A stretch of DNA of 64,000 nt from an uncultured Ruminococcus sp. (GTDB lineage Bacteria; Bacillota; Clostridia; Oscillospirales; CAG-272): assembly GCA_964617165.1 (NCBI GenBank), contig CAZTWE010000002.1:3247-67246 (forward strand). Reading direction: 5' to 3'. Positions 1 to 64,000 of the stretch are shown here, in pieces. The translations under genes were made by a program, and so were the position numbers. A model generated the notes under the pieces. The model saw only the letters and a program-made list of their open reading frames with translations, was not told the origin of the DNA and ran no database searches. Every line of letters starts with the position of its first letter. Positions within the stretch are counted from its first letter, which is position 1.

Positions 1-1
1 T

Positions 2-745
2 TTCTATCACAATAAATGCATCGTTTGCGGTGATTGCGTCGGCTCTTGCCCACATGGAGCTCACGTCATAGAAGAACAACACGTCGTTGACCGAACAAAA
101 TGCTCTTTTTGTTTTGAATGTGCAAAGCATTGCCCTACGGGTGCGTTAGAGATCTGCGGTAATGAAATGTCGATTGAAACAATATTGTCTGTGACAGAAA
201 AGGATAAAGCCTTTTACGGAAACAATGGCGGAATCACAATTTCGGGTGGCGAGCCGTTTGCGCAAAAGGAAGCTACGCTTGCCCTGCTGAAAGCCTGCAA
301 AGAAAAAGGGCTTCGCACAGCGATAGAGACCTGCGGATATGCAGATGCGGATATTTTGCTTGCAGCAGTTCCTTTTGTCGATCTGTTTTTGTGGGACATA
401 AAAGATACCGATGACGAGCGGCATAAGAAATACACAGGAGCTTCAAACAAAAAAATACTCGAAAATCTTACGCTGGCAGATGCAAACGGAGCCAAAATTC
501 GCCTGCGATGTATATTAGTAAACGGAATCAATACGGATGATGAGCATTATCGCGGTATTGCAGAAATCACATTAGCTTTGTCCAACTGTGAGGGAGTAGA
601 ACTATTGCCGTACCACGCATATTCCGGAACAAAAGCTACGTTTCTCGGTTGCGAGGATAACGGAAGAAAAGAGTGGATTCCCGAAGCGGAACAGATTACG
701 AGAGCAACAATTATTCTGAAAGAGCACGGTATCAATGTATTTTGA
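2..745 (+). CDS. glycyl-radical enzyme activating protein (radical SAM, PflA/CutD-like); 5' end lies outside the window
   Basis: The frame is open from nt 2 and in frame with the 167 ORF. It encodes two ferredoxin-type Cys clusters (CIVCGDCVGSCPHGAH, CSFCFECAKHCPTGAL) followed by GGITISGGEP and a C-terminal region typical of GRE activases. Confidence 0.8.
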   Translation, partial: FYHNKCIVCGDCVGSCPHGAHVIEEQHVVDRTKCSFCFECAKHCPTGALEICGNEMSIETILSVTEKDKAFYGNNGGITISGGEPFAQKEATLALLKACKEKGLRTAIETCGYADADILLAAVPFVDLFLWDIKDTDDERHKKYTGASNKKILENLTLADANGAKIRLRCILVNGINTDDEHYRGIAEITLALSNCEGVELLPYHAYSGTKATFLGCEDNGRKEWIPEAEQITRATIILKEHGINVF

Positions 746-897
746 CGCGTATACCTATTTTGTCAATATAACGAAAGAACTCAGTTACCGTGCAAAGTCG
801 GTGAAAGTTTTTGCGTTTTTATTGAAAAGCACGTAAGGTTATGATATAATAGTGAACAAATTCAAACTAAAAAGCAAAGGCAAAGGAACTATTTGTT

Positions 898-1620
898 ATG
901 CAAGAAGTGTTGTGGTATGGGTTCAAACGAATTGATTTTCTTTTTGAAGGCAGAGAGGCTATTATTGTTTTCCCGAAAACAGCAAACAAAAATAAAAATT
1001 GGTTGCTCAAAACAGAATATTTCGAAGCTTTTCCGAATTTTGAAATTGAGATGCTGAAACGGGGTTGGCACCTTGCATACATTAAAAACGTTACAAGATG
1101 GTGCCTTGATGAAGATCTTGATCTCAAAAAGCGATTTGTTGAATACTTGCATGAGGAATACGGTCTCTATCTGAAATGTGTTCCTGTGGGGATGAGCTGC
1201 GGTGGGCTTATCGCGTGCAAATTTGCCGCAAAATATCCCTCATGCGTTTCAGCACTTTATCTTGATGCTCCGGTAATGAATTTACTTTCTTGCCCTGCGG
1301 GTGTAGGTATGGCAACAAATAAAATGTTGCAGGAATTTATAAACGCAACGGGAATCAGCCTCTCAGAGCTTACCTATTACAGAGAACACCCCATAGATAA
1401 AATTCCCTCGCTACTGAAAAGTCGAATTCCTGTTATACTGGTTTACGGAGATTCTGACGATGTCGTTCCTTATTGCGAAAACGGAGCGATCCTCGAAAAA
1501 TATTATCGTGAAAACGGTGGAATTATCGTAGCGATAGGAAAGAAAAATTGCGGTCATCATCCTCACGGCCTCAATGATAATACCCCTATAATAGAATTTG
1601 TCGAACAATATTCAAATTGA
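898..1620 (+). CDS. alpha/beta hydrolase (esterase-like)
   Basis: 240 aa with a nucleophile elbow GMSCG, later GDSDDVVP and a HHPHG His region. Promoter-like TTGAAA..TGATATAAT lies upstream. Confidence 0.6.
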   Translation: MQEVLWYGFKRIDFLFEGREAIIVFPKTANKNKNWLLKTEYFEAFPNFEIEMLKRGWHLAYIKNVTRWCLDEDLDLKKRFVEYLHEEYGLYLKCVPVGMSCGGLIACKFAAKYPSCVSALYLDAPVMNLLSCPAGVGMATNKMLQEFINATGISLSELTYYREHPIDKIPSLLKSRIPVILVYGDSDDVVPYCENGAILEKYYRENGGIIVAIGKKNCGHHPHGLNDNTPIIEFVEQYSN

Positions 1621-1722
1621 CAACCGACATTCATTTTGTCAAGCTATTGAAGGGCATGTAAGATTATGCTATGATAGGATCGATAAAGCATACGTACATA
1701 AATACAGGCGGTAAAGTATTTT

Positions 1723-2310
1723 ATGGATTTTGATTACACGCAACACCACGGCGGCGTCGGCTACGGATTTATAAGAGGCAGGGATAAAGTCGTTCTTATC
1801 AAGTCAGGGCTTGGCGGCAGCTGTTTGGGATATGAAAATAAGTATCTGAAAATGGCTCATCGCCTGAAAAATAAGCACGGGTGCGGTGTTATTGTATGTT
1901 CAAACCCAAATGACGGGAAAATTCATGCCGACGCCGATCGAAAGATCCTGGAGCAGTTTGTTTATGAGAGCGGTATTGGGCCACATGAGGTGTACTTTTT
2001 CGGAAATTCCAACGGTTGCATCAAGGGGCTTGAGTTGGCAAGCAGGGGAGTGAAATTCAAAAGGATGATCTTAGTGAACATGCCGCTTATGATAAACCTG
2101 CATAAGATCAAGCGTTGTATTTCGGCAATACCCGATACGCACGTTATTGCCATTTACGGTGAATACGATCCCTCTTATAAATACACACCTTTTATCAACG
2201 GAAAATTTGATAATTTAGAGCTGCTATCCGTACCGATGGCAGATCATAACTTCGAGGGGCATATCAATGAATTTACAGCTCTGTCCGATATGCTGATCGG
2301 CACAGATTAA
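1723..2310 (+). CDS. small alpha/beta hydrolase-fold protein
   Basis: 195 aa with a GNSNG (GxSxG) elbow and late Asp/His (ADHNFEGH). Confidence 0.5.
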   Translation: MDFDYTQHHGGVGYGFIRGRDKVVLIKSGLGGSCLGYENKYLKMAHRLKNKHGCGVIVCSNPNDGKIHADADRKILEQFVYESGIGPHEVYFFGNSNGCIKGLELASRGVKFKRMILVNMPLMINLHKIKRCISAIPDTHVIAIYGEYDPSYKYTPFINGKFDNLELLSVPMADHNFEGHINEFTALSDMLIGTD

Positions 2311-2325
2311 AAAGGAGAAATCAAC

Positions 2326-3219
2326 ATGATAGACATTTGCCTTTTGGGCTGCGGAGGTGTTATGCCGTTACCGAGTCGCGCTCTTACCTCATTATTCGTT
2401 CGCTACAATGGCAAAGCCATACTTGTTGATTGCGGTGAAGGCACGCAAACGGCTTTGCGCAAAGCCGAGGTCAAATACAGTCAGATTGACGTTATACTCT
2501 TTACACATCTTCATGCCGACCACACAATCGGCATAATCGGGCTACTGCTGACCTTTGGGCTTGAGGGCAGAACGGAGCCGCTGCGGATATACGGCCCCGA
2601 GGGCATTACGAAAGCTATCGAGTGCTTGACGGTTATAGCTCCGAACTTACCTTTTGAGATAGTATGCACCGAATTACTTGAGGAGCAAGTCGGGTTTGAA
2701 GAAATAGGGCTAAGCGTCAATGCTTTCAAGCTTATACACAACGTTGAGTGCTTCGGGTACCGCTTTGAGCTTCCGCGTTTACCGAAATTTGACGTTGAAA
2801 AAGCAAAGAAGCTTGAAATCCCCGTTAAATTCTGGAGCATTTTGCAAAGCGGCGAGAGCGTCGGCGGCTTTTCTCCCCTTGAAGTTCTCGGTGAAGCCCG
2901 TCACGGATTAAGCCTGTTATACGCTACAGACACTCGCCCGACCGATGCGCTTGAATTTTTCGGCAAAGGTGCTGATCTTATGGTGCTTGAGGGAATGTAC
3001 GGTGATACGGAAAATCAATGCAAAGCGGGAGCCGGCTACCATTTAACTATGAGAGAGGCCGCCGAGATAGCAAAGGCTGCAGGAGCACGCGAGCTTTGGC
3101 TGACGCACTACAGCCCGTCCGTTGCCGATCCGATGATATACGAAAGTGAGATAAAGAGCATATTCGGCAATACGGTTATGGGTCGCGACTGTCTTTTTAA
3201 AAAATTAAAATTTGATTAG
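2326..3219 (+). CDS. rnz: ribonuclease Z (metallo-beta-lactamase fold)
   Basis: 297 aa with the HLHADH motif and an N-terminus (LGCGGVMPLPSRALTSLFVRYNGKAILVDCGEGTQ) typical of short-form RNase Z. RBS AAAGGAG precedes the start. Confidence 0.85.
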   Translation: MIDICLLGCGGVMPLPSRALTSLFVRYNGKAILVDCGEGTQTALRKAEVKYSQIDVILFTHLHADHTIGIIGLLLTFGLEGRTEPLRIYGPEGITKAIECLTVIAPNLPFEIVCTELLEEQVGFEEIGLSVNAFKLIHNVECFGYRFELPRLPKFDVEKAKKLEIPVKFWSILQSGESVGGFSPLEVLGEARHGLSLLYATDTRPTDALEFFGKGADLMVLEGMYGDTENQCKAGAGYHLTMREAAEIAKAAGARELWLTHYSPSVADPMIYESEIKSIFGNTVMGRDCLFKKLKFD

Positions 3220-3324
3220 ATATTGAATTTTCCCATTCGATGTGATGCAATTAAAACTCGTAGGAGCAATGCCCTATGCGGCATCCGTGCTTTTACAAAA
3301 CCAAGAAATTCGATAGGGCAAAAA

Positions 3325-3732
3325 ATGAAACTCAGTCAGAATGCAAAAAATGCTGTAATGCTCGGAACGCTCTGCTCGGTCGCATACCTCGCGGTATACA
3401 TTGCGAGGAACGTGCTGAGCGCGGTAACACCTCTGATGGTAGAGGACGGGTACACTGAGGAATACATAGGAAAGCTATCCTCGCTGTATTTTATCTTTTA
3501 TGCCGTTGGGCAGCTTATAAACGGTGCGATAGGAGACAAGATCAAGGCAAAGTGGATGATCTGTATGGGGCTTCTCGGTGCGGGAGCTGTCAACGTAATA
3601 TTCATGCAGATAACTGACAGCCCTGTTGCCGCGATGTTGGTATACTCGCTGACAGGCTTCTTCCTCTCTATGGTATACGGACCGATGACAAAAGTGGTTG
3701 CCGAAAATACCGAGCCTCTGCATGCCACGTAA
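3325..3732 (+). pseudogene. MFS transporter, N-terminal ~135-aa fragment (truncated)
   Basis: Starts MKLSQNAKNAVMLGTLCSVAYLAVY and shows about four TM helices and an MFS-like GQLINGAIGDK loop. It stops at TAA 3730-3732, far short of a 12-TM protein. Confidence 0.65.
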
Positions 3733-3791
3733 CGGGCCGGATCCGCGATATAACCGTAAGCCGTGCCGATAACGCGCCCAAATTAAAGGAG

Positions 3792-4469
3792 ATGGCAAGG
3801 CTTGGTAAGGATGAGTGGGACCCCGAGGTGATCCGCGTAATTTTCGACAGAGGAATGTACCGAATATATGACGTGATAGGTGAGGTTACACCGCCCCAGG
3901 CGCAAATGTGTCCGAAAAAGACCATGATTTCCTACGGCTCATCGATCACACACGGCTCAAACTCTATTGACTCCTCGCACGCCTGGGTGTCTGTGGTTGC
4001 GCACAATCTCGGAATGGATGCGCGTAATCTCGGAATGTCTGGGCACTGTGCCCTTGAGCCTGCTATGGCGGATTACATAGCAAGCGAGGGAGAGCGCGGA
4101 GCATGGGATATTGCCACCTTGGAGCTTGGAATAAACGTGCTCGGTTGGGATCATGAAAAAATCATCAGCCGCGCCCGCAATATCATAACCGAGGTTGCAG
4201 GAAGAAATCCCGATAAGCAGGTATTTGTAATATCTCCGTTCTATCACTGCGGTGAATATTTCAACCCGAACGATGGAGCAAAAAAATGGAGAAAAATACT
4301 TGATGCCACCGTAGCGGAGCTGGCTTATCCGAACGTAACCTACATAAACGGTCTTGACGTTATAGACAGCATTTCCTATATGTCAGCTGACGGTGTGCAT
4401 CCCAATATCTACGGTGCACAGCGTGTTGCAGACGTTATCACCGAGAGGATACGGAGTGTAATATTATAA
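3792..4469 (+). CDS. SGNH/GDSL hydrolase catalytic domain, probably 5'-truncated
   Basis: Block I YGSSITHGS and block V DGVHPN are present. The frame stays open upstream of the first ATG (..HVTGRIRDITVSRADNAPKLKE-M) with no start codon, and GGAG abuts the ATG with no spacer. Confidence 0.6.
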   Translation: MARLGKDEWDPEVIRVIFDRGMYRIYDVIGEVTPPQAQMCPKKTMISYGSSITHGSNSIDSSHAWVSVVAHNLGMDARNLGMSGHCALEPAMADYIASEGERGAWDIATLELGINVLGWDHEKIISRARNIITEVAGRNPDKQVFVISPFYHCGEYFNPNDGAKKWRKILDATVAELAYPNVTYINGLDVIDSISYMSADGVHPNIYGAQRVADVITERIRSVIL

Positions 4470-4475
4470 ACAAAG

Positions 4476-4517
4476 ATCAGCCCGGCTGCCATTCAGGCTT
4501 CACCGAGCTGATTTTTT
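4476..4517. terminator. hairpin plus T-run between convergent genes
   Basis: atcagcccgg...ccgagctgat stem (one mismatch) followed by ttttt. Confidence 0.5.
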
Positions 4518-4524
4518 AAATCAT

Positions 4525-5487
4525 TCAGATATTGTTACATATAAACGCAAAAACAAGGTCGTTATTGCCCTTCAAGCCCTCATGCCCGTAATCGGGATAA
4601 ATTATTACCTGCTTCTCCGAGCTTATCTTGTTATAAGCGGAAAACTGAGTGGAGGGCGGACACGTGGTATCCATAAGCCCTGTTGACATCATTACCTTGG
4701 CACGTATTCTGGGTGCTAAGAACTGCAAATCGATATAACCGAGCTTAGTGAAGAATTCGTCGATATGCTCATGCCTCGGGTCGAAATTTCTGAGATAATA
4801 TCTTATACCGTCGTATGCACCCTTATCGAGATCCATTTCCCATACTCTCTTATAATCGCAAAGATAGGGATAGGTCGGAGCGCAAAGCTTCAAGGTTGGG
4901 AAAAGAGCTGCACAGGCAAGCGTAAGAGCACCGCCCTGAGACCCACCGGTTGCGACCATCCTCGTCTCGTCAACGTAATCGAGAGCGGCAACCGTGCGTG
5001 CAAGCTGAGCCGTATCCAGGAAAAGATCCTTGCAGAGCAAATCCTCGGGAGTGCCGTCAAAGCCCCTCATAAAGGGGGTCGCATAGGTCGTGCCGGGAAC
5101 ACCGCCGACGTCCTCTGAATATCCTCCCTGACCGCGTGTATCCATAGCCGCAACAACGTAGCCCTCGGCAGCGAATTTTATAAGATCGGACCACTCGCCC
5201 GAGGAGCCTGAAAGACCGTGGAAAATAAGCACGGCAGGCGCTTTGCCCTTAATATTTTTGGGCTTCATAAACTTTGCAAATATCTTGGCACCGCGGCTTG
5301 ACGTGAACGTAAGCTTATAAGCATCCGCAACGGACGTGGGAAGCGTGTGCGGCTCAAAGCTCGCAGCGGGCGCAACTTTGTCAAGCTCCGCGAGAGCTTT
5401 ATCCCAATATTCATCAAAATCCGCGGGGCGGGGATTTCTTCCTTCGTATACCTTGAGTTTTTCAAGGGGCATGTCGATAAGCGGCAT
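4525..5487 (-). CDS. acetylxylan esterase / cephalosporin-C deacetylase (CE7 family)
   Basis: MPLIDMPLEKLKVYEGRNPRPADFDEYW N-terminus, GGSQGG nucleophile motif, C-terminal YPDYGHE. Start chosen at ATG 5487, which is preceded by AAGGAGAA. The ORF-track start at 5538 lacks an RBS. Confidence 0.85.
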   Translation of the reverse strand: MPLIDMPLEKLKVYEGRNPRPADFDEYWDKALAELDKVAPAASFEPHTLPTSVADAYKLTFTSSRGAKIFAKFMKPKNIKGKAPAVLIFHGLSGSSGEWSDLIKFAAEGYVVAAMDTRGQGGYSEDVGGVPGTTYATPFMRGFDGTPEDLLCKDLFLDTAQLARTVAALDYVDETRMVATGGSQGGALTLACAALFPTLKLCAPTYPYLCDYKRVWEMDLDKGAYDGIRYYLRNFDPRHEHIDEFFTKLGYIDLQFLAPRIRAKVMMSTGLMDTTCPPSTQFSAYNKISSEKQVIIYPDYGHEGLKGNNDLVFAFICNNI

Positions 5488-5699
5488 AACGTTTCTCCTT
5501 TGTTTGAATGAGTGTGTTTTTTGCGCGGTGCATTGCAACCGCCTTACGGCTACATTTTACAACACGCACCAAATGATGTCAAGCACTTTTGGAGTTTTTT
5601 AAAATAATTTTCACCATGAAAACTCATTCCACAATGCGCGTGCAATTCAGCGTAGGATCGAAATCGGCACTTTCGTTCAGACTGTATAGGAAAACGTAA

Positions 5700-6080
5700 T
5701 TCTGCGGCAAGGCGCTCGGTGCGCTTGCCATAGGCTGCGAGATATTTAAGAACGAGAATATGACTATAGACACAGTTTGCGGTCACGGCGGTTTCTTTAA
5801 ATCGGGAGACGTCAGCCAGAGCGCAATGTCTGCCGCACTCGGTGCACCCGTTACCGTCATGCAGAACGCGGGCGAGGGCGGTGCATGGGGAATTGCAGTG
5901 CTTGCACTGTTCTCGACGGTGAGCGAGCCGAGACTTGACGTTTTTCTCGATAAGATCTTCGCTAATGCGAAAAAGGTGACGGTTTGTGCCGATGAACAAG
6001 AGCGCGCTGATTTTTCCTTATTCCTCGAACAATACAAAAAAGGGCTTGCCGTACAGAGGCTTGCCGCGGAGGTGCTGTAA
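5700..6080 (+). pseudogene. C-terminal remnant of an FGGY-family sugar kinase (ribulokinase-like)
   Basis: Only ~125 codons are open. GHGGFFKSGDVSQSAMSAALGAPVTVMQNAGEGGAWGIAVLA matches the C-terminal domain of FGGY kinases. The N-terminal ~400 aa are absent and a stop lies at 5697-5699. Confidence 0.6.
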
Positions 6081-6346
6081 TGCTTGAAGAATTAAAAAGA
6101 AGAGTTTTTGAACAAAATATAGCCTTAGTCAAGCACGGGTTGGTGGTATTGACGTGGGGGAAAACTCCCGAAAGCGCGGTTGAGCATGCCGTAACGCTTG
6201 AAGAGGTTGCAAAAATGGCTTATCTCACCGAGCAGCTTGCCCCAAAGACACCGAGAATAGAACAGTATCTGCTCGACAAGCACTATTACCGCAAGCACGG
6301 TAAGAATGCCTATTACGGGCAGAAAAAAGAGAGGACACCGCACTAA
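6080..6346 (+). pseudogene. araD: L-ribulose-5-phosphate 4-epimerase with a large in-frame internal deletion
   Basis: 88 aa. The N-terminus MLEELKRRVFEQNIALVKHGLVVLTWG joins directly to the C-terminal segment KTPESAVEHAVTLEEVAKMAYL...LLDKHYYRKHGKNAYYGQ. Full-length AraD is ~230 aa. Confidence 0.8.
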
Positions 6347-8038
6347 ATGCAAAAACACTTTCTTTTAGGCTGCTGCTATTATCCCGAGTATTGGCAAAGG
6401 GCCGATATGCGGCAGGATATTGAACGTATAAAAGGTCTTGGCTTCAACTGTATCCGCATGGGTGAATTCAGCTGGAGCATGTATGAAAAGACGGAGGGCG
6501 TGTACGATTTTTCGTTCTTGGAAGAAGCCGTCAGATGCGCAGAGGAGCTGGGTATTGACATTATACTCGGAACGCCTACCGCTGCTCCCCCGAAATGGCT
6601 TACCGATAAGTACCCCGAGGTGCTTGCCGTTGATGCAAAAAGAACGGTAATGCAACACGGGAGCCGACAGCATCATAATCACACAAGCGAGATATACCTG
6701 AAATACTGTTCCGCTATCGCCGAAGCTATGGTGAAGCATTTTATGAATTTTGAGAACGTTATAGGCTGGCAGATAGACAACGAGCTTGGGTGCCACAGGC
6801 GCGAGAGCTACAGCGAATCGGACGATAAGGCGTTTATCGAATGGCTGCGCCGAAAATATGGCACCGTGGAAAAGCTTAACGCGGCTTGGGGCGCAAATTT
6901 CTGGTCCTTGGAATTCGGCAGCTTTGAGCAAATCACCACTCCAAGGCCGCATCCCGCCTACGGCAATCCGTCATGGATAACGGACTATTATCTGTTTTTA
7001 TCGGATACGGTGGTAAATTACGCAGCGATACAAACGAAGATCATACGCAAATACATGCCGAATGCATTTATCACACATAACGGTTATTTTGAAAACATAG
7101 ATTACAGGGTTCTTACCGATAAGTGCCTTGACATGCTGGCTTATGACAGCTATCCCGCCTTTCAGGAAAAGCTTGCTCCGGCGCTTGGGCAAAACGTTGC
7201 GTATAAGCTTGCGCTTACGCGCAGCTGCTCGGAGAAGTTCCTCATACTGGAGCAACAGTCAGGCCCCGGCGGTCAGCTTTCCTATTTACTCCCGACACCT
7301 CTGCCGGGTCAGATCAGGCTTTGGACCTATCAGAGTATTGCGCACGGTGCCGTAGGTATTCTTTATTTCAGATACCGCACAGCAATCTACGGAGCGGAGC
7401 AGCTCTGGTACGGAATTTACGATTACGACGGTGAGGAAAACCACAGAAGCCGTGAGATACGAAAGATTTCTCGGGAGATCTCGCGCCTTGGTGACATTTT
7501 CATTTGCAACAGGCAAAGCAATGAGGTCGCTATCTATCAGGACTATCACAATATCTGTGCCGATAAGGCGGAGAGCTTCGCAGGGAACGACAGTCGCGAT
7601 ATTTTCATTCATCTCAGCAAGGAAAACATCCACACCGATTTCATTTGCGCATCGGATGATTTTTCAAAATATAAGGTCATTATTTTTCCTCACGTTACCG
7701 TTGCCGATGAAAGCCTTGCCGAAAAGATAAAGGTCTTTACCGAAGGCGGCGGCATAGCTATAATCTCCGCGCGCAGCGGAGTTAAGGACGAAAACGTTCA
7801 TTATATAGGCTTCTATTCAAAACGCTCGGTTTCTCTTTATTCGGACATCATCAAAAAACACGTTCGCACGTGCAGCTCCGTCAATGCGGATCTTGAACAG
7901 TTCACGCTCGGAGAATACGTTATGCTCCTCAATCACGGGAACTGCGAAATAGCCCTCAGCGGATACGATATGCTGGAAGAGCGTTATTTTGACACGGTAC
8001 CGCCCTTCGGCGTTATTCTCATGAAGCAGGATAAATAA
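6347..8038 (+). CDS. GH42 beta-galactosidase (shorter than usual)
   Basis: CCYYPEYW start, WQIDNELG (acid/base Glu) and FLILEQQSGPGG (nucleophile Glu). It is 563 aa versus the ~660-690 aa I recall for GH42. Confidence 0.8.
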   Translation: MQKHFLLGCCYYPEYWQRADMRQDIERIKGLGFNCIRMGEFSWSMYEKTEGVYDFSFLEEAVRCAEELGIDIILGTPTAAPPKWLTDKYPEVLAVDAKRTVMQHGSRQHHNHTSEIYLKYCSAIAEAMVKHFMNFENVIGWQIDNELGCHRRESYSESDDKAFIEWLRRKYGTVEKLNAAWGANFWSLEFGSFEQITTPRPHPAYGNPSWITDYYLFLSDTVVNYAAIQTKIIRKYMPNAFITHNGYFENIDYRVLTDKCLDMLAYDSYPAFQEKLAPALGQNVAYKLALTRSCSEKFLILEQQSGPGGQLSYLLPTPLPGQIRLWTYQSIAHGAVGILYFRYRTAIYGAEQLWYGIYDYDGEENHRSREIRKISREISRLGDIFICNRQSNEVAIYQDYHNICADKAESFAGNDSRDIFIHLSKENIHTDFICASDDFSKYKVIIFPHVTVADESLAEKIKVFTEGGGIAIISARSGVKDENVHYIGFYSKRSVSLYSDIIKKHVRTCSSVNADLEQFTLGEYVMLLNHGNCEIALSGYDMLEERYFDTVPPFGVILMKQDK

Positions 8039-8042
8039 AAAA

Positions 8043-8086
8043 ATCAACACGGTTGCCCACTTGAGTGCATACCGTGTTGATTTTTT
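8043..8086. terminator. bidirectional intrinsic terminator
   Basis: 11-bp stem atcaacacggt / accgtgttgat, with an A-run on the left and ttttt on the right. It lies between convergent genes. Confidence 0.75.
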
Positions 8087-8092
8087 GCCGTT

Positions 8093-9229
8093 TTATTCCT
8101 GAACCGAGCGAATGATGAGCTCGCCTATCGTTCCGTCATTGCACCATGAGGGAGCATTGACACCGGGAGCCGTTGTCTGCGAGATATTCTCAGCAACAAG
8201 GCGGGCTATAACAGCGCCTGCGTCTATCTTTACCAAAGCACTTACCGTGTCCGCGGTCTCATGACGGGTAACGTCGCGTATGGTGATATTTCCCGCATCA
8301 ATTCCCGTCTCTATCCAGATGATCGGTTGCTTGGCTATAGCGTTCTTTTCCCAATATCTGAAGCAGGTCTCGTCAAGGGGCGTGTTGCTTTTTGAAGCGT
8401 GAACGTGCTCAATAATAATATCGTCAAACCATATACGGGTGTTGGGCCTTGTATTGTGGTGCGAGATAAGCACCGCATTGTGCCTGTAATCTCCGTACAC
8501 TCCGTTGATACGAACGCAGCGCAGATCGTAATCTCCTGCAGAGAGCAGGCGAACGCCCGAGTATCCGTTCGTTGCGCTTACGTTTCGGATATCTACGTTG
8601 ACTATATCACCCTTTGTTACCTCAGCATGAAGCTCGTCTATGGTCGTCAGGGAAACCATATCGTCATTCGTAGTTCCGTGCAGATTTTCTATAACACCGT
8701 CACGAGCAGGGCCGTTGATATGTACACCGTCTGTGGTGCCGAAATGCCAGTTGTAGTCGAAGTAAAGATCACGCACAACGAATCCAACTACGTCAGCTAT
8801 CTGAATACCGTAGCTGACGGGATTGCGAACGGTCATCTTCTCAAGCATTACGTTGTCGATGCGCGCAAAGCGGATTAGCTTACCCTTGAAGAGCTTTGGG
8901 CTGTAAGGCTCGTCCTCGCGGTGTATCGCCTCATATTCACCGTCAAGACCCATGTTGTCACAGTTTCCGTCCCATATACCGCCTATTATTTCAACGTTGC
9001 AGTTTCTGCCGCCTCCGGCAAAATACTCGTTTTCAATAAGTGCGCACTTCGACATGGGTGCGGCAAGAAGCTTTGCTCCGGGTGAAAGCACAAAGCGTGT
9101 ATTGGAACGAATTATAAGCGTGCGGCTGATAAGATAAGTGCCGGGCTTATCTATGGTTACGATACCGCAACCGTCAAGCATCTGCTGAATGGCTTGAGTA
9201 TCGTCGTGTATTCCGTCTCCGTATAACAT
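8093..9229 (-). CDS. right-handed beta-helix glycosidase-like protein (pectate-lyase superfamily / GH28-related)
   Basis: 378 aa with N-terminus YGDGIHDDTQAIQQMLDGCG...TIDKPGTYLISRTLIIRSNTRF and repetitive beta-helix-like segments. RBS AAAGGAGAA. Confidence 0.55.
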   Translation of the reverse strand: MLYGDGIHDDTQAIQQMLDGCGIVTIDKPGTYLISRTLIIRSNTRFVLSPGAKLLAAPMSKCALIENEYFAGGGRNCNVEIIGGIWDGNCDNMGLDGEYEAIHREDEPYSPKLFKGKLIRFARIDNVMLEKMTVRNPVSYGIQIADVVGFVVRDLYFDYNWHFGTTDGVHINGPARDGVIENLHGTTNDDMVSLTTIDELHAEVTKGDIVNVDIRNVSATNGYSGVRLLSAGDYDLRCVRINGVYGDYRHNAVLISHHNTRPNTRIWFDDIIIEHVHASKSNTPLDETCFRYWEKNAIAKQPIIWIETGIDAGNITIRDVTRHETADTVSALVKIDAGAVIARLVAENISQTTAPGVNAPSWCNDGTIGELIIRSVQE

Positions 9230-9633
9230 ACAGTTCTCCTTTTTTTACGTATCATTTTCAGGGCACACGGGATAGTGCCCTATTGATTATATTCGTTTTC
9301 TCACTATTTGTCAATATCGCTGAAAAATATTTTTTTTGCAAGTCACGGATGATTTTGCAAGTTTTCTTCCTGCAAGGCATCAATTTTCTCATTTCAAGGA
9401 TTTTGCATATAAATATATATTGAAGAGAAATTTGAACATCAGATGAAATTCCCGATTATAAAATGCAATAAAAACTGTCAATTTGCTGCAAAATCGATCC
9501 ATATAATTCATTTTATTCACAGTTTTAAAATTCAAAAACGATTTATTTTTTCGTCAAAAGCAACAAAAAATGCACGCTTTAGCTCGAAAAAATTCATAAT
9601 TAGAACAAGATTTTTAACATTTTAGCAAAATGC

Positions 9634-9662
9634 TTGACTTTTTGAAAAAAAACATATATAAT
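9634..9662 (+). promoter_or_regulatory. consensus sigma-A promoter (TTGACT-17 nt-TATAAT)
   Basis: TTGACT at 9634-9639 and TATAAT at 9657-9662 with an exact 17-nt spacer. It is the only strong promoter upstream of the 10020 operon. Confidence 0.7.
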
Positions 9663-10019
9663 ATATTTTATTTAAGAAATACTTGTCTAGTTTTTCAAAA
9701 AATGAAAGGAATATGAGAGCATGAGTTTTGATTTCGCGGGCATTTGCAAGTGCTTTTACATATACCGATCGGTTCCGATACCGCTCCACCGAAAATTATC
9801 ATCCGAATTTTCGGCAGCATACGGACACCGTATACGAAGGGAACGATAGTCTGATACCCTGAATCGGTGCAAGAATATGAAAATTTAATCTGCGGCTCGC
9901 ATCGGGGATTTATCCGCGAAGCTTCGGTGAGGGGCGATGGCAGATATGATATAACCGCGCACAGGGTATCTGTGCAAAACAGAACATAGAGCATTACTTG
10001 CTCGGAAAGGAACACAAAG

Positions 10020-11084
10020 ATGGACGCAAAAAAGCATTTTGAAAGGTATTATTCAAAACTGAGGTTCGAGGCTGTACTCAAATCCGTGCTGTGCGGACTT
10101 ATCGTGGGCTTTGCCGCTAACTTTGTAGCCGCATTCTCCACGTGGTTTACCACTTTCAACGGTGTATGGCTCTCGCTCGGTATTCTTGCTGTTGCTACAG
10201 CTGCTGCGGCTCCGATCTTCTACTTCAAGAAATTCCGCCCGACGGCTATGAGCAACGCGAAGCGTATCGACCGCCTCGGACTTGAGGAGAGAATCATCAC
10301 GATGATCGAGTACGAGGATGACGACTCGCGCATAGCAGAGCTTCAGCGCGCTGATGCAAAGGCTAAGCTCGCAGCAGTCGAGGCATCCAGCATCAAGTTC
10401 AGCGTATCAAGAAAAATACTGATCGCTGTTGCTATCTGTGCTGTTCTCGGCAGTGCCATGACTACGGTAACGGGTCTTAGCGCGGGCGGTATTCTCCCCG
10501 GTGCAGACGAGATAATTCAAGCCATCATCCCCGATGAGCCCGACGTATACGTTTCGGTGTCTTACATCGTTGAGGACGGTGGTGATATCGAGGGAGACGA
10601 AGAGCAGCTCGTTCTTCTCGGCACCGCGGCAGAGCCCATCGAGGCTATTGCTTACGACGGTTACGCATTCAAGGGCTGGGATGACGGTTACAAGAAGCCC
10701 TTCAGATCCGACAAGGTATCAGAGAACGTTGTATACGTTGCAATATTCGAGCCTATAGGAGACGGTGACGGTGAGCCAGGTGATCAGCCCGGAGACGGAG
10801 ACCAGCCCGGAGATCAGCCCGGCAACCCCGGTGAGAACGGCAAGCCCGGCCCCAACGGTGTGCCCGGTGAAAACGGAATGCCCAACCCCGATGCAGAAGA
10901 CGGCAATTCCGATTACGGTGGAGGAAAATACCAGGAGAATAACCAGATCATAGACGGTGAGACCTACTACCGTGAGGTGCTGGAAACGTACAAGGATCTG
11001 CTCACCGAAAGAATGGAGCAGGAGGGTGAAAGCCTTACTCCCGAGGAAAAAGCCATCATCGAGGGCTATATCAACATAGTTTAA
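10020..11084 (+). CDS. membrane protein with a Listeria-Bacteroides (InlB B-type) repeat and a collagen-like Pro/Gly-rich segment
   Basis: Two N-terminal TM helices, a coiled/charged segment and a third TM. Then YVSVSYIVEDGG...AYDGYAFKGWDDGY...VVYVAIFEP (B-repeat), then GDGDGEPGDQPGDGDQPGDQPGNPGENGKPGPNGVPGENG. Confidence 0.6.
   Translation: MDAKKHFERYYSKLRFEAVLKSVLCGLIVGFAANFVAAFSTWFTTFNGVWLSLGILAVATAAAAPIFYFKKFRPTAMSNAKRIDRLGLEERIITMIEYEDDDSRIAELQRADAKAKLAAVEASSIKFSVSRKILIAVAICAVLGSAMTTVTGLSAGGILPGADEIIQAIIPDEPDVYVSVSYIVEDGGDIEGDEEQLVLLGTAAEPIEAIAYDGYAFKGWDDGYKKPFRSDKVSENVVYVAIFEPIGDGDGEPGDQPGDGDQPGDQPGNPGENGKPGPNGVPGENGMPNPDAEDGNSDYGGGKYQENNQIIDGETYYREVLETYKDLLTERMEQEGESLTPEEKAIIEGYINIV
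10749..10919 (+). repeat. imperfect tandem 9-12-nt repeats encoding a GDQP/GxxP collagen-like tract
   Basis: ggtgatcagcccggagacggagaccagcccggagatcagcccggcaaccccggtgagaacggcaagcccggc... Confidence 0.7.
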
Positions 11085-11260
11085 GAAACGGGGCTGCCAC
11101 ATTTCACGGGACGTTAAAATCCAAATTCAAATAAAATCTCAATTTTCATTTGAGACAGCCCGGTGAAAACTCAAAGCATCTTCCGCACGCGGAAGGCAAA
11201 AAATCAAAAGAAAATAAAAAACAAATTTGATAAAAAATCAACAAAGAGAGGCAAACGCTA

Positions 11261-12343
11261 ATGATAACAGAGCAGAACATTCAGAAGTTCAGCAAACAGT
11301 GCAATAACATTTTTGAACAGATCAAGCGCGACGTCATCGGTCAGACCGAGGTAATAGAGGGCGCTGTAATCGCTATGATAGCAGGCGGTAACGTACTGCT
11401 TGAGGGAGTTCCCGGAGTTGGTAAGACCCGTCTTGTAAGATCGCTCGGACGTGTATTCAATCTTCCTTTCTCGAGAATTCAGTTCACCCCCGACCTTATG
11501 CCTGCCGACGTAACAGGTACAAACATCATCACCAAGGATGAGAACGGAAACTCTTCCTTCCAGTTCCAGCCCGGTCCTATTTTCTCAAACATAATACTTG
11601 CCGACGAGATTAACCGTGCTACTCCCAAGACACAGTCTGCGCTTCTTGAGGCGATGCAGGAGCACACCGTAACGGTTATGGGTGTATCGAGAAAGCTCAA
11701 CGAGCCCTTCTTCGTTCTTGCTACCCAGAACCCCATCGAGCAGGACGGTACATATCCCCTCCCCGAGGCACAGATGGACCGTTTCATGTTCAAGATCATC
11801 GTTAACAACCCCTCGCTTGACGAGCTTATGAGCATAGTTGATATGACTCAGAAGACCATGGCAGAGGTTGCTGACTCCGCATGTAACGGTGAGGAGCTTC
11901 TTGAGATGCGTAAGACCGCTAACTCCATTCCCGTTGCTACTGAGGTTATGAGATACGCTATGATGCTCTGCTCCGCTACGCATCCCGACAGCGAGTGCGC
12001 AAGCGAGGCAGCTAAGAAGTACGTTCGTCTCGGTGCTTCTCCCCGTGCAGGTCAGGCTATGATCTCCGCGGCTAAGGTAAAGGCTCTCATGAAGGGTCGC
12101 TACAACGTTTCCTACGAGGATATCAACGAGCTCGCTCTTCCCGTACTCCGCCACCGTATCAAGCTCACGTTTGAAGCTGTTGCAGAGCGCGTTTCGGCAG
12201 ATGAGATCATCAAGATGATCATCAACGAGCTTATAGACAAGACAGGCATCAACGCAGCAAAGATCGCAACCTCTGCTGTTGCCGACAATGCCGATAACGG
12301 CGAAAAGGATACCAAGAAGCGCGGAATGTTTGGGAGAAAATAA
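11261..12343 (+). CDS. MoxR-family AAA+ ATPase
   Basis: Walker A GVPGVGKT, Walker B ILADEINRA and the ATQNPIEQDGTYPLPEAQMDRF motif typical of MoxR/AAA_3. Confidence 0.9.
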   Translation: MITEQNIQKFSKQCNNIFEQIKRDVIGQTEVIEGAVIAMIAGGNVLLEGVPGVGKTRLVRSLGRVFNLPFSRIQFTPDLMPADVTGTNIITKDENGNSSFQFQPGPIFSNIILADEINRATPKTQSALLEAMQEHTVTVMGVSRKLNEPFFVLATQNPIEQDGTYPLPEAQMDRFMFKIIVNNPSLDELMSIVDMTQKTMAEVADSACNGEELLEMRKTANSIPVATEVMRYAMMLCSATHPDSECASEAAKKYVRLGASPRAGQAMISAAKVKALMKGRYNVSYEDINELALPVLRHRIKLTFEAVAERVSADEIIKMIINELIDKTGINAAKIATSAVADNADNGEKDTKKRGMFGRK

Positions 12344-13242
12344 TGAAAGGTTCTTATTTAAACGATGGATTTTTCAGTCGTTTGGAGACCCTCGCTCTTG
12401 AGCTTCGCGCCGACCTCGGCGGCTTCTTCGGAGGTAAGCACCTTGTGCGCACCTACGGACAGACCGTTGAGTTTGCGGACTACCGTGAATACATGCTCGG
12501 CGATGATATCCGCCGTATCGACTGGAATTTGTACAGCCGTTTTGAAAAGTTCTTCCTGAAGTTATTCACAGACGAAAGACAGATGCACACGCAGATCTTT
12601 ATAGACTGCTCGGCATCAATGGGAAAGGATATGCCCGAGAAGGCAAACTATGCCGTCGGCGTTGCCGCAGCTCTCGGCTATCTTTCGGTCCACAACATGG
12701 ATAAAGTATCTTTCAAGCTGGTAAACGGAGAGGTTGCCGAGGACAGCTTCGGCACCATTGTAGGTAAAAAGGCATTCTTCAATGCTATCAGCACGCTTGA
12801 GAACATAGAGTTCGACGGTGAATCCGATATTTGCAAGGCTGTTACGAGCTGCCCTAATCTCGGCTCTAACGACGGTCTTACCGTTATCATCTCGGATTTC
12901 TTCACCGATAGCAACTGGAAAAAGGCAGTGGATTATCTCTGCTATAAGAAGAAGCAGGTCCTTCTCGTTCAGATCATGACCCCCGAGGAGCTCGACCCCT
13001 CGTACAGCGGACGCGTTAATCTTATTGACTCCGAAGCAGGCGGCATGGAGGACCCCAAAAACCTCAAGATAAAAATAAACCGTTCAAACCAGCTCGCATA
13101 CGAGGAGGCTCTGCGCGACATGCATGAGGCGATGCGCTCATTCTGCGCATCACGCGGTGCCGACTTTATCCGTGTAAGCTGTGATCAGCCCCTTGAAAAG
13201 ATGCTGTTCAAAGAATTACTGAAGGTGGGAATAATGGCATGA
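12343..13242 (+). CDS. DUF58 domain protein (VWA-like MoxR partner)
   Basis: FADYREYMLGDDIRRIDWNLYSRFEKFFLKLF signature. The start overlaps the MoxR stop (TAATG). Confidence 0.85.
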   Translation: MKGSYLNDGFFSRLETLALELRADLGGFFGGKHLVRTYGQTVEFADYREYMLGDDIRRIDWNLYSRFEKFFLKLFTDERQMHTQIFIDCSASMGKDMPEKANYAVGVAAALGYLSVHNMDKVSFKLVNGEVAEDSFGTIVGKKAFFNAISTLENIEFDGESDICKAVTSCPNLGSNDGLTVIISDFFTDSNWKKAVDYLCYKKKQVLLVQIMTPEELDPSYSGRVNLIDSEAGGMEDPKNLKIKINRSNQLAYEEALRDMHEAMRSFCASRGADFIRVSCDQPLEKMLFKELLKVGIMA

Positions 13243-15146
13243 GTTGGTTGACACCCTTAGGATTTTTGGGTCTTTTGGGACTTATAGTTCTGATTATAAT
13301 TTACCTTATAAGACCCAACTATCAGAATAAAATAATTTCCAGTACCTTTGTCTGGAAGCTTAGCTTAAAATACAGAAAAAAGAAGATACCCCTCAGCAAG
13401 CTGCGCAATATCATACTTTTCATTTGCCAGGTGCTGATAATTTCGGTTGCGGCTACCATACTCGCTCAGCCTATTATAGAGGCTGACAGAGAAGAGGAGC
13501 TTTCCGAAAAGGTCGTTATTATCGATGCTTCGGCATCAATGCTCACTCTCTCGGGTACAGAGACACGCTTTGAGCGTGCTGTCGGAGAGGTTCGCGCCCT
13601 CGCTGACGAGGTGCTTGATAACGACGGAAAGATATCAGTCATCTTAGCGCACGACACAGCTTCGTTTATCGTGCGTCAGGCAGGTGCGGACTTCAAGTCC
13701 GAGGTACGCCAGGCTCTTGACGATCTTGTCGATCCCGAGCTTGGTCTTGCGTGCACGTACAGCACTCCCGACATCACGGGTGCTATAAGACTTGCAGAGG
13801 AGATCACGGCAGCATCCTCCGACGTTGAGGTGTTGCTCTATTCCGACACTACATATATTGACGATGGCAAGGTTACGGTAAAGAACGACATAATCGATCC
13901 TGCGGATTGGAATGCGGCTATTCTTGACGTAAGAGCCATCGTTGATGAAAACTACTATCGCTTTGAGATAGACGTAGCCTGCTACGGAGATATGGATGCA
14001 GACGTTACCGTAAAATGCGAGATCTCGGGTGTTAACCTGGAAAAATCCACGCTCGATCTTACAGCTGTTGCGCGCTGCACCGACAATGAGACCGTGACTC
14101 TCGTATTCTCGGCAGACCCCGAGGTTGCTTCGGAGATGGTTGACGTGTATTCCTTTGAGAGTATTTATGCGCATATCGATGAGTACGACTCTTTTGAGTA
14201 CGACAACACCTTCTACCTTTACGGTGGAGAGAAGCAGCCGCTTAAAATTCAGTATTACAGTGCGCTCCACAACAACTACTTTGCCAGCGCGCTGATGATA
14301 CTGCGCGACCAGCTTCAGTACCGTTGGAATATTGACATCACAGAGGTCAAGGGAGAAGATGTTCCCGCGCTTGAGGGTTATGACGTTTACATCTTCGAGC
14401 ACATGATCCCCGCAACTCTGCCCACAGACGGTCTTGTTATCCTCGCAAACCCCGATGAAGTACCCTCTAATTCGGGCCTGCGCCTCGGTCAGATCTACAG
14501 TGCATCTCAGCCCATGCCTCTCAGCGAGGGCGATACACATGAGATAATGCGCATGATCAATCCCGAGAACATTGAGATAAGCCAATACACAAAAATAACG
14601 AGCTATGACGGTTACACGCCCCTGCTTTACTGCGGTGCGGACCCCGTATTTATGGTGAAGAACGAGCCTTTCCAGAAGATTGCGGTAATGTCCTTCAGCC
14701 TTAACTACTCAAACCTTCCCGTTATTCTGGAGTTCCCTCTCCTTATGTATAACCTTATCGAATATTACGTTCCCTCTACGGTTACCGAATACGTGTTTGA
14801 TATAAATGAAACTGTGGAGCTCAATTCGAGAAGTGACGAGCTCAGCGTCGTCGGTCCCGGTACCGATCTTGAATTCATAGAATTCCCCGGCGTTGTGCAT
14901 CTTACCACACCCGGTGTTTACACCGTAACTCAAACTCCCATCTCCGGAGAGGAGATCGTAGAGAACTTCTACGTCAAGATTCCTGCTGAGGAAAGTAATA
15001 TCAACAGCCAGGAAGACGTGCTTTTAAATCCCTATTTCGTCGAAAAAGAAGAAATAGAGGACAAGGATCTCTTATTATACTTTGCAATAGCGCTCGTTGC
15101 ACTGCTGTTCATCGAATGGTGGCTGCAAACGCGTGAGCAATTCTAG
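13239..15146 (+). CDS. BatA-type membrane protein: N-terminal double TM, VWA domain, GATase1-like region, C-terminal TM
   Basis: MSWLTPLGFLGLLGLIVLIIIYLIRP N-terminus, MIDAS-like VVIIDASASM and a C-terminal LLLYFAIALVALLFIEWW helix. ATGA overlap with DUF58. Confidence 0.75.
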   Translation: MSWLTPLGFLGLLGLIVLIIIYLIRPNYQNKIISSTFVWKLSLKYRKKKIPLSKLRNIILFICQVLIISVAATILAQPIIEADREEELSEKVVIIDASASMLTLSGTETRFERAVGEVRALADEVLDNDGKISVILAHDTASFIVRQAGADFKSEVRQALDDLVDPELGLACTYSTPDITGAIRLAEEITAASSDVEVLLYSDTTYIDDGKVTVKNDIIDPADWNAAILDVRAIVDENYYRFEIDVACYGDMDADVTVKCEISGVNLEKSTLDLTAVARCTDNETVTLVFSADPEVASEMVDVYSFESIYAHIDEYDSFEYDNTFYLYGGEKQPLKIQYYSALHNNYFASALMILRDQLQYRWNIDITEVKGEDVPALEGYDVYIFEHMIPATLPTDGLVILANPDEVPSNSGLRLGQIYSASQPMPLSEGDTHEIMRMINPENIEISQYTKITSYDGYTPLLYCGADPVFMVKNEPFQKIAVMSFSLNYSNLPVILEFPLLMYNLIEYYVPSTVTEYVFDINETVELNSRSDELSVVGPGTDLEFIEFPGVVHLTTPGVYTVTQTPISGEEIVENFYVKIPAEESNINSQEDVLLNPYFVEKEEIEDKDLLLYFAIALVALLFIEWWLQTREQF

Positions 15147-15160
15147 TTAGGAAAGTAAAA

Positions 15161-17917
15161 ATGACAAACTTTAGTATTAATTTTGCAAACCCCTGGCTTC
15201 TTCTGCTGCTGATACCGGCGGGACTGTTGACACTGATTCCCTATTTCCGCCTGAACAAAAGATATCGCTGCACAAGAAACCGTATCGTTTCGATTGTGCT
15301 ACATTTGATCATTATGGTTCTCTCCATCTCCGTGCTTGCCGGAATAACCTTTGAATACAATCTGCCGAACACCGAAAACGAGGTTCTCCTTCTTGTTGAC
15401 ACCTCGTTCAGCGGTGAAGAGAGCGAGGACGATAAGGACGATTTCATAAAATCGGTCATTGACAACAGTGACTCGATGTTCAAGCTCGGTATAGTTACGT
15501 TCGGATACGATCAGGTATACGCGGTAGAGCTTACCAACGATACGGGAAGTATCTACACCGAATACCTCAAGTCTCCCTCTCCCGATACCAGTGCGACGGA
15601 TATTGCATCCGCATTGCAGTATGCGGCAGGGCTCTTCAGCTCTCCCGAATCTGCAAGAATAGTCCTTATGACCGACGCGGTTGAGACGGACGGTAACGCC
15701 GCAGGCGTTATCAAGTCCATTGCCGCTCAGGGAATAAAGGTCGATACGGTATTCTTCCCCGAGGATAAGGACGGGGATGAGGTGCAGCTCATTAAGATGG
15801 AAAGTCCCAATCAGAAGATCAAGGTCGGTGATAAGTTCTCGATAACGCTGACAGTGCAGAGCTCTTATACAGGCACTGCAACTATCACTCCTTATGACAA
15901 CGATGCTCCCGGTGAAAGCATGGATATAGAGCTCTCCGAGGGCATGCAGACGATACAAATACCCTATATCTTTGCCGTGCCCGGCATGCACAAAATGTCC
16001 TTCGAGCTGACGAGCGACGACGATACACTTACACAAAACAACATATATAATTCTTATATGTACCTTGAGATATTTGAAAAGATACTTGTAATTGAGCGCA
16101 ATGATGCTGAGTCCCAGGCTATCTGCAGAATGCTCAAGGATGAACTCAAGGTCACTGTAGTCAACGTTGCCGACACCGATAAGATGCCCAAAACGGTTGA
16201 CGAACTCAGACAATACGACGAGGTCATACTCTGTAACATTGCAAACAGCGATATGCCCGACGGCTTCGACGAAGTACTTCATTCCTACGTAGCCGATGTA
16301 GGCGGAGGTCTGTTTACCGTTTGCGGTAACGACCAGGAGGCAGCACCCGGTGATGACGGTTGGACCGCTAACGCTTATACCAGAGATGATATGTACGGAA
16401 GTATTTATCAGCAGATGCTCCCCGTTGAGATCATAGACTACACTCCGCCCCTTGCCGTTATGATCATCATCGACCGTTCGGGCTCAATGTACGACCCCGA
16501 GGGCAAAGAGGATTATGAGGATAGTAAGCTTTACTTTGCAAAGTTGGGTGCAATAGAGTGCGTTGAGGCTCTTACCGAAAGAGACTACGTCGGAGTAATG
16601 TCACTCGGTGACGACTATGAGGAGCAGATAGAGCTCACTCCCCGTCCCCAGCGCGATAAGATAATTGCGGCTATCAACGAGCTTTCGGGAATTGACGGAA
16701 GCGAAGGCGGCGGCGGAACTCTGTTCTCCCCCGCGCTCCAGCGTGCAGGTAAGGCACTTTCCGCTATGTCCACCGTTGAAAAGAAGCACATCATCATCGT
16801 AACAGACGGTGAACCCAGCGCAGAGGACGAAGAAAACTACAAATACTGGATGGAAGAGAATGCCAAGCTCGGCATCACCATGTCCATCGTAGGTATTCAG
16901 TGCTCGGTTTCCGGACAGCAGAAGATGGTCTCCATTCTTGAAGACTATGCGGGTATGACCGCTGATAACTTCCACCCCGTTGAAAACCTGCAGTTGGTTG
17001 CTGAGGAAATGAAAATGGATCTTATGCAGCCCGAGATCAAAGACGTAAACTACGAGCCCTTTAGTCCCACTATCACATCCTCAAGCACCGTCACAAACGG
17101 AATTACTCAGGAAGCTATGGATACCATAGAGCTTGAAGGCTTCTACGGTGTGAAACTCAAAGACGGTGCGACATCTATGCTCATGGGTGAATACACGCCC
17201 ATCTATTCTCAGTGGCAGTACGGTAAGGGTACTGTAGGAACGTTTGCCTGCGACCTTGACGGAACGTTCTCCGCAAACCTTATTGACACCGACGTAGGCG
17301 AAACGCTTCTGAACAACATAGTCGTAGCTCTGTTCCCGACAGAAAACATCCGCCCCAAGGAAGTTGAGGCCGAGGTAAGCGGAAACAACTATACAACTCA
17401 GCTCAGCGTATTCACCGATCTCGATGAGGGCGAAACGGTAGAGGTCGTTGTAACGAGTCCTCTTGCGGAGGGCGAGAGCGAGCCTCTTGTGCAGACTCTT
17501 TCCGCAGGACTCGGCGGTGGCTACAGCAGATTTTCCTTTGCAGTAAAGACCCCGGGTATTCATGAAATACTCGTATACAAAAAGGATGCTGAAGGCAACG
17601 TAATCGAGAACAGCGAAACGACCGTTTACAAAGCTCTCTCGTACTCTCAGGAATACAATCTGTTCACCGACCCCGAGGTAGCCGAGGATCTTATAGAGAG
17701 CCTTGCAGCCGACGGAAAGGGCTCGGTGCTCACAGAGCCATGGCAGGTATTTGAAAACGTTGTTAAGTATCTGCACAGATCGATAGACCCCAGAATTCCG
17801 TTTATTATTACAGCACTCGTGCTCTTCTTGCTTGACATTGCCGTTCGTAAGTTCAAGTGGAAGTGGCCTCACGAGATAATCCGCGATAAGAAAGCCCAAG
17901 AGGCACTTTCAAATTAA
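15161..17917 (+). CDS. large membrane protein with a BatA-type N-terminus, two VWA domains, a GATase1-like domain and a C-terminal TM
   Basis: PWLLLLLIPAGLLTLIPYF N-terminus and MIDAS motifs LLLVDTSFSG and MIIIDRSGSM. ILVIERND...YDEVILCNIAN...GGGLFTVCG resembles the DUF1355/GATase1-like fold. C-terminal helix ITALVLFLLDIAV. Confidence 0.75.
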   Translation: MTNFSINFANPWLLLLLIPAGLLTLIPYFRLNKRYRCTRNRIVSIVLHLIIMVLSISVLAGITFEYNLPNTENEVLLLVDTSFSGEESEDDKDDFIKSVIDNSDSMFKLGIVTFGYDQVYAVELTNDTGSIYTEYLKSPSPDTSATDIASALQYAAGLFSSPESARIVLMTDAVETDGNAAGVIKSIAAQGIKVDTVFFPEDKDGDEVQLIKMESPNQKIKVGDKFSITLTVQSSYTGTATITPYDNDAPGESMDIELSEGMQTIQIPYIFAVPGMHKMSFELTSDDDTLTQNNIYNSYMYLEIFEKILVIERNDAESQAICRMLKDELKVTVVNVADTDKMPKTVDELRQYDEVILCNIANSDMPDGFDEVLHSYVADVGGGLFTVCGNDQEAAPGDDGWTANAYTRDDMYGSIYQQMLPVEIIDYTPPLAVMIIIDRSGSMYDPEGKEDYEDSKLYFAKLGAIECVEALTERDYVGVMSLGDDYEEQIELTPRPQRDKIIAAINELSGIDGSEGGGGTLFSPALQRAGKALSAMSTVEKKHIIIVTDGEPSAEDEENYKYWMEENAKLGITMSIVGIQCSVSGQQKMVSILEDYAGMTADNFHPVENLQLVAEEMKMDLMQPEIKDVNYEPFSPTITSSSTVTNGITQEAMDTIELEGFYGVKLKDGATSMLMGEYTPIYSQWQYGKGTVGTFACDLDGTFSANLIDTDVGETLLNNIVVALFPTENIRPKEVEAEVSGNNYTTQLSVFTDLDEGETVEVVVTSPLAEGESEPLVQTLSAGLGGGYSRFSFAVKTPGIHEILVYKKDAEGNVIENSETTVYKALSYSQEYNLFTDPEVAEDLIESLAADGKGSVLTEPWQVFENVVKYLHRSIDPRIPFIITALVLFLLDIAVRKFKWKWPHEIIRDKKAQEALSN

Positions 17918-17932
17918 GCAAAGGAGAAGAAG

Positions 17933-20854
17933 ATGAAAAAAATCGTTTTAACAGTATTTTCTATAAGCTTGCTTCTCCTTTGCATCCTGTCCATGGCATC
18001 CTGCTCAAACAGGCTGGATGCTCCGACAGGGCTTGAGCTTGACATAGATACTCAGACTCTTGAATGGAAAAAGGTTGACGGAGCAAGAGTATATACAGTT
18101 CAAGTCTCCGGTGAGGAGAGAGAAAAAACCACCAGGTCCAACTCTATATCTCTTGAATACCTTGAGCCCGGTACCTATGAAATCAAGGTCAAGGCGGTAG
18201 GAAACGAGGAAGAGGTTGCCGAATCCGAATGGGCTACCTACACGTTCGAGAGGATCGCTGAGAGCGGACTTCGATACAAGCTTATCAACAACGGTACCGA
18301 ATATCAGGTTACCGGCTCGGGTACGGCGTACGGAGACGTGGTAATGGAAAGCATATACCGCGGAAAGCCCGTTACCGCCATAGCCGATAAGGCATTTGCC
18401 AACAACAGAAAGATAACGAGCCTCGTTATCGGAAGCAACGTAAAATCGATCGGTAAGAACGCATTCACAAGATGCTCGGAGCTCACTTCCGTGACTATCC
18501 CCGAATCCGTTACCTCTATCGGTGATTACACGTTCCAGAGCTGCAAAAAGCTTGAGAGCATCGTGCTTCCCGACAGTATTACCGTAGTTTCCCCCTATAT
18601 GTTCTCCTGGTGCTCCGCACTGAAGAGCGTTACCGTGGGCAACAGAACCGAAAAAATATCCGAATACGCATTCTCCAACTGCGAAGCCCTGACTGAGGTT
18701 AAGCTTCCCGACACCGTTACGGTTATTGGAGAATATGCATTCTCCGACTGCGAAACAATGACCAAAATCACACTTGGCAGCGGAATTGAGGAGATCCACA
18801 CCTATGCATTCTACAACTGCGAGGCGATCAAATCAATAGAGCTCGGACAGAAGCTTAAATCACTCGGCTCATTTGCATTCGGAAACTGCAAAACTATAAC
18901 GACAATATCCATTCCCGATTCTACAGAGAGCATCGGTGACGCTGCTTTCGAGGGCTGTGCTGCTCTTGAGACAGTAACACTCGGTGCAAATATCCAAAAA
19001 ATCGGAATAGATGCTTTCCTTGACACTAAGATATATGACGATGCGCCCGATGAGGTTTATATCGGTAGCTGGTTTATAGCGACTAAGAACAAGGAGATAA
19101 CAAGCTTTACGCTCGCTGACGGCACCTACGGACTTGCCGATTGCGCATTCGTCGGCTGCAACGAGCTTCAGAGCATCACGCTTCCCGGCATCAGCAGAGT
19201 CGGCTCTTATGCATTCGGCTACTGCTCAAAGCTTTGGGAGGTCATCTTCGACGATTCACTTCTTTCAATAGATGCCAGTGCCTTTGCTTACTGCAAGGTG
19301 CTCACCGACGTTACCGTCGGAACAAGCCTTGAAACCATAGGAAACTATGCGTTCTACGGCTGTAGCCGATTTAACTCATTGGATCTGCCCGCAACAGTTA
19401 CCTCAATAGGCACACAAGCGTTTAACGATACCCGTGCATATACCGAAGCCTCCGACGTTGTCTATATTGACGACTGGGCTGTTTCGCTCAAGGAAGGTTT
19501 TTATACCGACGTTGTTATAAAGGACGGTACTCGCGGTATTGCAAATTACAGCTTCTACAATGGATTGATATTCTACACGATAACCATTCCCGATTCCGTA
19601 GAATACATCGGCAGAGCCGCATTCTACAATTGTCAGTACACTCCTTATATCTCGCTTCCCGAGGATCTTAAACATATCGGTGATTACGCGTTCTACGGCT
19701 GTGCAAGCACGTGGTTCGTTACAAACGATGCATTCTCGGCAGAGAGTGAGGTGGTGCTTGACGGTGTAACGGTCATCCCGAGCGGAACAAAGTACATAGG
19801 CAGAAGCGCATTCTACAATTGCCAGTCAATGGTCGGACTTGATATTCCGGGCTCGGTTAAAGAAATCGGACCTTACGCATTCTTCGGATGTGTAAACCTC
19901 GGAGACAGCCAGATATACATTGATGACCCCGAGGATTGCCTCAAGGGAGAGGTTATTCTCCACGAGGGTATTGAGAGCATCGGTGAGCGTGCATTCCAGA
20001 ACTGTGTCGGAATTGCCGATATCGTTCTGCCCGACAGCCTTACGACTGTTGGCTCGCGCGTATTCTACAAATGCTCCAACCTCAAGAGCGTAAAGATCGG
20101 TGCAGGCATAACCGAAATTCCCGATTATACGTTCTACAACTGCACGTCTCTTAACGGTATCGAGTTCTCTGACAGCATCGTTTCCATAGGAAGCTATGCA
20201 TTCCGCGGATGCGAGTCTATAAAAGAGCTTGAGATCGGAAAGAACGTTGAGAACATCGGAAGCTTTGCATTCTACGGCTGCAAGGGGCTTGACAGAATAG
20301 TAATTCCCGCAAGCGTCGTTTCCATTGGAAATTATGCATTCCGCGGCTGTTCAAATGCTACCTCCGTTATTTTGCCCGCGGGGCTTGAGGTAGTCGGAAA
20401 GCACGCATTCTACGGAATAAGCAAGGCAACCGTTTTCTGTGAGACAGAGTTTGTTCCCGCATATTGGGATGAGCGCTGGAACACATCCTTCCGCCCTGTT
20501 GTATGGGGCTGTACACTTTCCGATGACGGAAGCTACGTCGTATCCTTTACAAAGCATGCCGATGCAATCGACAATATAGATGCACCGAACATATCCATAG
20601 CTCCCGCGCGTGAAGGCTATATTTTCTCAGGCTGGTCGCTTACAGCTGAGGACAAAGAAATCGCATACACGGCAGATAAGCTTTCCGAAGCTACGGACGG
20701 CACCGCACTCTATGCTGTATATGCAGAAGACGTAACCCCTCCTCCTGCGGATGATACCACCGCAGGCGAGGGTGCTACCGAGGGTGACGGCATGGGCAGC
20801 GGTGAGACCGATAACGGTAACGCCGACGGCGCAGAGGAAAACAACAATACCTAA
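17933..20854 (+). CDS. BspA-type leucine-rich-repeat lipoprotein with a C-terminal B-repeat and acidic tail
   Basis: Signal peptide with LSMASC lipobox. Dozens of ~23-aa repeats of type IPxSVxxIGxxAFxxCxxLxSV. C-terminal ...REGYIFSGWSL...ALYAVYAE (Listeria-Bacteroides repeat). RBS AAAGGAG. Confidence 0.8.
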   Translation: MKKIVLTVFSISLLLLCILSMASCSNRLDAPTGLELDIDTQTLEWKKVDGARVYTVQVSGEEREKTTRSNSISLEYLEPGTYEIKVKAVGNEEEVAESEWATYTFERIAESGLRYKLINNGTEYQVTGSGTAYGDVVMESIYRGKPVTAIADKAFANNRKITSLVIGSNVKSIGKNAFTRCSELTSVTIPESVTSIGDYTFQSCKKLESIVLPDSITVVSPYMFSWCSALKSVTVGNRTEKISEYAFSNCEALTEVKLPDTVTVIGEYAFSDCETMTKITLGSGIEEIHTYAFYNCEAIKSIELGQKLKSLGSFAFGNCKTITTISIPDSTESIGDAAFEGCAALETVTLGANIQKIGIDAFLDTKIYDDAPDEVYIGSWFIATKNKEITSFTLADGTYGLADCAFVGCNELQSITLPGISRVGSYAFGYCSKLWEVIFDDSLLSIDASAFAYCKVLTDVTVGTSLETIGNYAFYGCSRFNSLDLPATVTSIGTQAFNDTRAYTEASDVVYIDDWAVSLKEGFYTDVVIKDGTRGIANYSFYNGLIFYTITIPDSVEYIGRAAFYNCQYTPYISLPEDLKHIGDYAFYGCASTWFVTNDAFSAESEVVLDGVTVIPSGTKYIGRSAFYNCQSMVGLDIPGSVKEIGPYAFFGCVNLGDSQIYIDDPEDCLKGEVILHEGIESIGERAFQNCVGIADIVLPDSLTTVGSRVFYKCSNLKSVKIGAGITEIPDYTFYNCTSLNGIEFSDSIVSIGSYAFRGCESIKELEIGKNVENIGSFAFYGCKGLDRIVIPASVVSIGNYAFRGCSNATSVILPAGLEVVGKHAFYGISKATVFCETEFVPAYWDERWNTSFRPVVWGCTLSDDGSYVVSFTKHADAIDNIDAPNISIAPAREGYIFSGWSLTAEDKEIAYTADKLSEATDGTALYAVYAEDVTPPPADDTTAGEGATEGDGMGSGETDNGNADGAEENNNT
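18371..20440 (+). repeat. LRR_5 (BspA-like) repeat array within the CDS; boundaries approximate
   Basis: Recurrent gcattctacaactgc / AFxxC...L..I.IP..V..IG units across ~2 kb. Confidence 0.6.
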
Positions 20855-20868
20855 GACAGGATAAGAAA

Positions 20869-23800
20869 ATGAATAATAACCGTAAAATTAAAATTATCAT
20901 GATCGCAGTCCTGGTCATGATCTTAGCATGTGCGGCGATGCTTACCGGCTGCAACAGTAGCGTAGTCAGCGATATTGTTGTATTGAACTCGGGCAAACCA
21001 CGCACGGTCTACGTAGAGGGCCAGGATCTTGACCTTTCCGGCGGTGTTATTACCGCTATTGTGGACGGGGAGGAGACCTCGATCCCCATGAACAGTGAGG
21101 ACGTAACCGTTACCGGTTATGACAAAGACACTATCGGAAAACAGACTCTTACCATAACCTACAAGGAAAAGACAACAACCATCGAAGTAAACGTAATTGC
21201 ACGTATGGTTGCGGAAAACTTTGAAACAAATTATTTTGTCGGTGATAAGCTTGACACCTCGAAGGGCAGGCTCAGAATAGCCAGAGACAACGCAACTACG
21301 TTTACGGTAAATCTCAGCGATTCTACAGTTACCGTCAAGTCCTTTGATTCATCCAAATCGGGCGCAGCAACCGTTACGGTAGGCTATAAGGGCAGCGCAG
21401 GTGAGGACTACGAAGCCGATTTCAGCGTAAACGTATATGACGTCGGCGAGGTCGTTTTCACAAAGCCCTATAAAGACGACTACAGCAGTCATGATACCGA
21501 GCTCGATTTTTCGGGCGGATACTTTACTATCAAGGCATCCGGCAATTCCAGCTTCTCCAAGTTTGTATATCTCAATTCCGAGCTGGTAAAGGTAAGCGGA
21601 TTTAAGCCCGAAGACGTTACTATCGAAAACAGAGATACTCCCGCAGATCAAACGGTCGTTTTCGAATACGCGGGAAAGACTTACAAATTCCCCATTACCG
21701 TAGTTTACAGCAGCATTTCTATTGTAAAGCAGAGAATAGAGGAGCTCGCTGATCTTGACTGGTCGAAGGATGAGGTCACAATAGACGAGGGGCACGGTCT
21801 TGCCGCGCTTGATGCTATCAAGGAATACTACAAGCTCACGAACGCTGAGAAAAAATCTCTCAGTGAGGATGAGATAAACACAATCGTACGTCCTGCGGCA
21901 GTATACATAAACGATATGTATATCAAGGAGCTTGAAACCTACTCGGGAAGCTTTGGAATAACCTCCGACGGATATTTCACTCTTTATGCAGAAAGCTACG
22001 ATGCCGTTGAGACCGACCGTGACAGGCTTAAGGACCCCAACGAAAAGATCAACACCTACGGTGATATCTTGCGCGATATTTATGCAGATTTTGCAAAAAC
22101 CGTTATCGCTAACAAGATAACCATTGCAGATTACGTATTTGTTCTCAGCGCAGAGAGCAACGATTATCTGATCGCAATACTTGATCAGGCACTGAAGGTA
22201 TACGATGCCTTCTCCGTTATTCCCGACGATTGGACTGTTGAAGATCTTTCGACAACCGAATATGCCTCCGCTATCACCAAGGAGGTCGCCAGAATAACCG
22301 CAAGTGAGTTCATCGGTCTCGGATACGCCGCTATATATCAGCGTGCTTCCGCATGGAGAACTAACGACGATATTATTGACATTATCTACTCCTACTACAT
22401 GTACGCAGTTGAGGATCCCAAGACTGCGGTTGAAGGAACTCTTTGGAACAAACTTCCCATGCCCGGCAAGCTTCAGTCATGGTACGAGGAGCTTTACAAT
22501 GCGAGCTACGACGTTCAGACCTGCTGGAACTATGCATCGACAGGCGAAGCATACCTTTACGACACCGTAACACTGTTTGATGCTTACTACAAGTCGCAGG
22601 TATACGCTGCTGAGATAAAGAGCGGTGAAGATAAGCTTGCCCTTGACGTTTACAACATCATCGAGGGCGATGATATATTCAACGAAAACATCAAAAAGGC
22701 TCTTTTGGGATATGATGAAAACGATAGCCCGGTATACGGCTTCGGATACATTTATCATGCAGGCGAGGGCCTTGACAGTGCGACTCTTGAGCAAATGTGG
22801 AAAACCTACCTTGCGCTCTACGATCTTTACTTGCTCGGCATTGAAGATCCCAAGGCAAACGAGAAAGAGTTTGTTGCTGCGTTCAACGCACTTGCAGAGC
22901 TTTCCCCCGCAGAGGTTCACGCATTCCTTTGTTCTATGCATTTCCAGTATGACTCCTCAAACGGAAACATTCTTGTTCTTGATTATTCAAACAGCGCACG
23001 GAGCACGTTCGTTTATCTTATAGCAAACTATTACCTTGAATGTCTGCCCGAGGCAGCGGATCCTCTCTTCCAGAAGATGCTTCTTGCTATAGAAAACCTC
23101 TCGCTCATCAACTTCAAGGCATCCGCGCTTGATGATTTCAAAACCGTTATGGGAGAGCTTACTACAGCATACGATGATCTTTCCGACGAGGATGAAGCTA
23201 TATTCAATCAGTACGTTGGCGAATGTTACAACAAATACGTTAGCATTTATAACGTAATAAACGGAACTGCGGAAGTAACCGCACCTTCAAGCTTCGAGGA
23301 ACTTTACAATACCCTTTGTGCGTTTGACAAGGTAAACGAATTCTTCACATCAACCGAGGAGGGGCTTGATAAGGACGGAGTTCACGCACTTGTATTTGCT
23401 CTTTATGAAAAGGCAAAGGTGCTTTACGGAAACGTTGTGGCTGCCGGTGAAACCGATGCCGCTGCTCTTCTTGCACTCTACACCAAGGAATATGAATTTG
23501 GTGAGAAGTCCATGACTCTTGACCGCAAATTCTATGACGTAAGCGGCACGTTTGCAGGATACATGATGTATTCGACCATTACCTCAACCGATGATGCGGG
23601 TAACAAGACTCTCTACATGGCTTGGGAGATCTACGAGGTATCGGGCATTGATGCGTTCCTTGCAGATGCGGCATACCTCATGATGACCGATTTCGACGGT
23701 ACTTATACGACCGACAAAGATACCGTTCTCAGACTGATGCAGGCATTCCGTGCACTCAACTCGGCAGATCAGAACACGTTCTTCACCTTTGACGTTGACG

Positions 23801-24066
23801 TTCTTTACTATTCGGCAATCGAGAAATTCCTTGCAACCGTTCTCACCGAACAGGAGCTTGCGCTTGCAAAGGCTATATTTGAAGCCGAGGCGGCATACGT
23901 TATGATCGCAGAGGATGCCGAGAATACGGAAGCTATAGAGAAGTTCAAAACCGAAATGTCGGAAGCAACGGCACTTCTCGTTCCTACCGAAAGCTTTGAA
24001 GAATATCTTTCGGATATTTACTATTATTACTACGATAAGTATTCGGCACTGAACGAGGCTGAATAA
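20869..24066 (+). CDS. lipoprotein: N-terminal bacterial Ig-like (Big_3-type) domains plus a ~780-aa alpha-helical region with no recognisable family
   Basis: LTGC lipobox. Repeats of type PRTVYVEGQDLDLSGGVITAIVDG...TVTGYDKDTIGKQTLTITYKEKTTTIEVNV. The remainder is rich in A/E/Y/D/L with no motif I recognise. Confidence 0.65.
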   Translation: MNNNRKIKIIMIAVLVMILACAAMLTGCNSSVVSDIVVLNSGKPRTVYVEGQDLDLSGGVITAIVDGEETSIPMNSEDVTVTGYDKDTIGKQTLTITYKEKTTTIEVNVIARMVAENFETNYFVGDKLDTSKGRLRIARDNATTFTVNLSDSTVTVKSFDSSKSGAATVTVGYKGSAGEDYEADFSVNVYDVGEVVFTKPYKDDYSSHDTELDFSGGYFTIKASGNSSFSKFVYLNSELVKVSGFKPEDVTIENRDTPADQTVVFEYAGKTYKFPITVVYSSISIVKQRIEELADLDWSKDEVTIDEGHGLAALDAIKEYYKLTNAEKKSLSEDEINTIVRPAAVYINDMYIKELETYSGSFGITSDGYFTLYAESYDAVETDRDRLKDPNEKINTYGDILRDIYADFAKTVIANKITIADYVFVLSAESNDYLIAILDQALKVYDAFSVIPDDWTVEDLSTTEYASAITKEVARITASEFIGLGYAAIYQRASAWRTNDDIIDIIYSYYMYAVEDPKTAVEGTLWNKLPMPGKLQSWYEELYNASYDVQTCWNYASTGEAYLYDTVTLFDAYYKSQVYAAEIKSGEDKLALDVYNIIEGDDIFNENIKKALLGYDENDSPVYGFGYIYHAGEGLDSATLEQMWKTYLALYDLYLLGIEDPKANEKEFVAAFNALAELSPAEVHAFLCSMHFQYDSSNGNILVLDYSNSARSTFVYLIANYYLECLPEAADPLFQKMLLAIENLSLINFKASALDDFKTVMGELTTAYDDLSDEDEAIFNQYVGECYNKYVSIYNVINGTAEVTAPSSFEELYNTLCAFDKVNEFFTSTEEGLDKDGVHALVFALYEKAKVLYGNVVAAGETDAAALLALYTKEYEFGEKSMTLDRKFYDVSGTFAGYMMYSTITSTDDAGNKTLYMAWEIYEVSGIDAFLADAAYLMMTDFDGTYTTDKDTVLRLMQAFRALNSADQNTFFTFDVDVLYYSAIEKFLATVLTEQELALAKAIFEAEAAYVMIAEDAENTEAIEKFKTEMSEATALLVPTESFEEYLSDIYYYYYDKYSALNEAE

Positions 24067-24211
24067 TTTAACATCTTGCCGTATCACTTTCAAAAAAATG
24101 CCGTTACGTCGCATTTGCTACGTAACAGCTTCATTCGAGTAAAAACGGAGAAATACGCTACTCTTAGCGGATTTTCAACCTTTATTTTCTGATCAGATAT
24201 AAAAAAGCAGT

Positions 24212-24250
24212 GGCGAGGCAGAAATTTCTTTCTACCTCGCCAATTTTGTT
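24212..24250. terminator. bidirectional intrinsic terminator
   Basis: ggcgaggcaga / tctacctcgcc stem flanked by aaaaaa on the left and aattttgttt on the right. It lies between convergent genes. Confidence 0.65.
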
Positions 24251-24285
24251 TCCGATTACGCCTAAATGCGACAGCCCATTGATTT

Positions 24286-25596
24286 TTATTTAAAGTCTCC
24301 AAGGTAATCCTTATTAACAGCGAACAGCTCATCGCACATCTCTTTTATTTCTTCAAGACTAAGCACAGCCGAGCAAAGAGGATCAAGCGACACTGCCTGA
24401 TAAACCATCTCGCGCGATTTTTTCTCCCATGCCTTTACGACAAGATTTTCTATACCCGCAGTTTGAGCAACCATTATTGCCGCGGCATCGGGCAACGCAC
24501 CGACAAACGTTCTGGTATATCCGCGCTCATCTGCTATAACGGGTATCTCAACACATGCATCGTATGGAAGATTTGTAATCGAGCCGTTATTTATGATATT
24601 TGCGTTAAATGCAAACGGTGTATGGTCGCCTATTCTTGCATTGAGAATATTTGCTGCGTATTCATGGCTCCTACCCTCCGGCAAGGGCTTTTTCATCCAC
24701 GCCTCAATGATCTTCTTGTATCTGTCGGGATCGCGGCGAAGATTGAGGGAGAAACCGTATTCGCCCGGGTTCCAGTTAGAGCCAACGGGGGAGCAGAACT
24801 TGCGGATAAGGTCGGGCCTCTTTCTGAACCACGGTGTATACTCGGAATTGTGACCGCTCGATTCCGTGACGTAATATCCAAAGGTCTTGAATATCTCGTT
24901 TCTTACTTTTTCCTTGTTGTAGTATTTCGGGAGCTTTATTTTCTCACGAAGTATCGGATACATGTCCTCTCCGCCGTACTCAAGCTTTATAAAGAACGCC
25001 ATGTGATTTATACCTATGCAGGTGTACTCAACGTCTGAGTAGTCACATTCCGCCCATTCTGCAAGCATTTTAGACGTTCCCTGAACACTGTGACAGAGCC
25101 CCGTTACGTCAACCTTGGTATAGGTCTGCATAGCTTTGCAGAGCATGCTCATCGGGTTTGTGTAGTTCAGGAATACCGCATTCGGGCAAAGCCTTTCTAT
25201 ATCGGCGCATATTTCAAGCATCAGGGGGATATTACGCAACGCCCTGAAAATACCGGAAACGCTTCGCGTGTCACCGACGTTTATATCCACTCCGTATTTT
25301 TTTGGTATCTCTATTTCATGACGCCACACGTCAACGTCTCCGTTGAACACGGTGCAAAGCACAGCATCCGCACCGCGGAGCGCATCTTCTCTGTCGGTTG
25401 TCGCGGTAATCTTGAAATTCACGCCGCGCTCTGATTTTATCCTCTCAACGCATTTGGTTATCTCGGCAAGATGATATTCATTTATATCCATAAGACATAT
25501 ATGCGCATCATCAAAAGCGGGATAGGTAGTAAGGTCATTCACCACAGCGGTAGTAAATTGAACGCTTCCCGCACCTATAAAGGCTATCTTTTTCAT
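24286..25596 (-). CDS. melA: GH4 alpha-galactosidase / alpha-glucosidase (NAD- and Mn-dependent)
   Basis: MKKIAFIGAGSVQFT Rossmann start, the CHSVQGT motif, 436 aa. RBS AGGAGAAG. Confidence 0.8.
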   Translation of the reverse strand: MKKIAFIGAGSVQFTTAVVNDLTTYPAFDDAHICLMDINEYHLAEITKCVERIKSERGVNFKITATTDREDALRGADAVLCTVFNGDVDVWRHEIEIPKKYGVDINVGDTRSVSGIFRALRNIPLMLEICADIERLCPNAVFLNYTNPMSMLCKAMQTYTKVDVTGLCHSVQGTSKMLAEWAECDYSDVEYTCIGINHMAFFIKLEYGGEDMYPILREKIKLPKYYNKEKVRNEIFKTFGYYVTESSGHNSEYTPWFRKRPDLIRKFCSPVGSNWNPGEYGFSLNLRRDPDRYKKIIEAWMKKPLPEGRSHEYAANILNARIGDHTPFAFNANIINNGSITNLPYDACVEIPVIADERGYTRTFVGALPDAAAIMVAQTAGIENLVVKAWEKKSREMVYQAVSLDPLCSAVLSLEEIKEMCDELFAVNKDYLGDFK

Positions 25597-25782
25597 AGTA
25601 AGCTTCTCCTGTTTTTTTCTTCAAGCACCATGCCTGTCGGTATTCTAATTATAATGGTTATTCTGTCACTATACAATATGTTTTTCTGCTATTTTAGCCG
25701 GAACCCTTTGAAATATTGCTATTTTTATTGACAATGGCATTTTGTATCTGCTATAATAAAAAAAACGGTAAGGAGAGCTTTT

Positions 25783-26601
25783 GTGCAGGATTTCAGAATT
25801 TATAACGGCTACGCTGACAGGCAAGCGACAGCAACCGCTCATACCGCAGCAATAACCTCATGCGGTACTATCAAGGGCTCGCGCTACAACCACATGACGA
25901 TAAGAGAGCACGGCAGGAGCGACTGGTCGCTCTTTTTCTGTGAGCGCGGTAGGATGAATTTTTTCGGTGCAGAGTTGAACGCACAACAAATATGGATATA
26001 TGAGCCTCAAAAAAGGCAACAGTACGCAACCCTAGCCAAAGATAATACCGTATATAGATACCTTCATTTTTCGGGAAGTGATATGTACGAGCTTTTTACC
26101 TCGCTTGGTATCAAAAGGCAGACCCCGATAAGCGCAGCGTCAAAGGACATCCCAAAGCTGTTTGACGGTATTCAAGCAGCAGTCGGGGAGGGCGGAGCTC
26201 ACGCCTCTCTGAGAGCTGAATATCTGTGTCTGCGCCTTTTCTCTCAGATATCTCCCACCGCAGATGAGCGCGAGGAGAGGCTGCTTATCAAGGCTGTAAC
26301 GGACAGAATGGAGCACTCCTTTGCAGAGGATTATGATGCGGAGCTTTTTGCACGGATGATGAACGTGAGCCGCGACCGCTTTCAGCATATTTTTCGCGAG
26401 GTTATGGGAATATCGCCGTACGCCTATTACGTGGGGCTGCGGATGGAAAACGCAGTTAAGCTTCTCCTTGAAACCAACCTGAAAATAAAGGATATCGCAG
26501 AATTTTCGGGCTACCGTGATCCGTTTTATTTTGCAGCGGCATTCAAAAGCGCAAAAGGAACCTCGCCCACCGAATACAGGGCTATACATAAAATCAAATA
26601 A
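25783..26601 (+). CDS. AraC-family transcriptional regulator
   Basis: GTG start after AAGGAGAG. C-terminal double HTH (..ISPYAYYVGLRMENAVKLLLETNLKIKDIAEFSGYRDPFYFAAAFKSAKGTSPTEYR). Divergent from the GH4 gene. Confidence 0.85.
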   Translation: MQDFRIYNGYADRQATATAHTAAITSCGTIKGSRYNHMTIREHGRSDWSLFFCERGRMNFFGAELNAQQIWIYEPQKRQQYATLAKDNTVYRYLHFSGSDMYELFTSLGIKRQTPISAASKDIPKLFDGIQAAVGEGGAHASLRAEYLCLRLFSQISPTADEREERLLIKAVTDRMEHSFAEDYDAELFARMMNVSRDRFQHIFREVMGISPYAYYVGLRMENAVKLLLETNLKIKDIAEFSGYRDPFYFAAAFKSAKGTSPTEYRAIHKIK

Positions 26602-26629
26602 GCAAAGGACGCAGGAGGAGGACAATCAG

Positions 26630-29600
26630 ATGAATAACGCAAAAAAGGTCTTGATAGTTTTTCTTTCAATGGCAATGCTTTTATGTACCGTACCCATTGG
26701 AGTTTTCGCTGATGCATCGGAGTACAATAATACGGTCAGCGGTGCGGATGAAGTTGAAATATTTAAAGATTATTTGAAAAACACTTTAATTCCCGGGTAT
26801 GGCAGCTTTGATGCTGTGCAAACAGGCACAGTAAATTCTACTACAGAAAATTGGTTTTCACCAGAAGGCATTTTAAGCGCTTCCATATTCGACTATGACT
26901 TGGATAACTCAAAAGAGTTATTGGTAATTTATACTCAGGAATATAACTTTGGTTACACAATCAATATGGGCGTGTATGAAATAGAAAACAATCAAGTTAC
27001 TTTGGCGGATAACAGCATTTTTTCTGCGTTTAATCCCAATACAACTTATCCATGCATAGATTTATGTGAAAATGAAGGCCATCAAAAAAACATAAATATG
27101 TCAATTGTTGAAGTTGATGATAGAATTTTTATTGTTTGTGAAAGTTCTGTAAAGAGCGGTCTGTATGAAGGAACTGCGCCTGATTATTGGATTTTGAATT
27201 ACAATGGGGAGAAAATTCAATATACTGCCTCATTTACCAAAACAGCCGGCGGTAGTTCGGATTTTGAATATACTGCTTATACCTTCGATAACGGTACGCT
27301 AAAGGATGCAGAACTTATTCAATCGCTTAACGATGATTTTGATGCTGAATTAATAGATTTTTTCGGCAATTATAATATAAAGCTTGATTTAGACTCATCG
27401 CATAATTCAATTTTATCTGATGAAAACACAATAACTCCTATCTTTAATTTTGGGGTCAAGCTGATTTATGAAGATTGGAATTCTTATTCGTTTACATTTG
27501 AGAGCACTCTATCCGCCGGTCCTTACGAGTACGCTCTCAGTGAGTCTCAGCAGGACACCGCTATAGCAGTATTTACAACAGAAAAATCATTAAGCGTACA
27601 AACAAATAAAAGCATGTGGCTTGCATTCGGATTGATCGAAAAGGGAGAGTTGATCGGGAATTGGGAAAAGATGTCTATAGCTATCAGTGATCCTACCATT
27701 ATAGAGCTTTCCGAATACGAAGAAACCGAATACGGATACTCTGTTGAAGTTATCGGAAAAAAGCAAGGCACAACCAATATTACGATAACCGATACGAAAA
27801 GCGGAGCAAATACTTCCTGTATAATTAACGTATACGATAATTACACGAAATCTTATACATACAACATAAACGGTATCGCCGCCGCAAGCGACGGTCTGTC
27901 AACCAACATATATGATCTGAATGGACTGTATGTCAGCAACTATAACTGCATCTCAAAAGGTTCGTATTATTACGTATCTATGGATGTTTATAACAGTAAA
28001 TATCATACCGGTGCAGTGGATGTTTATGATGCGAATGATACTTGGATAAAAAGCTATCCCATTGAAAAATACAGTGATATTTCAAGCCTTTGGGATACCG
28101 GTGAACAAGCTGTTTATCTCATTTCCGATTTGGCAAACAACAAGCTACTGACGTATCAGCAGGCTTCCTTCGCAAAGCATACTCCTATAACCAACATTGA
28201 GGTCCCGGAAGGCGGATATATTGTTATTTCAAACAATTTTTCCGAATCAGCAGGAACGTTTTTCTATAATGCAAGCGAAATATTGTTTGAAGCGACGGTA
28301 ACTTGGTTTGAAACTGTGATATCGCTTAATATCAATGAAGAGCTTGATAAAAGTGAGTTTATCGAAACGCTTATGGGACAGATATTGGAGGACCCAAGCA
28401 AGCGCGATGCTTGGATAGATATTTTTAATACAACCTTGCAAAAAGAAACGGAAGACTTTGCGACAAAATTACTGACAGAGGAAGCAAGTGATGCCTATTC
28501 GAATTTTGCAGATGATTTTGAAGATATTTTGAATTCTATGGGTATTAAGTGGAAACATATATTTCAAAGCGCAACCGGTGTGGGAGAATCTGCATTTGCC
28601 AAATTTAGCGGTACTGCCGGTTTTGCATTGAAAGCATGTTTTGCATTTACCGGTTATACGAATAAGATGCTCAGAGCTATCCATATTGCACAATCCATTG
28701 ACGAACCGTATGCCACGGCTTTTTCGTCCGTTGACGAAGGCTATATCAATCCCCACGGTGTGGTGGTGAACACCAATGGAAATATAGATTCTGAAGCGGT
28801 ACTTCAAGTTTTTAAGGTCTCCGGCAGCGACACACTTGACGTGATTTTAGACAGTGATAATCCTCTTGAAAAATACGAACTTTATAATATAAGCTTTGTA
28901 AAAAACGATAAGAATGTACAGCCAAACGGTAATGTTAAAGTGTATATACCTATTCCCAAAGATATGATTGGTAATACCGGCAAAATTTACAGGCAGGAAA
29001 ACGATGGTTCTTGGACAATGCTCGATGCACATATCGAAGACAATTATTTCGTTTTTGAAACAGAGCATTTCAGCCTTTATGCTATTATTGGTAATACGGC
29101 AGAACTGATTATAAAGGAACCACCGTCAAAACTTCAATATATTGTCGGTGACACACTGAATTCGGAAGGATTAATTCTTGAACTAAACGAGCAATTAATA
29201 ACTACAGGGTACATTTGTAGACCTACTGTTTTATCTCAGTGCGGTGATCAAGAGATAACCGTTGTTTACGGATCGTCTACTGCGGTTTTCAACGTTCATG
29301 TAACGTGCTCCGAGGGCGAACATCACCCCCAAAGTGATTATATGAAAAACGAAACGCATCATTGGCAAATATGTTCCATTTGTCAAAGCGAATTAGAAAA
29401 AACAGAACACGGTTTTGAAAATTGGAGTAAGATCGATGATGCAACGCATGGATGTATCTGCGAATGTGGAGAATTTGAAACCGAAAACCACACATTTGGA
29501 GATTTGATAGTGACGAAAGAAGCAACCGAATATGAAAACGGTACTAAAGAAAAATCCTGTGTTTGCGGTTATTCGGTAACAGAAGAAATCCCCAAAAAAA

Positions 29601-29710
29601 GTTGTTGCAACCAATCCCCAAAAGCAATTATAATTATTGTCGGTGCGTTGGCAGCAGGCGTTATATTGCTTGTTATTATCTACGTTATTATTAAAAAGAA
29701 AAAATTATAA
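26630..29710 (+). CDS. large secreted, C-terminally membrane-anchored surface protein (Ig-like domains, Cys/His-rich module)
   Basis: Start set at the ATG after AGGAGGAGGA. Signal peptide MNNAKKVLIVFLSMAMLLCTVPIGVFA. Big_2-like VEVIGKKQGTTNITITDTKSG and Big_3-like EPPSKLQYIVGDTLNSEGLILEL...EITVVYGSSTAVFNVHV. C-terminal TM IIIIVGALAAGVILLVIIYVII followed by KKKK. Confidence 0.7.
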   Translation: MNNAKKVLIVFLSMAMLLCTVPIGVFADASEYNNTVSGADEVEIFKDYLKNTLIPGYGSFDAVQTGTVNSTTENWFSPEGILSASIFDYDLDNSKELLVIYTQEYNFGYTINMGVYEIENNQVTLADNSIFSAFNPNTTYPCIDLCENEGHQKNINMSIVEVDDRIFIVCESSVKSGLYEGTAPDYWILNYNGEKIQYTASFTKTAGGSSDFEYTAYTFDNGTLKDAELIQSLNDDFDAELIDFFGNYNIKLDLDSSHNSILSDENTITPIFNFGVKLIYEDWNSYSFTFESTLSAGPYEYALSESQQDTAIAVFTTEKSLSVQTNKSMWLAFGLIEKGELIGNWEKMSIAISDPTIIELSEYEETEYGYSVEVIGKKQGTTNITITDTKSGANTSCIINVYDNYTKSYTYNINGIAAASDGLSTNIYDLNGLYVSNYNCISKGSYYYVSMDVYNSKYHTGAVDVYDANDTWIKSYPIEKYSDISSLWDTGEQAVYLISDLANNKLLTYQQASFAKHTPITNIEVPEGGYIVISNNFSESAGTFFYNASEILFEATVTWFETVISLNINEELDKSEFIETLMGQILEDPSKRDAWIDIFNTTLQKETEDFATKLLTEEASDAYSNFADDFEDILNSMGIKWKHIFQSATGVGESAFAKFSGTAGFALKACFAFTGYTNKMLRAIHIAQSIDEPYATAFSSVDEGYINPHGVVVNTNGNIDSEAVLQVFKVSGSDTLDVILDSDNPLEKYELYNISFVKNDKNVQPNGNVKVYIPIPKDMIGNTGKIYRQENDGSWTMLDAHIEDNYFVFETEHFSLYAIIGNTAELIIKEPPSKLQYIVGDTLNSEGLILELNEQLITTGYICRPTVLSQCGDQEITVVYGSSTAVFNVHVTCSEGEHHPQSDYMKNETHHWQICSICQSELEKTEHGFENWSKIDDATHGCICECGEFETENHTFGDLIVTKEATEYENGTKEKSCVCGYSVTEEIPKKSCCNQSPKAIIIIVGALAAGVILLVIIYVIIKKKKL

Positions 29711-29718
29711 ACGACTTT

Positions 29719-29746
29719 AGCGGTGGGCTTCGGCTCGCCGCTTTTG
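29719..29746 (+). terminator. intrinsic terminator (10-bp stem, UUCG loop)
   Basis: agcggtgggc-ttcg-gctcgccgct followed by tttgtgatattt. Confidence 0.7.
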
Positions 29747-29804
29747 TGATATTTCCAGCAAACCAACAACGTCAATTATCTTGACAAGCACTGATTTATA
29801 GACG

Positions 29805-29843
29805 AAAACGCAAAAACGGCATACCTCTTTCGAGATATACCGT
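29805..29843 (-). terminator. intrinsic terminator for trkH (minus strand)
   Basis: On the minus strand, acggtatatctc-gaaa-gaggtatgccgt is followed by tttttgcgttttcg. Confidence 0.6.
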
Positions 29844-29910
29844 ATTCGTTGCCTTTCAGAGCACAGCTCTGACTTTGGGATTTTCACACCCGTATCACAG
29901 CTCTTTAATT

Positions 29911-31452
29911 TTAAACCTTTTTCCACGTTTTCGGACTGAACAGTATCAAAACGGGAAGTATCTCAAGCCTGCCGAGGAGCATCGTGAACGTCAAAACGAT
30001 CTTTGAAAAGATGCTGTATTCAGCAAAACTTGAATACGGACCTACCGCCTCAAACGCAGGACCTACGTTTGAAATACAAGCGAGCGCAGCGGAAAAATTA
30101 CTGAAAAAGCCATGCTCTTCGGTGTACTCTCCGGCATCCGAGACTATTGTTATTATCTGCCCGTTTACGGGATCAAACGACAGCAAAAGCACCGCTGCAA
30201 GCAGTATGAAAATATACATTGTCATGAAGGAAAAAACGTCGTTGATCGTTTTTTCTTCAAGCGTTTTATCTTCAAATTTCGCTTTGGGTACGTATCTTGG
30301 ATTTATAAGCTTTCTCACGTTTATATATGCGCCCTTGCAGGCTATAACTATTCTCGAAAGCTTCATTCCGCCTGTTGTGGAGCCTGCCATAGCACCAAAA
30401 AACATTATCACGACGAGCACCGTTTGCGCAGATGACGGCCACACGTTGAAGTCGGTAGTAGAAAATCCCGCAGTCGTTATTATGGATGCAACCTGAAACA
30501 GCGAATGCCTGAACGCCTCCTCGGTAGTATAATCCATTGGAAATTCCCCGACTCCCGAAATAAGGCTGATAAAGATGGCAGCAACCGAAGCTGACACTAT
30601 TAAAACGTAAGCCTTAAACTCCTCGCTTCTCAAGAGCGCGCCTATTTTGCCTATGAGAATAAGGTAATAGAGCGCAAAATTGCACCCGAAAAGCAGAAGA
30701 GATATTGAAACTACGTACTGCGTAAAGGGATTAAATAGCTCCATGCTGCCGGGTATGAAGCCGAAGCCACCGGTGCCGGCACAGCCGAATGCCGTTAAAA
30801 GGCTGAAAAAGAATTTCTCACTCTCATACCCCGCAACAGGCTTGTCAAGCATAAGAACAGCTGCTACGATCACCGTCATTCCGAGATATATAAGGTAAAG
30901 TATTCTCGTCGTCATCTTCATTTTAGAGACAATTTTGCCGACAGTAGGACCGGGACTTTCCGCGCGAAGCAGATGCATAGCCGAGCCGTCATTGCTCTCC
31001 GGGATAAATATAAGCACGAAAGCAAGTATTCCCATTCCACCTATCCAATGAGAAAAGCTCCTCCAAAACAGTGAGGAATGAGATATCAGCGTGATGTCCG
31101 TTATTATGCTGGCACCTGTAGTCGTAAAGCCCGACATGATTTCAAAGCAAGCATCAACGTAATTCGGAATATCACCGTTTATAACGAACGGAAGCGCTCC
31201 AAACAGTGTCATTACTATCCAGACTACCGCAACAAGTGCAAAGCCTTCCTTTTGATACATTGAACCGCGCTTCGGCTTAGGGAGCTGCATAAGCGCGCCT
31301 ATCGCACCGAGAGCAAGAATCGGAATGAGAAACGCGAGCTTGTGCGAAAGCGGCTCACCGTAAACGATGCTTATCACAAGCGGCGCAAGCATCAGAATAC
31401 CCTCAAGTATCATTATTTTTCCAAGTATTTTGCCAAGTAATTTATAATTCAT
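29911..31452 (-). CDS. trkH: TrkH/KtrB-family potassium uptake membrane protein
   Basis: 513 aa, polytopic, with MSGFTTTGAS and SIITTAGFST selectivity-filter-like repeats. It lies 2 nt downstream of trkA. Confidence 0.85.
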   Translation of the reverse strand: MNYKLLGKILGKIMILEGILMLAPLVISIVYGEPLSHKLAFLIPILALGAIGALMQLPKPKRGSMYQKEGFALVAVVWIVMTLFGALPFVINGDIPNYVDACFEIMSGFTTTGASIITDITLISHSSLFWRSFSHWIGGMGILAFVLIFIPESNDGSAMHLLRAESPGPTVGKIVSKMKMTTRILYLIYLGMTVIVAAVLMLDKPVAGYESEKFFFSLLTAFGCAGTGGFGFIPGSMELFNPFTQYVVSISLLLFGCNFALYYLILIGKIGALLRSEEFKAYVLIVSASVAAIFISLISGVGEFPMDYTTEEAFRHSLFQVASIITTAGFSTTDFNVWPSSAQTVLVVIMFFGAMAGSTTGGMKLSRIVIACKGAYINVRKLINPRYVPKAKFEDKTLEEKTINDVFSFMTMYIFILLAAVLLLSFDPVNGQIITIVSDAGEYTEEHGFFSNFSAALACISNVGPAFEAVGPYSSFAEYSIFSKIVLTFTMLLGRLEILPVLILFSPKTWKKV

Positions 31453-31454
31453 AA

Positions 31455-32813
31455 TTACTCCAGAATATCCGAAAGATCATCAAAGTTTTTATGTGTGGTT
31501 ACAACTATTACGCTATCTCCGAGCTTGATGCAGGAATTACCGTCGGGAATGATAACCTCGTTTTCCCGTATAATGCATGCAACAAGGCAATTTTTCTTGA
31601 GCTTGAGCTCCTTAAAGGGGTGTCCGTGTATCGGTTCGGGCTTCATCGCAAAAAACTCTAATGCCTCAACACGGTTATCAACCAAACGGTAAAGCGTTTG
31701 CACGTTGCTGCTGCCGCCGCGGTTTGCAAGTGCTCTGACGTAGCTCAGTATTCTGTCTGCTACAATGTTTTTCGGAGATACGTTGTTCTTTATTCCGAGC
31801 TCACCAAGCATGCTGTAAAGGTCGTCGCTCTTTATCTGCGTTATAGTCTTACGCACCTTGGCTTTATTTGCAAACATGGATACGACCATATTTTCCTCGT
31901 CAACGTCCGTGAGCGCAACGAACGCATCCATAGCCTCAATTCCCTCTTCGATAAGAAGATCGTGCCTGATACCGTTACCGTGTATTACCGTTACACGGGG
32001 TAGCTGCTCTGCCAATCTCTCCGCCGCTGTTTTATCACTTTCTATCAGCTTTATTTTGTACTTCTTTTTCGACAGCTCCTCAGCAAGATAGAAGCCTATC
32101 TTACCACCGCCGACTATCATTATATTCTTTAAAGGAGACCTTTCGAGATTTATATCTGCAAGGAAATTGCGCAGAGAGTTTGCATCTGAGGTAAAATGTA
32201 TTCTATCACCCTCGGCAAATTCGAAATTACCCGTAGGAATTATAACGTCATCGCCCCTTTGCACAGCGCATACAAGCACTTTTGAGGTGAGTTTTTTTGA
32301 AAGAGATATCAGCGTTTCTCCAATAAGCGCGCACCCGTGTTCGGCAACTATTTGAGCGAGCAGAACTCTGCCCTTTGCAAAATACTCTACCTGTCTTACC
32401 GAGGCAAGGTTTATCAGGTTGAATATTTCGGTTGCCGTATCCTTTTCGGGATTTACTATCATTGATATACCGAGTTCCTCTTTCATGTCGGTTATCTGCC
32501 TTGCATAATCAGGATTTCTGACACGGGCTACGGTGTTTTTAGCACCAACCTTTTTTGCGACAAGGCATGCAACGATATTCAGCTCGTCGCTGTTAGTCAG
32601 GACTATTACAAGATCTGCATCCTTTACGTTAGCTTCCCTTTGAATATCCATACACGCACCGTTGCCGACAACGCCCGACACGTCATATTTTTCTATAAGT
32701 CCCTCGACCTTTTCGCGGTCTCCGTCTATTACCGTTATAACGTGATCCTCTGCCGAGAGAGCGCGAAGCACTGTTTTGCCTATCGTTCCGAGCCCTATAA
32801 TAACTATTTTCAT
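31455..32813 (-). CDS. trkA: Trk system NAD-binding regulatory protein (two RCK modules)
   Basis: MKIVIIGLGTIGKT and a second IMIVGGGKIGFYLA Rossmann motif. Start moved to ATG 32813, which is preceded by GGAGAG. The ORF-track start at 32936 lacks an RBS. Confidence 0.85.
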   Translation of the reverse strand: MKIVIIGLGTIGKTVLRALSAEDHVITVIDGDREKVEGLIEKYDVSGVVGNGACMDIQREANVKDADLVIVLTNSDELNIVACLVAKKVGAKNTVARVRNPDYARQITDMKEELGISMIVNPEKDTATEIFNLINLASVRQVEYFAKGRVLLAQIVAEHGCALIGETLISLSKKLTSKVLVCAVQRGDDVIIPTGNFEFAEGDRIHFTSDANSLRNFLADINLERSPLKNIMIVGGGKIGFYLAEELSKKKYKIKLIESDKTAAERLAEQLPRVTVIHGNGIRHDLLIEEGIEAMDAFVALTDVDEENMVVSMFANKAKVRKTITQIKSDDLYSMLGELGIKNNVSPKNIVADRILSYVRALANRGGSSNVQTLYRLVDNRVEALEFFAMKPEPIHGHPFKELKLKKNCLVACIIRENEVIIPDGNSCIKLGDSVIVVTTHKNFDDLSDILE

Positions 32814-33142
32814 AAGATACTCTCCAAAATGCGTTTCTTGTTTATATGATACCACACTTTTCTTCGATTGTACATATTTTTTAAAATATTTAATATTTAC
32901 CGCGCCACGCTTGACATCGGCAATAAATTGCTGCAAAATTCATTTTTACGCCGACAAATCGTCACATTTTCTCAAAATCGCAATAAAAATGATAAATGTT
33001 GAGAATTTTCCAATATTAAGAACTCTATTGCAAAAAAATCAGAAATATTGTATGCTTTATGCAGATCGTATTCTATAGATACGAGAATGAAGAGCTATTA
33101 CCGATTTGAGAAAATACGATAATGAAGATTTGAGGAATTTTT

Positions 33143-33931
33143 ATGTTTGATTTTCATCTGCACAGCAGCGTATCGCACGATTCGGTTGCAAGCCCTACCG
33201 ATATTATAAAGGCGGCAGAAAATCGCGGACTTGCCGAAATATGTTTTACCGATCATTACGATTTCAGCGACTATAGGTATCCTTTTAAAATAAAATTTGA
33301 TATTGAAAGCTACAGTTCCGCTTATGACGGGCTTCGCTCTGATAAGCTTCTGATAAGGCGCGGCGTTGAATTCGGACTTATGCCATGGAATAAAGAAAAG
33401 CTTACAGAGCTTCTTGATAAGCGACATTTCGATTTCGTCATAGGCTCTGTGCATGAGGTTAAAGATAAAGCACCGTACCGCTGTGCCTCATTCTGGGAGG
33501 GAAGGCGCGTGGAAGAAGCGTTCTCGGAGCATCTTTGCGAAACGCTTGAATGTGTAAAGATGCACGACGGATTTGACGTACTCGGACACCTTACGTACAT
33601 ATCAAAATCCCCCTGTAATTTAACACGCACCCCTATCAGATACGAATACTTCTCCGATATTATTGACGAAATACTGAAAATTCTTGCCGAGCGCGGACAA
33701 GGGCTTGAGATCAACACGGATGGTATTGATAGCGTCGGAGATTTTTTACCGTCGCTTGATATTATCAAAAGATTTCGCGAGCTTGGCGGTGAGATAATAA
33801 CAATAGGCTCGGATGCACACACCGCGGAACGTGTCGGAGCGCATATTAACGGTGCAATTGAGATAGCCAAAGACGTTTTCGGATACGTATGCACCTTTGA
33901 GGGGCGAACGCCCGTATTCCACAAGCTTTAA
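33143..33931 (+). CDS. PHP-domain phosphoesterase (histidinol-phosphatase HisJ family)
   Basis: MFDFHLHSSVSHDS start, FTDHYDF, GSVHEV, LGHLTY and IGSDAHT metal-ligand motifs. Confidence 0.75.
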   Translation: MFDFHLHSSVSHDSVASPTDIIKAAENRGLAEICFTDHYDFSDYRYPFKIKFDIESYSSAYDGLRSDKLLIRRGVEFGLMPWNKEKLTELLDKRHFDFVIGSVHEVKDKAPYRCASFWEGRRVEEAFSEHLCETLECVKMHDGFDVLGHLTYISKSPCNLTRTPIRYEYFSDIIDEILKILAERGQGLEINTDGIDSVGDFLPSLDIIKRFRELGGEIITIGSDAHTAERVGAHINGAIEIAKDVFGYVCTFEGRTPVFHKL

Positions 33932-33990
33932 TAAATCGCTAAAAAACGGCAAGCTCTTATTACAAGATGCCTGCCGCTTTTTATTTAAAA

Positions 33991-34935
33991 CTAGATTTCC
34001 AGCCCTACTATATAGTATGCGAAGAAGAGCTTTCCGAATATATATTTATTTGATGCACTTTCGGTGAGCGTTATTACTTTTCCGTCATAATACTCAAGTC
34101 CTTCCGCCATGGCAGGACCCTTTATTTCCTTAATACAGTTGTTTAAGTAATACACGGGTGCCCCGTCAAGCATATATTCGGATTTTATCGCATCGCTTTC
34201 GTTGTATACGTAATAGAAGCTGTCTGCAAGACCGTAAGAGGTTGAAAGAACAACCTTTCCGTCAGGCGTGAAGCATATTCCCTGAACCTCATCTCTTATA
34301 GAATATATCTTGTCGGGCTGTGTCAGATCGTCTTTTTGATAGCGACAAACAATAGCCGAATTCTCACCGTCAGGCGTGGTGTATTTATGCTCGGTAATAT
34401 AGTTTTTTCCGTTATGGAACTCACCGACGTAAACGTAATTTTCATCCGCATATATAAACGATGCGGAAGTGCTTGTGGGTATAGACTCCTCAAAGCTCAC
34501 TGTGTCACCGTTCTTTGCTCTGAGGACTGTATCAAGGGATATAACGTGTATCTTTTTATTCGATGCAACGTATATTTTATCACCCTGCGAGGCTATACCG
34601 CCGGCGTGACCCGTAAAGGCTTCACCATCGCTCGTTAAGGATACGTAATAGGAATTGTTATCGGTATCGGTAACGTATATTCTGCTTGCGCTGTCATCAT
34701 TCATATATCCCGAAACAAGCATTTTATCCTCGGTATCGACCGCGCAAATACCTTGACATATAAAACCGTCACCAAGACCGGGATTTTTACAAATATCCGT
34801 TTTTACGGAATAGTAATCCGCATATATACCGAACTTTGCAATATTCAAACCGCCTACGACAAGTATAGCTGCACCTAGCACTATACATACAAGCGAAAGA
34901 ATAAGCTTGCTTATAAATTTAAAAATCTTTTTCAT
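33991..34935 (-). CDS. membrane-anchored hypothetical protein (N-terminal TM, beta-rich/propeller-like ectodomain)
   Basis: The N-terminal ILSLVCIVLGAAILVVGG helix is followed by 270 beta-rich aa with recurrent YV/YY..D motifs. It lies 21 nt downstream of the SPFH gene. Confidence 0.45.
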   Translation of the reverse strand: MKKIFKFISKLILSLVCIVLGAAILVVGGLNIAKFGIYADYYSVKTDICKNPGLGDGFICQGICAVDTEDKMLVSGYMNDDSASRIYVTDTDNNSYYVSLTSDGEAFTGHAGGIASQGDKIYVASNKKIHVISLDTVLRAKNGDTVSFEESIPTSTSASFIYADENYVYVGEFHNGKNYITEHKYTTPDGENSAIVCRYQKDDLTQPDKIYSIRDEVQGICFTPDGKVVLSTSYGLADSFYYVYNESDAIKSEYMLDGAPVYYLNNCIKEIKGPAMAEGLEYYDGKVITLTESASNKYIFGKLFFAYYIVGLEI

Positions 34936-34956
34936 GAATTAACCTCTTTCAGCGTC

Positions 34957-36024
34957 TTATGCCGTGAGGTCGGCAGGTATCATCACCGTTGCCGCATCCC
35001 CCGTCATAACAGAGGGCAGCTCGCCATTCCATTTTGACAAATATTCAATGTATTTGAGATAATCGGTAATGAGCTTTATTTCATCAGCCGTTTTCCCCTC
35101 AAAGTCTATCTCATATTCAACTGCCGTGACAACTCCGTTTTCATCGGTTATCTCGGTTTCATTGATATTAAAGCCGAGTGCTCTTGCAACCTCAATGGAT
35201 TTAAGCTTTACAGTCTGTGCCTCAGCACGTGCTACCTCTATCTGTGCCTCTGCGTCTGCCTTTGCCACCTCAAGCTTTGCCTGAGCTTCAAGCTTCGCTA
35301 CCTCCAGCTCCTTTTCAGCGTTGACTATAGCCGTTTCCTTTTCGTATTCCGCCTTGAGCTTTTCCTGCTCGGCTATCATCTTATCCTCTACGGTTTTTTC
35401 AAACGCATCGGAGAAATCAATATTTGTAAGAACTACCGCTACTATCTGCACACAGTACGCTTCGTCAACAGCGGATTTTATGCTTTCCTCTACAAGAGGA
35501 GATATGGAAGAGCGTGTTTCAATTATATTCATTGCCGAATATGAGGACAGCGTTGCCTTAGCCTTTTCCGTTGCTATCGACTGAATACGGTTAGCAAGCA
35601 GATCTATAGTACCGTACTGATTTGCAATATCAAGTACCTTGCTGTCATCTATCTTATACTGAATATTCATAGCGATAGTCATCGTTTGCGCATCCTTGGA
35701 ATATGCCTGCGTTGCGATATCCATGTTCTGAACCTTGGAATCGTAATATTCATACTTTTCCGTGACCCAAAAATCAAAATATGTACCTGCATTACGCACA
35801 GTTCTTGCTTCTCCGAGATGCTTTACTACCGCAACCTCACCTGCCTCAACCGTATGGAAGCTCGCAGGAATTAAAATTATGCCGATAAGTCCGACAAGCG
35901 CGACTATAACTCCGAAAACGTTAACCTTTTTTTGCCCGGACTTATAGAAAGTCCATCCGACAATTGCTACACCTGTTGCAATAACGAGTGCAAATATTGC
36001 TCCGAAAATAAACGTAAAAGCCAT
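34957..36024 (-). CDS. SPFH/Band-7 (prohibitin/flotillin-like) membrane protein
   Basis: N-terminal TM(s), an SPFH core (VVKHLGEARTVRNAGTYFDFWVTEKYEY) and an Ala/Glu coiled coil (EKLKAEYEKETAIVNAEKELEVAKLEAQAKLEVAKADAEAQ). ATG 36024 is preferred because the ORF-track TTG at 36036 is itself the GGAGG RBS. Confidence 0.8.
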   Translation of the reverse strand: MAFTFIFGAIFALVIATGVAIVGWTFYKSGQKKVNVFGVIVALVGLIGIILIPASFHTVEAGEVAVVKHLGEARTVRNAGTYFDFWVTEKYEYYDSKVQNMDIATQAYSKDAQTMTIAMNIQYKIDDSKVLDIANQYGTIDLLANRIQSIATEKAKATLSSYSAMNIIETRSSISPLVEESIKSAVDEAYCVQIVAVVLTNIDFSDAFEKTVEDKMIAEQEKLKAEYEKETAIVNAEKELEVAKLEAQAKLEVAKADAEAQIEVARAEAQTVKLKSIEVARALGFNINETEITDENGVVTAVEYEIDFEGKTADEIKLITDYLKYIEYLSKWNGELPSVMTGDAATVMIPADLTA

Positions 36025-36173
36025 TTTTTCCTCCAAAAATAGTATTTTTGACTGCGGTACGACGTTTTTATAATATATTTTCCGCGAGTCTTACGTGAAA
36101 GCTCGAATTTCTTTCACACCTATATTCTACCATTTTATTTGGATTTTGTCAAAGGTCTTTGCAGCCGATAACG

Positions 36174-36235
36174 AGCCTTGTTTGTCTTTCGGTGCGTTTT
36201 TCTTGAAATAAAACGCACCAAGGCTTTTATTTTCG
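36174..36235 (+). terminator. plus-strand intrinsic terminator-like hairpin lying between two minus-strand genes
   Basis: gcctt..ggtgcgtttt-(9 nt)-aaaacgcacc-aaggc is immediately followed by ttttattttcg. The minus-strand reading has no T-run. Confidence 0.5.
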
Positions 36236-36278
36236 AGATTTTTTGCCGTTTTTTCTCGTGTTTTCTCGGATTTTGTGA

Positions 36279-37628
36279 TTAGTCGTGCCTTGCATGCCTG
36301 TGATGATGATGAGAGTGCTCTGACTCCGAGCCCTTTCTCTCGTCTATCACCTTTCTTGCCGTATCTCTTGCGCTCACCTTACCCTCTGCCTTTATATCAC
36401 CTGCACGGGTAAGTGCTACCTTAGTCAAGAACGGTCCGACAATTTCATATATAAGCACCGCAAAGAGCGTGATGCTCTGTACCATAACGCCTATCTCACC
36501 GCCGAATTCCAATGCCTGGCTTGCCATTCCGAGCGCAACGCCCGCTTGGGGGAGAAGAGTTATTCCGAGATATTTTACAATGTTTTCGTTACAGCCTGTT
36601 GCCTTGGCGCTTATTGTTGCACCGAAATATTTTCCCGCCGATCTTGCAATAATATAAACGACACCGACGACAACGAATACCCAGTTTGCGAATACCGAGA
36701 GATTAAGCTCTGCTCCGCTTATAACGAAGAAGAGTATAAGCAGTGGTGCCGTCCACCTGTCTGCCCTGTCCATAAGCTCCTCGGAAAAATCGCATACGTT
36801 GCAAAATACCGTACCGAGCATCATGCAGGCGAGCAGAGACGAGAACGTTATATGTACGCTTCCTATTTCAAACCTCAGCGAGGAAATAGCAACGGTGAGC
36901 ATAACGAACGTAACCGAAACCGCCATACGCTTTGATCTTGAATGGAAGAATCTCTCGCAAAGAGAAAACAGAAATCCCATTACAGCTCCGAGTGCAAGCG
37001 AAAGCACTACCTCAAGCAGGGGATTTACCGCCATGGATACGACATCCACAGATCCTGTGTTTAAAGCCTTTGCAATACCGAATGAAATTGCAAACACAAT
37101 AAGGCCCACAGCATCGTCAATCGCAACGACCGGCAGGAGTATATCAGTAACGGGGCCCTTTGCCTTATACTGTCTTACAACCATGAGTGTTGCCGCAGGG
37201 GCAGTTGCAGTTGCAACGGCACCGAGCATTATTGCCGCAGGTATCGGCAGCATACCGTCGGGTAATATAAACGATAGAATAATCAGCACGGTATCCACGA
37301 TAATAGCCGTAAATACTGCCTGGAAGATACCTATTACGGTTGCCTGCTTGCCTATCTTTTTGAGCTGAGTCAGGCGGAATTCATTTCCTATCGAAAATGC
37401 TATAAATCCTAAAGCAAGATCGCAAAGAATGGAATACTTTTCCGGAGGATTGGTATCAAAATTAAATCCTATCCCTAAAGCTCCGAGAAGATACGGTCCT
37501 ATTATAACTCCTGCTATAAGATATGCCGTTACAGCAGGAAGCTGAAGCTTTTTCATAAGACGGGACAAAAGCAAGCCCGAGAGCAAAGCCAATGCGAGAG
37601 TTATCAGAATACTTGCGGTTTCTGTCAT
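36279..37628 (-). CDS. cation:proton antiporter (CPA2/Kef-type Na+/H+ exchanger family) with a His-rich tail
   Basis: 449 aa and ~12 TM, starting LPAVTAYLIAGVIIGPYLLG. C-terminal SESEHSHHHHRHARHD. Confidence 0.8.
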   Translation of the reverse strand: MTETASILITLALALLSGLLLSRLMKKLQLPAVTAYLIAGVIIGPYLLGALGIGFNFDTNPPEKYSILCDLALGFIAFSIGNEFRLTQLKKIGKQATVIGIFQAVFTAIIVDTVLIILSFILPDGMLPIPAAIMLGAVATATAPAATLMVVRQYKAKGPVTDILLPVVAIDDAVGLIVFAISFGIAKALNTGSVDVVSMAVNPLLEVVLSLALGAVMGFLFSLCERFFHSRSKRMAVSVTFVMLTVAISSLRFEIGSVHITFSSLLACMMLGTVFCNVCDFSEELMDRADRWTAPLLILFFVISGAELNLSVFANWVFVVVGVVYIIARSAGKYFGATISAKATGCNENIVKYLGITLLPQAGVALGMASQALEFGGEIGVMVQSITLFAVLIYEIVGPFLTKVALTRAGDIKAEGKVSARDTARKVIDERKGSESEHSHHHHRHARHD

Positions 37629-37769
37629 TAAAAACGCCTTCTTTCAATTTGTGTTTTTTGTTTTTCGCGCGTTACGCGCTCGCACGATTTAATAATATAG
37701 CACTTTGCTGCAAAAAAGTCAAGGGTATTTTTTTCTTAATTTTCGCAAAATATTATGTTTTCGTACATA

Positions 37770-37798
37770 TTGACAAGCGAGCTGATTTGTGATATCAT
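37770..37798 (+). promoter_or_regulatory. sigma-A promoter with extended -10 (TTGACA-17-TATCAT, TGn upstream)
   Basis: TTGACA at 37770-37775 and tgaTATCAT at 37790-37798. Confidence 0.6.
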
Positions 37799-37833
37799 TT
37801 TTTTGGCAATTTTTAAAATTAACGGAGTTTAAA

Positions 37834-38682
37834 ATGATAAATTTCTTAAAAGGTATCGTCGTTGGAATGGGCGGTATTTCCCCCGGCCTCAGCGGCAGCG
37901 TGTTGCTCGTTATTTTCGGGCTTTACCAAAGAGCAATAGATGCGGTGAGCACGCTGTTTAAAAATTTCAAAAAAAATCTCTTGTTTCTTTTGCCTCTTGT
38001 GGCAGGCTTCGGCACAGGAATTCTGCTTTTCAGCAAGGTTATAGATTTCTTCCTTGAAAATTTTGAAATTCAGACAAGATTTGCCTTTCTCGGGCTCGTG
38101 CTCGGCACCGTACCGTTGTTTTATTCTGAGGTAAAGAAAAACGGATTTTCGAAAAAATACTACGCAGTAATAGCTGCATCGGCAGCTCTCGGTCTTTTGC
38201 TTTTATTTTTCAGCGAAAATCTTTTTCCGACGGTTGATAGCCCTGACGTTTTTCAGTCGGTTATTCTCGGTGTTGCCGTTGCGGCATCGTCAATAGTTCC
38301 GGGTGTTGACAGTGCGGTAATACTTTCAGCTGTAGGACTTTACGAGCTGTATGTCAGTTCTCTTGCAAATTTCGATCTTTCAGTTCTTATTCCCGCAGGT
38401 GTCGGGCTTGTTATAGGAGCTGTTCTCATTTCGCTTCTTATGAGCTTTCTTTTAAAAAGGTTCTATACCGTGACGTTTTCAATAATATTCGGCTTCTTTA
38501 TTTCTATCATTCCGAGTGTTCTCAGTGATAATTGCAGGCTTGGTCTGAACGGTACCTCGGCAGTCTCGCTAATCCTTATGCTTCTCGGATTTCTTCTCTC
38601 ATTTTATCTTGGAGATATAAAGGGAAACAACGAGAGGTTAAAACGCATCTTCTCAAAAAAAGGAAAGGCTTGTGATGATTGA
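37834..38682 (+). CDS. DUF368 family membrane protein (family recently linked to undecaprenyl-phosphate translocation)
   Basis: MINFLKGIVVGMGGISPGLSGSVLLVIFGLY signature with a second IVPGVDSAVIL half. Start at ATG 37834 after GGAG. Confidence 0.75.
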   Translation: MINFLKGIVVGMGGISPGLSGSVLLVIFGLYQRAIDAVSTLFKNFKKNLLFLLPLVAGFGTGILLFSKVIDFFLENFEIQTRFAFLGLVLGTVPLFYSEVKKNGFSKKYYAVIAASAALGLLLLFFSENLFPTVDSPDVFQSVILGVAVAASSIVPGVDSAVILSAVGLYELYVSSLANFDLSVLIPAGVGLVIGAVLISLLMSFLLKRFYTVTFSIIFGFFISIIPSVLSDNCRLGLNGTSAVSLILMLLGFLLSFYLGDIKGNNERLKRIFSKKGKACDD

Positions 38683-39173
38683 TGCCAACCGAGACAAATA
38701 AAAAAATTCACGTAGGTGACACTGTAGAGATACTCAGCAGCAGCGAAAATTACCCCGAGGGTGAACTTTCCAATTTCTCCAATTTTTCTTTTTGTATTGA
38801 CGGTGTGCTCTGCGGCGGCATGGAGGGATTTTTACAATCCTTGAAATTTATCTCAAAAAGGCGGCAAAGGGAGGTTGCTGCACTTTTCGGAAAAGCCGCA
38901 AAGCATAAAGGAGAAAATAAGTTTTTATGGAAGCTTACGGGTATTGTTTTCTGGCAGGGTAAGCCCTACAGGCGCTCTGGTGCTGCTTTTACCTCTCTTA
39001 TCGAGCGCGCTTACGACGAGTTGTTTTCGTCAAGCCCTGAGTTCAGAGAGGCACTCAAAGCAACCGAAAGAAAGCCTCTTTCACACAGTATAGGAAAAAG
39101 CAAAAAACGGCAGACAATACTCACTGAGCGTGAGTTTATTTCAAATCTGTTAAGATTAAGAGAAAAACTATAA
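38682..39173 (+). CDS. divergent NADAR (YbiA/DUF1768)-like protein
   Basis: GELSNFSNFSFCIDGVLCGGMEGFLQSLKF resembles the NADAR core (FSNF...DG...SEHYFQA.KF). It ends with FREALKAT....L.H...NLLRLRE. The start overlaps the DUF368 stop (TGATG). Confidence 0.45.
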   Translation: MPTETNKKIHVGDTVEILSSSENYPEGELSNFSNFSFCIDGVLCGGMEGFLQSLKFISKRRQREVAALFGKAAKHKGENKFLWKLTGIVFWQGKPYRRSGAAFTSLIERAYDELFSSSPEFREALKATERKPLSHSIGKSKKRQTILTEREFISNLLRLREKL

Positions 39174-39177
39174 AATC

Positions 39178-39229
39178 AAGGCATTATGCACTAAAAATGT
39201 AAAGTCAAGTGTGCATAATGCCTTTTTAT
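39178..39229. terminator. bidirectional intrinsic terminator
   Basis: 14-bp stem aaggcattatgcac / gtgcataatgcctt followed by tttatt, between convergent genes. Confidence 0.75.
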
Positions 39230-41271
39230 TAAATTCTTACTTCATACATTTCAAACATACGCGGTGATTTGAATGTAAACTCCACAAAGCCGTCCTTATA
39301 TTCAAACGGAACCTTTTCTCCGTTCGGCAGGAGCACTACCTCCGAGGGAGCTTTATCAAGCGCGAGCTTCACACCAAAGTCGGCTAACGTGCGAGCCTTA
39401 TATTCATTGGTGAGAAGAATGGAGCTTATAAGATAAGAGTTCTCGGTTTTGAACACTGTCAGCTCAACGTCATAGGGAGCATCCGATACAATGCTTTTTC
39501 TTGCTCCAAGCACATCCGCTATTATATTTCTGAATATGTTTCTGTAATCATACAGAGTTTGAGTTTCTATCGGTAACGCTGACCATATAACCTTACCCTC
39601 TCCGTAATCGGTCATAGCCATAGCAGGTATATCCGTGGGAATACCGGGAGGATTTGAGTGGATGGACGCAAATTTTGAAGTATCCTGATTGGTATAAGGA
39701 AGAGTTATTTTAGCTATAACCTTTTCTTCGTCTATACCGCTTGCAATCGGTGCGCTTGACGAGAATGCTATAGGTCTTACCTTATCAAAATATTCAAAAG
39801 CATCTGAAACGCTGTCCTCAGGGGATATATATACCACACGCTCCTTGGTGCGTGACGTTATCTCTGCACCGAAGAACTCGCGTATAAGCTCCGAATTTGC
39901 AGCACCGCTGAAATAGAGCTTTCCGCCTCGCTTAACGTAATCTATCACTCTGCCGTTATCAAATGCGTCCTCGCTTGTGCTGAGCGGCAAAACAAGAACC
40001 GAATACTCGTCAAAGCCATGGAAGCTACCTGTAATTCCCGAAAGAACGTTTTCTCTTATAAACGTAGTAACCGAATTTTCGGTGGCGTTGTAATTGCTGT
40101 ACGCCTCGCCTGCGGCGGTAAACTTACTCTTCAAGCTGTAATATATTCCAACGTCGTAAACAGGCTTTCCGATAAAATATTTTTCATAGGGTAAGGACTC
40201 CGAGAATACCTCACCTATCCTCTCATAAACTCTTTTGTCCATTGTTCCTACAGGGTCAACCGCATCTATTATAAACGTTGCTCCGTGGTGAGCTGAGGTA
40301 ATAAAAACAGCGCTGCGCATAGTGTCCTTTGATTTTATCTGAGTATGAGTTGCAAGAGTGGGGGCACATCTTGAAAACATATATTCAAAGGGCTGATTTT
40401 TTGTAATACTCTGATAGAATTTACAAACGAAAGACTGATTGTAGGGAGTAACGTATCTGTCTCCGTCCGCGTAGTCGCAAGCGGCAACTACCTCTTCTGC
40501 ATTTCCGTCATCCTTTACCGGTGATGCGGAGCGCGAAACGTTATGTTCAACACTGACGTGAGGAAGAACTTCTTTTGTAAGAGAAGTCACCCAAGAGGCA
40601 AATTCTCCCATCCACTCGCGGCGCTTTGCGTTTTGAAGAAGCCAAGCCTTATCCGACCAATCCTCTTTTTCAGGAAGCTCACCGCCAACCTCACTCGCCC
40701 AACGTGCGCGGCAGTCCTTACAGTAGCAGAAATGCGGCCAGAAGAGCATATCGTAAAACATACCCTCAAGATTGGGGAAATACTCGGCAATTTCACGTAT
40801 CTGAAGCTCTACAAATTTGCGATATTCCGCATTGTTAGGACAGCAAAGCCCGTAACGCGAGGTTGCGTTTTTATCCGAAAATTCAGATATTATTCCGTCA
40901 TTACCCGTATTGTCACGCGTGGATCTGCCGTTAGCCTTAAGCATTCTCCATTCGGGATGTCTGTCATGCTCGTATGTGTTATATACAAGGCTGTAGTATC
41001 CCGTTACGGTAATTCCCGCCTCGTGGCAAAGCGAAATAAGTCTCTTCATGGTATCTTCTTTTCCGACAAAGGCTGCGTGTACCTTTCCCGTTTTTGTCGG
41101 GTAATAGCAAAGACCTACGTGAGACTGCAAATAGATCATAGCATTATCGATTTTTGCTCTTTTTAAATTTTCAACGTACTCCTCTGGGGAGAATTTCGAT
41201 AAGAACTCAGAGCTCCAATCGTTTATATGCATATCGCATAGATGCCTTCTGTAGCTTTTTTTATACCACAT
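39229..41271 (-). CDS. putative glycoside hydrolase (TIM-barrel, GH42-like / GHL6-type with trimerisation-like middle domain)
   Basis: 680 aa with MWYKKSYRRHLCDMHINDW..., GITVTGYYSLVYN, CCPNNAEYRKF and CYCKDCRARW motifs reminiscent of hypothetical GH families related to GH42. RBS AAAGGAG. Confidence 0.5.
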   Translation of the reverse strand: MWYKKSYRRHLCDMHINDWSSEFLSKFSPEEYVENLKRAKIDNAMIYLQSHVGLCYYPTKTGKVHAAFVGKEDTMKRLISLCHEAGITVTGYYSLVYNTYEHDRHPEWRMLKANGRSTRDNTGNDGIISEFSDKNATSRYGLCCPNNAEYRKFVELQIREIAEYFPNLEGMFYDMLFWPHFCYCKDCRARWASEVGGELPEKEDWSDKAWLLQNAKRREWMGEFASWVTSLTKEVLPHVSVEHNVSRSASPVKDDGNAEEVVAACDYADGDRYVTPYNQSFVCKFYQSITKNQPFEYMFSRCAPTLATHTQIKSKDTMRSAVFITSAHHGATFIIDAVDPVGTMDKRVYERIGEVFSESLPYEKYFIGKPVYDVGIYYSLKSKFTAAGEAYSNYNATENSVTTFIRENVLSGITGSFHGFDEYSVLVLPLSTSEDAFDNGRVIDYVKRGGKLYFSGAANSELIREFFGAEITSRTKERVVYISPEDSVSDAFEYFDKVRPIAFSSSAPIASGIDEEKVIAKITLPYTNQDTSKFASIHSNPPGIPTDIPAMAMTDYGEGKVIWSALPIETQTLYDYRNIFRNIIADVLGARKSIVSDAPYDVELTVFKTENSYLISSILLTNEYKARTLADFGVKLALDKAPSEVVLLPNGEKVPFEYKDGFVEFTFKSPRMFEMYEVRI

Positions 41272-41370
41272 ATAAAACTCCTTTTTTTATTGATTTTATC
41301 ATAAAGAGGTGTTATAATAAATTAACAGCGGAACACAAAAATAGCATTTTTGATTTTTTAAGAGGTTTAT

Positions 41371-42201
41371 ATGTTTAAAATTTCAACAGAGGAACTAGAA
41401 CGTGTTCTTTCAGACTTTTACAACGTAACGAAATTCAAAATAGTGCTTTTCGATTCGGATAGGAGGGTTATATGCTCTTATCCCGTTGGTATGTGCTCAT
41501 TTTGCGGCGAGGTCAGAAGCTCGCCCGAGCTGAGAGAAAAATGTCTCGGGTGCGATAACATTGGCTTTGATATCTGTGATAAAACGCGTGCGCCCTACAT
41601 ATATAAATGCCATCTTTCCGTAATAGAAGCGATAGCTCCCATTTATTCCGAGGATATAAATATGGGATATCTGATGTTTGGACAGATATTGCCGACGAAC
41701 CACAGTGATATTCTCAAAAAGGCAGAGGAAATATCGCGCCTGTACGGTATATCTCTTACCGAGGATAAGATCAATGAGATGACAACGGCGAGCGAATCTT
41801 ATATAAATTCGGCTGTAAATATGATGTCAATGTGTGCAAATTATCTTTACACTAAGGAAATAATTAAAAACGATACGGGAATTTTTATTTACAGGCTGAA
41901 AGAATACATAGACGCTCATCTTGATACGGAGCTTTCCGTATCCGCTCTCTGCCATCACTTCTACATATCGCGCAGCAAGCTTTACAAAATATCAAGCTCG
42001 GAGTTCGGTATGGGTATTTCGGATTATATTGCAAAGCGCCGCCTTTTTCGCGCAAAGGAGCTGTTGGCAAAAACCGATCTTCCCGTGTACGATATTTCGT
42101 TTGCGACAGGAATTTGCGATACTAATTATTTTATAAGATTTTTCAAGAAGAACGAGGGAGTAACACCTCTTGAATACAGAAAAAACATAAAAATAAAATA
42201 A
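41371..42201 (+). CDS. AraC-family regulator with an N-terminal PocR-like sensor domain
   Basis: Cys-rich N-terminal sensor (CSFCGEVRSSPELREKCLGCD...YKCHLS) and a C-terminal AraC double HTH (..YDISFATGICDTNYFIRFFKKNEGVTPLEYR). Confidence 0.8.
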   Translation: MFKISTEELERVLSDFYNVTKFKIVLFDSDRRVICSYPVGMCSFCGEVRSSPELREKCLGCDNIGFDICDKTRAPYIYKCHLSVIEAIAPIYSEDINMGYLMFGQILPTNHSDILKKAEEISRLYGISLTEDKINEMTTASESYINSAVNMMSMCANYLYTKEIIKNDTGIFIYRLKEYIDAHLDTELSVSALCHHFYISRSKLYKISSSEFGMGISDYIAKRRLFRAKELLAKTDLPVYDISFATGICDTNYFIRFFKKNEGVTPLEYRKNIKIK

Positions 42202-42215
42202 ATCTACCAAAAATC

Positions 42216-42259
42216 AAGGTCGAGACACCGTATCAGGAATGTCTCGACCTTGTCGTTTT
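42216..42259. terminator. bidirectional intrinsic terminator
   Basis: 12-bp stem aaggtcgagaca / tgtctcgacctt followed by gtcgtttt. Confidence 0.7.
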
Positions 42260-42278
42260 ACAAAAAACAGTTTTTCTA

Positions 42279-43964
42279 TCAGTTGTTTTCTTTTTGAGAG
42301 CCCGTTGGGTTCATTATACTGTAGCCTATGTTTACAAGGTGATCCGCAACGCGCTCAAGACCAACCACCGAGGATGAATAATAAGGACTTACCTCCATGC
42401 TGCAATTTCCCTCTGCGAGGCGGGCAAAGTGGCTTGCGGTAAGATGCTTTTTCATCTCGTCAACGTCATTTTCAAGAGCAGTCAGATCGGAAAGATTATC
42501 CTTGTTCTTATTTTCAAAAGCATCCTTGGCTATTTCAAACATCTGCATAACCTTATCACGCATCTGCTTTATATCACCGTTTGCTTTTTCGGAGAAGCTT
42601 ATTTTCTTACCGAGCATTTCCTCTCCGATCTCATGGAAGTTCTCGGCATGGTCACCTATACGCTCAAGGTCGTTAAGAACGTGGAAATAAGATCCTATCG
42701 TTTGCTCGTCACTTTGCTCAACGTCAACCGAAAGCTTTATCAAGAACTTGGTAAGTTCACTGTTGGTAAAGTCTATTATAGCCTCATTACCGCTGATCTT
42801 TTCGGTGTACTCAAGCGAGCCTGTTTCCATTGCAACAAAGGAAAGCTTCATATTCTCTTCAACCAAACTGAGCATATAATCCATTTCCTTTTTAACCTGC
42901 ATGAGAGCTACAGGGGGCATAGTAAGAAGTCTGTCATCGACAAATTTCAACGTTATTGTCTCGGATATCTCTTCTTTATCCTTTATAACGATAGTGGAAT
43001 ATTTAACAAGCTGCTTTACAAAGGGAAGAAGAAGAAGCGTTGTCGTAACGTTGAATATAACGTGGAATAGCGATACACGCATCTGAAGCGACATAGGATC
43101 TTCACCCGGGAAGATGGAGACCAACAGATTTACCACAGGCTCCTTGAATATCCATATAAGCGTGGTAAAGAGAACAGTACCTATAACGTTGAACGTAAAG
43201 TGTATAAGTGCAACACGCTTTGAATTTGCGTTTGCTCCGATAGATGCAAGAAGCGCTGTCACACAGGTACCGATGTTCGCACCGAGAACGATAAACAGTG
43301 CAAGTTCAAGAGGAAGCACTCCCGTTCCAACCATCGTTATAACAACACCCGTTGCGGCAGAAGAGCTCTGAATGAGTGCGGTGAATATAATTCCCACAAG
43401 TATAAGAAGCAGGGGAAAATCAATAACGCTGAAAATATTGGTAAACAGATTTTCAACCAAGGGACTTCCGAATGCCTGCTCGCTGCTCATAATGTTAAGA
43501 CCTACGAAAATAAGTCCGAGACCCGAACAAAGGCTTCCGGCAATCTTTATTTTTTCCTGCTTGAAGAAGCCCATCATAACTCCCGCAAATGCAAGAAGAT
43601 ACATCACCATGTTGAAATAATCGTTTTTAAGCGCTACAAGCACACCCGTTATGGTAGTACCTATATTCGCACCCATGATGATAGGCGTTGCCTGCATCAG
43701 AGTCATAACTCCCGCATTAACAAGACCTATAACCATGACGGACGTAGCGGACGAGCTTTGAATTATAGCCGTTACTCCCGCACCTATTCCGACACCTGAT
43801 ATGCGGTTATTGCTGATCTTTCCGAGCAGCTTTTTCATTCCGCTTCCCGCGCTTTTTTCAAGAGCGTCGCTCATGAAATTCATGCCGACAATGAAAACAC
43901 CGACTCCCGCAAGCAGCCATATAAGGCTTGCCAACAATTGAACAATTTCTTCCGATGATAACAT
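42279..43964 (-). CDS. Na/Pi cotransporter family protein with C-terminal PhoU-like domains
   Basis: Duplicated SSSATSVMVIGLVNAG / QSSSAATGVVITMVGTG motifs and a C-terminal LERIGDHAEN / LERVADHLVN PhoU signature. Confidence 0.85.
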   Translation of the reverse strand: MLSSEEIVQLLASLIWLLAGVGVFIVGMNFMSDALEKSAGSGMKKLLGKISNNRISGVGIGAGVTAIIQSSSATSVMVIGLVNAGVMTLMQATPIIMGANIGTTITGVLVALKNDYFNMVMYLLAFAGVMMGFFKQEKIKIAGSLCSGLGLIFVGLNIMSSEQAFGSPLVENLFTNIFSVIDFPLLLILVGIIFTALIQSSSAATGVVITMVGTGVLPLELALFIVLGANIGTCVTALLASIGANANSKRVALIHFTFNVIGTVLFTTLIWIFKEPVVNLLVSIFPGEDPMSLQMRVSLFHVIFNVTTTLLLLPFVKQLVKYSTIVIKDKEEISETITLKFVDDRLLTMPPVALMQVKKEMDYMLSLVEENMKLSFVAMETGSLEYTEKISGNEAIIDFTNSELTKFLIKLSVDVEQSDEQTIGSYFHVLNDLERIGDHAENFHEIGEEMLGKKISFSEKANGDIKQMRDKVMQMFEIAKDAFENKNKDNLSDLTALENDVDEMKKHLTASHFARLAEGNCSMEVSPYYSSSVVGLERVADHLVNIGYSIMNPTGSQKENN

Positions 43965-43978
43965 ATTAGTCTCCTTTT

Positions 43979-44455
43979 TTATATATCACTGCTTGGCAGC
44001 GGTGCAGTATACGTTCCTATCGTCGGAAAAACGCCTAAAATAGGTGACGTTTCAACAACGATACTTACGATGAGAACTGCCGCGCCGAACACAACGCCGA
44101 AAATACCAAGAATAAGACCTGCAACGGACATTCCGTTGAAATATCCCAAAGACACGCGAGACACAACCGCAAAAACAATTGCAACTATTCCTATTATGAG
44201 TCCGAGCCAGCCGATAAATCCGTAGCAGACGGAAACCACTCCGAGCACAAGAGAGACGATAGACCATCCGACAGACTTAGGCTTGTCCTTATCAAAGTAT
44301 TCGTAATACCTTTCCTCACTTTGACGGGATCTGTCTTCTGTCAAATCCTTATAATACGAATCGGGGGTTATTATGGAGCTGTTTTTTTCTCTGTAGTATT
44401 CTTCCGTGCCATCGTCACCATGCGGTTTTTTTTCGTTTATATTATTTTCATCCAT
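43979..44455 (-). CDS. DUF4190-like small membrane protein
   Basis: GWSIVSLVLGVVSVCYGFIGWLGLIIGIVAIVFAVVSR with two further helices. ATG 44455 (MDENN..) has a GGAAAGGACGG RBS, while the ORF-track start is a TTG. Confidence 0.55.
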   Translation of the reverse strand: MDENNINEKKPHGDDGTEEYYREKNSSIITPDSYYKDLTEDRSRQSEERYYEYFDKDKPKSVGWSIVSLVLGVVSVCYGFIGWLGLIIGIVAIVFAVVSRVSLGYFNGMSVAGLILGIFGVVFGAAVLIVSIVVETSPILGVFPTIGTYTAPLPSSDI

Positions 44456-44655
44456 AGCATGTCCGTCCTTTCCGTTGATCAAAAGAAATTTTTATTCTAA
44501 ATTTCTCCGATTATATTATAAGGTCCAAAATAAAAAAAGTCAATTGAATTTTATAAATCACCGAAAAAATCGTTATTTCACACATTGAAAAAAGAATAAA
44601 AATTCACTCTTCTGTTAAAAATGCTAGTATACAAAACCAACAAAAAGGATACGTT

Positions 44656-45099
44656 ATGGAAGATCACAAAAGCTACGAACAAAGGATAAAAAGACACACG
44701 CCTCACTCTTCTTTTCTCAAAGATTTTGCTTTTGCATTTGTTTTCGGCGGCACAATTTGTCTCTTAGGAGAGATAATTGCAAACATTTGTTTATATTTTG
44801 GCATAAAAAGTGAGGATGCTTACACTTGGGTAACGATTATTTTAATTTTTATTTCAGCACTTCTCACGGGTATGGGGGTATTTGATAAAATAGCTCGTTT
44901 TGCAGGTGCGGGAACTCTTGTTCCCGTAAGCGGATTTGCAAATTCGGTGGTTTCTCCCGCTATAGATACGAAATCCGAGGGCTACGTTCTGGGTGTCGGA
45001 GCTAAAATATTCACAGTCGCAGGTCCCGTTATACTATACGCTACACTTGCAGGGGCTCTTTACGGGATCATTTATTACGTTGTAAATCTTTTTTTATGA
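44656..45099 (+). CDS. spoVAC: stage V sporulation protein AC
   Basis: 147 aa with the FAFAFVFGGTICLLGE and GAGTLVPVSGFANS signatures. Confidence 0.85.
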   Translation: MEDHKSYEQRIKRHTPHSSFLKDFAFAFVFGGTICLLGEIIANICLYFGIKSEDAYTWVTIILIFISALLTGMGVFDKIARFAGAGTLVPVSGFANSVVSPAIDTKSEGYVLGVGAKIFTVAGPVILYATLAGALYGIIYYVVNLFL

Positions 45100-45106
45100 G
45101 GTATAT

Positions 45107-46114
45107 ATGCAAAAAATAACCTACCTTGAAAAGCCTGTTTATATAGAGGCTTATTCATCAGTCGGAGGACTTGAAGAAAAACGCGGCCCTCTCGGAAAAT
45201 ATTTTGATTTTTGTGATGAAAACGATCTTTTTGGAATGAAAACGTGGGAGAGAGCCGAGGGAGAAATGAGCAGAATAGCACTTAATATTTCTCTTAACAA
45301 GCTCGGCTTAAAGCCCTCGGAGCTTGATATTCTTGTTGCCGGAGATCTTCAAAATCAATGCGTTGCATCATCGGGAGGACTATTCACTTTCGGAGTTCCT
45401 TTTCTCGGACTTTACGGTGCATGCTCCACCTGTACCGAGGGTATATTGGTACTTTCAGCCATGCTTTCGGTGTCAAAAAACTATACACGGGGTGCCTCTG
45501 TTACCTCATCTCACAACTGTGCTGCGGAAAGACAATTTAGAACTCCTATAGAATACGGTGGGCAGCGTACACCGTCCTCTCAATGGACTGCAACCGCAGC
45601 CGGCTCCTTTATTCTCGGTAAAAACAAGAGTCATATAAAGATATGCTCGTTCATGCCGGGAAGAGCTATAGACGGATATACAAAGGATCAGAGCAATATG
45701 GGCTCGGCAATGGCTCTTGCCGCATTTGATACAATTTCCGCATATTTTTCGGAGAACGACGCTGACAGCTTTGATCTTGTACTGACGGGGGATCTCGGCA
45801 GAGTCGGGAGCGATATACTCGAAGAGCTTCTTTGTGAAAAGCTACATTCAAACGGAAAGAAGCTTGCCTCTCTTCATAAGGATTGCGGACTTTTACTTTA
45901 CGATACAGAAAAGCAAGACGTTCACTCGGGAGCATCGGGATGCGGCTGCTCGGCATCTGTGTTATCAAGTTACGTTTTGCCAATGGTGGAGAGAGGAGAG
46001 CTTCGCAAAATAGCACTTTTATCAACGGGAGCTCTCATGAGCACGTCAAGCATTTCGCAGGGAGATCATATACTCGGCGTTGCTCCCATTGTAATTATAG
46101 AGCATGAAGAATAA
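45107..46114 (+). CDS. spoVAD: stage V sporulation protein AD (thiolase-like fold)
   Basis: 335 aa with AGDLQNQC, YGACST and the expected position between spoVAC and spoVAE. Confidence 0.85.
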   Translation: MQKITYLEKPVYIEAYSSVGGLEEKRGPLGKYFDFCDENDLFGMKTWERAEGEMSRIALNISLNKLGLKPSELDILVAGDLQNQCVASSGGLFTFGVPFLGLYGACSTCTEGILVLSAMLSVSKNYTRGASVTSSHNCAAERQFRTPIEYGGQRTPSSQWTATAAGSFILGKNKSHIKICSFMPGRAIDGYTKDQSNMGSAMALAAFDTISAYFSENDADSFDLVLTGDLGRVGSDILEELLCEKLHSNGKKLASLHKDCGLLLYDTEKQDVHSGASGCGCSASVLSSYVLPMVERGELRKIALLSTGALMSTSSISQGDHILGVAPIVIIEHEE

Positions 46115-46126
46115 GGGGAAAATATT

Positions 46127-46498
46127 ATGGATATTACAAAGCTTATAATGAGCTTTCTTGTAGGAGGACTTATTTGCGGACTCATACAGCTCGTTATTGA
46201 TTTTACAAAGCTTACCCCCGCAAGAATACTCGTATGCCTTGTATGTATCGGAGTATTTATCGGAGGTGTAGGCATTTACGAACCTATTTTTAATTTTGCT
46301 GGAGCAGGTATTTCCGTACCTCTTATCGGCTTTGGAGCAAACGTTGCAAAGGGAGTTGCCGAAGCAGTTGACGAATTCGGGCTGCTCGGAATTTTCAAGG
46401 GTCCGTTTTCCGCCGCCTCGGCAGGCTGTGTTGCGGCACTCGTTTTCGGCTATTTAGCATGCCTTATTTTTAAAGGAAAACCTAAAAGAACGGATTGA
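46127..46498 (+). CDS. spoVAE: stage V sporulation protein AEb
   Basis: 123 aa, SpoVAC paralogue-like (AGAGISVPLIGFGANV). Confidence 0.8.
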   Translation: MDITKLIMSFLVGGLICGLIQLVIDFTKLTPARILVCLVCIGVFIGGVGIYEPIFNFAGAGISVPLIGFGANVAKGVAEAVDEFGLLGIFKGPFSAASAGCVAALVFGYLACLIFKGKPKRTD

Positions 46499-46512
46499 CG
46501 GATAGTTATATC

Positions 46513-46565
46513 GGGGCATAAAGCTTTACTTTTAAAAAAAGTGAGCTTATGCCTCTGTTTTTTGC
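46513..46565 (+). terminator. intrinsic terminator after the spoVA genes
   Basis: ggggcataaagct...agcttatgcctc (one bulge) followed by tgtttttttgc. Confidence 0.6.
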
Positions 46566-46573
46566 AAAATTTC

Positions 46574-46602
46574 TTGCTTTTTAAATATTTATATGATATA
46601 AT
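46574..46602 (+). promoter_or_regulatory. dnaA promoter candidate (TTGCTT-17-TATAAT with TGn extended -10)
   Basis: TTGCTT at 46574-46579 and tgaTATAAT at 46594-46602. Confidence 0.6.
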
Positions 46603-46706
46603 ATTGTTGTTAAATATATATTATAAAGAAAAAGTATATTTTATCGACTTTTATCGGAGATAAAATTTTCGTAAAACTTATATCACGGAGAAAGGAAATT
46701 TCGTAT

Positions 46707-48113
46707 ATGGATGATTTACAATGCATCGTTGAAGCAATGCTTCCATTGATAGAAAGCAAATTCAACGCGGCTCCCTCTACGTTCAAGCTCTGGTTTGGAG
46801 ACTTTGTGCTTACGTCTCTTGATGATACCGAGGCTGTTTTTCTGACACCTACAGAACTCAGAAAAAAGATATTATCCACCAAATATAAAGATATAATATC
46901 CAAAACTCTCAGTGAAATAATAGGCTTTGAGGTAGATATAAAAATAGAATCCAACGAGGCTCTCAGCGCAAGGGATCACGAAACCGAGCCTATAAATCTC
47001 ACTCCCACAAAGGAAGAAGCCGAGGAAAACGAGGACAGAGAAAAGAAAATAAGGTCTATTATAAACAGCAAGCCGAATGAGGACAGTGAGAAAAAAAGCA
47101 TAACCGATGAATATACCTTTGATAACTTTATCGAGGGTGCATCAAATAAATTTGCAAAAGCGGCATGCCTTGCTGTTGCAAACACTCCCGCAAACGATTT
47201 TAACCCACTGTTCATTCACGGAAACTCCGGTCTCGGTAAAACGCACCTGCTCTGTGCGGTAATAAACCACATGAAAATAAAGTACCCCAATCTCAAAATA
47301 GTTTATAAGAGATGCGAGGACTTTATGAATGAGCTTATAGCTGCAATCTCAACCTACACGACTCAGGAATTTAAGGAAAAATACAGAGGTGCCGACGTTC
47401 TTCTTATTGACGATATACAGTTTATTGCAGGAAAGGTGTCAACTCAGGAGGAATTTTTCCATACGTTCTCATATCTTTATGAGTCCAATAAGCAGATAAT
47501 ACTGACGTCGGACAGACCTCCTCATGAAATCAAGCCGCTTGAGGACAGGCTGCGCACAAGATTTGAGGGTGGACTTATTGCTGATATACAGCCGCCAAGC
47601 CCTGAGCTGCGTGCAGCTATCATAAAGAAAAAATCAGACTCTATAGGTCTTAAGCTCTCAAACGAGCTTGTTGAGTACATAGCAAGCAGGCTCCATGAAA
47701 ATATAAGACAGATAGAGGGTGTTATCAAGAAGCTCGGTATGATGAATGCCATGACGGGTGCTGAGGTAACAAAGCAGTCTGTTGATGAGGTCATTTCGGT
47801 AATAGATCCCGGAAATATCCCCGTTGACATTCTTATTGATAAGATAATTTCAACGGTATCGAGATACTACGGTGTTTCGGTTGAGGATATGAAATCAAAA
47901 AAGAAAACCGATGCCGTTGCAAATGCAAGGCACATCGCGATCTACATAATAAGAAAGCTCACCGAAAAATCCTACAAGGAGATAGGAGCTATCTTCTCAA
48001 GAGATCATACGACGGTTATTGCCTCGTGTGACAGAGTCACAACAAATATAAAAACCATGATAAAAACAGACAGTGACATCAAAAAGATAATAAAGGAGAT
48101 AAAGGGTAACTGA
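46707..48113 (+). CDS. dnaA: chromosomal replication initiator DnaA
   Basis: Walker A GNSGLGKTHL, LLIDDIQF, the sensor region, and C-terminal DNA-binding ARHIAIYIIRKLTEKSYKEIGAIFSRDHTTVI. Confidence 0.95.
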   Translation: MDDLQCIVEAMLPLIESKFNAAPSTFKLWFGDFVLTSLDDTEAVFLTPTELRKKILSTKYKDIISKTLSEIIGFEVDIKIESNEALSARDHETEPINLTPTKEEAEENEDREKKIRSIINSKPNEDSEKKSITDEYTFDNFIEGASNKFAKAACLAVANTPANDFNPLFIHGNSGLGKTHLLCAVINHMKIKYPNLKIVYKRCEDFMNELIAAISTYTTQEFKEKYRGADVLLIDDIQFIAGKVSTQEEFFHTFSYLYESNKQIILTSDRPPHEIKPLEDRLRTRFEGGLIADIQPPSPELRAAIIKKKSDSIGLKLSNELVEYIASRLHENIRQIEGVIKKLGMMNAMTGAEVTKQSVDEVISVIDPGNIPVDILIDKIISTVSRYYGVSVEDMKSKKKTDAVANARHIAIYIIRKLTEKSYKEIGAIFSRDHTTVIASCDRVTTNIKTMIKTDSDIKKIIKEIKGN

Positions 48114-48422
48114 GTTTTCCACACTTTTTATGTGTAAATGTGTGAAACTTCATGTGGAAAAGCAGTTTTCTTCCTGTGGAAAATCGGTTGATTTGAAGCT
48201 TTTTTCCTCTCCACATAGAAAATCTTGATAAAAAGTGGACAAATTTAATCAAAAATCCATTGATACTCTAAGAAAATTCAAAGTTTTCCCCACTGTCAAC
48301 ACCCCCTACAACTACAACTCCTACCGTAAATATATAAATACGTTTTTTTCTCCGCTTCGCGAAAACAGATAAAGGCGACGTGCTCGCCTTGACCACTACA
48401 ATATTGAAAGAAGGACATATAA
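48114..48422. promoter_or_regulatory. oriC: oriC segment: DnaA-box cluster and AT-rich stretch in the dnaA-dnaN spacer
   Basis: Boxes are TTTTCCACA 48115-48123, TGTGGAAAA 48153-48161, TGTGGAAAA 48175-48183, CTCTCCACA 48207-48215, AGTGGACAA 48234-48242 and TTTTCCCCA 48284-48292. Each is a 1-3 mismatch variant of TTATCCACA. AT-rich runs lie at 48241-48280 and 48320-48345. Confidence 0.8.
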
Positions 48423-49571
48423 ATGAAATTTACAGTTTTAAAATCCGTTCTTATGGAAAAGCTCACCCCTGCTATGGGAACAGTTTCCAATAAAAACACA
48501 ATAACCTCTATAGAGGGCGTTCTTATCGAAACTCTTGACGACGGTACGGTAAGACTTTCTACATACGATATGAATAAGGGTGTAAGAGCCGTTTTCACTC
48601 CCACGGAAATAGAGCGCGAGGGTAAATTTATAATAAATGCGCAGCGTTTTTATCAGACGGTAAAGGTACTCCCCGAGCAGGATATAACAATTGATATAAA
48701 CGACAAGCTCAATTGCACTATCTCATCCGGAAAGGCATCCTTCTCGATGTTTGCTATGAACAGCGAGGAATTTCCCTCTTTGCCTGAGCTTACCACAGAT
48801 CAAGGCTTTGAGATAAGCGGCAGCATCCTGCGCAAAATGATAAGCAAGGTTTCTCATTCTATTGCCGATCAGGATATAAGACCCATGCTTCGCGGTGCGT
48901 TCTTTAAATTTGACGAAAATTCGCTTGAAGTTGTTTCCTGTGACAGCTATACGCTTTCCAAGTGCGAGATAAACTGCGATATAGATTACTTCGGTGCATC
49001 GACCCATAAACATTCTCTCATTATTCCCGGGCACGCGCTCGCGGAAATGATGAAGATAATAGACGACAGTGATGAGAAGGTAACCGTTTCTCTCACAAGA
49101 AAGCATGCTATAGTAAATCTCGGCGAGCTTGTATTCTTCACAAGAACAATAGACTCCGAATTTATCGATTATAACAGAATAATTCCAAAGGATAACGATA
49201 TATTAGTTACCGTTTCCAGAGAGAGACTTCTTTCCGGACTTGAAAGAGCTAACATCATAGCAGAGGAAAAGATACAAGGTAGCGGAAAGAGTTATGTAAA
49301 GCTCAAGGCTGAGGATCAGTTCCTGACTCTCACCTCATCCTCTGTAAACGGAAAGGTCTATGATGAGATGGATGCAGAGCATCAGGGCTCGGATATTGAA
49401 ATAGGCTTTAACTGCCGTTATCTTATAAACAGCGTTAAGGTTGCCGAGGGTGAGAAAATAAAGCTTTCCCTGAAGAGTGCAACTCAGGCTATAACTATAG
49501 AGCCATACGAGAAGGAAGAGGATTTCAATTACTTCTATATGATCCTTCCTGTAAGAATGAATGAAAAATGA
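48423..49571 (+). CDS. dnaN: DNA polymerase III beta sliding clamp
   Basis: 382 aa, starting MKFTVLKSVLMEKL... with a three-domain length. It holds the canonical position after dnaA. Confidence 0.9.
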   Translation: MKFTVLKSVLMEKLTPAMGTVSNKNTITSIEGVLIETLDDGTVRLSTYDMNKGVRAVFTPTEIEREGKFIINAQRFYQTVKVLPEQDITIDINDKLNCTISSGKASFSMFAMNSEEFPSLPELTTDQGFEISGSILRKMISKVSHSIADQDIRPMLRGAFFKFDENSLEVVSCDSYTLSKCEINCDIDYFGASTHKHSLIIPGHALAEMMKIIDDSDEKVTVSLTRKHAIVNLGELVFFTRTIDSEFIDYNRIIPKDNDILVTVSRERLLSGLERANIIAEEKIQGSGKSYVKLKAEDQFLTLTSSSVNGKVYDEMDAEHQGSDIEIGFNCRYLINSVKVAEGEKIKLSLKSATQAITIEPYEKEEDFNYFYMILPVRMNEK

Positions 49572-50662
49572 TAATTAAAAGCTTTCGGGCACAGAATTTT
49601 CGCAATATAGAGAAATGCTCGCTTGATTTCGATCCCGAGGTCAACGTTTTACTCGGAGAAAACGCGCAGGGAAAAACCAATGCCGTTGAGGGAATATACC
49701 TTTTTGCAAGGGGAAGATCCTTTCGACGCGGTGATGATAAGGACCTTGTAAGATTTGGTTACGAGGGGTTTAATATAGCGATAGATTATCAGGATAAGGA
49801 CGGAGAAAATACGCTTGAGTATGCCGTTTTCGGAAGAGATAAAAGACGGAAGAAAAACGGCTACAGACTAGCTCGCGCAGGCGAGATGATAGGAAGCTTC
49901 AAGGCGGTTCTTTTCTGCCCCGATGACCTTTATTTGGTAAAGGGAGGCCCTGAGGAAAGGCGCGATTTTCTCAACGTAGCTATAGCTCAGTGCTACCCTG
50001 CCTACGTATCCGTTTATGCGGATTACAAAAAAGCTCTTGAAAACAGAAACGCTCTTTTAAAAAACGCATCAAAGGGATTTTATTTTGATGAAAAAGAGCT
50101 GGAAGCCTGGTCGCTCTCCGTTGCCGAATACGCCTCTTATATATATATTCAAAGAAAGGAATATATAAAAAAGCTGGAAGTATACGCAAAGAGCTTCATG
50201 AAAGATATATCAGACGGTAAAGAGGAGCTTTCGCTCATATACAAAAGTGATATAGACGAAAATAAGCTCTCGTCGCTTACCAAGGACAGTGTAGCGCTTG
50301 AATACCGTAGAATATTTACAGAAAATATAATGAAAGAAAGACTTGCCGGCGTTACGCTTTACGGTCCTCACAGAGAGGATATCTCAATAGGCATAAACGG
50401 CAAGGAGGCGAGGATTTTTTCCTCGCAGGGACAGCAGAGATCTATAGTTCTCTCACTGAAGATGGCAGAGGGAGAGGTAAGCCGCTCTCTGTTTTCGGAA
50501 TACCCTGTATTTTTGTTTGATGACGTATTATCCGAGCTTGACGAAAAGAGACAAAATTTCGTTTTATCGGGGATGACGGACAGACAGATAATAATAACCT
50601 CTTGCGAGCAGCTGCGCACAGAGGGGCGCATTATAAAGGTTGTCGGAGGTGATTTTTGCTGA
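49568..50662 (+). CDS. recF: DNA replication/repair protein RecF
   Basis: FRNIE... Walker A GENAQGKTN, signature SQGQQRS, Walker B VFLFDDVLSELD. ATGA overlap with dnaN. Confidence 0.9.
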   Translation: MIIKSFRAQNFRNIEKCSLDFDPEVNVLLGENAQGKTNAVEGIYLFARGRSFRRGDDKDLVRFGYEGFNIAIDYQDKDGENTLEYAVFGRDKRRKKNGYRLARAGEMIGSFKAVLFCPDDLYLVKGGPEERRDFLNVAIAQCYPAYVSVYADYKKALENRNALLKNASKGFYFDEKELEAWSLSVAEYASYIYIQRKEYIKKLEVYAKSFMKDISDGKEELSLIYKSDIDENKLSSLTKDSVALEYRRIFTENIMKERLAGVTLYGPHREDISIGINGKEARIFSSQGQQRSIVLSLKMAEGEVSRSLFSEYPVFLFDDVLSELDEKRQNFVLSGMTDRQIIITSCEQLRTEGRIIKVVGGDFC

Positions 50663-50943
50663 TGTATCTTCATATAGGTAACGGAATAACGATCAGAAAA
50701 AAGAATATAATAGGTATTTTTGACTTAGACAGCTCAACAATATCCGCAATAACAAAAAAATATATAAATAAAAATCAAAAGGCGGGAAACATTCTCTACG
50801 GAGATTCAGACCTGCCGAGAGCCTTTATTCTTCACGAGTCTTTGGGAGATAAGGGAATACAATATAAAATAAAGCTTTCGCGAATATCCTCTCAGGGACT
50901 GAAGCTGAGAGCGGAAAGCAATGACTACAGTGAAAACACATAA
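50662..50943 (+). CDS. remB: DUF370 protein (RemB/YaaB-like)
   Basis: A small protein between recF and gyrB, as in Bacillus yaaB. IIGIFDLDSSTIS...LPRAFIL resembles DUF370. The ATG overlaps the recF stop. Confidence 0.65.
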   Translation: MYLHIGNGITIRKKNIIGIFDLDSSTISAITKKYINKNQKAGNILYGDSDLPRAFILHESLGDKGIQYKIKLSRISSQGLKLRAESNDYSENT

Positions 50944-50989
50944 GACAGGCGAGGAATATCAGAGCACCTCTATAATTCACTCTTGCTAA

Positions 50990-52930
<1,941 letters not shown>

Positions 52931-52951
52931 TAAAGAAAAGGAATTTTGAAT

Positions 52952-55498
52952 ATGAATCACGAGTATAAATCAAATGATATAGAATTTCCTAATCAAAGAA
53001 TAGAGATGCGTGATATGGAAAAAGAGGTTAAAAGCTCGTTCCTCGAATATTCGATGAGCGTTATAACCTCAAGAGCTCTTCCCGACGTAAGAGACGGTAT
53101 GAAGCCCGGTCAGAGAAGAATACTCTATGCTATGTATGAGGATCATCTGACGTATGATAAGCCTTTCCGTAAATCCGCTACAACGGTAGGTAACGTGCTT
53201 GGTAGATATCATCCGCACGGAGACTCAGCAGTTTATCAGGCAATGGTAAGAATGGCACAGCCCTTCTCATATCGCTATCCGCTCGTCGAGGGACACGGTA
53301 ACTTCGGTAACGTTGACGGTGACGGTGCAGCCGCATACCGTTATACCGAGGCAAGAATGAGCAAGATCGCTGATATAATGATGAGCGATATTGAAAAGCG
53401 TGTCGTTCCCATGACGAGAAACTTCGATAATACACGCGATGAACCTGTTGTTCTTCCCTCGCGCTTCCCTAATCTGCTTGTAAACGGCTCGGTAGGTATA
53501 GCCGTCGGTATGGCTACCAATATTCCTCCGCATAATCTTTGCGAGGTTATTGACGGAACCGTGTACAGAATAGATAATCCCGAATGTTCTGTTGACGAGC
53601 TTATGGAATATATAAAAGGACCTGATTTTCCCACTGCTGCTGTTATATACGGTACGCGCGGAATAAGAGAAGCTTACGAGACGGGTAAGGGACGTGTATA
53701 CGTAAGAGCAAGAGCTACGGTTGAGGACGATAAAAAGCGTATAATTTTCACCGAGATACCTTACATGGTAAACAAGTCTATGCTTATTGAAAGTATGGCT
53801 AATCTTGTAAAAGAAAAGAAAATAGAGGGTATTACCGCTCTGCGTGATGAATCCGGAAGAGGCGGAATGAGAATAGTTGTCGAATACCGCAAGGATGCTA
53901 ACGGTGAAGTCATTCTCAATCAGCTCTATAAATATACTCAACTTCAGGACACATGCTCGGTAAACATGCTGGTTATAGTAAACGGAGAGCCGAAAACGCT
54001 TTCTCTTCCGTCAATACTTGATCACTACATAGAATTCCAGGAGTCGGTTATCAGAAAGAGATGTGAATTTGATCTTGAAAAAGCTCTTCGTGAGATGCAT
54101 ATTCTTGAGGGCTACAGAACGGCTACGGAAAATATAGACGAGGTCATCGCTATAATCAAGAAGAGTGAATCTATTCCTAACGCAAAGGAAAGACTTACGG
54201 AGCGTTTCGGACTTTCGGATGCACAGGCTCAGGCAATAGTGGAAATGACACTTGGAAAGCTTTCGGGACTTGAGAGACAAAAGGTAGAGGACAGACTTGC
54301 AAAGCTTGCTGTTACGGTTGAGGAGCTTCGCTCCATACTTGCCGATGAAATGAAGATCAAGGAGTTGCTTAAAAATGAGCTTCTTGAAACGAAGAATAAA
54401 TTCGGAGATAAAAGGCGCACCGAAATAGTTGAAGCCACAGAGGAAATAGATCTTGAAGATCTTATTGAAAGACATACCTGCATACTTACCATGAGCCATA
54501 CGGGCTACATAAAGCGTCAGCGCGCTGACACCTACGTTGCTCAGAACAGAGGCGGTAAGGGGATAATAGGAATGAGCACCAAGGAAGAGGACTTTGTTGA
54601 AAAAATACTTGTTGCTTCATCTCATTCTCATATAATGTTCTTTACCAATCAGGGGAGAGTTTATGCGAAGAAGGCATATCGCATACCCGAGGCGGGAAGA
54701 ACTGCTAAGGGAACGAATCTTGTAAACATCATAGAGCTGAACGAAAACGAAAAGGTAACGTCCATGATAAGCGTCTCCGAATTTAATGACGGTGAGTATC
54801 TTACCATGGTTACAAGAAACGGTGTTATAAAGAAAACCCTTCTTACCGAATTTGAATATCAGCGCCGCGGCGGAAAGATAGCTATAAATCTTGACGAGGG
54901 TGACGAGTTGATATTCGTTCGTCATACCTTGGGAGATCAGAATATAATGATTGCTACAAGAGACGGACTTTGCGTACGCTTTGATGAAGACAACGTTCGC
55001 GCAATGGGAAGAGGCGCAAGAGGTGTTAAGGGAATAACGCTTTCCGAGGGAGATTACGTAATAGGAGTTTGTGTGGTTGACGAGGAAAAGAAGCTTCTTA
55101 CAGTTACAGAAAACGGTATGGGTAAGAGAACGGAGTTTGACGATTTCCGCGAGATGAAGCACAGAGGCGGCAGAGGTGTTACCTGCCACAAGCTCACAGA
55201 AAAGAGCGGAAAGCTTGCAGCTATTCAGACCGTTTCGGATGATGACGACGTTATGCTCATAACCGACAAGGGTACTATAATAAGAATGTCTGTTTCGGAT
55301 ATAAACGTATATTCAAGAACGGCAGGCGGAGTTATAGTGATGAGGACCTCGGATGACAGCCGTATAATAACTCTTTCAAGACTCGATAAAATTGAGGAGA
55401 TAGAGAAAGCGGGAAATAAGATAGACAAAGAAAATTCAGCGGTTTCCATATATGATACGCAGGATAGAAAGCCTCTTGGAGATGAGGACGAAGAATAA
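52952..55498 (+). CDS. gyrA: DNA gyrase subunit A
   Basis: [36 protein letters not shown] and [10 protein letters not shown] (catalytic Tyr). ATG 52952 has better RBS spacing than the ORF-track TTG at 52946. Acidic tail DEDEE. Confidence 0.95.
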
Positions 55499-56169
55499 TG
55501 AAAAATAAAGCTTTTTTGCTAACTTTAGTAGTCATATTAGGGGTTTTAACAACTTCGGGATGCGGAGAAAAAAATCGCGAATATGTAGAAGAAGAGGTAA
55601 AAAGAGCGGCGAACGAACTTATTCTTAAAAGTGAATTGTTAAATGAACTCTATTACGGATACGGTATAGCATACGACGATAACAAGAGCGAGGCTGACGG
55701 ACGGTATTATAAAGCAAGTCTTTTATCGGCAAATGAGTTTGGTGTTGATACTGTTGAGGATATAAAAGTGCTGACGCGAGAATGCTTCAGCACGGAATAT
55801 GCAAATATGATTATCGATACCAAACTCTCCTCTGTAAAGGATGATGAGGGAGTTATAGTTTCTTACGTGCGTTACTACCAAAAATACAATGCACTTGATG
55901 GTAGCGAAGAATGTATAATGGTGGACAGTGAGGCTACCGTTTTAATAGACGATGAGCTTGAATATGACTATAATTCACTCTACGTATCTCACTCAGAGGG
56001 TGAGGAGGTTATCGTGAAAATTTTCGTTACGGCAACTGATGCTGATGGTAATTCGCAGAAGAAAGAGCTGGAAATATCCTTAATTGAGGAAGCTGACGGA
56101 TGGAGAATAAATTCCCCGACTTATACCACATACTTTGATCGCACACAATACGACGATCTTCAAAAATAA
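55498..56169 (+). CDS. small lipoprotein of unknown function
   Basis: Signal peptide with LTTSGC lipobox. The ATG shares a nucleotide with the gyrA stop (TAATG). Confidence 0.6.
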   Translation: MKNKAFLLTLVVILGVLTTSGCGEKNREYVEEEVKRAANELILKSELLNELYYGYGIAYDDNKSEADGRYYKASLLSANEFGVDTVEDIKVLTRECFSTEYANMIIDTKLSSVKDDEGVIVSYVRYYQKYNALDGSEECIMVDSEATVLIDDELEYDYNSLYVSHSEGEEVIVKIFVTATDADGNSQKKELEISLIEEADGWRINSPTYTTYFDRTQYDDLQK

Positions 56170-56194
56170 AGTTTTAAAGAGAGGATTAACTAAA

Positions 56195-56839
56195 ATGACC
56201 TTCAGAGAAAAACTTGTAAGGCTGAGAAAAATCAAATCCCTGACACAGGATGAATTTGCAAGCGCGGTTGGCGTTTCAAGACAGGCTGTTTATAAATGGG
56301 AGTCGGGTCAATCTTATCCCGAGGTACCTAAGCTGCTTGAAATAAAATTACTTTTCGGAATTTCTATTGACGATCTTCTTGACGATACGTATGAGATAGA
56401 ATTACCCGAGAAGAAGAGAAAGAAGAGAATGAGTCGTGCTGACAAGGAAAGAATAGAGGCGGCTATAAGAGCAGAGGAAGGTATCGATGACGAGGATTGG
56501 TACGGCAGTGCCGATTACGGTGATAGCTCGGTAAACTCTGATTTTGAGGATAAGGATGCCGTTTCTGTTGATGCTGTGACAGCCGAGAATACTGTAGATG
56601 AGGCAGAAGAGCTGACTGCAAAGGTTGAGGATGAGCCCGATTATGCTTACGTTGCTCCATCGGCAAATGATACGGAGGATAATGCTACAGACAAGACCGA
56701 GAGCACTGACACTGACGTTAACCTTACTGATGACAGTGAGGCTGCTCCCGTAAACGATACAGCTTCCGACAAATCTGTAGCAGAGGATACTCCCGCACAG
56801 AAAAAAGGACTGTTCCAAAGACTTTTCGGAAAAAAATAG
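56195..56839 (+). CDS. XRE-family HTH protein with a long acidic C-terminal region
   Basis: LVRLRKIKSLTQDEFASAVGVSRQAVYKWESGQSYPEVPKLLEIKLLFGISIDDLL. Start at ATG 56195 after AGAGAGGA. Confidence 0.75.
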   Translation: MTFREKLVRLRKIKSLTQDEFASAVGVSRQAVYKWESGQSYPEVPKLLEIKLLFGISIDDLLDDTYEIELPEKKRKKRMSRADKERIEAAIRAEEGIDDEDWYGSADYGDSSVNSDFEDKDAVSVDAVTAENTVDEAEELTAKVEDEPDYAYVAPSANDTEDNATDKTESTDTDVNLTDDSEAAPVNDTASDKSVAEDTPAQKKGLFQRLFGKK

Positions 56840-56977
56840 TAACTAATAATATAATGTATATTACCGTGCCGTTTCGGTGCGGTAATATGCATAAAAAGTA
56901 TAAATAAAGGCAATAATTTCCCTAAAAGCGCCGGTATTCAAAAAATGTGCTTTCCGGCTTTAAAGTGAGGCGAAGTT

Positions 56978-57256
56978 ATGCGCGGATATCAGAAAAAAGT
57001 GGTGTATTTAAAAAATACCGGAAGCTCGGTATTTGAAGAAGCTTATTTTGTTATAAAAGAGAACGCAGAAACTGAGGACTGTGAAAAAGAAGAGCTTGAC
57101 CTCTTACAGGAGGCAAACCGTATTATAGAAGAAAATACCGATTTTGAGATAAAAAGAAAATCCCGTAGAATAAATCTGCGTGCCGTATCTGTTTTTTTGT
57201 TGGGATTTTTGACATCGTCGGTTATTTCATTGATTATAAATTTATTATTCAACTAA
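56978..57256 (+). CDS. small membrane protein, unknown function
   Basis: 92 aa with a C-terminal TM (AVSVFLLGFLTSSVISLIINLLF) and RBS GAGGCG. Confidence 0.45.
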   Translation: MRGYQKKVVYLKNTGSSVFEEAYFVIKENAETEDCEKEELDLLQEANRIIEENTDFEIKRKSRRINLRAVSVFLLGFLTSSVISLIINLLFN

Positions 57257-57298
57257 GAAAGTAACGTGCACTTAAAGTGCAGAAATGGACATAAAATA

Positions 57299-59332
57299 AT
57301 GAAAAATGAAAAGGTAAATATAAAAGGAGATAAGAGTTTTCAAAGGACAAAAAAGACTGAAAAAAGTAATATAAAACCTAAAATAAAGAAAACTCAGAAA
57401 AATAAAAAAGAAACAACAAACAACAATTCTAACCAAAATGTAAATAAAAAGTTACAAAATAACGCAAATAGCAAAACAACTGATAAAAAAGCAAAGCCCA
57501 TACAGCCGACAGTAAAAAAAGCGCAACAAAGAAAATCAAAAAACAGCACTACAAAATACAGTTACACAGACAAAATGGAAATTTTACTTGACGAGATAAG
57601 CGAAGGTATATCCATGGCGAAAAGCAGTGCGAAAAAGGAAAGCTCAGCGCCAAGAAAGTCACATCGCACTGATAAGGGAAAGTTAAAAATAATATCTCTC
57701 GGCGGACTTGAGGAGATAGGCAAGAACATAACTCTCTTTGAATACGGTGATGATATAGTTATCATTGATGCAGGACTTGCCTTTCCTGACGAGGATATGC
57801 TCGGAATAGATCTCGTTATTCCTGATTTTTCTTATATAATTCAAAACGCTCATAAGGTAAGAGGACTTCTTATAACGCACGGCCACGAGGATCATATAGG
57901 AGCAGTTCCCTATTTGCTTTCGGCAGTGGATATACCCGTATACGGAACAAAGCTTTCTCTTGGAATAATAGAGGGTAAGCTTGATGAAAACCCTCCGCCC
58001 TTTGAGCCGCGTCTGTACACGGTCGAGGCATCTGACGTTATAAATCTGGGCGTATTCAAGGCTGAATTTATACACGTAAATCATTCAATAGCCGATGCTG
58101 CGGCTATATGCTTGAGAACTCCTGTCGGAAACGTGTTCCATACCGGAGATTTCAAGCTTGACGTATCTCCGATAGACGGCAAGATGATGGATATTACGCG
58201 CATAGGCGAGATTGGACGCGAGGGTGTGGCTCTTATGCTCTGTGAGTCCACAAATGCGGAAAGAAGCGGTTTTACGCCCTCTGAGAGGACGGTGGGCGGC
58301 TCCCTTGACCGTATATTTATGCAGAATGAGGGAAAAAGGCTTATTATAGCAACATTTTCCTCAAACGTGCACAGAGTTCAGCAGATAATAAATGCAAGCG
58401 CAAAATATCAAAGGCGTGTTGCCGTGCTCGGCAGAAGTATGACAAATATACTCGGAGCTGCGCTTGAGCTTGGATATATGGATATCCCCGATGATGTTCT
58501 TATAAATATCAACGATATAAAGAGATACTCACCGGGAGAGCTTACACTTATTACTACGGGAAGCCAAGGTGAGCCGATGTCTGCATTGTACAGGATAGCC
58601 TTTTCCGAGCATGACAAGGTAAAGCTTGCGGCAAACGATACTGTTGTTCTCAGCTCAAGTGCTATTCCCGGCAATGAAAAATTCGTAGGAAAAATAGTTA
58701 ATGCGCTGATAAGAAACGGCGTTAAGGTTGTAAACGATTCTGCTGAGGACGTTCACGTTTCGGGGCATGCATGCAGAGAAGAAATAAAGCTTATGCTATC
58801 TCTTCTTAAACCTAAATATTTCATGCCTATTCACGGTGAGAGCAGGCACCTTTATGCAAATAAGGAAATAGCTGAATATATGGGTATTGCTCCGTCAAAT
58901 ATATTCATTTCCGAAATAGGAAAGGTGCTTGAGCTTGACAAAAAATCCTGTGCGTTTGCAGGGAGCGTTCCTTCGGGAAAGGTGCTTATAGACGGCTCGG
59001 GTGTCGGAGATATAGGAAGCGTTGTTCTGCGTGACAGAAAGCATCTTTCCGAGGATGGACTCGTTGTTATCGTGGCAGCGGTAAATCTTGAAGAGGGGCT
59101 TGTTTTCTCAGGACCTGATATCGTTTCGAGAGGCTTTGTATACGTTAAGGAGTCATCTGATCTTGTAGAAAGCACGAAGAAGATAGCAGACAATACCTTA
59201 ACTAAAATGCTTGATCGCAGGATAAGCGATATAAATCAGATCAAAACGGCAATCAGAGATGACGTAGCTAGATTTATTTTTAAAGAAACGAAGAGGAAGC
59301 CTATGATACTTCCCATAATAATGGAAGTTTGA
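57299..59332 (+). CDS. rnj: ribonuclease J with a Lys/Asn-rich N-terminal extension (start uncertain: 57266 GTG, 57299 ATG, 57575 ATG or 57614 ATG)
   Basis: Core KLKIISLGGLEEIGKNITLFEYGDDIVIIDAGLAFP, HGHEDHIG and beta-CASP/C-terminal domains. The frame is open for ~350 nt upstream through very A-rich sequence. Confidence 0.85.
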   Translation: MKNEKVNIKGDKSFQRTKKTEKSNIKPKIKKTQKNKKETTNNNSNQNVNKKLQNNANSKTTDKKAKPIQPTVKKAQQRKSKNSTTKYSYTDKMEILLDEISEGISMAKSSAKKESSAPRKSHRTDKGKLKIISLGGLEEIGKNITLFEYGDDIVIIDAGLAFPDEDMLGIDLVIPDFSYIIQNAHKVRGLLITHGHEDHIGAVPYLLSAVDIPVYGTKLSLGIIEGKLDENPPPFEPRLYTVEASDVINLGVFKAEFIHVNHSIADAAAICLRTPVGNVFHTGDFKLDVSPIDGKMMDITRIGEIGREGVALMLCESTNAERSGFTPSERTVGGSLDRIFMQNEGKRLIIATFSSNVHRVQQIINASAKYQRRVAVLGRSMTNILGAALELGYMDIPDDVLININDIKRYSPGELTLITTGSQGEPMSALYRIAFSEHDKVKLAANDTVVLSSSAIPGNEKFVGKIVNALIRNGVKVVNDSAEDVHVSGHACREEIKLMLSLLKPKYFMPIHGESRHLYANKEIAEYMGIAPSNIFISEIGKVLELDKKSCAFAGSVPSGKVLIDGSGVGDIGSVVLRDRKHLSEDGLVVIVAAVNLEEGLVFSGPDIVSRGFVYVKESSDLVESTKKIADNTLTKMLDRRISDINQIKTAIRDDVARFIFKETKRKPMILPIIMEV

Positions 59333-59333
59333 T

Positions 59334-60116
59334 ATGAACAGATTATTTCTTGCCGATACTAAAAAAGCAAAACAGCTTCTTTCATGCGAGGCTTATGAAA
59401 AAAAACTTCTTGCAAAGCTCCCTGCAACCTGGAGACCGAGGATAGAACAAACACGTAATATAGATCTGAGACACGACAGGTTGCTTGTATATACTCTTCT
59501 CGCGGAGGCGGTATGCGTTGAAAAATGGCGCATTTTCTGGCAAACCACGTATACCGTATCGGATGATGAGGAGCATAAATTTGATAATTTTCCGCCCCTT
59601 ATTTTCGATGAGAAGAAAAGACCGTCGCTTGAGGGATGCAAATTTGATATATCGGTATCACATACGGACGGTATGGTTGCGGTTGCGATCGCGTATTCCG
59701 CGGATTCAAGAATAGGAGTGGACATAGAAAAAGTAAGCTGCGAAGCTATCGTAACGGCTGAAAAATTCGATAAGAGATATACAAAAAATATAAATGTTCC
59801 ATACGGTGATTTTTTCTATCATTACGAGCTGCTTGACAGAGAGGATATATTCTTATTTGGATTTGATGAAAACGGAATAAAAGAGCTTTGTAATAACGAT
59901 TTGCTTGAGGATAGCGTAACCGAATGTGAACCACTGAAAAAGTGGACCAGAGTAGAAGCAGTATTAAAAAGTGACGGTGGCGGCTTTGAGTCTTTACCAA
60001 ATATTGGTAAACTAGTGGCATCACATGCAATATACACAGGTGTTATTAAGTATCATGGCACGGCATTTGCAATTACCGTGGCCGAAAAAATAACAATATC
60101 TGCATTAATACTGTAA
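59334..60116 (+). CDS. Sfp-type 4'-phosphopantetheinyl transferase
   Basis: ISVSHTDGMVAVAIAY..IGVDIEKV and WTRVEAVLKSDGGG (W-x-x-K/V-E-A motif). It starts 1 nt after the rnj stop. Confidence 0.65.
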   Translation: MNRLFLADTKKAKQLLSCEAYEKKLLAKLPATWRPRIEQTRNIDLRHDRLLVYTLLAEAVCVEKWRIFWQTTYTVSDDEEHKFDNFPPLIFDEKKRPSLEGCKFDISVSHTDGMVAVAIAYSADSRIGVDIEKVSCEAIVTAEKFDKRYTKNINVPYGDFFYHYELLDREDIFLFGFDENGIKELCNNDLLEDSVTECEPLKKWTRVEAVLKSDGGGFESLPNIGKLVASHAIYTGVIKYHGTAFAITVAEKITISALIL

Positions 60117-60332
60117 TATAACCGTTTTTTATCTTATTCATAAAAACTAAGTGCGAGCATCGCATTTGACTGGTTAAATGTGAATATTGGCTAAGTTAAA
60201 CCTTTGTGTAAATAAAAGAAGAGCAAGAGTATAGGAGATATGATATGCGCCTACAAAAGTGTCTGACTTTTTAGGTTCACTTCAAATAATCCTTATATTC
60301 TTGCTTTATTTGTTTTATATATTTTTTAAATA

Positions 60333-60950
60333 TTATGATGCGAGCATGCTGTTAACAGCCGATAAAAGCGACGGCATTGCGAGTATCAATGCAAATCCGA
60401 ACGTCAAAATAAGAACACAGCACAAAACGGTTTTAATAAGTGAACCGTTATTGGTTAAAAACGTATGCTCGGCATAGGCTTTTTTGTCCTCGTTTATGTA
60501 AAACTTTGCTTGTGTTAAGTCTATTTCAGGGGTTTTTATGCTGTCAAGTAGATTTTTCTTCTCTTCCGGAGAAAGCCTTTTTGCCTTTTTCTTGATATTT
60601 TCGGCTTTAAGATGTTCTTCATAGGTTTGCTTTTTTACACCAACAACTGAAATAATTTTGCTTATAGCACCGCTTCCTTTTAATATGAGAGTGGATACTG
60701 CTTTGTTTTTATCAAGTCCAAGCTCTGACATTGTTTTTGCATTATTCTCACCGTACGCCTCTGCTCTTATCATTTTTTTGAGTAAAAGCGATACGTTTGA
60801 TTGATTGTAACTTATAACCAAGCATGCTACGCACAATCCAAGAAATAATAGTATTAAAATTTTATTTATCTGTATATCTATACCTATGTTAGGATAATCT
60901 TCAAGAGTCAAACACAAATATTCGTTGTAGAAGTTTTTTAAAAAATTCAT
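60333..60950 (-). CDS. membrane protein of unknown function (downstream of parB)
   Basis: 205 aa with TM helices near residues 30-50 and 175-200 and a Lys-rich middle. It lies 22 nt after the parB stop. Confidence 0.45.
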   Translation of the reverse strand: MNFLKNFYNEYLCLTLEDYPNIGIDIQINKILILLFLGLCVACLVISYNQSNVSLLLKKMIRAEAYGENNAKTMSELGLDKNKAVSTLILKGSGAISKIISVVGVKKQTYEEHLKAENIKKKAKRLSPEEKKNLLDSIKTPEIDLTQAKFYINEDKKAYAEHTFLTNNGSLIKTVLCCVLILTFGFALILAMPSLLSAVNSMLAS

Positions 60951-60972
60951 ATTTATGTTAACCTTTCAGTTT

Positions 60973-61857
60973 TTATTCATCAAGAAAATCTTTTCCGCAG
61001 ATCGTTTTTAACAGTTCATCAAGATCTTCGTTGTCTTCATAAAATAGCGTAACAGATTTGTTTTTGCCTTTACCCTTGATTTTTACGACCCTACCGAGGT
61101 GAGATTGTATTTTTAACTCCATTTCGCGGAAATAATCAACAATAGGAAGAGGCTCTTCGTCTTCTTTGATCGGCTTGGCGTTATTGATCTTTTTAACCTC
61201 TTCTTCAAGCTGACGTACCGAAAGATCGTATTCAACCGTTTTGTTTGCAAGCAGTATCATATTATCGCGACTTTTTACTCCGAGAAGAGTTCTGCCGTGA
61301 CCTGCTGAGATGTCACCGTTCGCGACCATCTCCAAAATTTCGGCAGGAAGTTCCAAAAGTCTCGTTGAATTTGCAATTGCACTACGGCTTTTCCCTACTC
61401 TTTCAGACAATTCCTCTTGGGTAAGTCCGTATTCTTCACAAAGAGCGCGGAAAGCCATTGCTTCTTCTATAGGATTAAGATCCTCACGTTGGATGTTTTC
61501 TATAAGTGACAGTTCCGCTACCTTTCTATCATCGGTATCAAGAATAATTGTGGGAATTTCGTCAAGCCCTGCAAGCTTTGATGCTCTGTATCTGCGTTCT
61601 CCTGCAATTATCTGATATCTTCCCTCGGCATATTCTCTTACCAAAATAGGCTGCAAAAGCCCATTTTCTTTAATAGAAGCAGCAAGCTCCTCCAAAGCTT
61701 CTTTGTCAAAATATTTTCTCGGTTGATCTCTTTTTGGATCAATCATTGCCAATTTTATTACGGTAATAGTATTTTCACCGCTTGTTTTTTCATCAAGCGA
61801 ATTATCCAAAAATATCGCATCTAATCCTCTTCCGAGACCGCTATTTTTCTTTCTCAT
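60973..61857 (-). CDS. parB: chromosome partitioning protein ParB/Spo0J
   Basis: GLGRGLDAIF, LQPILVR..YQIIAGERRYRAS (ParB box) and HTH LTQEELSERVGKSRSAIANSTRLLELP. Confidence 0.9.
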   Translation of the reverse strand: MRKKNSGLGRGLDAIFLDNSLDEKTSGENTITVIKLAMIDPKRDQPRKYFDKEALEELAASIKENGLLQPILVREYAEGRYQIIAGERRYRASKLAGLDEIPTIILDTDDRKVAELSLIENIQREDLNPIEEAMAFRALCEEYGLTQEELSERVGKSRSAIANSTRLLELPAEILEMVANGDISAGHGRTLLGVKSRDNMILLANKTVEYDLSVRQLEEEVKKINNAKPIKEDEEPLPIVDYFREMELKIQSHLGRVVKIKGKGKNKSVTLFYEDNEDLDELLKTICGKDFLDE

Positions 61858-61911
61858 TATATATCTCCTTGTGTATTTTTTTGTGTGAAACAGAGCGTTT
61901 AAAACTGAAAA

Positions 61912-61927
61912 TGTTTCACGTGAAACA
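61912..61927. promoter_or_regulatory. parS: parS site (perfect TGTTTCACGTGAAACA)
   Basis: Exact 16-bp palindrome matching the Firmicute parS consensus TGTTNCACGTGAAACA. Confidence 0.85.
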
Positions 61928-61984
61928 ATCTACTGAAAACGGTGCTTAAAAATAGCATTATCATAATAATGTTTCATAAAACAA

Positions 61985-62000
61985 TGTTTCACGTGAAACA
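61985..62000. promoter_or_regulatory. parS: parS site (perfect TGTTTCACGTGAAACA)
   Basis: A second exact copy 73 bp from the first. Half-sites gtgaaaca (61885-61892) and tgtttcat (61970-61977) lie nearby. Confidence 0.85.
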
Positions 62001-62069
62001 TTTCTAAAAATGCCAAATGATGTTATTCAGTGGTTACGTTGAATTATTATTTAACGTTCGCGATGCTTA

Positions 62070-62843
62070 TTATATGCGCATCATAAGTTCTTTAGCGACT
62101 GCTGCATATTCCAGAGAACCTTTTCCGTAAGGATCGTGATAACAAATAGGCTCACCATATCCCGGAGCCTCTGAAATTCTTACAGTTCTGGAAATCGGTA
62201 CCTTAAACAGCTTGTCCTCGTAGTATTTTTTTAATTCGGATACAACTTGATTAGTTAAGGTTAATCTTCCATTATACATTGTAAGAAGTATTCCTACGAT
62301 GCGGAGATCGGGGTTAAATAGCTGATGTATCTTTTTTATTGTATTAAACAGTTGTGACATACCCTCCAAAGAGTAAAATTCGCACTGCATAGGAATAACA
62401 ACGCCGTCAGAAACCGAAAGAGCTTTAACTGTCAACATACCCAAAGAGGGAGGACAGTCAATAAAAATGTAATCAAAATCTTCGGCAATCGACTTTATCG
62501 CTACTTTTATGTAGTCTATTTCTGCTTCTCCTGCTTCAATAAGATCGTGAAGCTCGATTTCAGCTCCTGCTAAGTCGATATTTGCAGGAATAACTGATAA
62601 ATTTTTAAATTTTGTCTTTATTACGGCATCATGAATGTCACACTTGCCGATAATAACCTCATAGATAGTCTTTTTGATTTTTGATTTAGAAAGCCCAATA
62701 CCGCTTGTAGCATTTCCTTGGGGATCCATGTCTATCATAAGGACTTTTTTTCCTTTGTTTGCTATCTGAGCGGCTATATTAACGCAGGAGGTGGTTTTTC
62801 CGACCCCGCCTTTTTGATTTGAAAAACAAACTATTTTTCCCAT
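62070..62843 (-). CDS. parA: chromosome partitioning ATPase ParA/Soj
   Basis: Deviant Walker A SNQKGGVGKTTS, DMDPQGNAT, and 257 aa. Confidence 0.9.
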   Translation of the reverse strand: MGKIVCFSNQKGGVGKTTSCVNIAAQIANKGKKVLMIDMDPQGNATSGIGLSKSKIKKTIYEVIIGKCDIHDAVIKTKFKNLSVIPANIDLAGAEIELHDLIEAGEAEIDYIKVAIKSIAEDFDYIFIDCPPSLGMLTVKALSVSDGVVIPMQCEFYSLEGMSQLFNTIKKIHQLFNPDLRIVGILLTMYNGRLTLTNQVVSELKKYYEDKLFKVPISRTVRISEAPGYGEPICYHDPYGKGSLEYAAVAKELMMRI

Positions 62844-62966
62844 TTTAATGCGACCTTGTCTTTTAATATTTATAAATAATGCTGAAACTGTATATTATTA
62901 TACCATTTTACGTGTTATAATGTCAATATTTATATAAAATTTAATAAAACTGTTTGTCATAAAAAA

Positions 62967-62982
62967 TGTTTCACGTGGAACA
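62967..62982. promoter_or_regulatory. parS: parS-like site (TGTTTCACGTGGAACA, one mismatch)
   Basis: Lies 124 bp upstream of the parA start. Confidence 0.7.
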
Positions 62983-63633
62983 TTTTTGTGTGTTAAATGT
63001 TTTTATGTGAAATAATTCGCGAGTAAAACAATTTTTACTGTACTATATCCATAAAATACCAAAAAATAAGTAATTTTTCTATATTTTTACTGCTCCGTGT
63101 TTTTTGACCGTATTTTTAAGCTCTGATTTTTACGATTTTTGCTTTCAAGTATTAAAAAATACGAAAACACAACTGAAAATTCGAAGCATCAGCTTCGCTA
63201 TAAAATGAATAAATATACAATTTAAAGAATAAAAATACTTTATTTTGTATAATTGTTTTGGAGGTTTTGATAATTCAAATACTTTTGCAAATGAAACGGT
63301 TTGCCGATTTATATTTTCTGCTTTACTTCTCAAAGCCGCTGAGGCGTTGCAGATTGCGAATTGTAATCAGAACACACTCCGAGCTTTAAACGGGATTTTG
63401 GGGTTGTTTTTGCTTGATTGTCGCGATAAATTGATTTTTTGTGCGTCTGACTAGCACAGAACTGCTGATCTAAATGTACGCATTTCAGCGCGGTATTCAT
63501 ACAACAAATAAAAGATCGGTTAAACAAGTGTTGAAAAAATTGTGAAAAAAACAAATATTTTTTTGGTTTTTACGGAATAAATTGTGCATACAAGGAATTT
63601 TTGAGCGTTTTTTTATTATTATTCGCACATTTA

Positions 63634-63662
63634 TTGACAAAGAGCTTTTTTAATGATACAAT
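63634..63662 (+). promoter_or_regulatory. sigma-A promoter with extended -10 (TTGACA-17-TACAAT, TGn)
   Basis: TTGACA at 63634-63639 and tgaTACAAT at 63654-63662, ~210 nt upstream of the next CDS. Confidence 0.6.
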
Positions 63663-63876
63663 TATAGTGTAAATGAAAGTATACGTTTGATGCTTGATTA
63701 CATTACCCCGTTTTCGGTATGGATCCTGCTCTGAAATGTAAATTTGCCATTTGAATATTTTATGAATATTATTTTTATGACAGCTCGCTTTAAAATACGA
63801 GAAAATACGAAAAGTGCGAAAAGACAAACCTATGATTTTCGAAAAAACAAATACCAACAAAATTTCAAGCGATACA

Positions 63877-64000
63877 ATGGTTTTTAATGACGAATACGCC
63901 ACTAAAATTTTATTGATACGGCACGGAGAGAGCCTCGGAAATGCTGTCAGACGTTTTTTAGGGCATACGGACCTAGATCTCTCTGCACTCGGATATGAGC
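63877..64000 (+). CDS. histidine phosphatase family protein (phosphoglycerate-mutase-like), 3' end outside the window
   Basis: MVFNDEYATKILLIRHGESLGNAVRRFLGHTDLDLSALGYE contains the RHGE catalytic motif. It is not in the ORF track because fewer than 60 codons fall in the window. Confidence 0.7.
   Translation, partial: MVFNDEYATKILLIRHGESLGNAVRRFLGHTDLDLSALGYE

Follow-up and report, generated by a model that had tools for sequence, protein, structure and literature searches.

A MoxR-DUF58-VWA gene module with LRR lipoprotein partners conserved in gut Clostridia

Results

Seven tightly packed open reading frames (g1-g7) lie on the + strand between positions 10020 and 24066 of the window, the whole 64,000-nucleotide stretch of DNA that was analysed. 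All seven, as well as the junctions between them, were found as the original prediction had described: a TAATG overlap at 12343, an ATGA overlap at 13239, and gaps of 14-15 nt with purine-rich ribosome-binding sites. The single larger gap, the 176-nt g1-g2 spacer (11085-11260, + strand), was also present; it contains a short hairpin with an A-rich tract after it, has no + strand terminator, and is longer than the median spacer in relatives (47 nt).

The top + strand promoter-like match in 9000-25000 was a sigma-70-type site (TTGACT-17-TATAAT, 11/12 matches) at 9634-9662. Promoter-like matches occurred at chance level (22 found vs 20.8 expected), and this site is therefore plausible, not proven. 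Terminator-like matches were likewise at chance level (16 vs 14.5), so that the search for internal promoters and terminators that might divide the genes yielded no more than chance. Downstream of g7, an intrinsic-terminator-like hairpin (24211-24242; 14-bp stem, 7 GC pairs), which the terminator scan entered under the - strand, is common to the operon and a convergent GH4 gene. It is bidirectional, being flanked on the + strand by an A-tract on the upstream side and by a T-tract, TTTTGTTT, on the downstream side.

The second and third genes encode a cytoplasmic pair, whose identities agree with those first proposed. g2 (11261-12343, + strand) is a MoxR-type AAA+ ATPase (MRP-like; AAA_3 208.7 bits, plus AAA_lid_2) that matches PDB entry 2r44 (E=2e-70); its Walker A (GVPGVGKT) and Walker B (ILADEINR) motifs are invariant in 54/54 orthologues. 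g3 (12343-13242, + strand) is a DUF58 protein (112 bits) for which neither a TM segment nor a signal peptide was predicted and no solved relative was found. It carries a MIDAS-like DCSAS motif, with D88, S90 and S92 invariant in 69/69 orthologues. This motif is a fourth, to be added to the three MIDAS motifs counted originally (DASAS, DTSFS and DRSGS), all of which are present. Mean conservation amounted to 0.80 for MoxR and 0.74 for DUF58, as compared with 0.31-0.49 for the ectodomain proteins.

g4 (13239-15146, + strand) is a BatA-type membrane protein consisting of two TM segments, an outward-facing VWA_2 domain with the DASAS motif, an ectodomain of about 400 aa without Pfam match, and a C-terminal TM segment. 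Its BatA N-terminal domain scored 38.6 bits (cut-off 25.9). The loop between TM1 and TM2 has a net charge of +9 across 80 orthologues, and the cytoplasmic loop sequence is near-invariant. The MIDAS is partly degenerate, the third Ser being kept in 55/80 orthologues.

g5 (15161-17917, + strand) comprises two TM segments, a first VWA domain, a weakly ThuA/GATase1-like segment, a second, BatB-like VWA domain, a beta-rich region, a C-terminal TM segment and a basic tail. The VWA domains bear the motifs DTSFS and DRSGS, and the nearest structures to the second are those of BatB (3ibs and 4jdu). The MIDAS residues of this second domain (D438, S440, S442, T520 and D549) and the tail AxRKFKxKWxHE are invariant in 81/81 sequences, and the cytoplasmic loop is near-invariant among orthologues. 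The BatA-type double-TM N-terminus ascribed to both proteins holds as a shared two-TM topology, though g5 has no Pfam BatA match. Of the GATase1-like inserts, only that of g5 received weak support (ThuA, E=0.057 in the window protein; PF07090 'faint' for homologues), g4 giving no match at all.

The positive-inside rule is obeyed across about 80 orthologues, and we infer from the sequences that both g4 and g5 have their VWA domains outside the cell. In the homologous Borrelia protein BB0173, the VWA domain was located experimentally in the periplasm (PMC5700661). On the cytoplasmic side, the short loops and tails of both proteins are nearly invariant, which suggests that they are contact surfaces for MoxR/DUF58.

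The remaining genes encode surface proteins. g1 (10020-11084, + strand) is a 354-aa membrane protein with three TM segments, in which a conserved cytoplasmic helical segment (invariant motif ARRxDRLGLEERLITMxE...QRxDA) is combined with an extracellular beta-grasp B-repeat (Flg_new_2, matched in 33/35 family members), a disordered, acidic linker and, at the C-terminus, a helical hairpin. The linker had been taken for a collagen-like tract, which it is not: it is disordered and non-conserved (pLDDT <50, conservation 0.11). The AF2 model of g1 (pLDDT 79) had no fold match in the PDB.

g6 (17933-20854, + strand) is indeed a BspA-type LRR lipoprotein, with 549.7 bits to LRR_5 in seven stretches and a lipobox Cys in 79/80 orthologues. 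It has an FN3-like N-terminal domain (fn3, E=5e-4, which does not reach the curated threshold) and a C-terminal B-repeat, and scored 210 bits against the LRR adhesin model HupY/LrrG, well under the equivalog cut-off. Its acidic tail is specific to the window and not conserved, which removes one candidate MIDAS ligand. g7 (20869-24066, + strand) was correctly described as an Ig-like lipoprotein with an orphan domain of about 780 aa, though the AF2 model (pLDDT 89) shows three Ig-like domains rather than two, and a 784-aa all-alpha domain. Two Big_3 matches and a lipobox (LTGC) were detected. The alpha part had no Pfam match even at E<=5 and no sequence or fold match; its family numbers 229 representative clusters only, with one architecture in all.

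Most relatives carry, 5' of g1, a giant LRR lipoprotein of up to about 3300 aa (g0), which has a Sec/lipoprotein-type signal peptide and begins with an FN3-like domain. All three lipoproteins, g0, g6 and g7, have a conserved lipobox Cys. The window is devoid of g0, which makes its locus atypical, and g1 is preceded by a long untranslated leader (about 350 nt; 9663-10019, + strand). The leader gave nothing in Rfam at gathering score or E<=1 and showed no similarity to related loci; that it is the leftover of a lost g0 was ruled out by a remnant check.

The same gene order recurs in hundreds of gut Clostridia. We scored 160 related loci, falling into 118 dereplicated groups with 37-63% g5 identity, and counted presence only on contigs with room for the gene in question. 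g4 was present in 104/104 groups, g6 followed g5 in 102/102, and g1 was found in 73/74; MoxR and DUF58 were each found in 78/81 groups, and g0 lay upstream of g1 in 63/68. The original linkage of surface genes to the core thus held for g1 and g6, whereas g7, found in 42/91 groups and in 3/26 of a divergent branch, is a clade-restricted accessory. The g1 and g6 genes of relatives encode full-length orthologues, not arbitrary LRR proteins, and their linkage persists down to 37-43% g5 identity; gene order is maintained even where g7 identity falls to 26%. Median intergenic gaps are operon-like (-4 to 47 nt). These counts show that g1-g6 are inherited together as a conserved module, usually accompanied by g0 and optionally by g7.

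Seven genomes contain two modules, which are mutually 39-64% identical in g1, g4, g5 and g6. Both MoxR and DUF58 are absent from loci L001 and L079, MoxR from L043 and DUF58 from L057, in no case with remnants. The genomes of L079 and L043 each hold a complete second locus; at L001, neither gene was found within 10 kb. As the pair is missing from some loci, the ATPase is perhaps not an absolute requirement; modules lacking MoxR/DUF58 retain g0, g1, g4, g5 and g6.

Discussion

The operon is a relative of the Bat and other MoxR-DUF58-VWA loci that has obligate LRR lipoprotein partners. As in the Bat operon of Bacteroides and its spirochaete and Francisella homologues (MoxR, DUF58, BatA, BatB, BatC, BatD, BatE), MoxR (AAA_3) and DUF58 precede two membrane proteins that have a double TM at the N-terminus and MIDAS-bearing VWA domains, g4 passing the Pfam BatA cut-off and the second VWA domain of g5 lying nearest the solved BatB structures. 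The predicted location of these domains outside the cytoplasm also agrees with that of BB0173 (PMC5700661). In contrast to Bat, the operon lacks TPR, SH3 and BatD proteins, g4 and g5 exceed their Bat counterparts two- to threefold in size, with extra ectodomains (and, in g5, two VWA domains), and obligate partners are added in the form of g1 and two LRR lipoproteins, g6 and g0. Furthermore, the hosts are Bacillota (Clostridia), presumably monoderm, whereas Bat hosts are diderm. The function of the Bat family is unresolved, and Leptospira strains deleted for Bat-type genes showed no phenotype (PMC3557215), which makes the function of the superfamily hard to infer.

The architecture had been thought undescribed, and our literature search turned up no description of it: no paper combined MoxR with BspA, and such a linkage appears in none of the MoxR papers that were listed. 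There are partial precedents. In Bifidobacterium, a Gram-positive gut bacterium, the PFNA cluster (pkb2, fn3, aaa-atp/MoxR, duf58, tgm) has MoxR-DUF58 genetically fixed beside a large adhesin-like protein that is secreted or at the surface (PMC8430577), and an FN3-like domain also opens both g6 and g0. Yet our operon has neither the Ser/Thr kinase nor the transglutaminase-like membrane protein, PFNA has neither BatA-type VWA membrane proteins nor LRR proteins, and the partner proteins are not homologous, weak FN3 resemblance apart. In BB0170-BB0176 of Borrelia burgdorferi, the membrane VWA proteins BB0172 and BB0173, which possess a BatA-like domain, adjoin MoxR, and BB0172 is an adhesin that binds host integrin alpha3beta1 (PMC5700661). 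Borrelia, however, is diderm, its proteins are small with a single VWA domain, and the locus has neither LRR/Ig lipoprotein partners nor a g1-like protein.

Our best overall explanation, to which as a whole we give about an even chance, is that the region 10020-24066 constitutes a single operon encoding a dedicated cell-envelope complex in gut Clostridia, composed of a membrane base, MoxR-DUF58 and LRR lipoproteins and probably serving adhesion or surface recognition. Judging from topology and conservation, g1, g4 and g5 would form the base; g4 and g5 would expose VWA domains with intact MIDAS sites outside the cell, while their loops and tails, together with the invariant g1 cytoplasmic helices, would meet a MoxR hexamer and its VWA-like adaptor DUF58.

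In the pairs RavA-ViaA, CbbQ-CbbO, NorQ-NorD and BchI-BchD, an AAA+ hexamer of the MoxR/Mg-chelatase clade and a MIDAS-bearing VWA adaptor remodel or mature a specific target. DUF58 would take the adaptor's place and, by analogy with the first three pairs, MoxR-DUF58 may use ATP to assemble or remodel the membrane complex. Known targets are soluble or membrane enzymes, whereas the presumed target here is a membrane VWA/LRR assembly whose VWA domains lie across the membrane from the ATPase. This topology makes the direct metal-loading of VWA domains by MoxR, as first proposed, awkward, and contact through the near-invariant cytoplasmic loops and tails is more likely. As some second module copies lack MoxR-DUF58, the pair could be a service shared among modules.

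More speculatively, the extracellular MIDAS sites might bind acidic ligands in a metal-dependent manner. Candidates are the co-encoded, fast-evolving LRR lipoproteins, in a surface assembly, or alongside them a host or environmental ligand, and in the gut the system as a whole might serve for adhesion or surface recognition. Against docking, the lipoproteins are self-anchored and about 30% of g4 orthologues have a degenerate MIDAS. With lipid anchors of their own, g0, g6 and g7 do not need a VWA scaffold to 'display' them. The observations behind the original prediction were confirmed, its interpretation only in part.

We considered the possibility that this is a Bat-type envelope-stress or 'aerotolerance' system, in which MoxR-DUF58 and the VWA proteins keep envelope/redox homeostasis in an anaerobe, with the LRR lipoproteins as clients or passengers and not as partners in an adhesion function. 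The BatA domain of g4 and the BatB-like g5 fit this idea, as do the carriers, Clostridia from gut samples and presumably anaerobes; moreover, aerotolerance is lost in B. fragilis bat mutants and Borrelia bat-like genes are oxygen-responsive (PMC3557215; PMC5700661). Yet Pfam found no TPR, BatD or SH3 component in the operon, the role in aerotolerance was not borne out in Leptospira (PMC3557215), and the 102/102 linkage to an LRR lipoprotein, together with duplication of the unit with copy-specific g1, g4, g5 and g6, argues for a structural partnership; we regard this reading as unlikely. Somewhat more doubtful is that MoxR-DUF58 acts as a pre-export or assembly chaperone for the large lipoproteins (g0, g6, g7), g1/g4/g5 being a secretion or maturation platform rather than an adhesion complex. 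Giant lipoproteins do adjoin the core (g0 in 63/68 groups, g6 in 102/102), g0 has its Sec/lipoprotein-type signal peptide, and export of the envelope enzyme RipA needs MoxR1 in M. tuberculosis (PMC4810496). A purely export role would, however, leave the invariant extracellular MIDAS sites unexplained; modules lacking MoxR/DUF58 retain g0, g1, g4, g5 and g6, and the operon was found to encode no part of a secretion system, for instance a secretin, ABC exporter or sortase.

If a standard MoxR-DUF58-VWA core merely lay beside unrelated, abundant surface-protein genes of gut Firmicutes, one could account for the absence of g7 from about half of the relatives and for the additional genes of this type that flank many loci, LRR_5, Flg_new and Big_3 proteins being very common there. 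Yet g1 and g6 stand beside the core in all informative relatives bar one, as orthologous full-length proteins with order and spacing kept and with the unit duplicated, indicating that the adjacency is not accidental. Chance is thus very improbable; it is rejected for g1 and g6 and arguable only for g7. That the operon is an NTP-dependent MoxR-vWA system for conflict or phage defence, as weak matches of g2 to bpMoxR in Pfam (42.6 bits) and DolB in PADLOC (31 bits) might suggest, is scarcely credible. The AAA_3 match of g2 is far stronger (208.7 bits), Pfam revealed no beta-propeller, effector domain or other typical family in the seven proteins, PADLOC had no family matching g1 or g3-g7, and the partners are all membrane or surface proteins; this identity is effectively rejected on domain content.

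In this operon, then, a cytoplasmic AAA+ ATPase pair is linked with LRR surface lipoproteins and with two VWA membrane proteins that face outward, and the recurrence of its gene order across hundreds of gut Clostridia marks it as a real, though uncharacterised, cell-surface system.

Organization of the operon

Exactly seven plus-strand ORFs were recovered by ORF listing, as originally predicted. They are g1 (10020-11084), encoding a protein with three transmembrane (TM) segments and a B-repeat, g2 (11261-12343) and g3 (12343-13242), encoding MoxR and DUF58, g4 (13239-15146) and g5 (15161-17917), encoding membrane VWA proteins, g6 (17933-20854), encoding an LRR lipoprotein, and g7 (20869-24066), encoding an Ig/all-alpha lipoprotein. 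Direct reading of the sequence and translations showed purine tracts resembling ribosome-binding sites ahead of all seven start codons. The g2-g3 junction is a translationally coupled TAATG overlap; across 59 loci, the median distance between the two genes is -1 nt. The promoter proposed at 9634 coincides with the best plus-strand promoter-like site (9634-9662, 11/12 matches), and the hairpin at 24211-24242, which lies between an A-tract and a T-tract, is able to terminate both the operon and the convergent GH4 gene. Promoter-like and terminator-like matches that might split the operon occurred inside it at chance frequency, and the 176-nt g1-g2 gap holds a short hairpin and, as claimed, no terminator U-run.

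The leader between the best promoter-like site and g1 (9663-10019, about 350 nt) is unusually long. No Rfam family matched the window at gathering score or the region 9200-11300 at E ≤ 1, and the leader was not conserved across the 160 related loci described below; a riboswitch or known RNA was rejected on these grounds. A pseudogene remnant of g0, the giant LRR lipoprotein gene found upstream of g1 in most relatives, was also rejected, as no trace of g0 was seen. The segment could be a regulatory leader specific to this lineage; alternatively, the true promoter could sit nearer g1.

Carbohydrate-active genes flank the operon: the upstream neighbours (6347-9229) are a GH42 beta-galactosidase gene and a gene with weak, below-cut-off Pfam similarity to pectate lyases, and GH4 lies at 24286-25596. 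These GH42/GH4 genes are consistent with a saccharolytic gut organism. Further downstream, a plus-strand ORF at 26516-29710 (1064 aa, likely true start M39) encodes a protein with a signal peptide, a C-terminal region rich in Cys and, also C-terminal, a TM anchor that precedes KKKK; it lies in a stretch with a GC content of 0.39-0.40 versus 0.48 for the operon. The protein had no Pfam match and no similarity to g1-g7, and was rejected as a g7 paralogue for the latter reason. At 60001-64000, GC falls sharply to 0.33-0.35 versus 0.40-0.50 elsewhere in the window and the sign of the GC skew flips; this segment may be foreign or mobile.

Conservation of the operon in gut Clostridia

Homology searches returned more than 1593 homologues of g5, about 350 of g1 and about 115 full-length homologues of g7, all from gut MAGs labelled Clostridia, Oscillospiraceae or Ruminococcaceae. 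Gene order is the same around the most distant g7 homologues (26-34% identity), and BLASTP identified full-length orthologues of all seven proteins there, including g6 despite its absent precomputed Pfam annotation. When one representative of each GTDB species was scanned with the g5 alignment, a relative was found in 412 genomes. At the species level, no fewer than 412 gut Clostridia genomes have the module, their hosts being humans, ruminants, rabbits, mice and chickens; among named isolates it is present at least in Anaerocaecibacter muris CLA-AA-M11 (L069).

The best 80 loci of the 412 genomes (43-63% identity) and 80 further loci, found by scanning metagenomes with the most divergent g5 as the lead (37-50% identity to this lead), were scored for all seven genes and dereplicated at ≥95% g5 identity into 118 groups, only contigs with room for a gene being counted for it. 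The core genes were nearly always present (g4 in 104/104 groups, MoxR and DUF58 in 78/81 each). Adjacency in relatives had been named by the original prediction as the test of linkage to the surface proteins; it holds for g1 (73/74) and g6 (102/102), but g7 was present in only 42/91 groups (39/70 near the window and 3/26 in the divergent branch). Median gaps of 47 (g1-g2), -1 (g2-g3), -4 (g3-g4), 13 (g4-g5), 12 (g5-g6) and 14 nt (g6-g7) indicate operon-like spacing throughout the related loci. Functional linkage of the core and the surface proteins is strongly supported.

In loci without g7, the operon stops or a protein of 1500-2000 aa of the Flg_new/LRR_5 type comes next. Large same-strand proteins follow g6 in L036 (16319-22414), L053 (15651-20249), L079 (11098-16155) and similar loci; the two subjected to a domain scan had Flg_new and LRR_5 (L053) or Flg_new (L079). 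These loci point to a variable 'last slot' after g6 that takes up large surface proteins. Tandem copies of g7 were observed in L049 (15654-18761 and 18902-22255), and of g1 in L052 (3475-4569 and 4878-5984).

At the other end of the operon, a giant plus-strand ORF, g0, lies directly upstream of g1 in 63/68 groups (median gap 229 nt). A full-length example (L086, 715-9603) encodes a lipoprotein of 2962 aa (lipobox LASC|G) that has many LRR_5 repeats and, at its N-terminus, an FN3-like domain resembling that of g6, features that make it a giant paralogue of g6. The corresponding position in the window holds no such gene. The core of the module is therefore g0 to g6, with g7 optional, and the window has the module without g0.

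Seven genomes each carry two modules, the copies sharing 39-50% identity for g1 and g4, 45-64% for g5 and 39-48% for g6, indicating that the structural genes were duplicated and retained as a set. MoxR and/or DUF58 are absent from several loci, with no remnants. Both are missing in L001/L002 and in L079, whose Subdoligranulum sp. CAG:314 genome also has a complete module (L030); downstream of the L079 cluster, where the contig ends, a MoxR-like N-terminus begins at 16197. MoxR alone is missing in L043, which shares its UMGS285 genome with a complete module (L053), and DUF58 is missing in L057. Diverged second modules cleanly devoid of MoxR and/or DUF58 were noted for L079 versus L030, L043 versus L053, L001/L002, L133-L140 and L127-L129. 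As judged from gene content, this pattern fits a MoxR-DUF58 pair that would act in trans as a service module, g1, g4, g5, g6 and g0 forming a copy-specific structural assembly.

The ATPase pair and the membrane VWA proteins

g2 is a MoxR-type AAA+ protein (Pfam AAA_3, 208.7 bits; AAA_lid_2, 68.5 bits) that matches PDB 2r44 (E = 2e-70), and its Walker A and Walker B motifs are invariant in 54/54 orthologues. g3 matches DUF58 with 112 bits. The translations contained the Walker motifs and the DASAS, DTSFS and DRSGS motifs that had been claimed, as well as a fourth DxSxS motif, DCSAS in DUF58, which is invariant among orthologues. Neither MoxR nor DUF58 showed a TM segment or signal peptide in its translation.

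Pfam assigns to g4 a VWA domain and, with 38.6 bits against a cut-off of 25.9, the BatA N-terminal domain; g5 has two VWA domains, the second being closest to the BatB structure 3ibs. Both have an N-terminal TM pair and a C-terminal TM segment; g5 has no Pfam BatA match, yet its topology is the same as that of g4. Across about 80 orthologues, the net charge of the TM1-TM2 loop is +9 in g4 and +7 in g5, and that of the C-terminal tail of g5 is +6. These positive-inside statistics put the loops and the tail in the cytoplasm and hence the large VWA-bearing regions outside, in keeping with the BatA-like Borrelia protein BB0173, whose VWA domain is periplasmic by experiment (PMC5700661).

The most conserved stretches of g4 and g5 are those facing the cytoplasm. 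Loop residues K33, R36, R39 and N40 of g5, and each specified residue of its tail AxRKFKxKWxHE, are invariant (81/81). The MIDAS of g5 VWA2 is complete and equally invariant (D438, S440, S442, T520 and D549), that of VWA1 is nearly complete and invariant, and in g4 about 30% of orthologues have a degenerate site. Conservation is sharply asymmetric between the proteins of the operon, with means of 0.80 for MoxR and 0.74 for DUF58 versus 0.49 for g5, 0.47 for g4, 0.41 for g1, 0.40 for g6 and 0.31 for g7.

The three-TM protein and the lipoproteins

The AF2 structure model of g1 (pLDDT 79) comprises TM1 (residues 8-42), TM2 (49-72), three cytoplasmic helices (76-119) with the invariant motif ARRxDRLGLEERLITMxE...QRxDA, TM3 (131-155), an extracellular beta-grasp B-repeat (177-245) and a helical hairpin (317-353); residues 250-308 form a disordered acidic linker of which only the composition is conserved (median net charge -14). 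No fold relative was found in the PDB below E = 0.7. When the N-terminal 160 residues were scanned alone, residues 11-97 (10020-10310 in the window) matched DUF4175 (PF13779) with 16.1 bits (E = 0.003); the whole protein scored 13.3 bits, the gathering score being 27.3 bits. With a match in just 4/35 family members (best E = 7.9e-5), support for g1 as a DUF4175 relative was weak and uneven, and the DUF4175 literature (AdvA) shows no MoxR link (PMC7481262). The resemblance of the two-TM N-terminus may nevertheless reflect a remote link to another membrane-protein family. A helical module ('L[ST]xE[ED]xxx[FI]') that the C-terminus of g1 might share with the alpha-domain of g7 or with the tails of g0 was rejected (HHalign probability ≤5.7%).

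Both g6 and g7 have lipoboxes in their translations, the lipobox Cys24 of g6 being kept in 79/80 orthologues. With seven LRR_5 stretches (549.7 bits), g6 is classed by sequence as a BspA-type LRR surface lipoprotein. Its N-terminus resembles fn3 (E = 5e-4; 20.7 bits, under the 25-bit cut-off), and the remainder is LRR_5, not FN3. Its 210.7 bits against the HupY/LrrG adhesin model NF047961 are far from the equivalog cut-off of 1250 bits, and this match reflects common LRR repeats only, with no orthology. The acidic C-terminal tail of g6 was rejected as a conserved MIDAS ligand, since it is window-specific (orthologue median 8 aa).

For g7, the predicted orphan domain of about 780 aa was borne out as a 784-residue domain without a Pfam match; the Ig-like part needed amendment, as Pfam found two Big_3 domains and the AF2 model (pLDDT 89) shows three Ig-like domains together with the all-alpha domain. 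Only the Big_3 part was matched in a profile search against PDB sequences, and a Foldseek search of the PDB gave nothing beyond matches to Ig domains and alignments with generic alpha-solenoids (TM ≤0.10). Just 229 representative clusters out of 1.84 billion proteins belong to the alpha-domain family, whose full-length members have one architecture throughout. g1 and the g7 alpha-domain are two newly defined protein families with no detectable fold relatives.

Discussion

Its domain content places the core in the MRP-type MoxR/DUF58/BatA-VWA superfamily. The operon resembles a Bat operon (Bacteroides aerotolerance) in its BatA/BatB-type double-TM, MIDAS-bearing VWA proteins g4 and g5, but it is not a canonical one because the TPR and BatD components are absent (no TPR, SH3 or BatD family on the seven proteins at E ≤ 0.01, Pfam). 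The nearest conceptual precedents are the Bifidobacterium PFNA cluster, consisting of a kinase, an FN3 surface protein, MoxR, DUF58 and a transglutaminase (PMC8430577), and the Borrelia BB0170-BB0176 locus (PMC5700661); both lack LRR lipoproteins, g1 and double-VWA proteins. Neither pkb2-type Pkinase nor tgm-type transglutaminase was found in the operon or flanking genes, and the resemblance to the FN3 surface protein of PFNA is confined to the below-cut-off g6 N-terminus and the similar domain of g0. Full-text literature searches of incomplete coverage, in which absence is not proof, gave no paper in which MoxR and BspA occur together, and a linkage of this kind was described in none of the MoxR papers listed. 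The module is thus a variant of the Bat/MoxR-DUF58-VWA systems with LRR lipoprotein partners and g1, widespread in gut Clostridia.

We considered the possibility that the operon is a Bat-like envelope or oxygen-stress system with the LRR proteins as clients. This is conceivable, if somewhat unlikely; the aerotolerance phenotype is inconsistent even inside the Bat family (PMC3557215). A dedicated chaperone or biogenesis system for the giant lipoproteins, for which MoxR1-RipA offers a comparable case (PMC4810496), strikes us as slightly less probable. That the surface genes adjoin the core by accident is very improbable overall, being refuted for g1 and g6 and arguable for g7 alone. Still less credence can be given to a defence or conflict system: bpMoxR scored 42.6 bits on g2 versus 208.7 bits for AAA_3, Pfam found no beta-propeller or effector domain in the operon, and PADLOC gave weak generic AAA matches only, with no family for g1 or g3-g7. 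The domain content and PADLOC results led us to reject identity with the MoxR-vWA-beta-propeller ternary conflict/anti-phage system.

What is established here is that the operon is conserved and inherited together, that its MIDAS sites are intact and face outward, that the LRR partners carry lipid anchors and that the cytoplasmic motifs are under strong constraint. The mechanism that we consider most likely goes beyond this. g1, g4 and g5 would form a membrane base. By analogy with the MoxR-VWA pairs RavA-ViaA, CbbQ-CbbO and NorQ-NorD, MoxR and the VWA-like adaptor DUF58 would grip this base from the cytoplasm via the conserved motifs and carry out ATP-driven assembly or remodelling. The extracellular MIDAS sites would take acidic ligands, either the co-encoded LRR lipoproteins or host or environmental molecules, and complex formation between the VWA proteins and the lipoproteins, though a candidate only, is plausible. 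The net role would be adhesion or surface recognition in the gut. This adhesin reading draws on the BspA-type LRRs of g6 and its partial HupY/LrrG match, on the fast evolution of the ectodomains and on Borrelia BB0172, a VWA protein encoded beside MoxR that binds integrin (PMC5700661). Two elements of the original prediction need revision: metal-loading of the VWA scaffold by MoxR is topologically awkward, the two sitting on opposite sides of the membrane, and docking for display is unnecessary since g0, g6 and g7 are each lipid-anchored.

A more specific version, which we regard as speculative and rather improbable, is an ATP-driven, integrin-like 'inside-out' adhesion machine. The MoxR-DUF58 motor would work from the cytoplasm on g4, g5 and g1, through their TM helices and their invariant loops and tails on the cytoplasmic side, and would toggle the MIDAS-bearing VWA domains outside the cell between states of low and high affinity, controlling engagement of host or microbial ligands by the LRR coat (g0/g6, with or without g7). 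If true, it would provide a general mechanism for the long-unexplained MRP-MoxR/DUF58/Bat superfamily, namely transmembrane control of extracytoplasmic VWA domains.

To our knowledge, few bacterial gene clusters without a known molecular function are as widespread as the Bat-type MoxR-DUF58-VWA operons. In the present variant, the core is tied firmly to partners that can be identified and that face outward, the LRR lipoproteins and a new three-TM protein, and the module offers a handle on the function of Bat/MoxR-DUF58 systems, in which the cytoplasmic motifs contacting MoxR/DUF58, the MIDAS ligands and the adhesion role can now be tested. It is likely to form a major structure on the surface of gut commensals that have been little studied.
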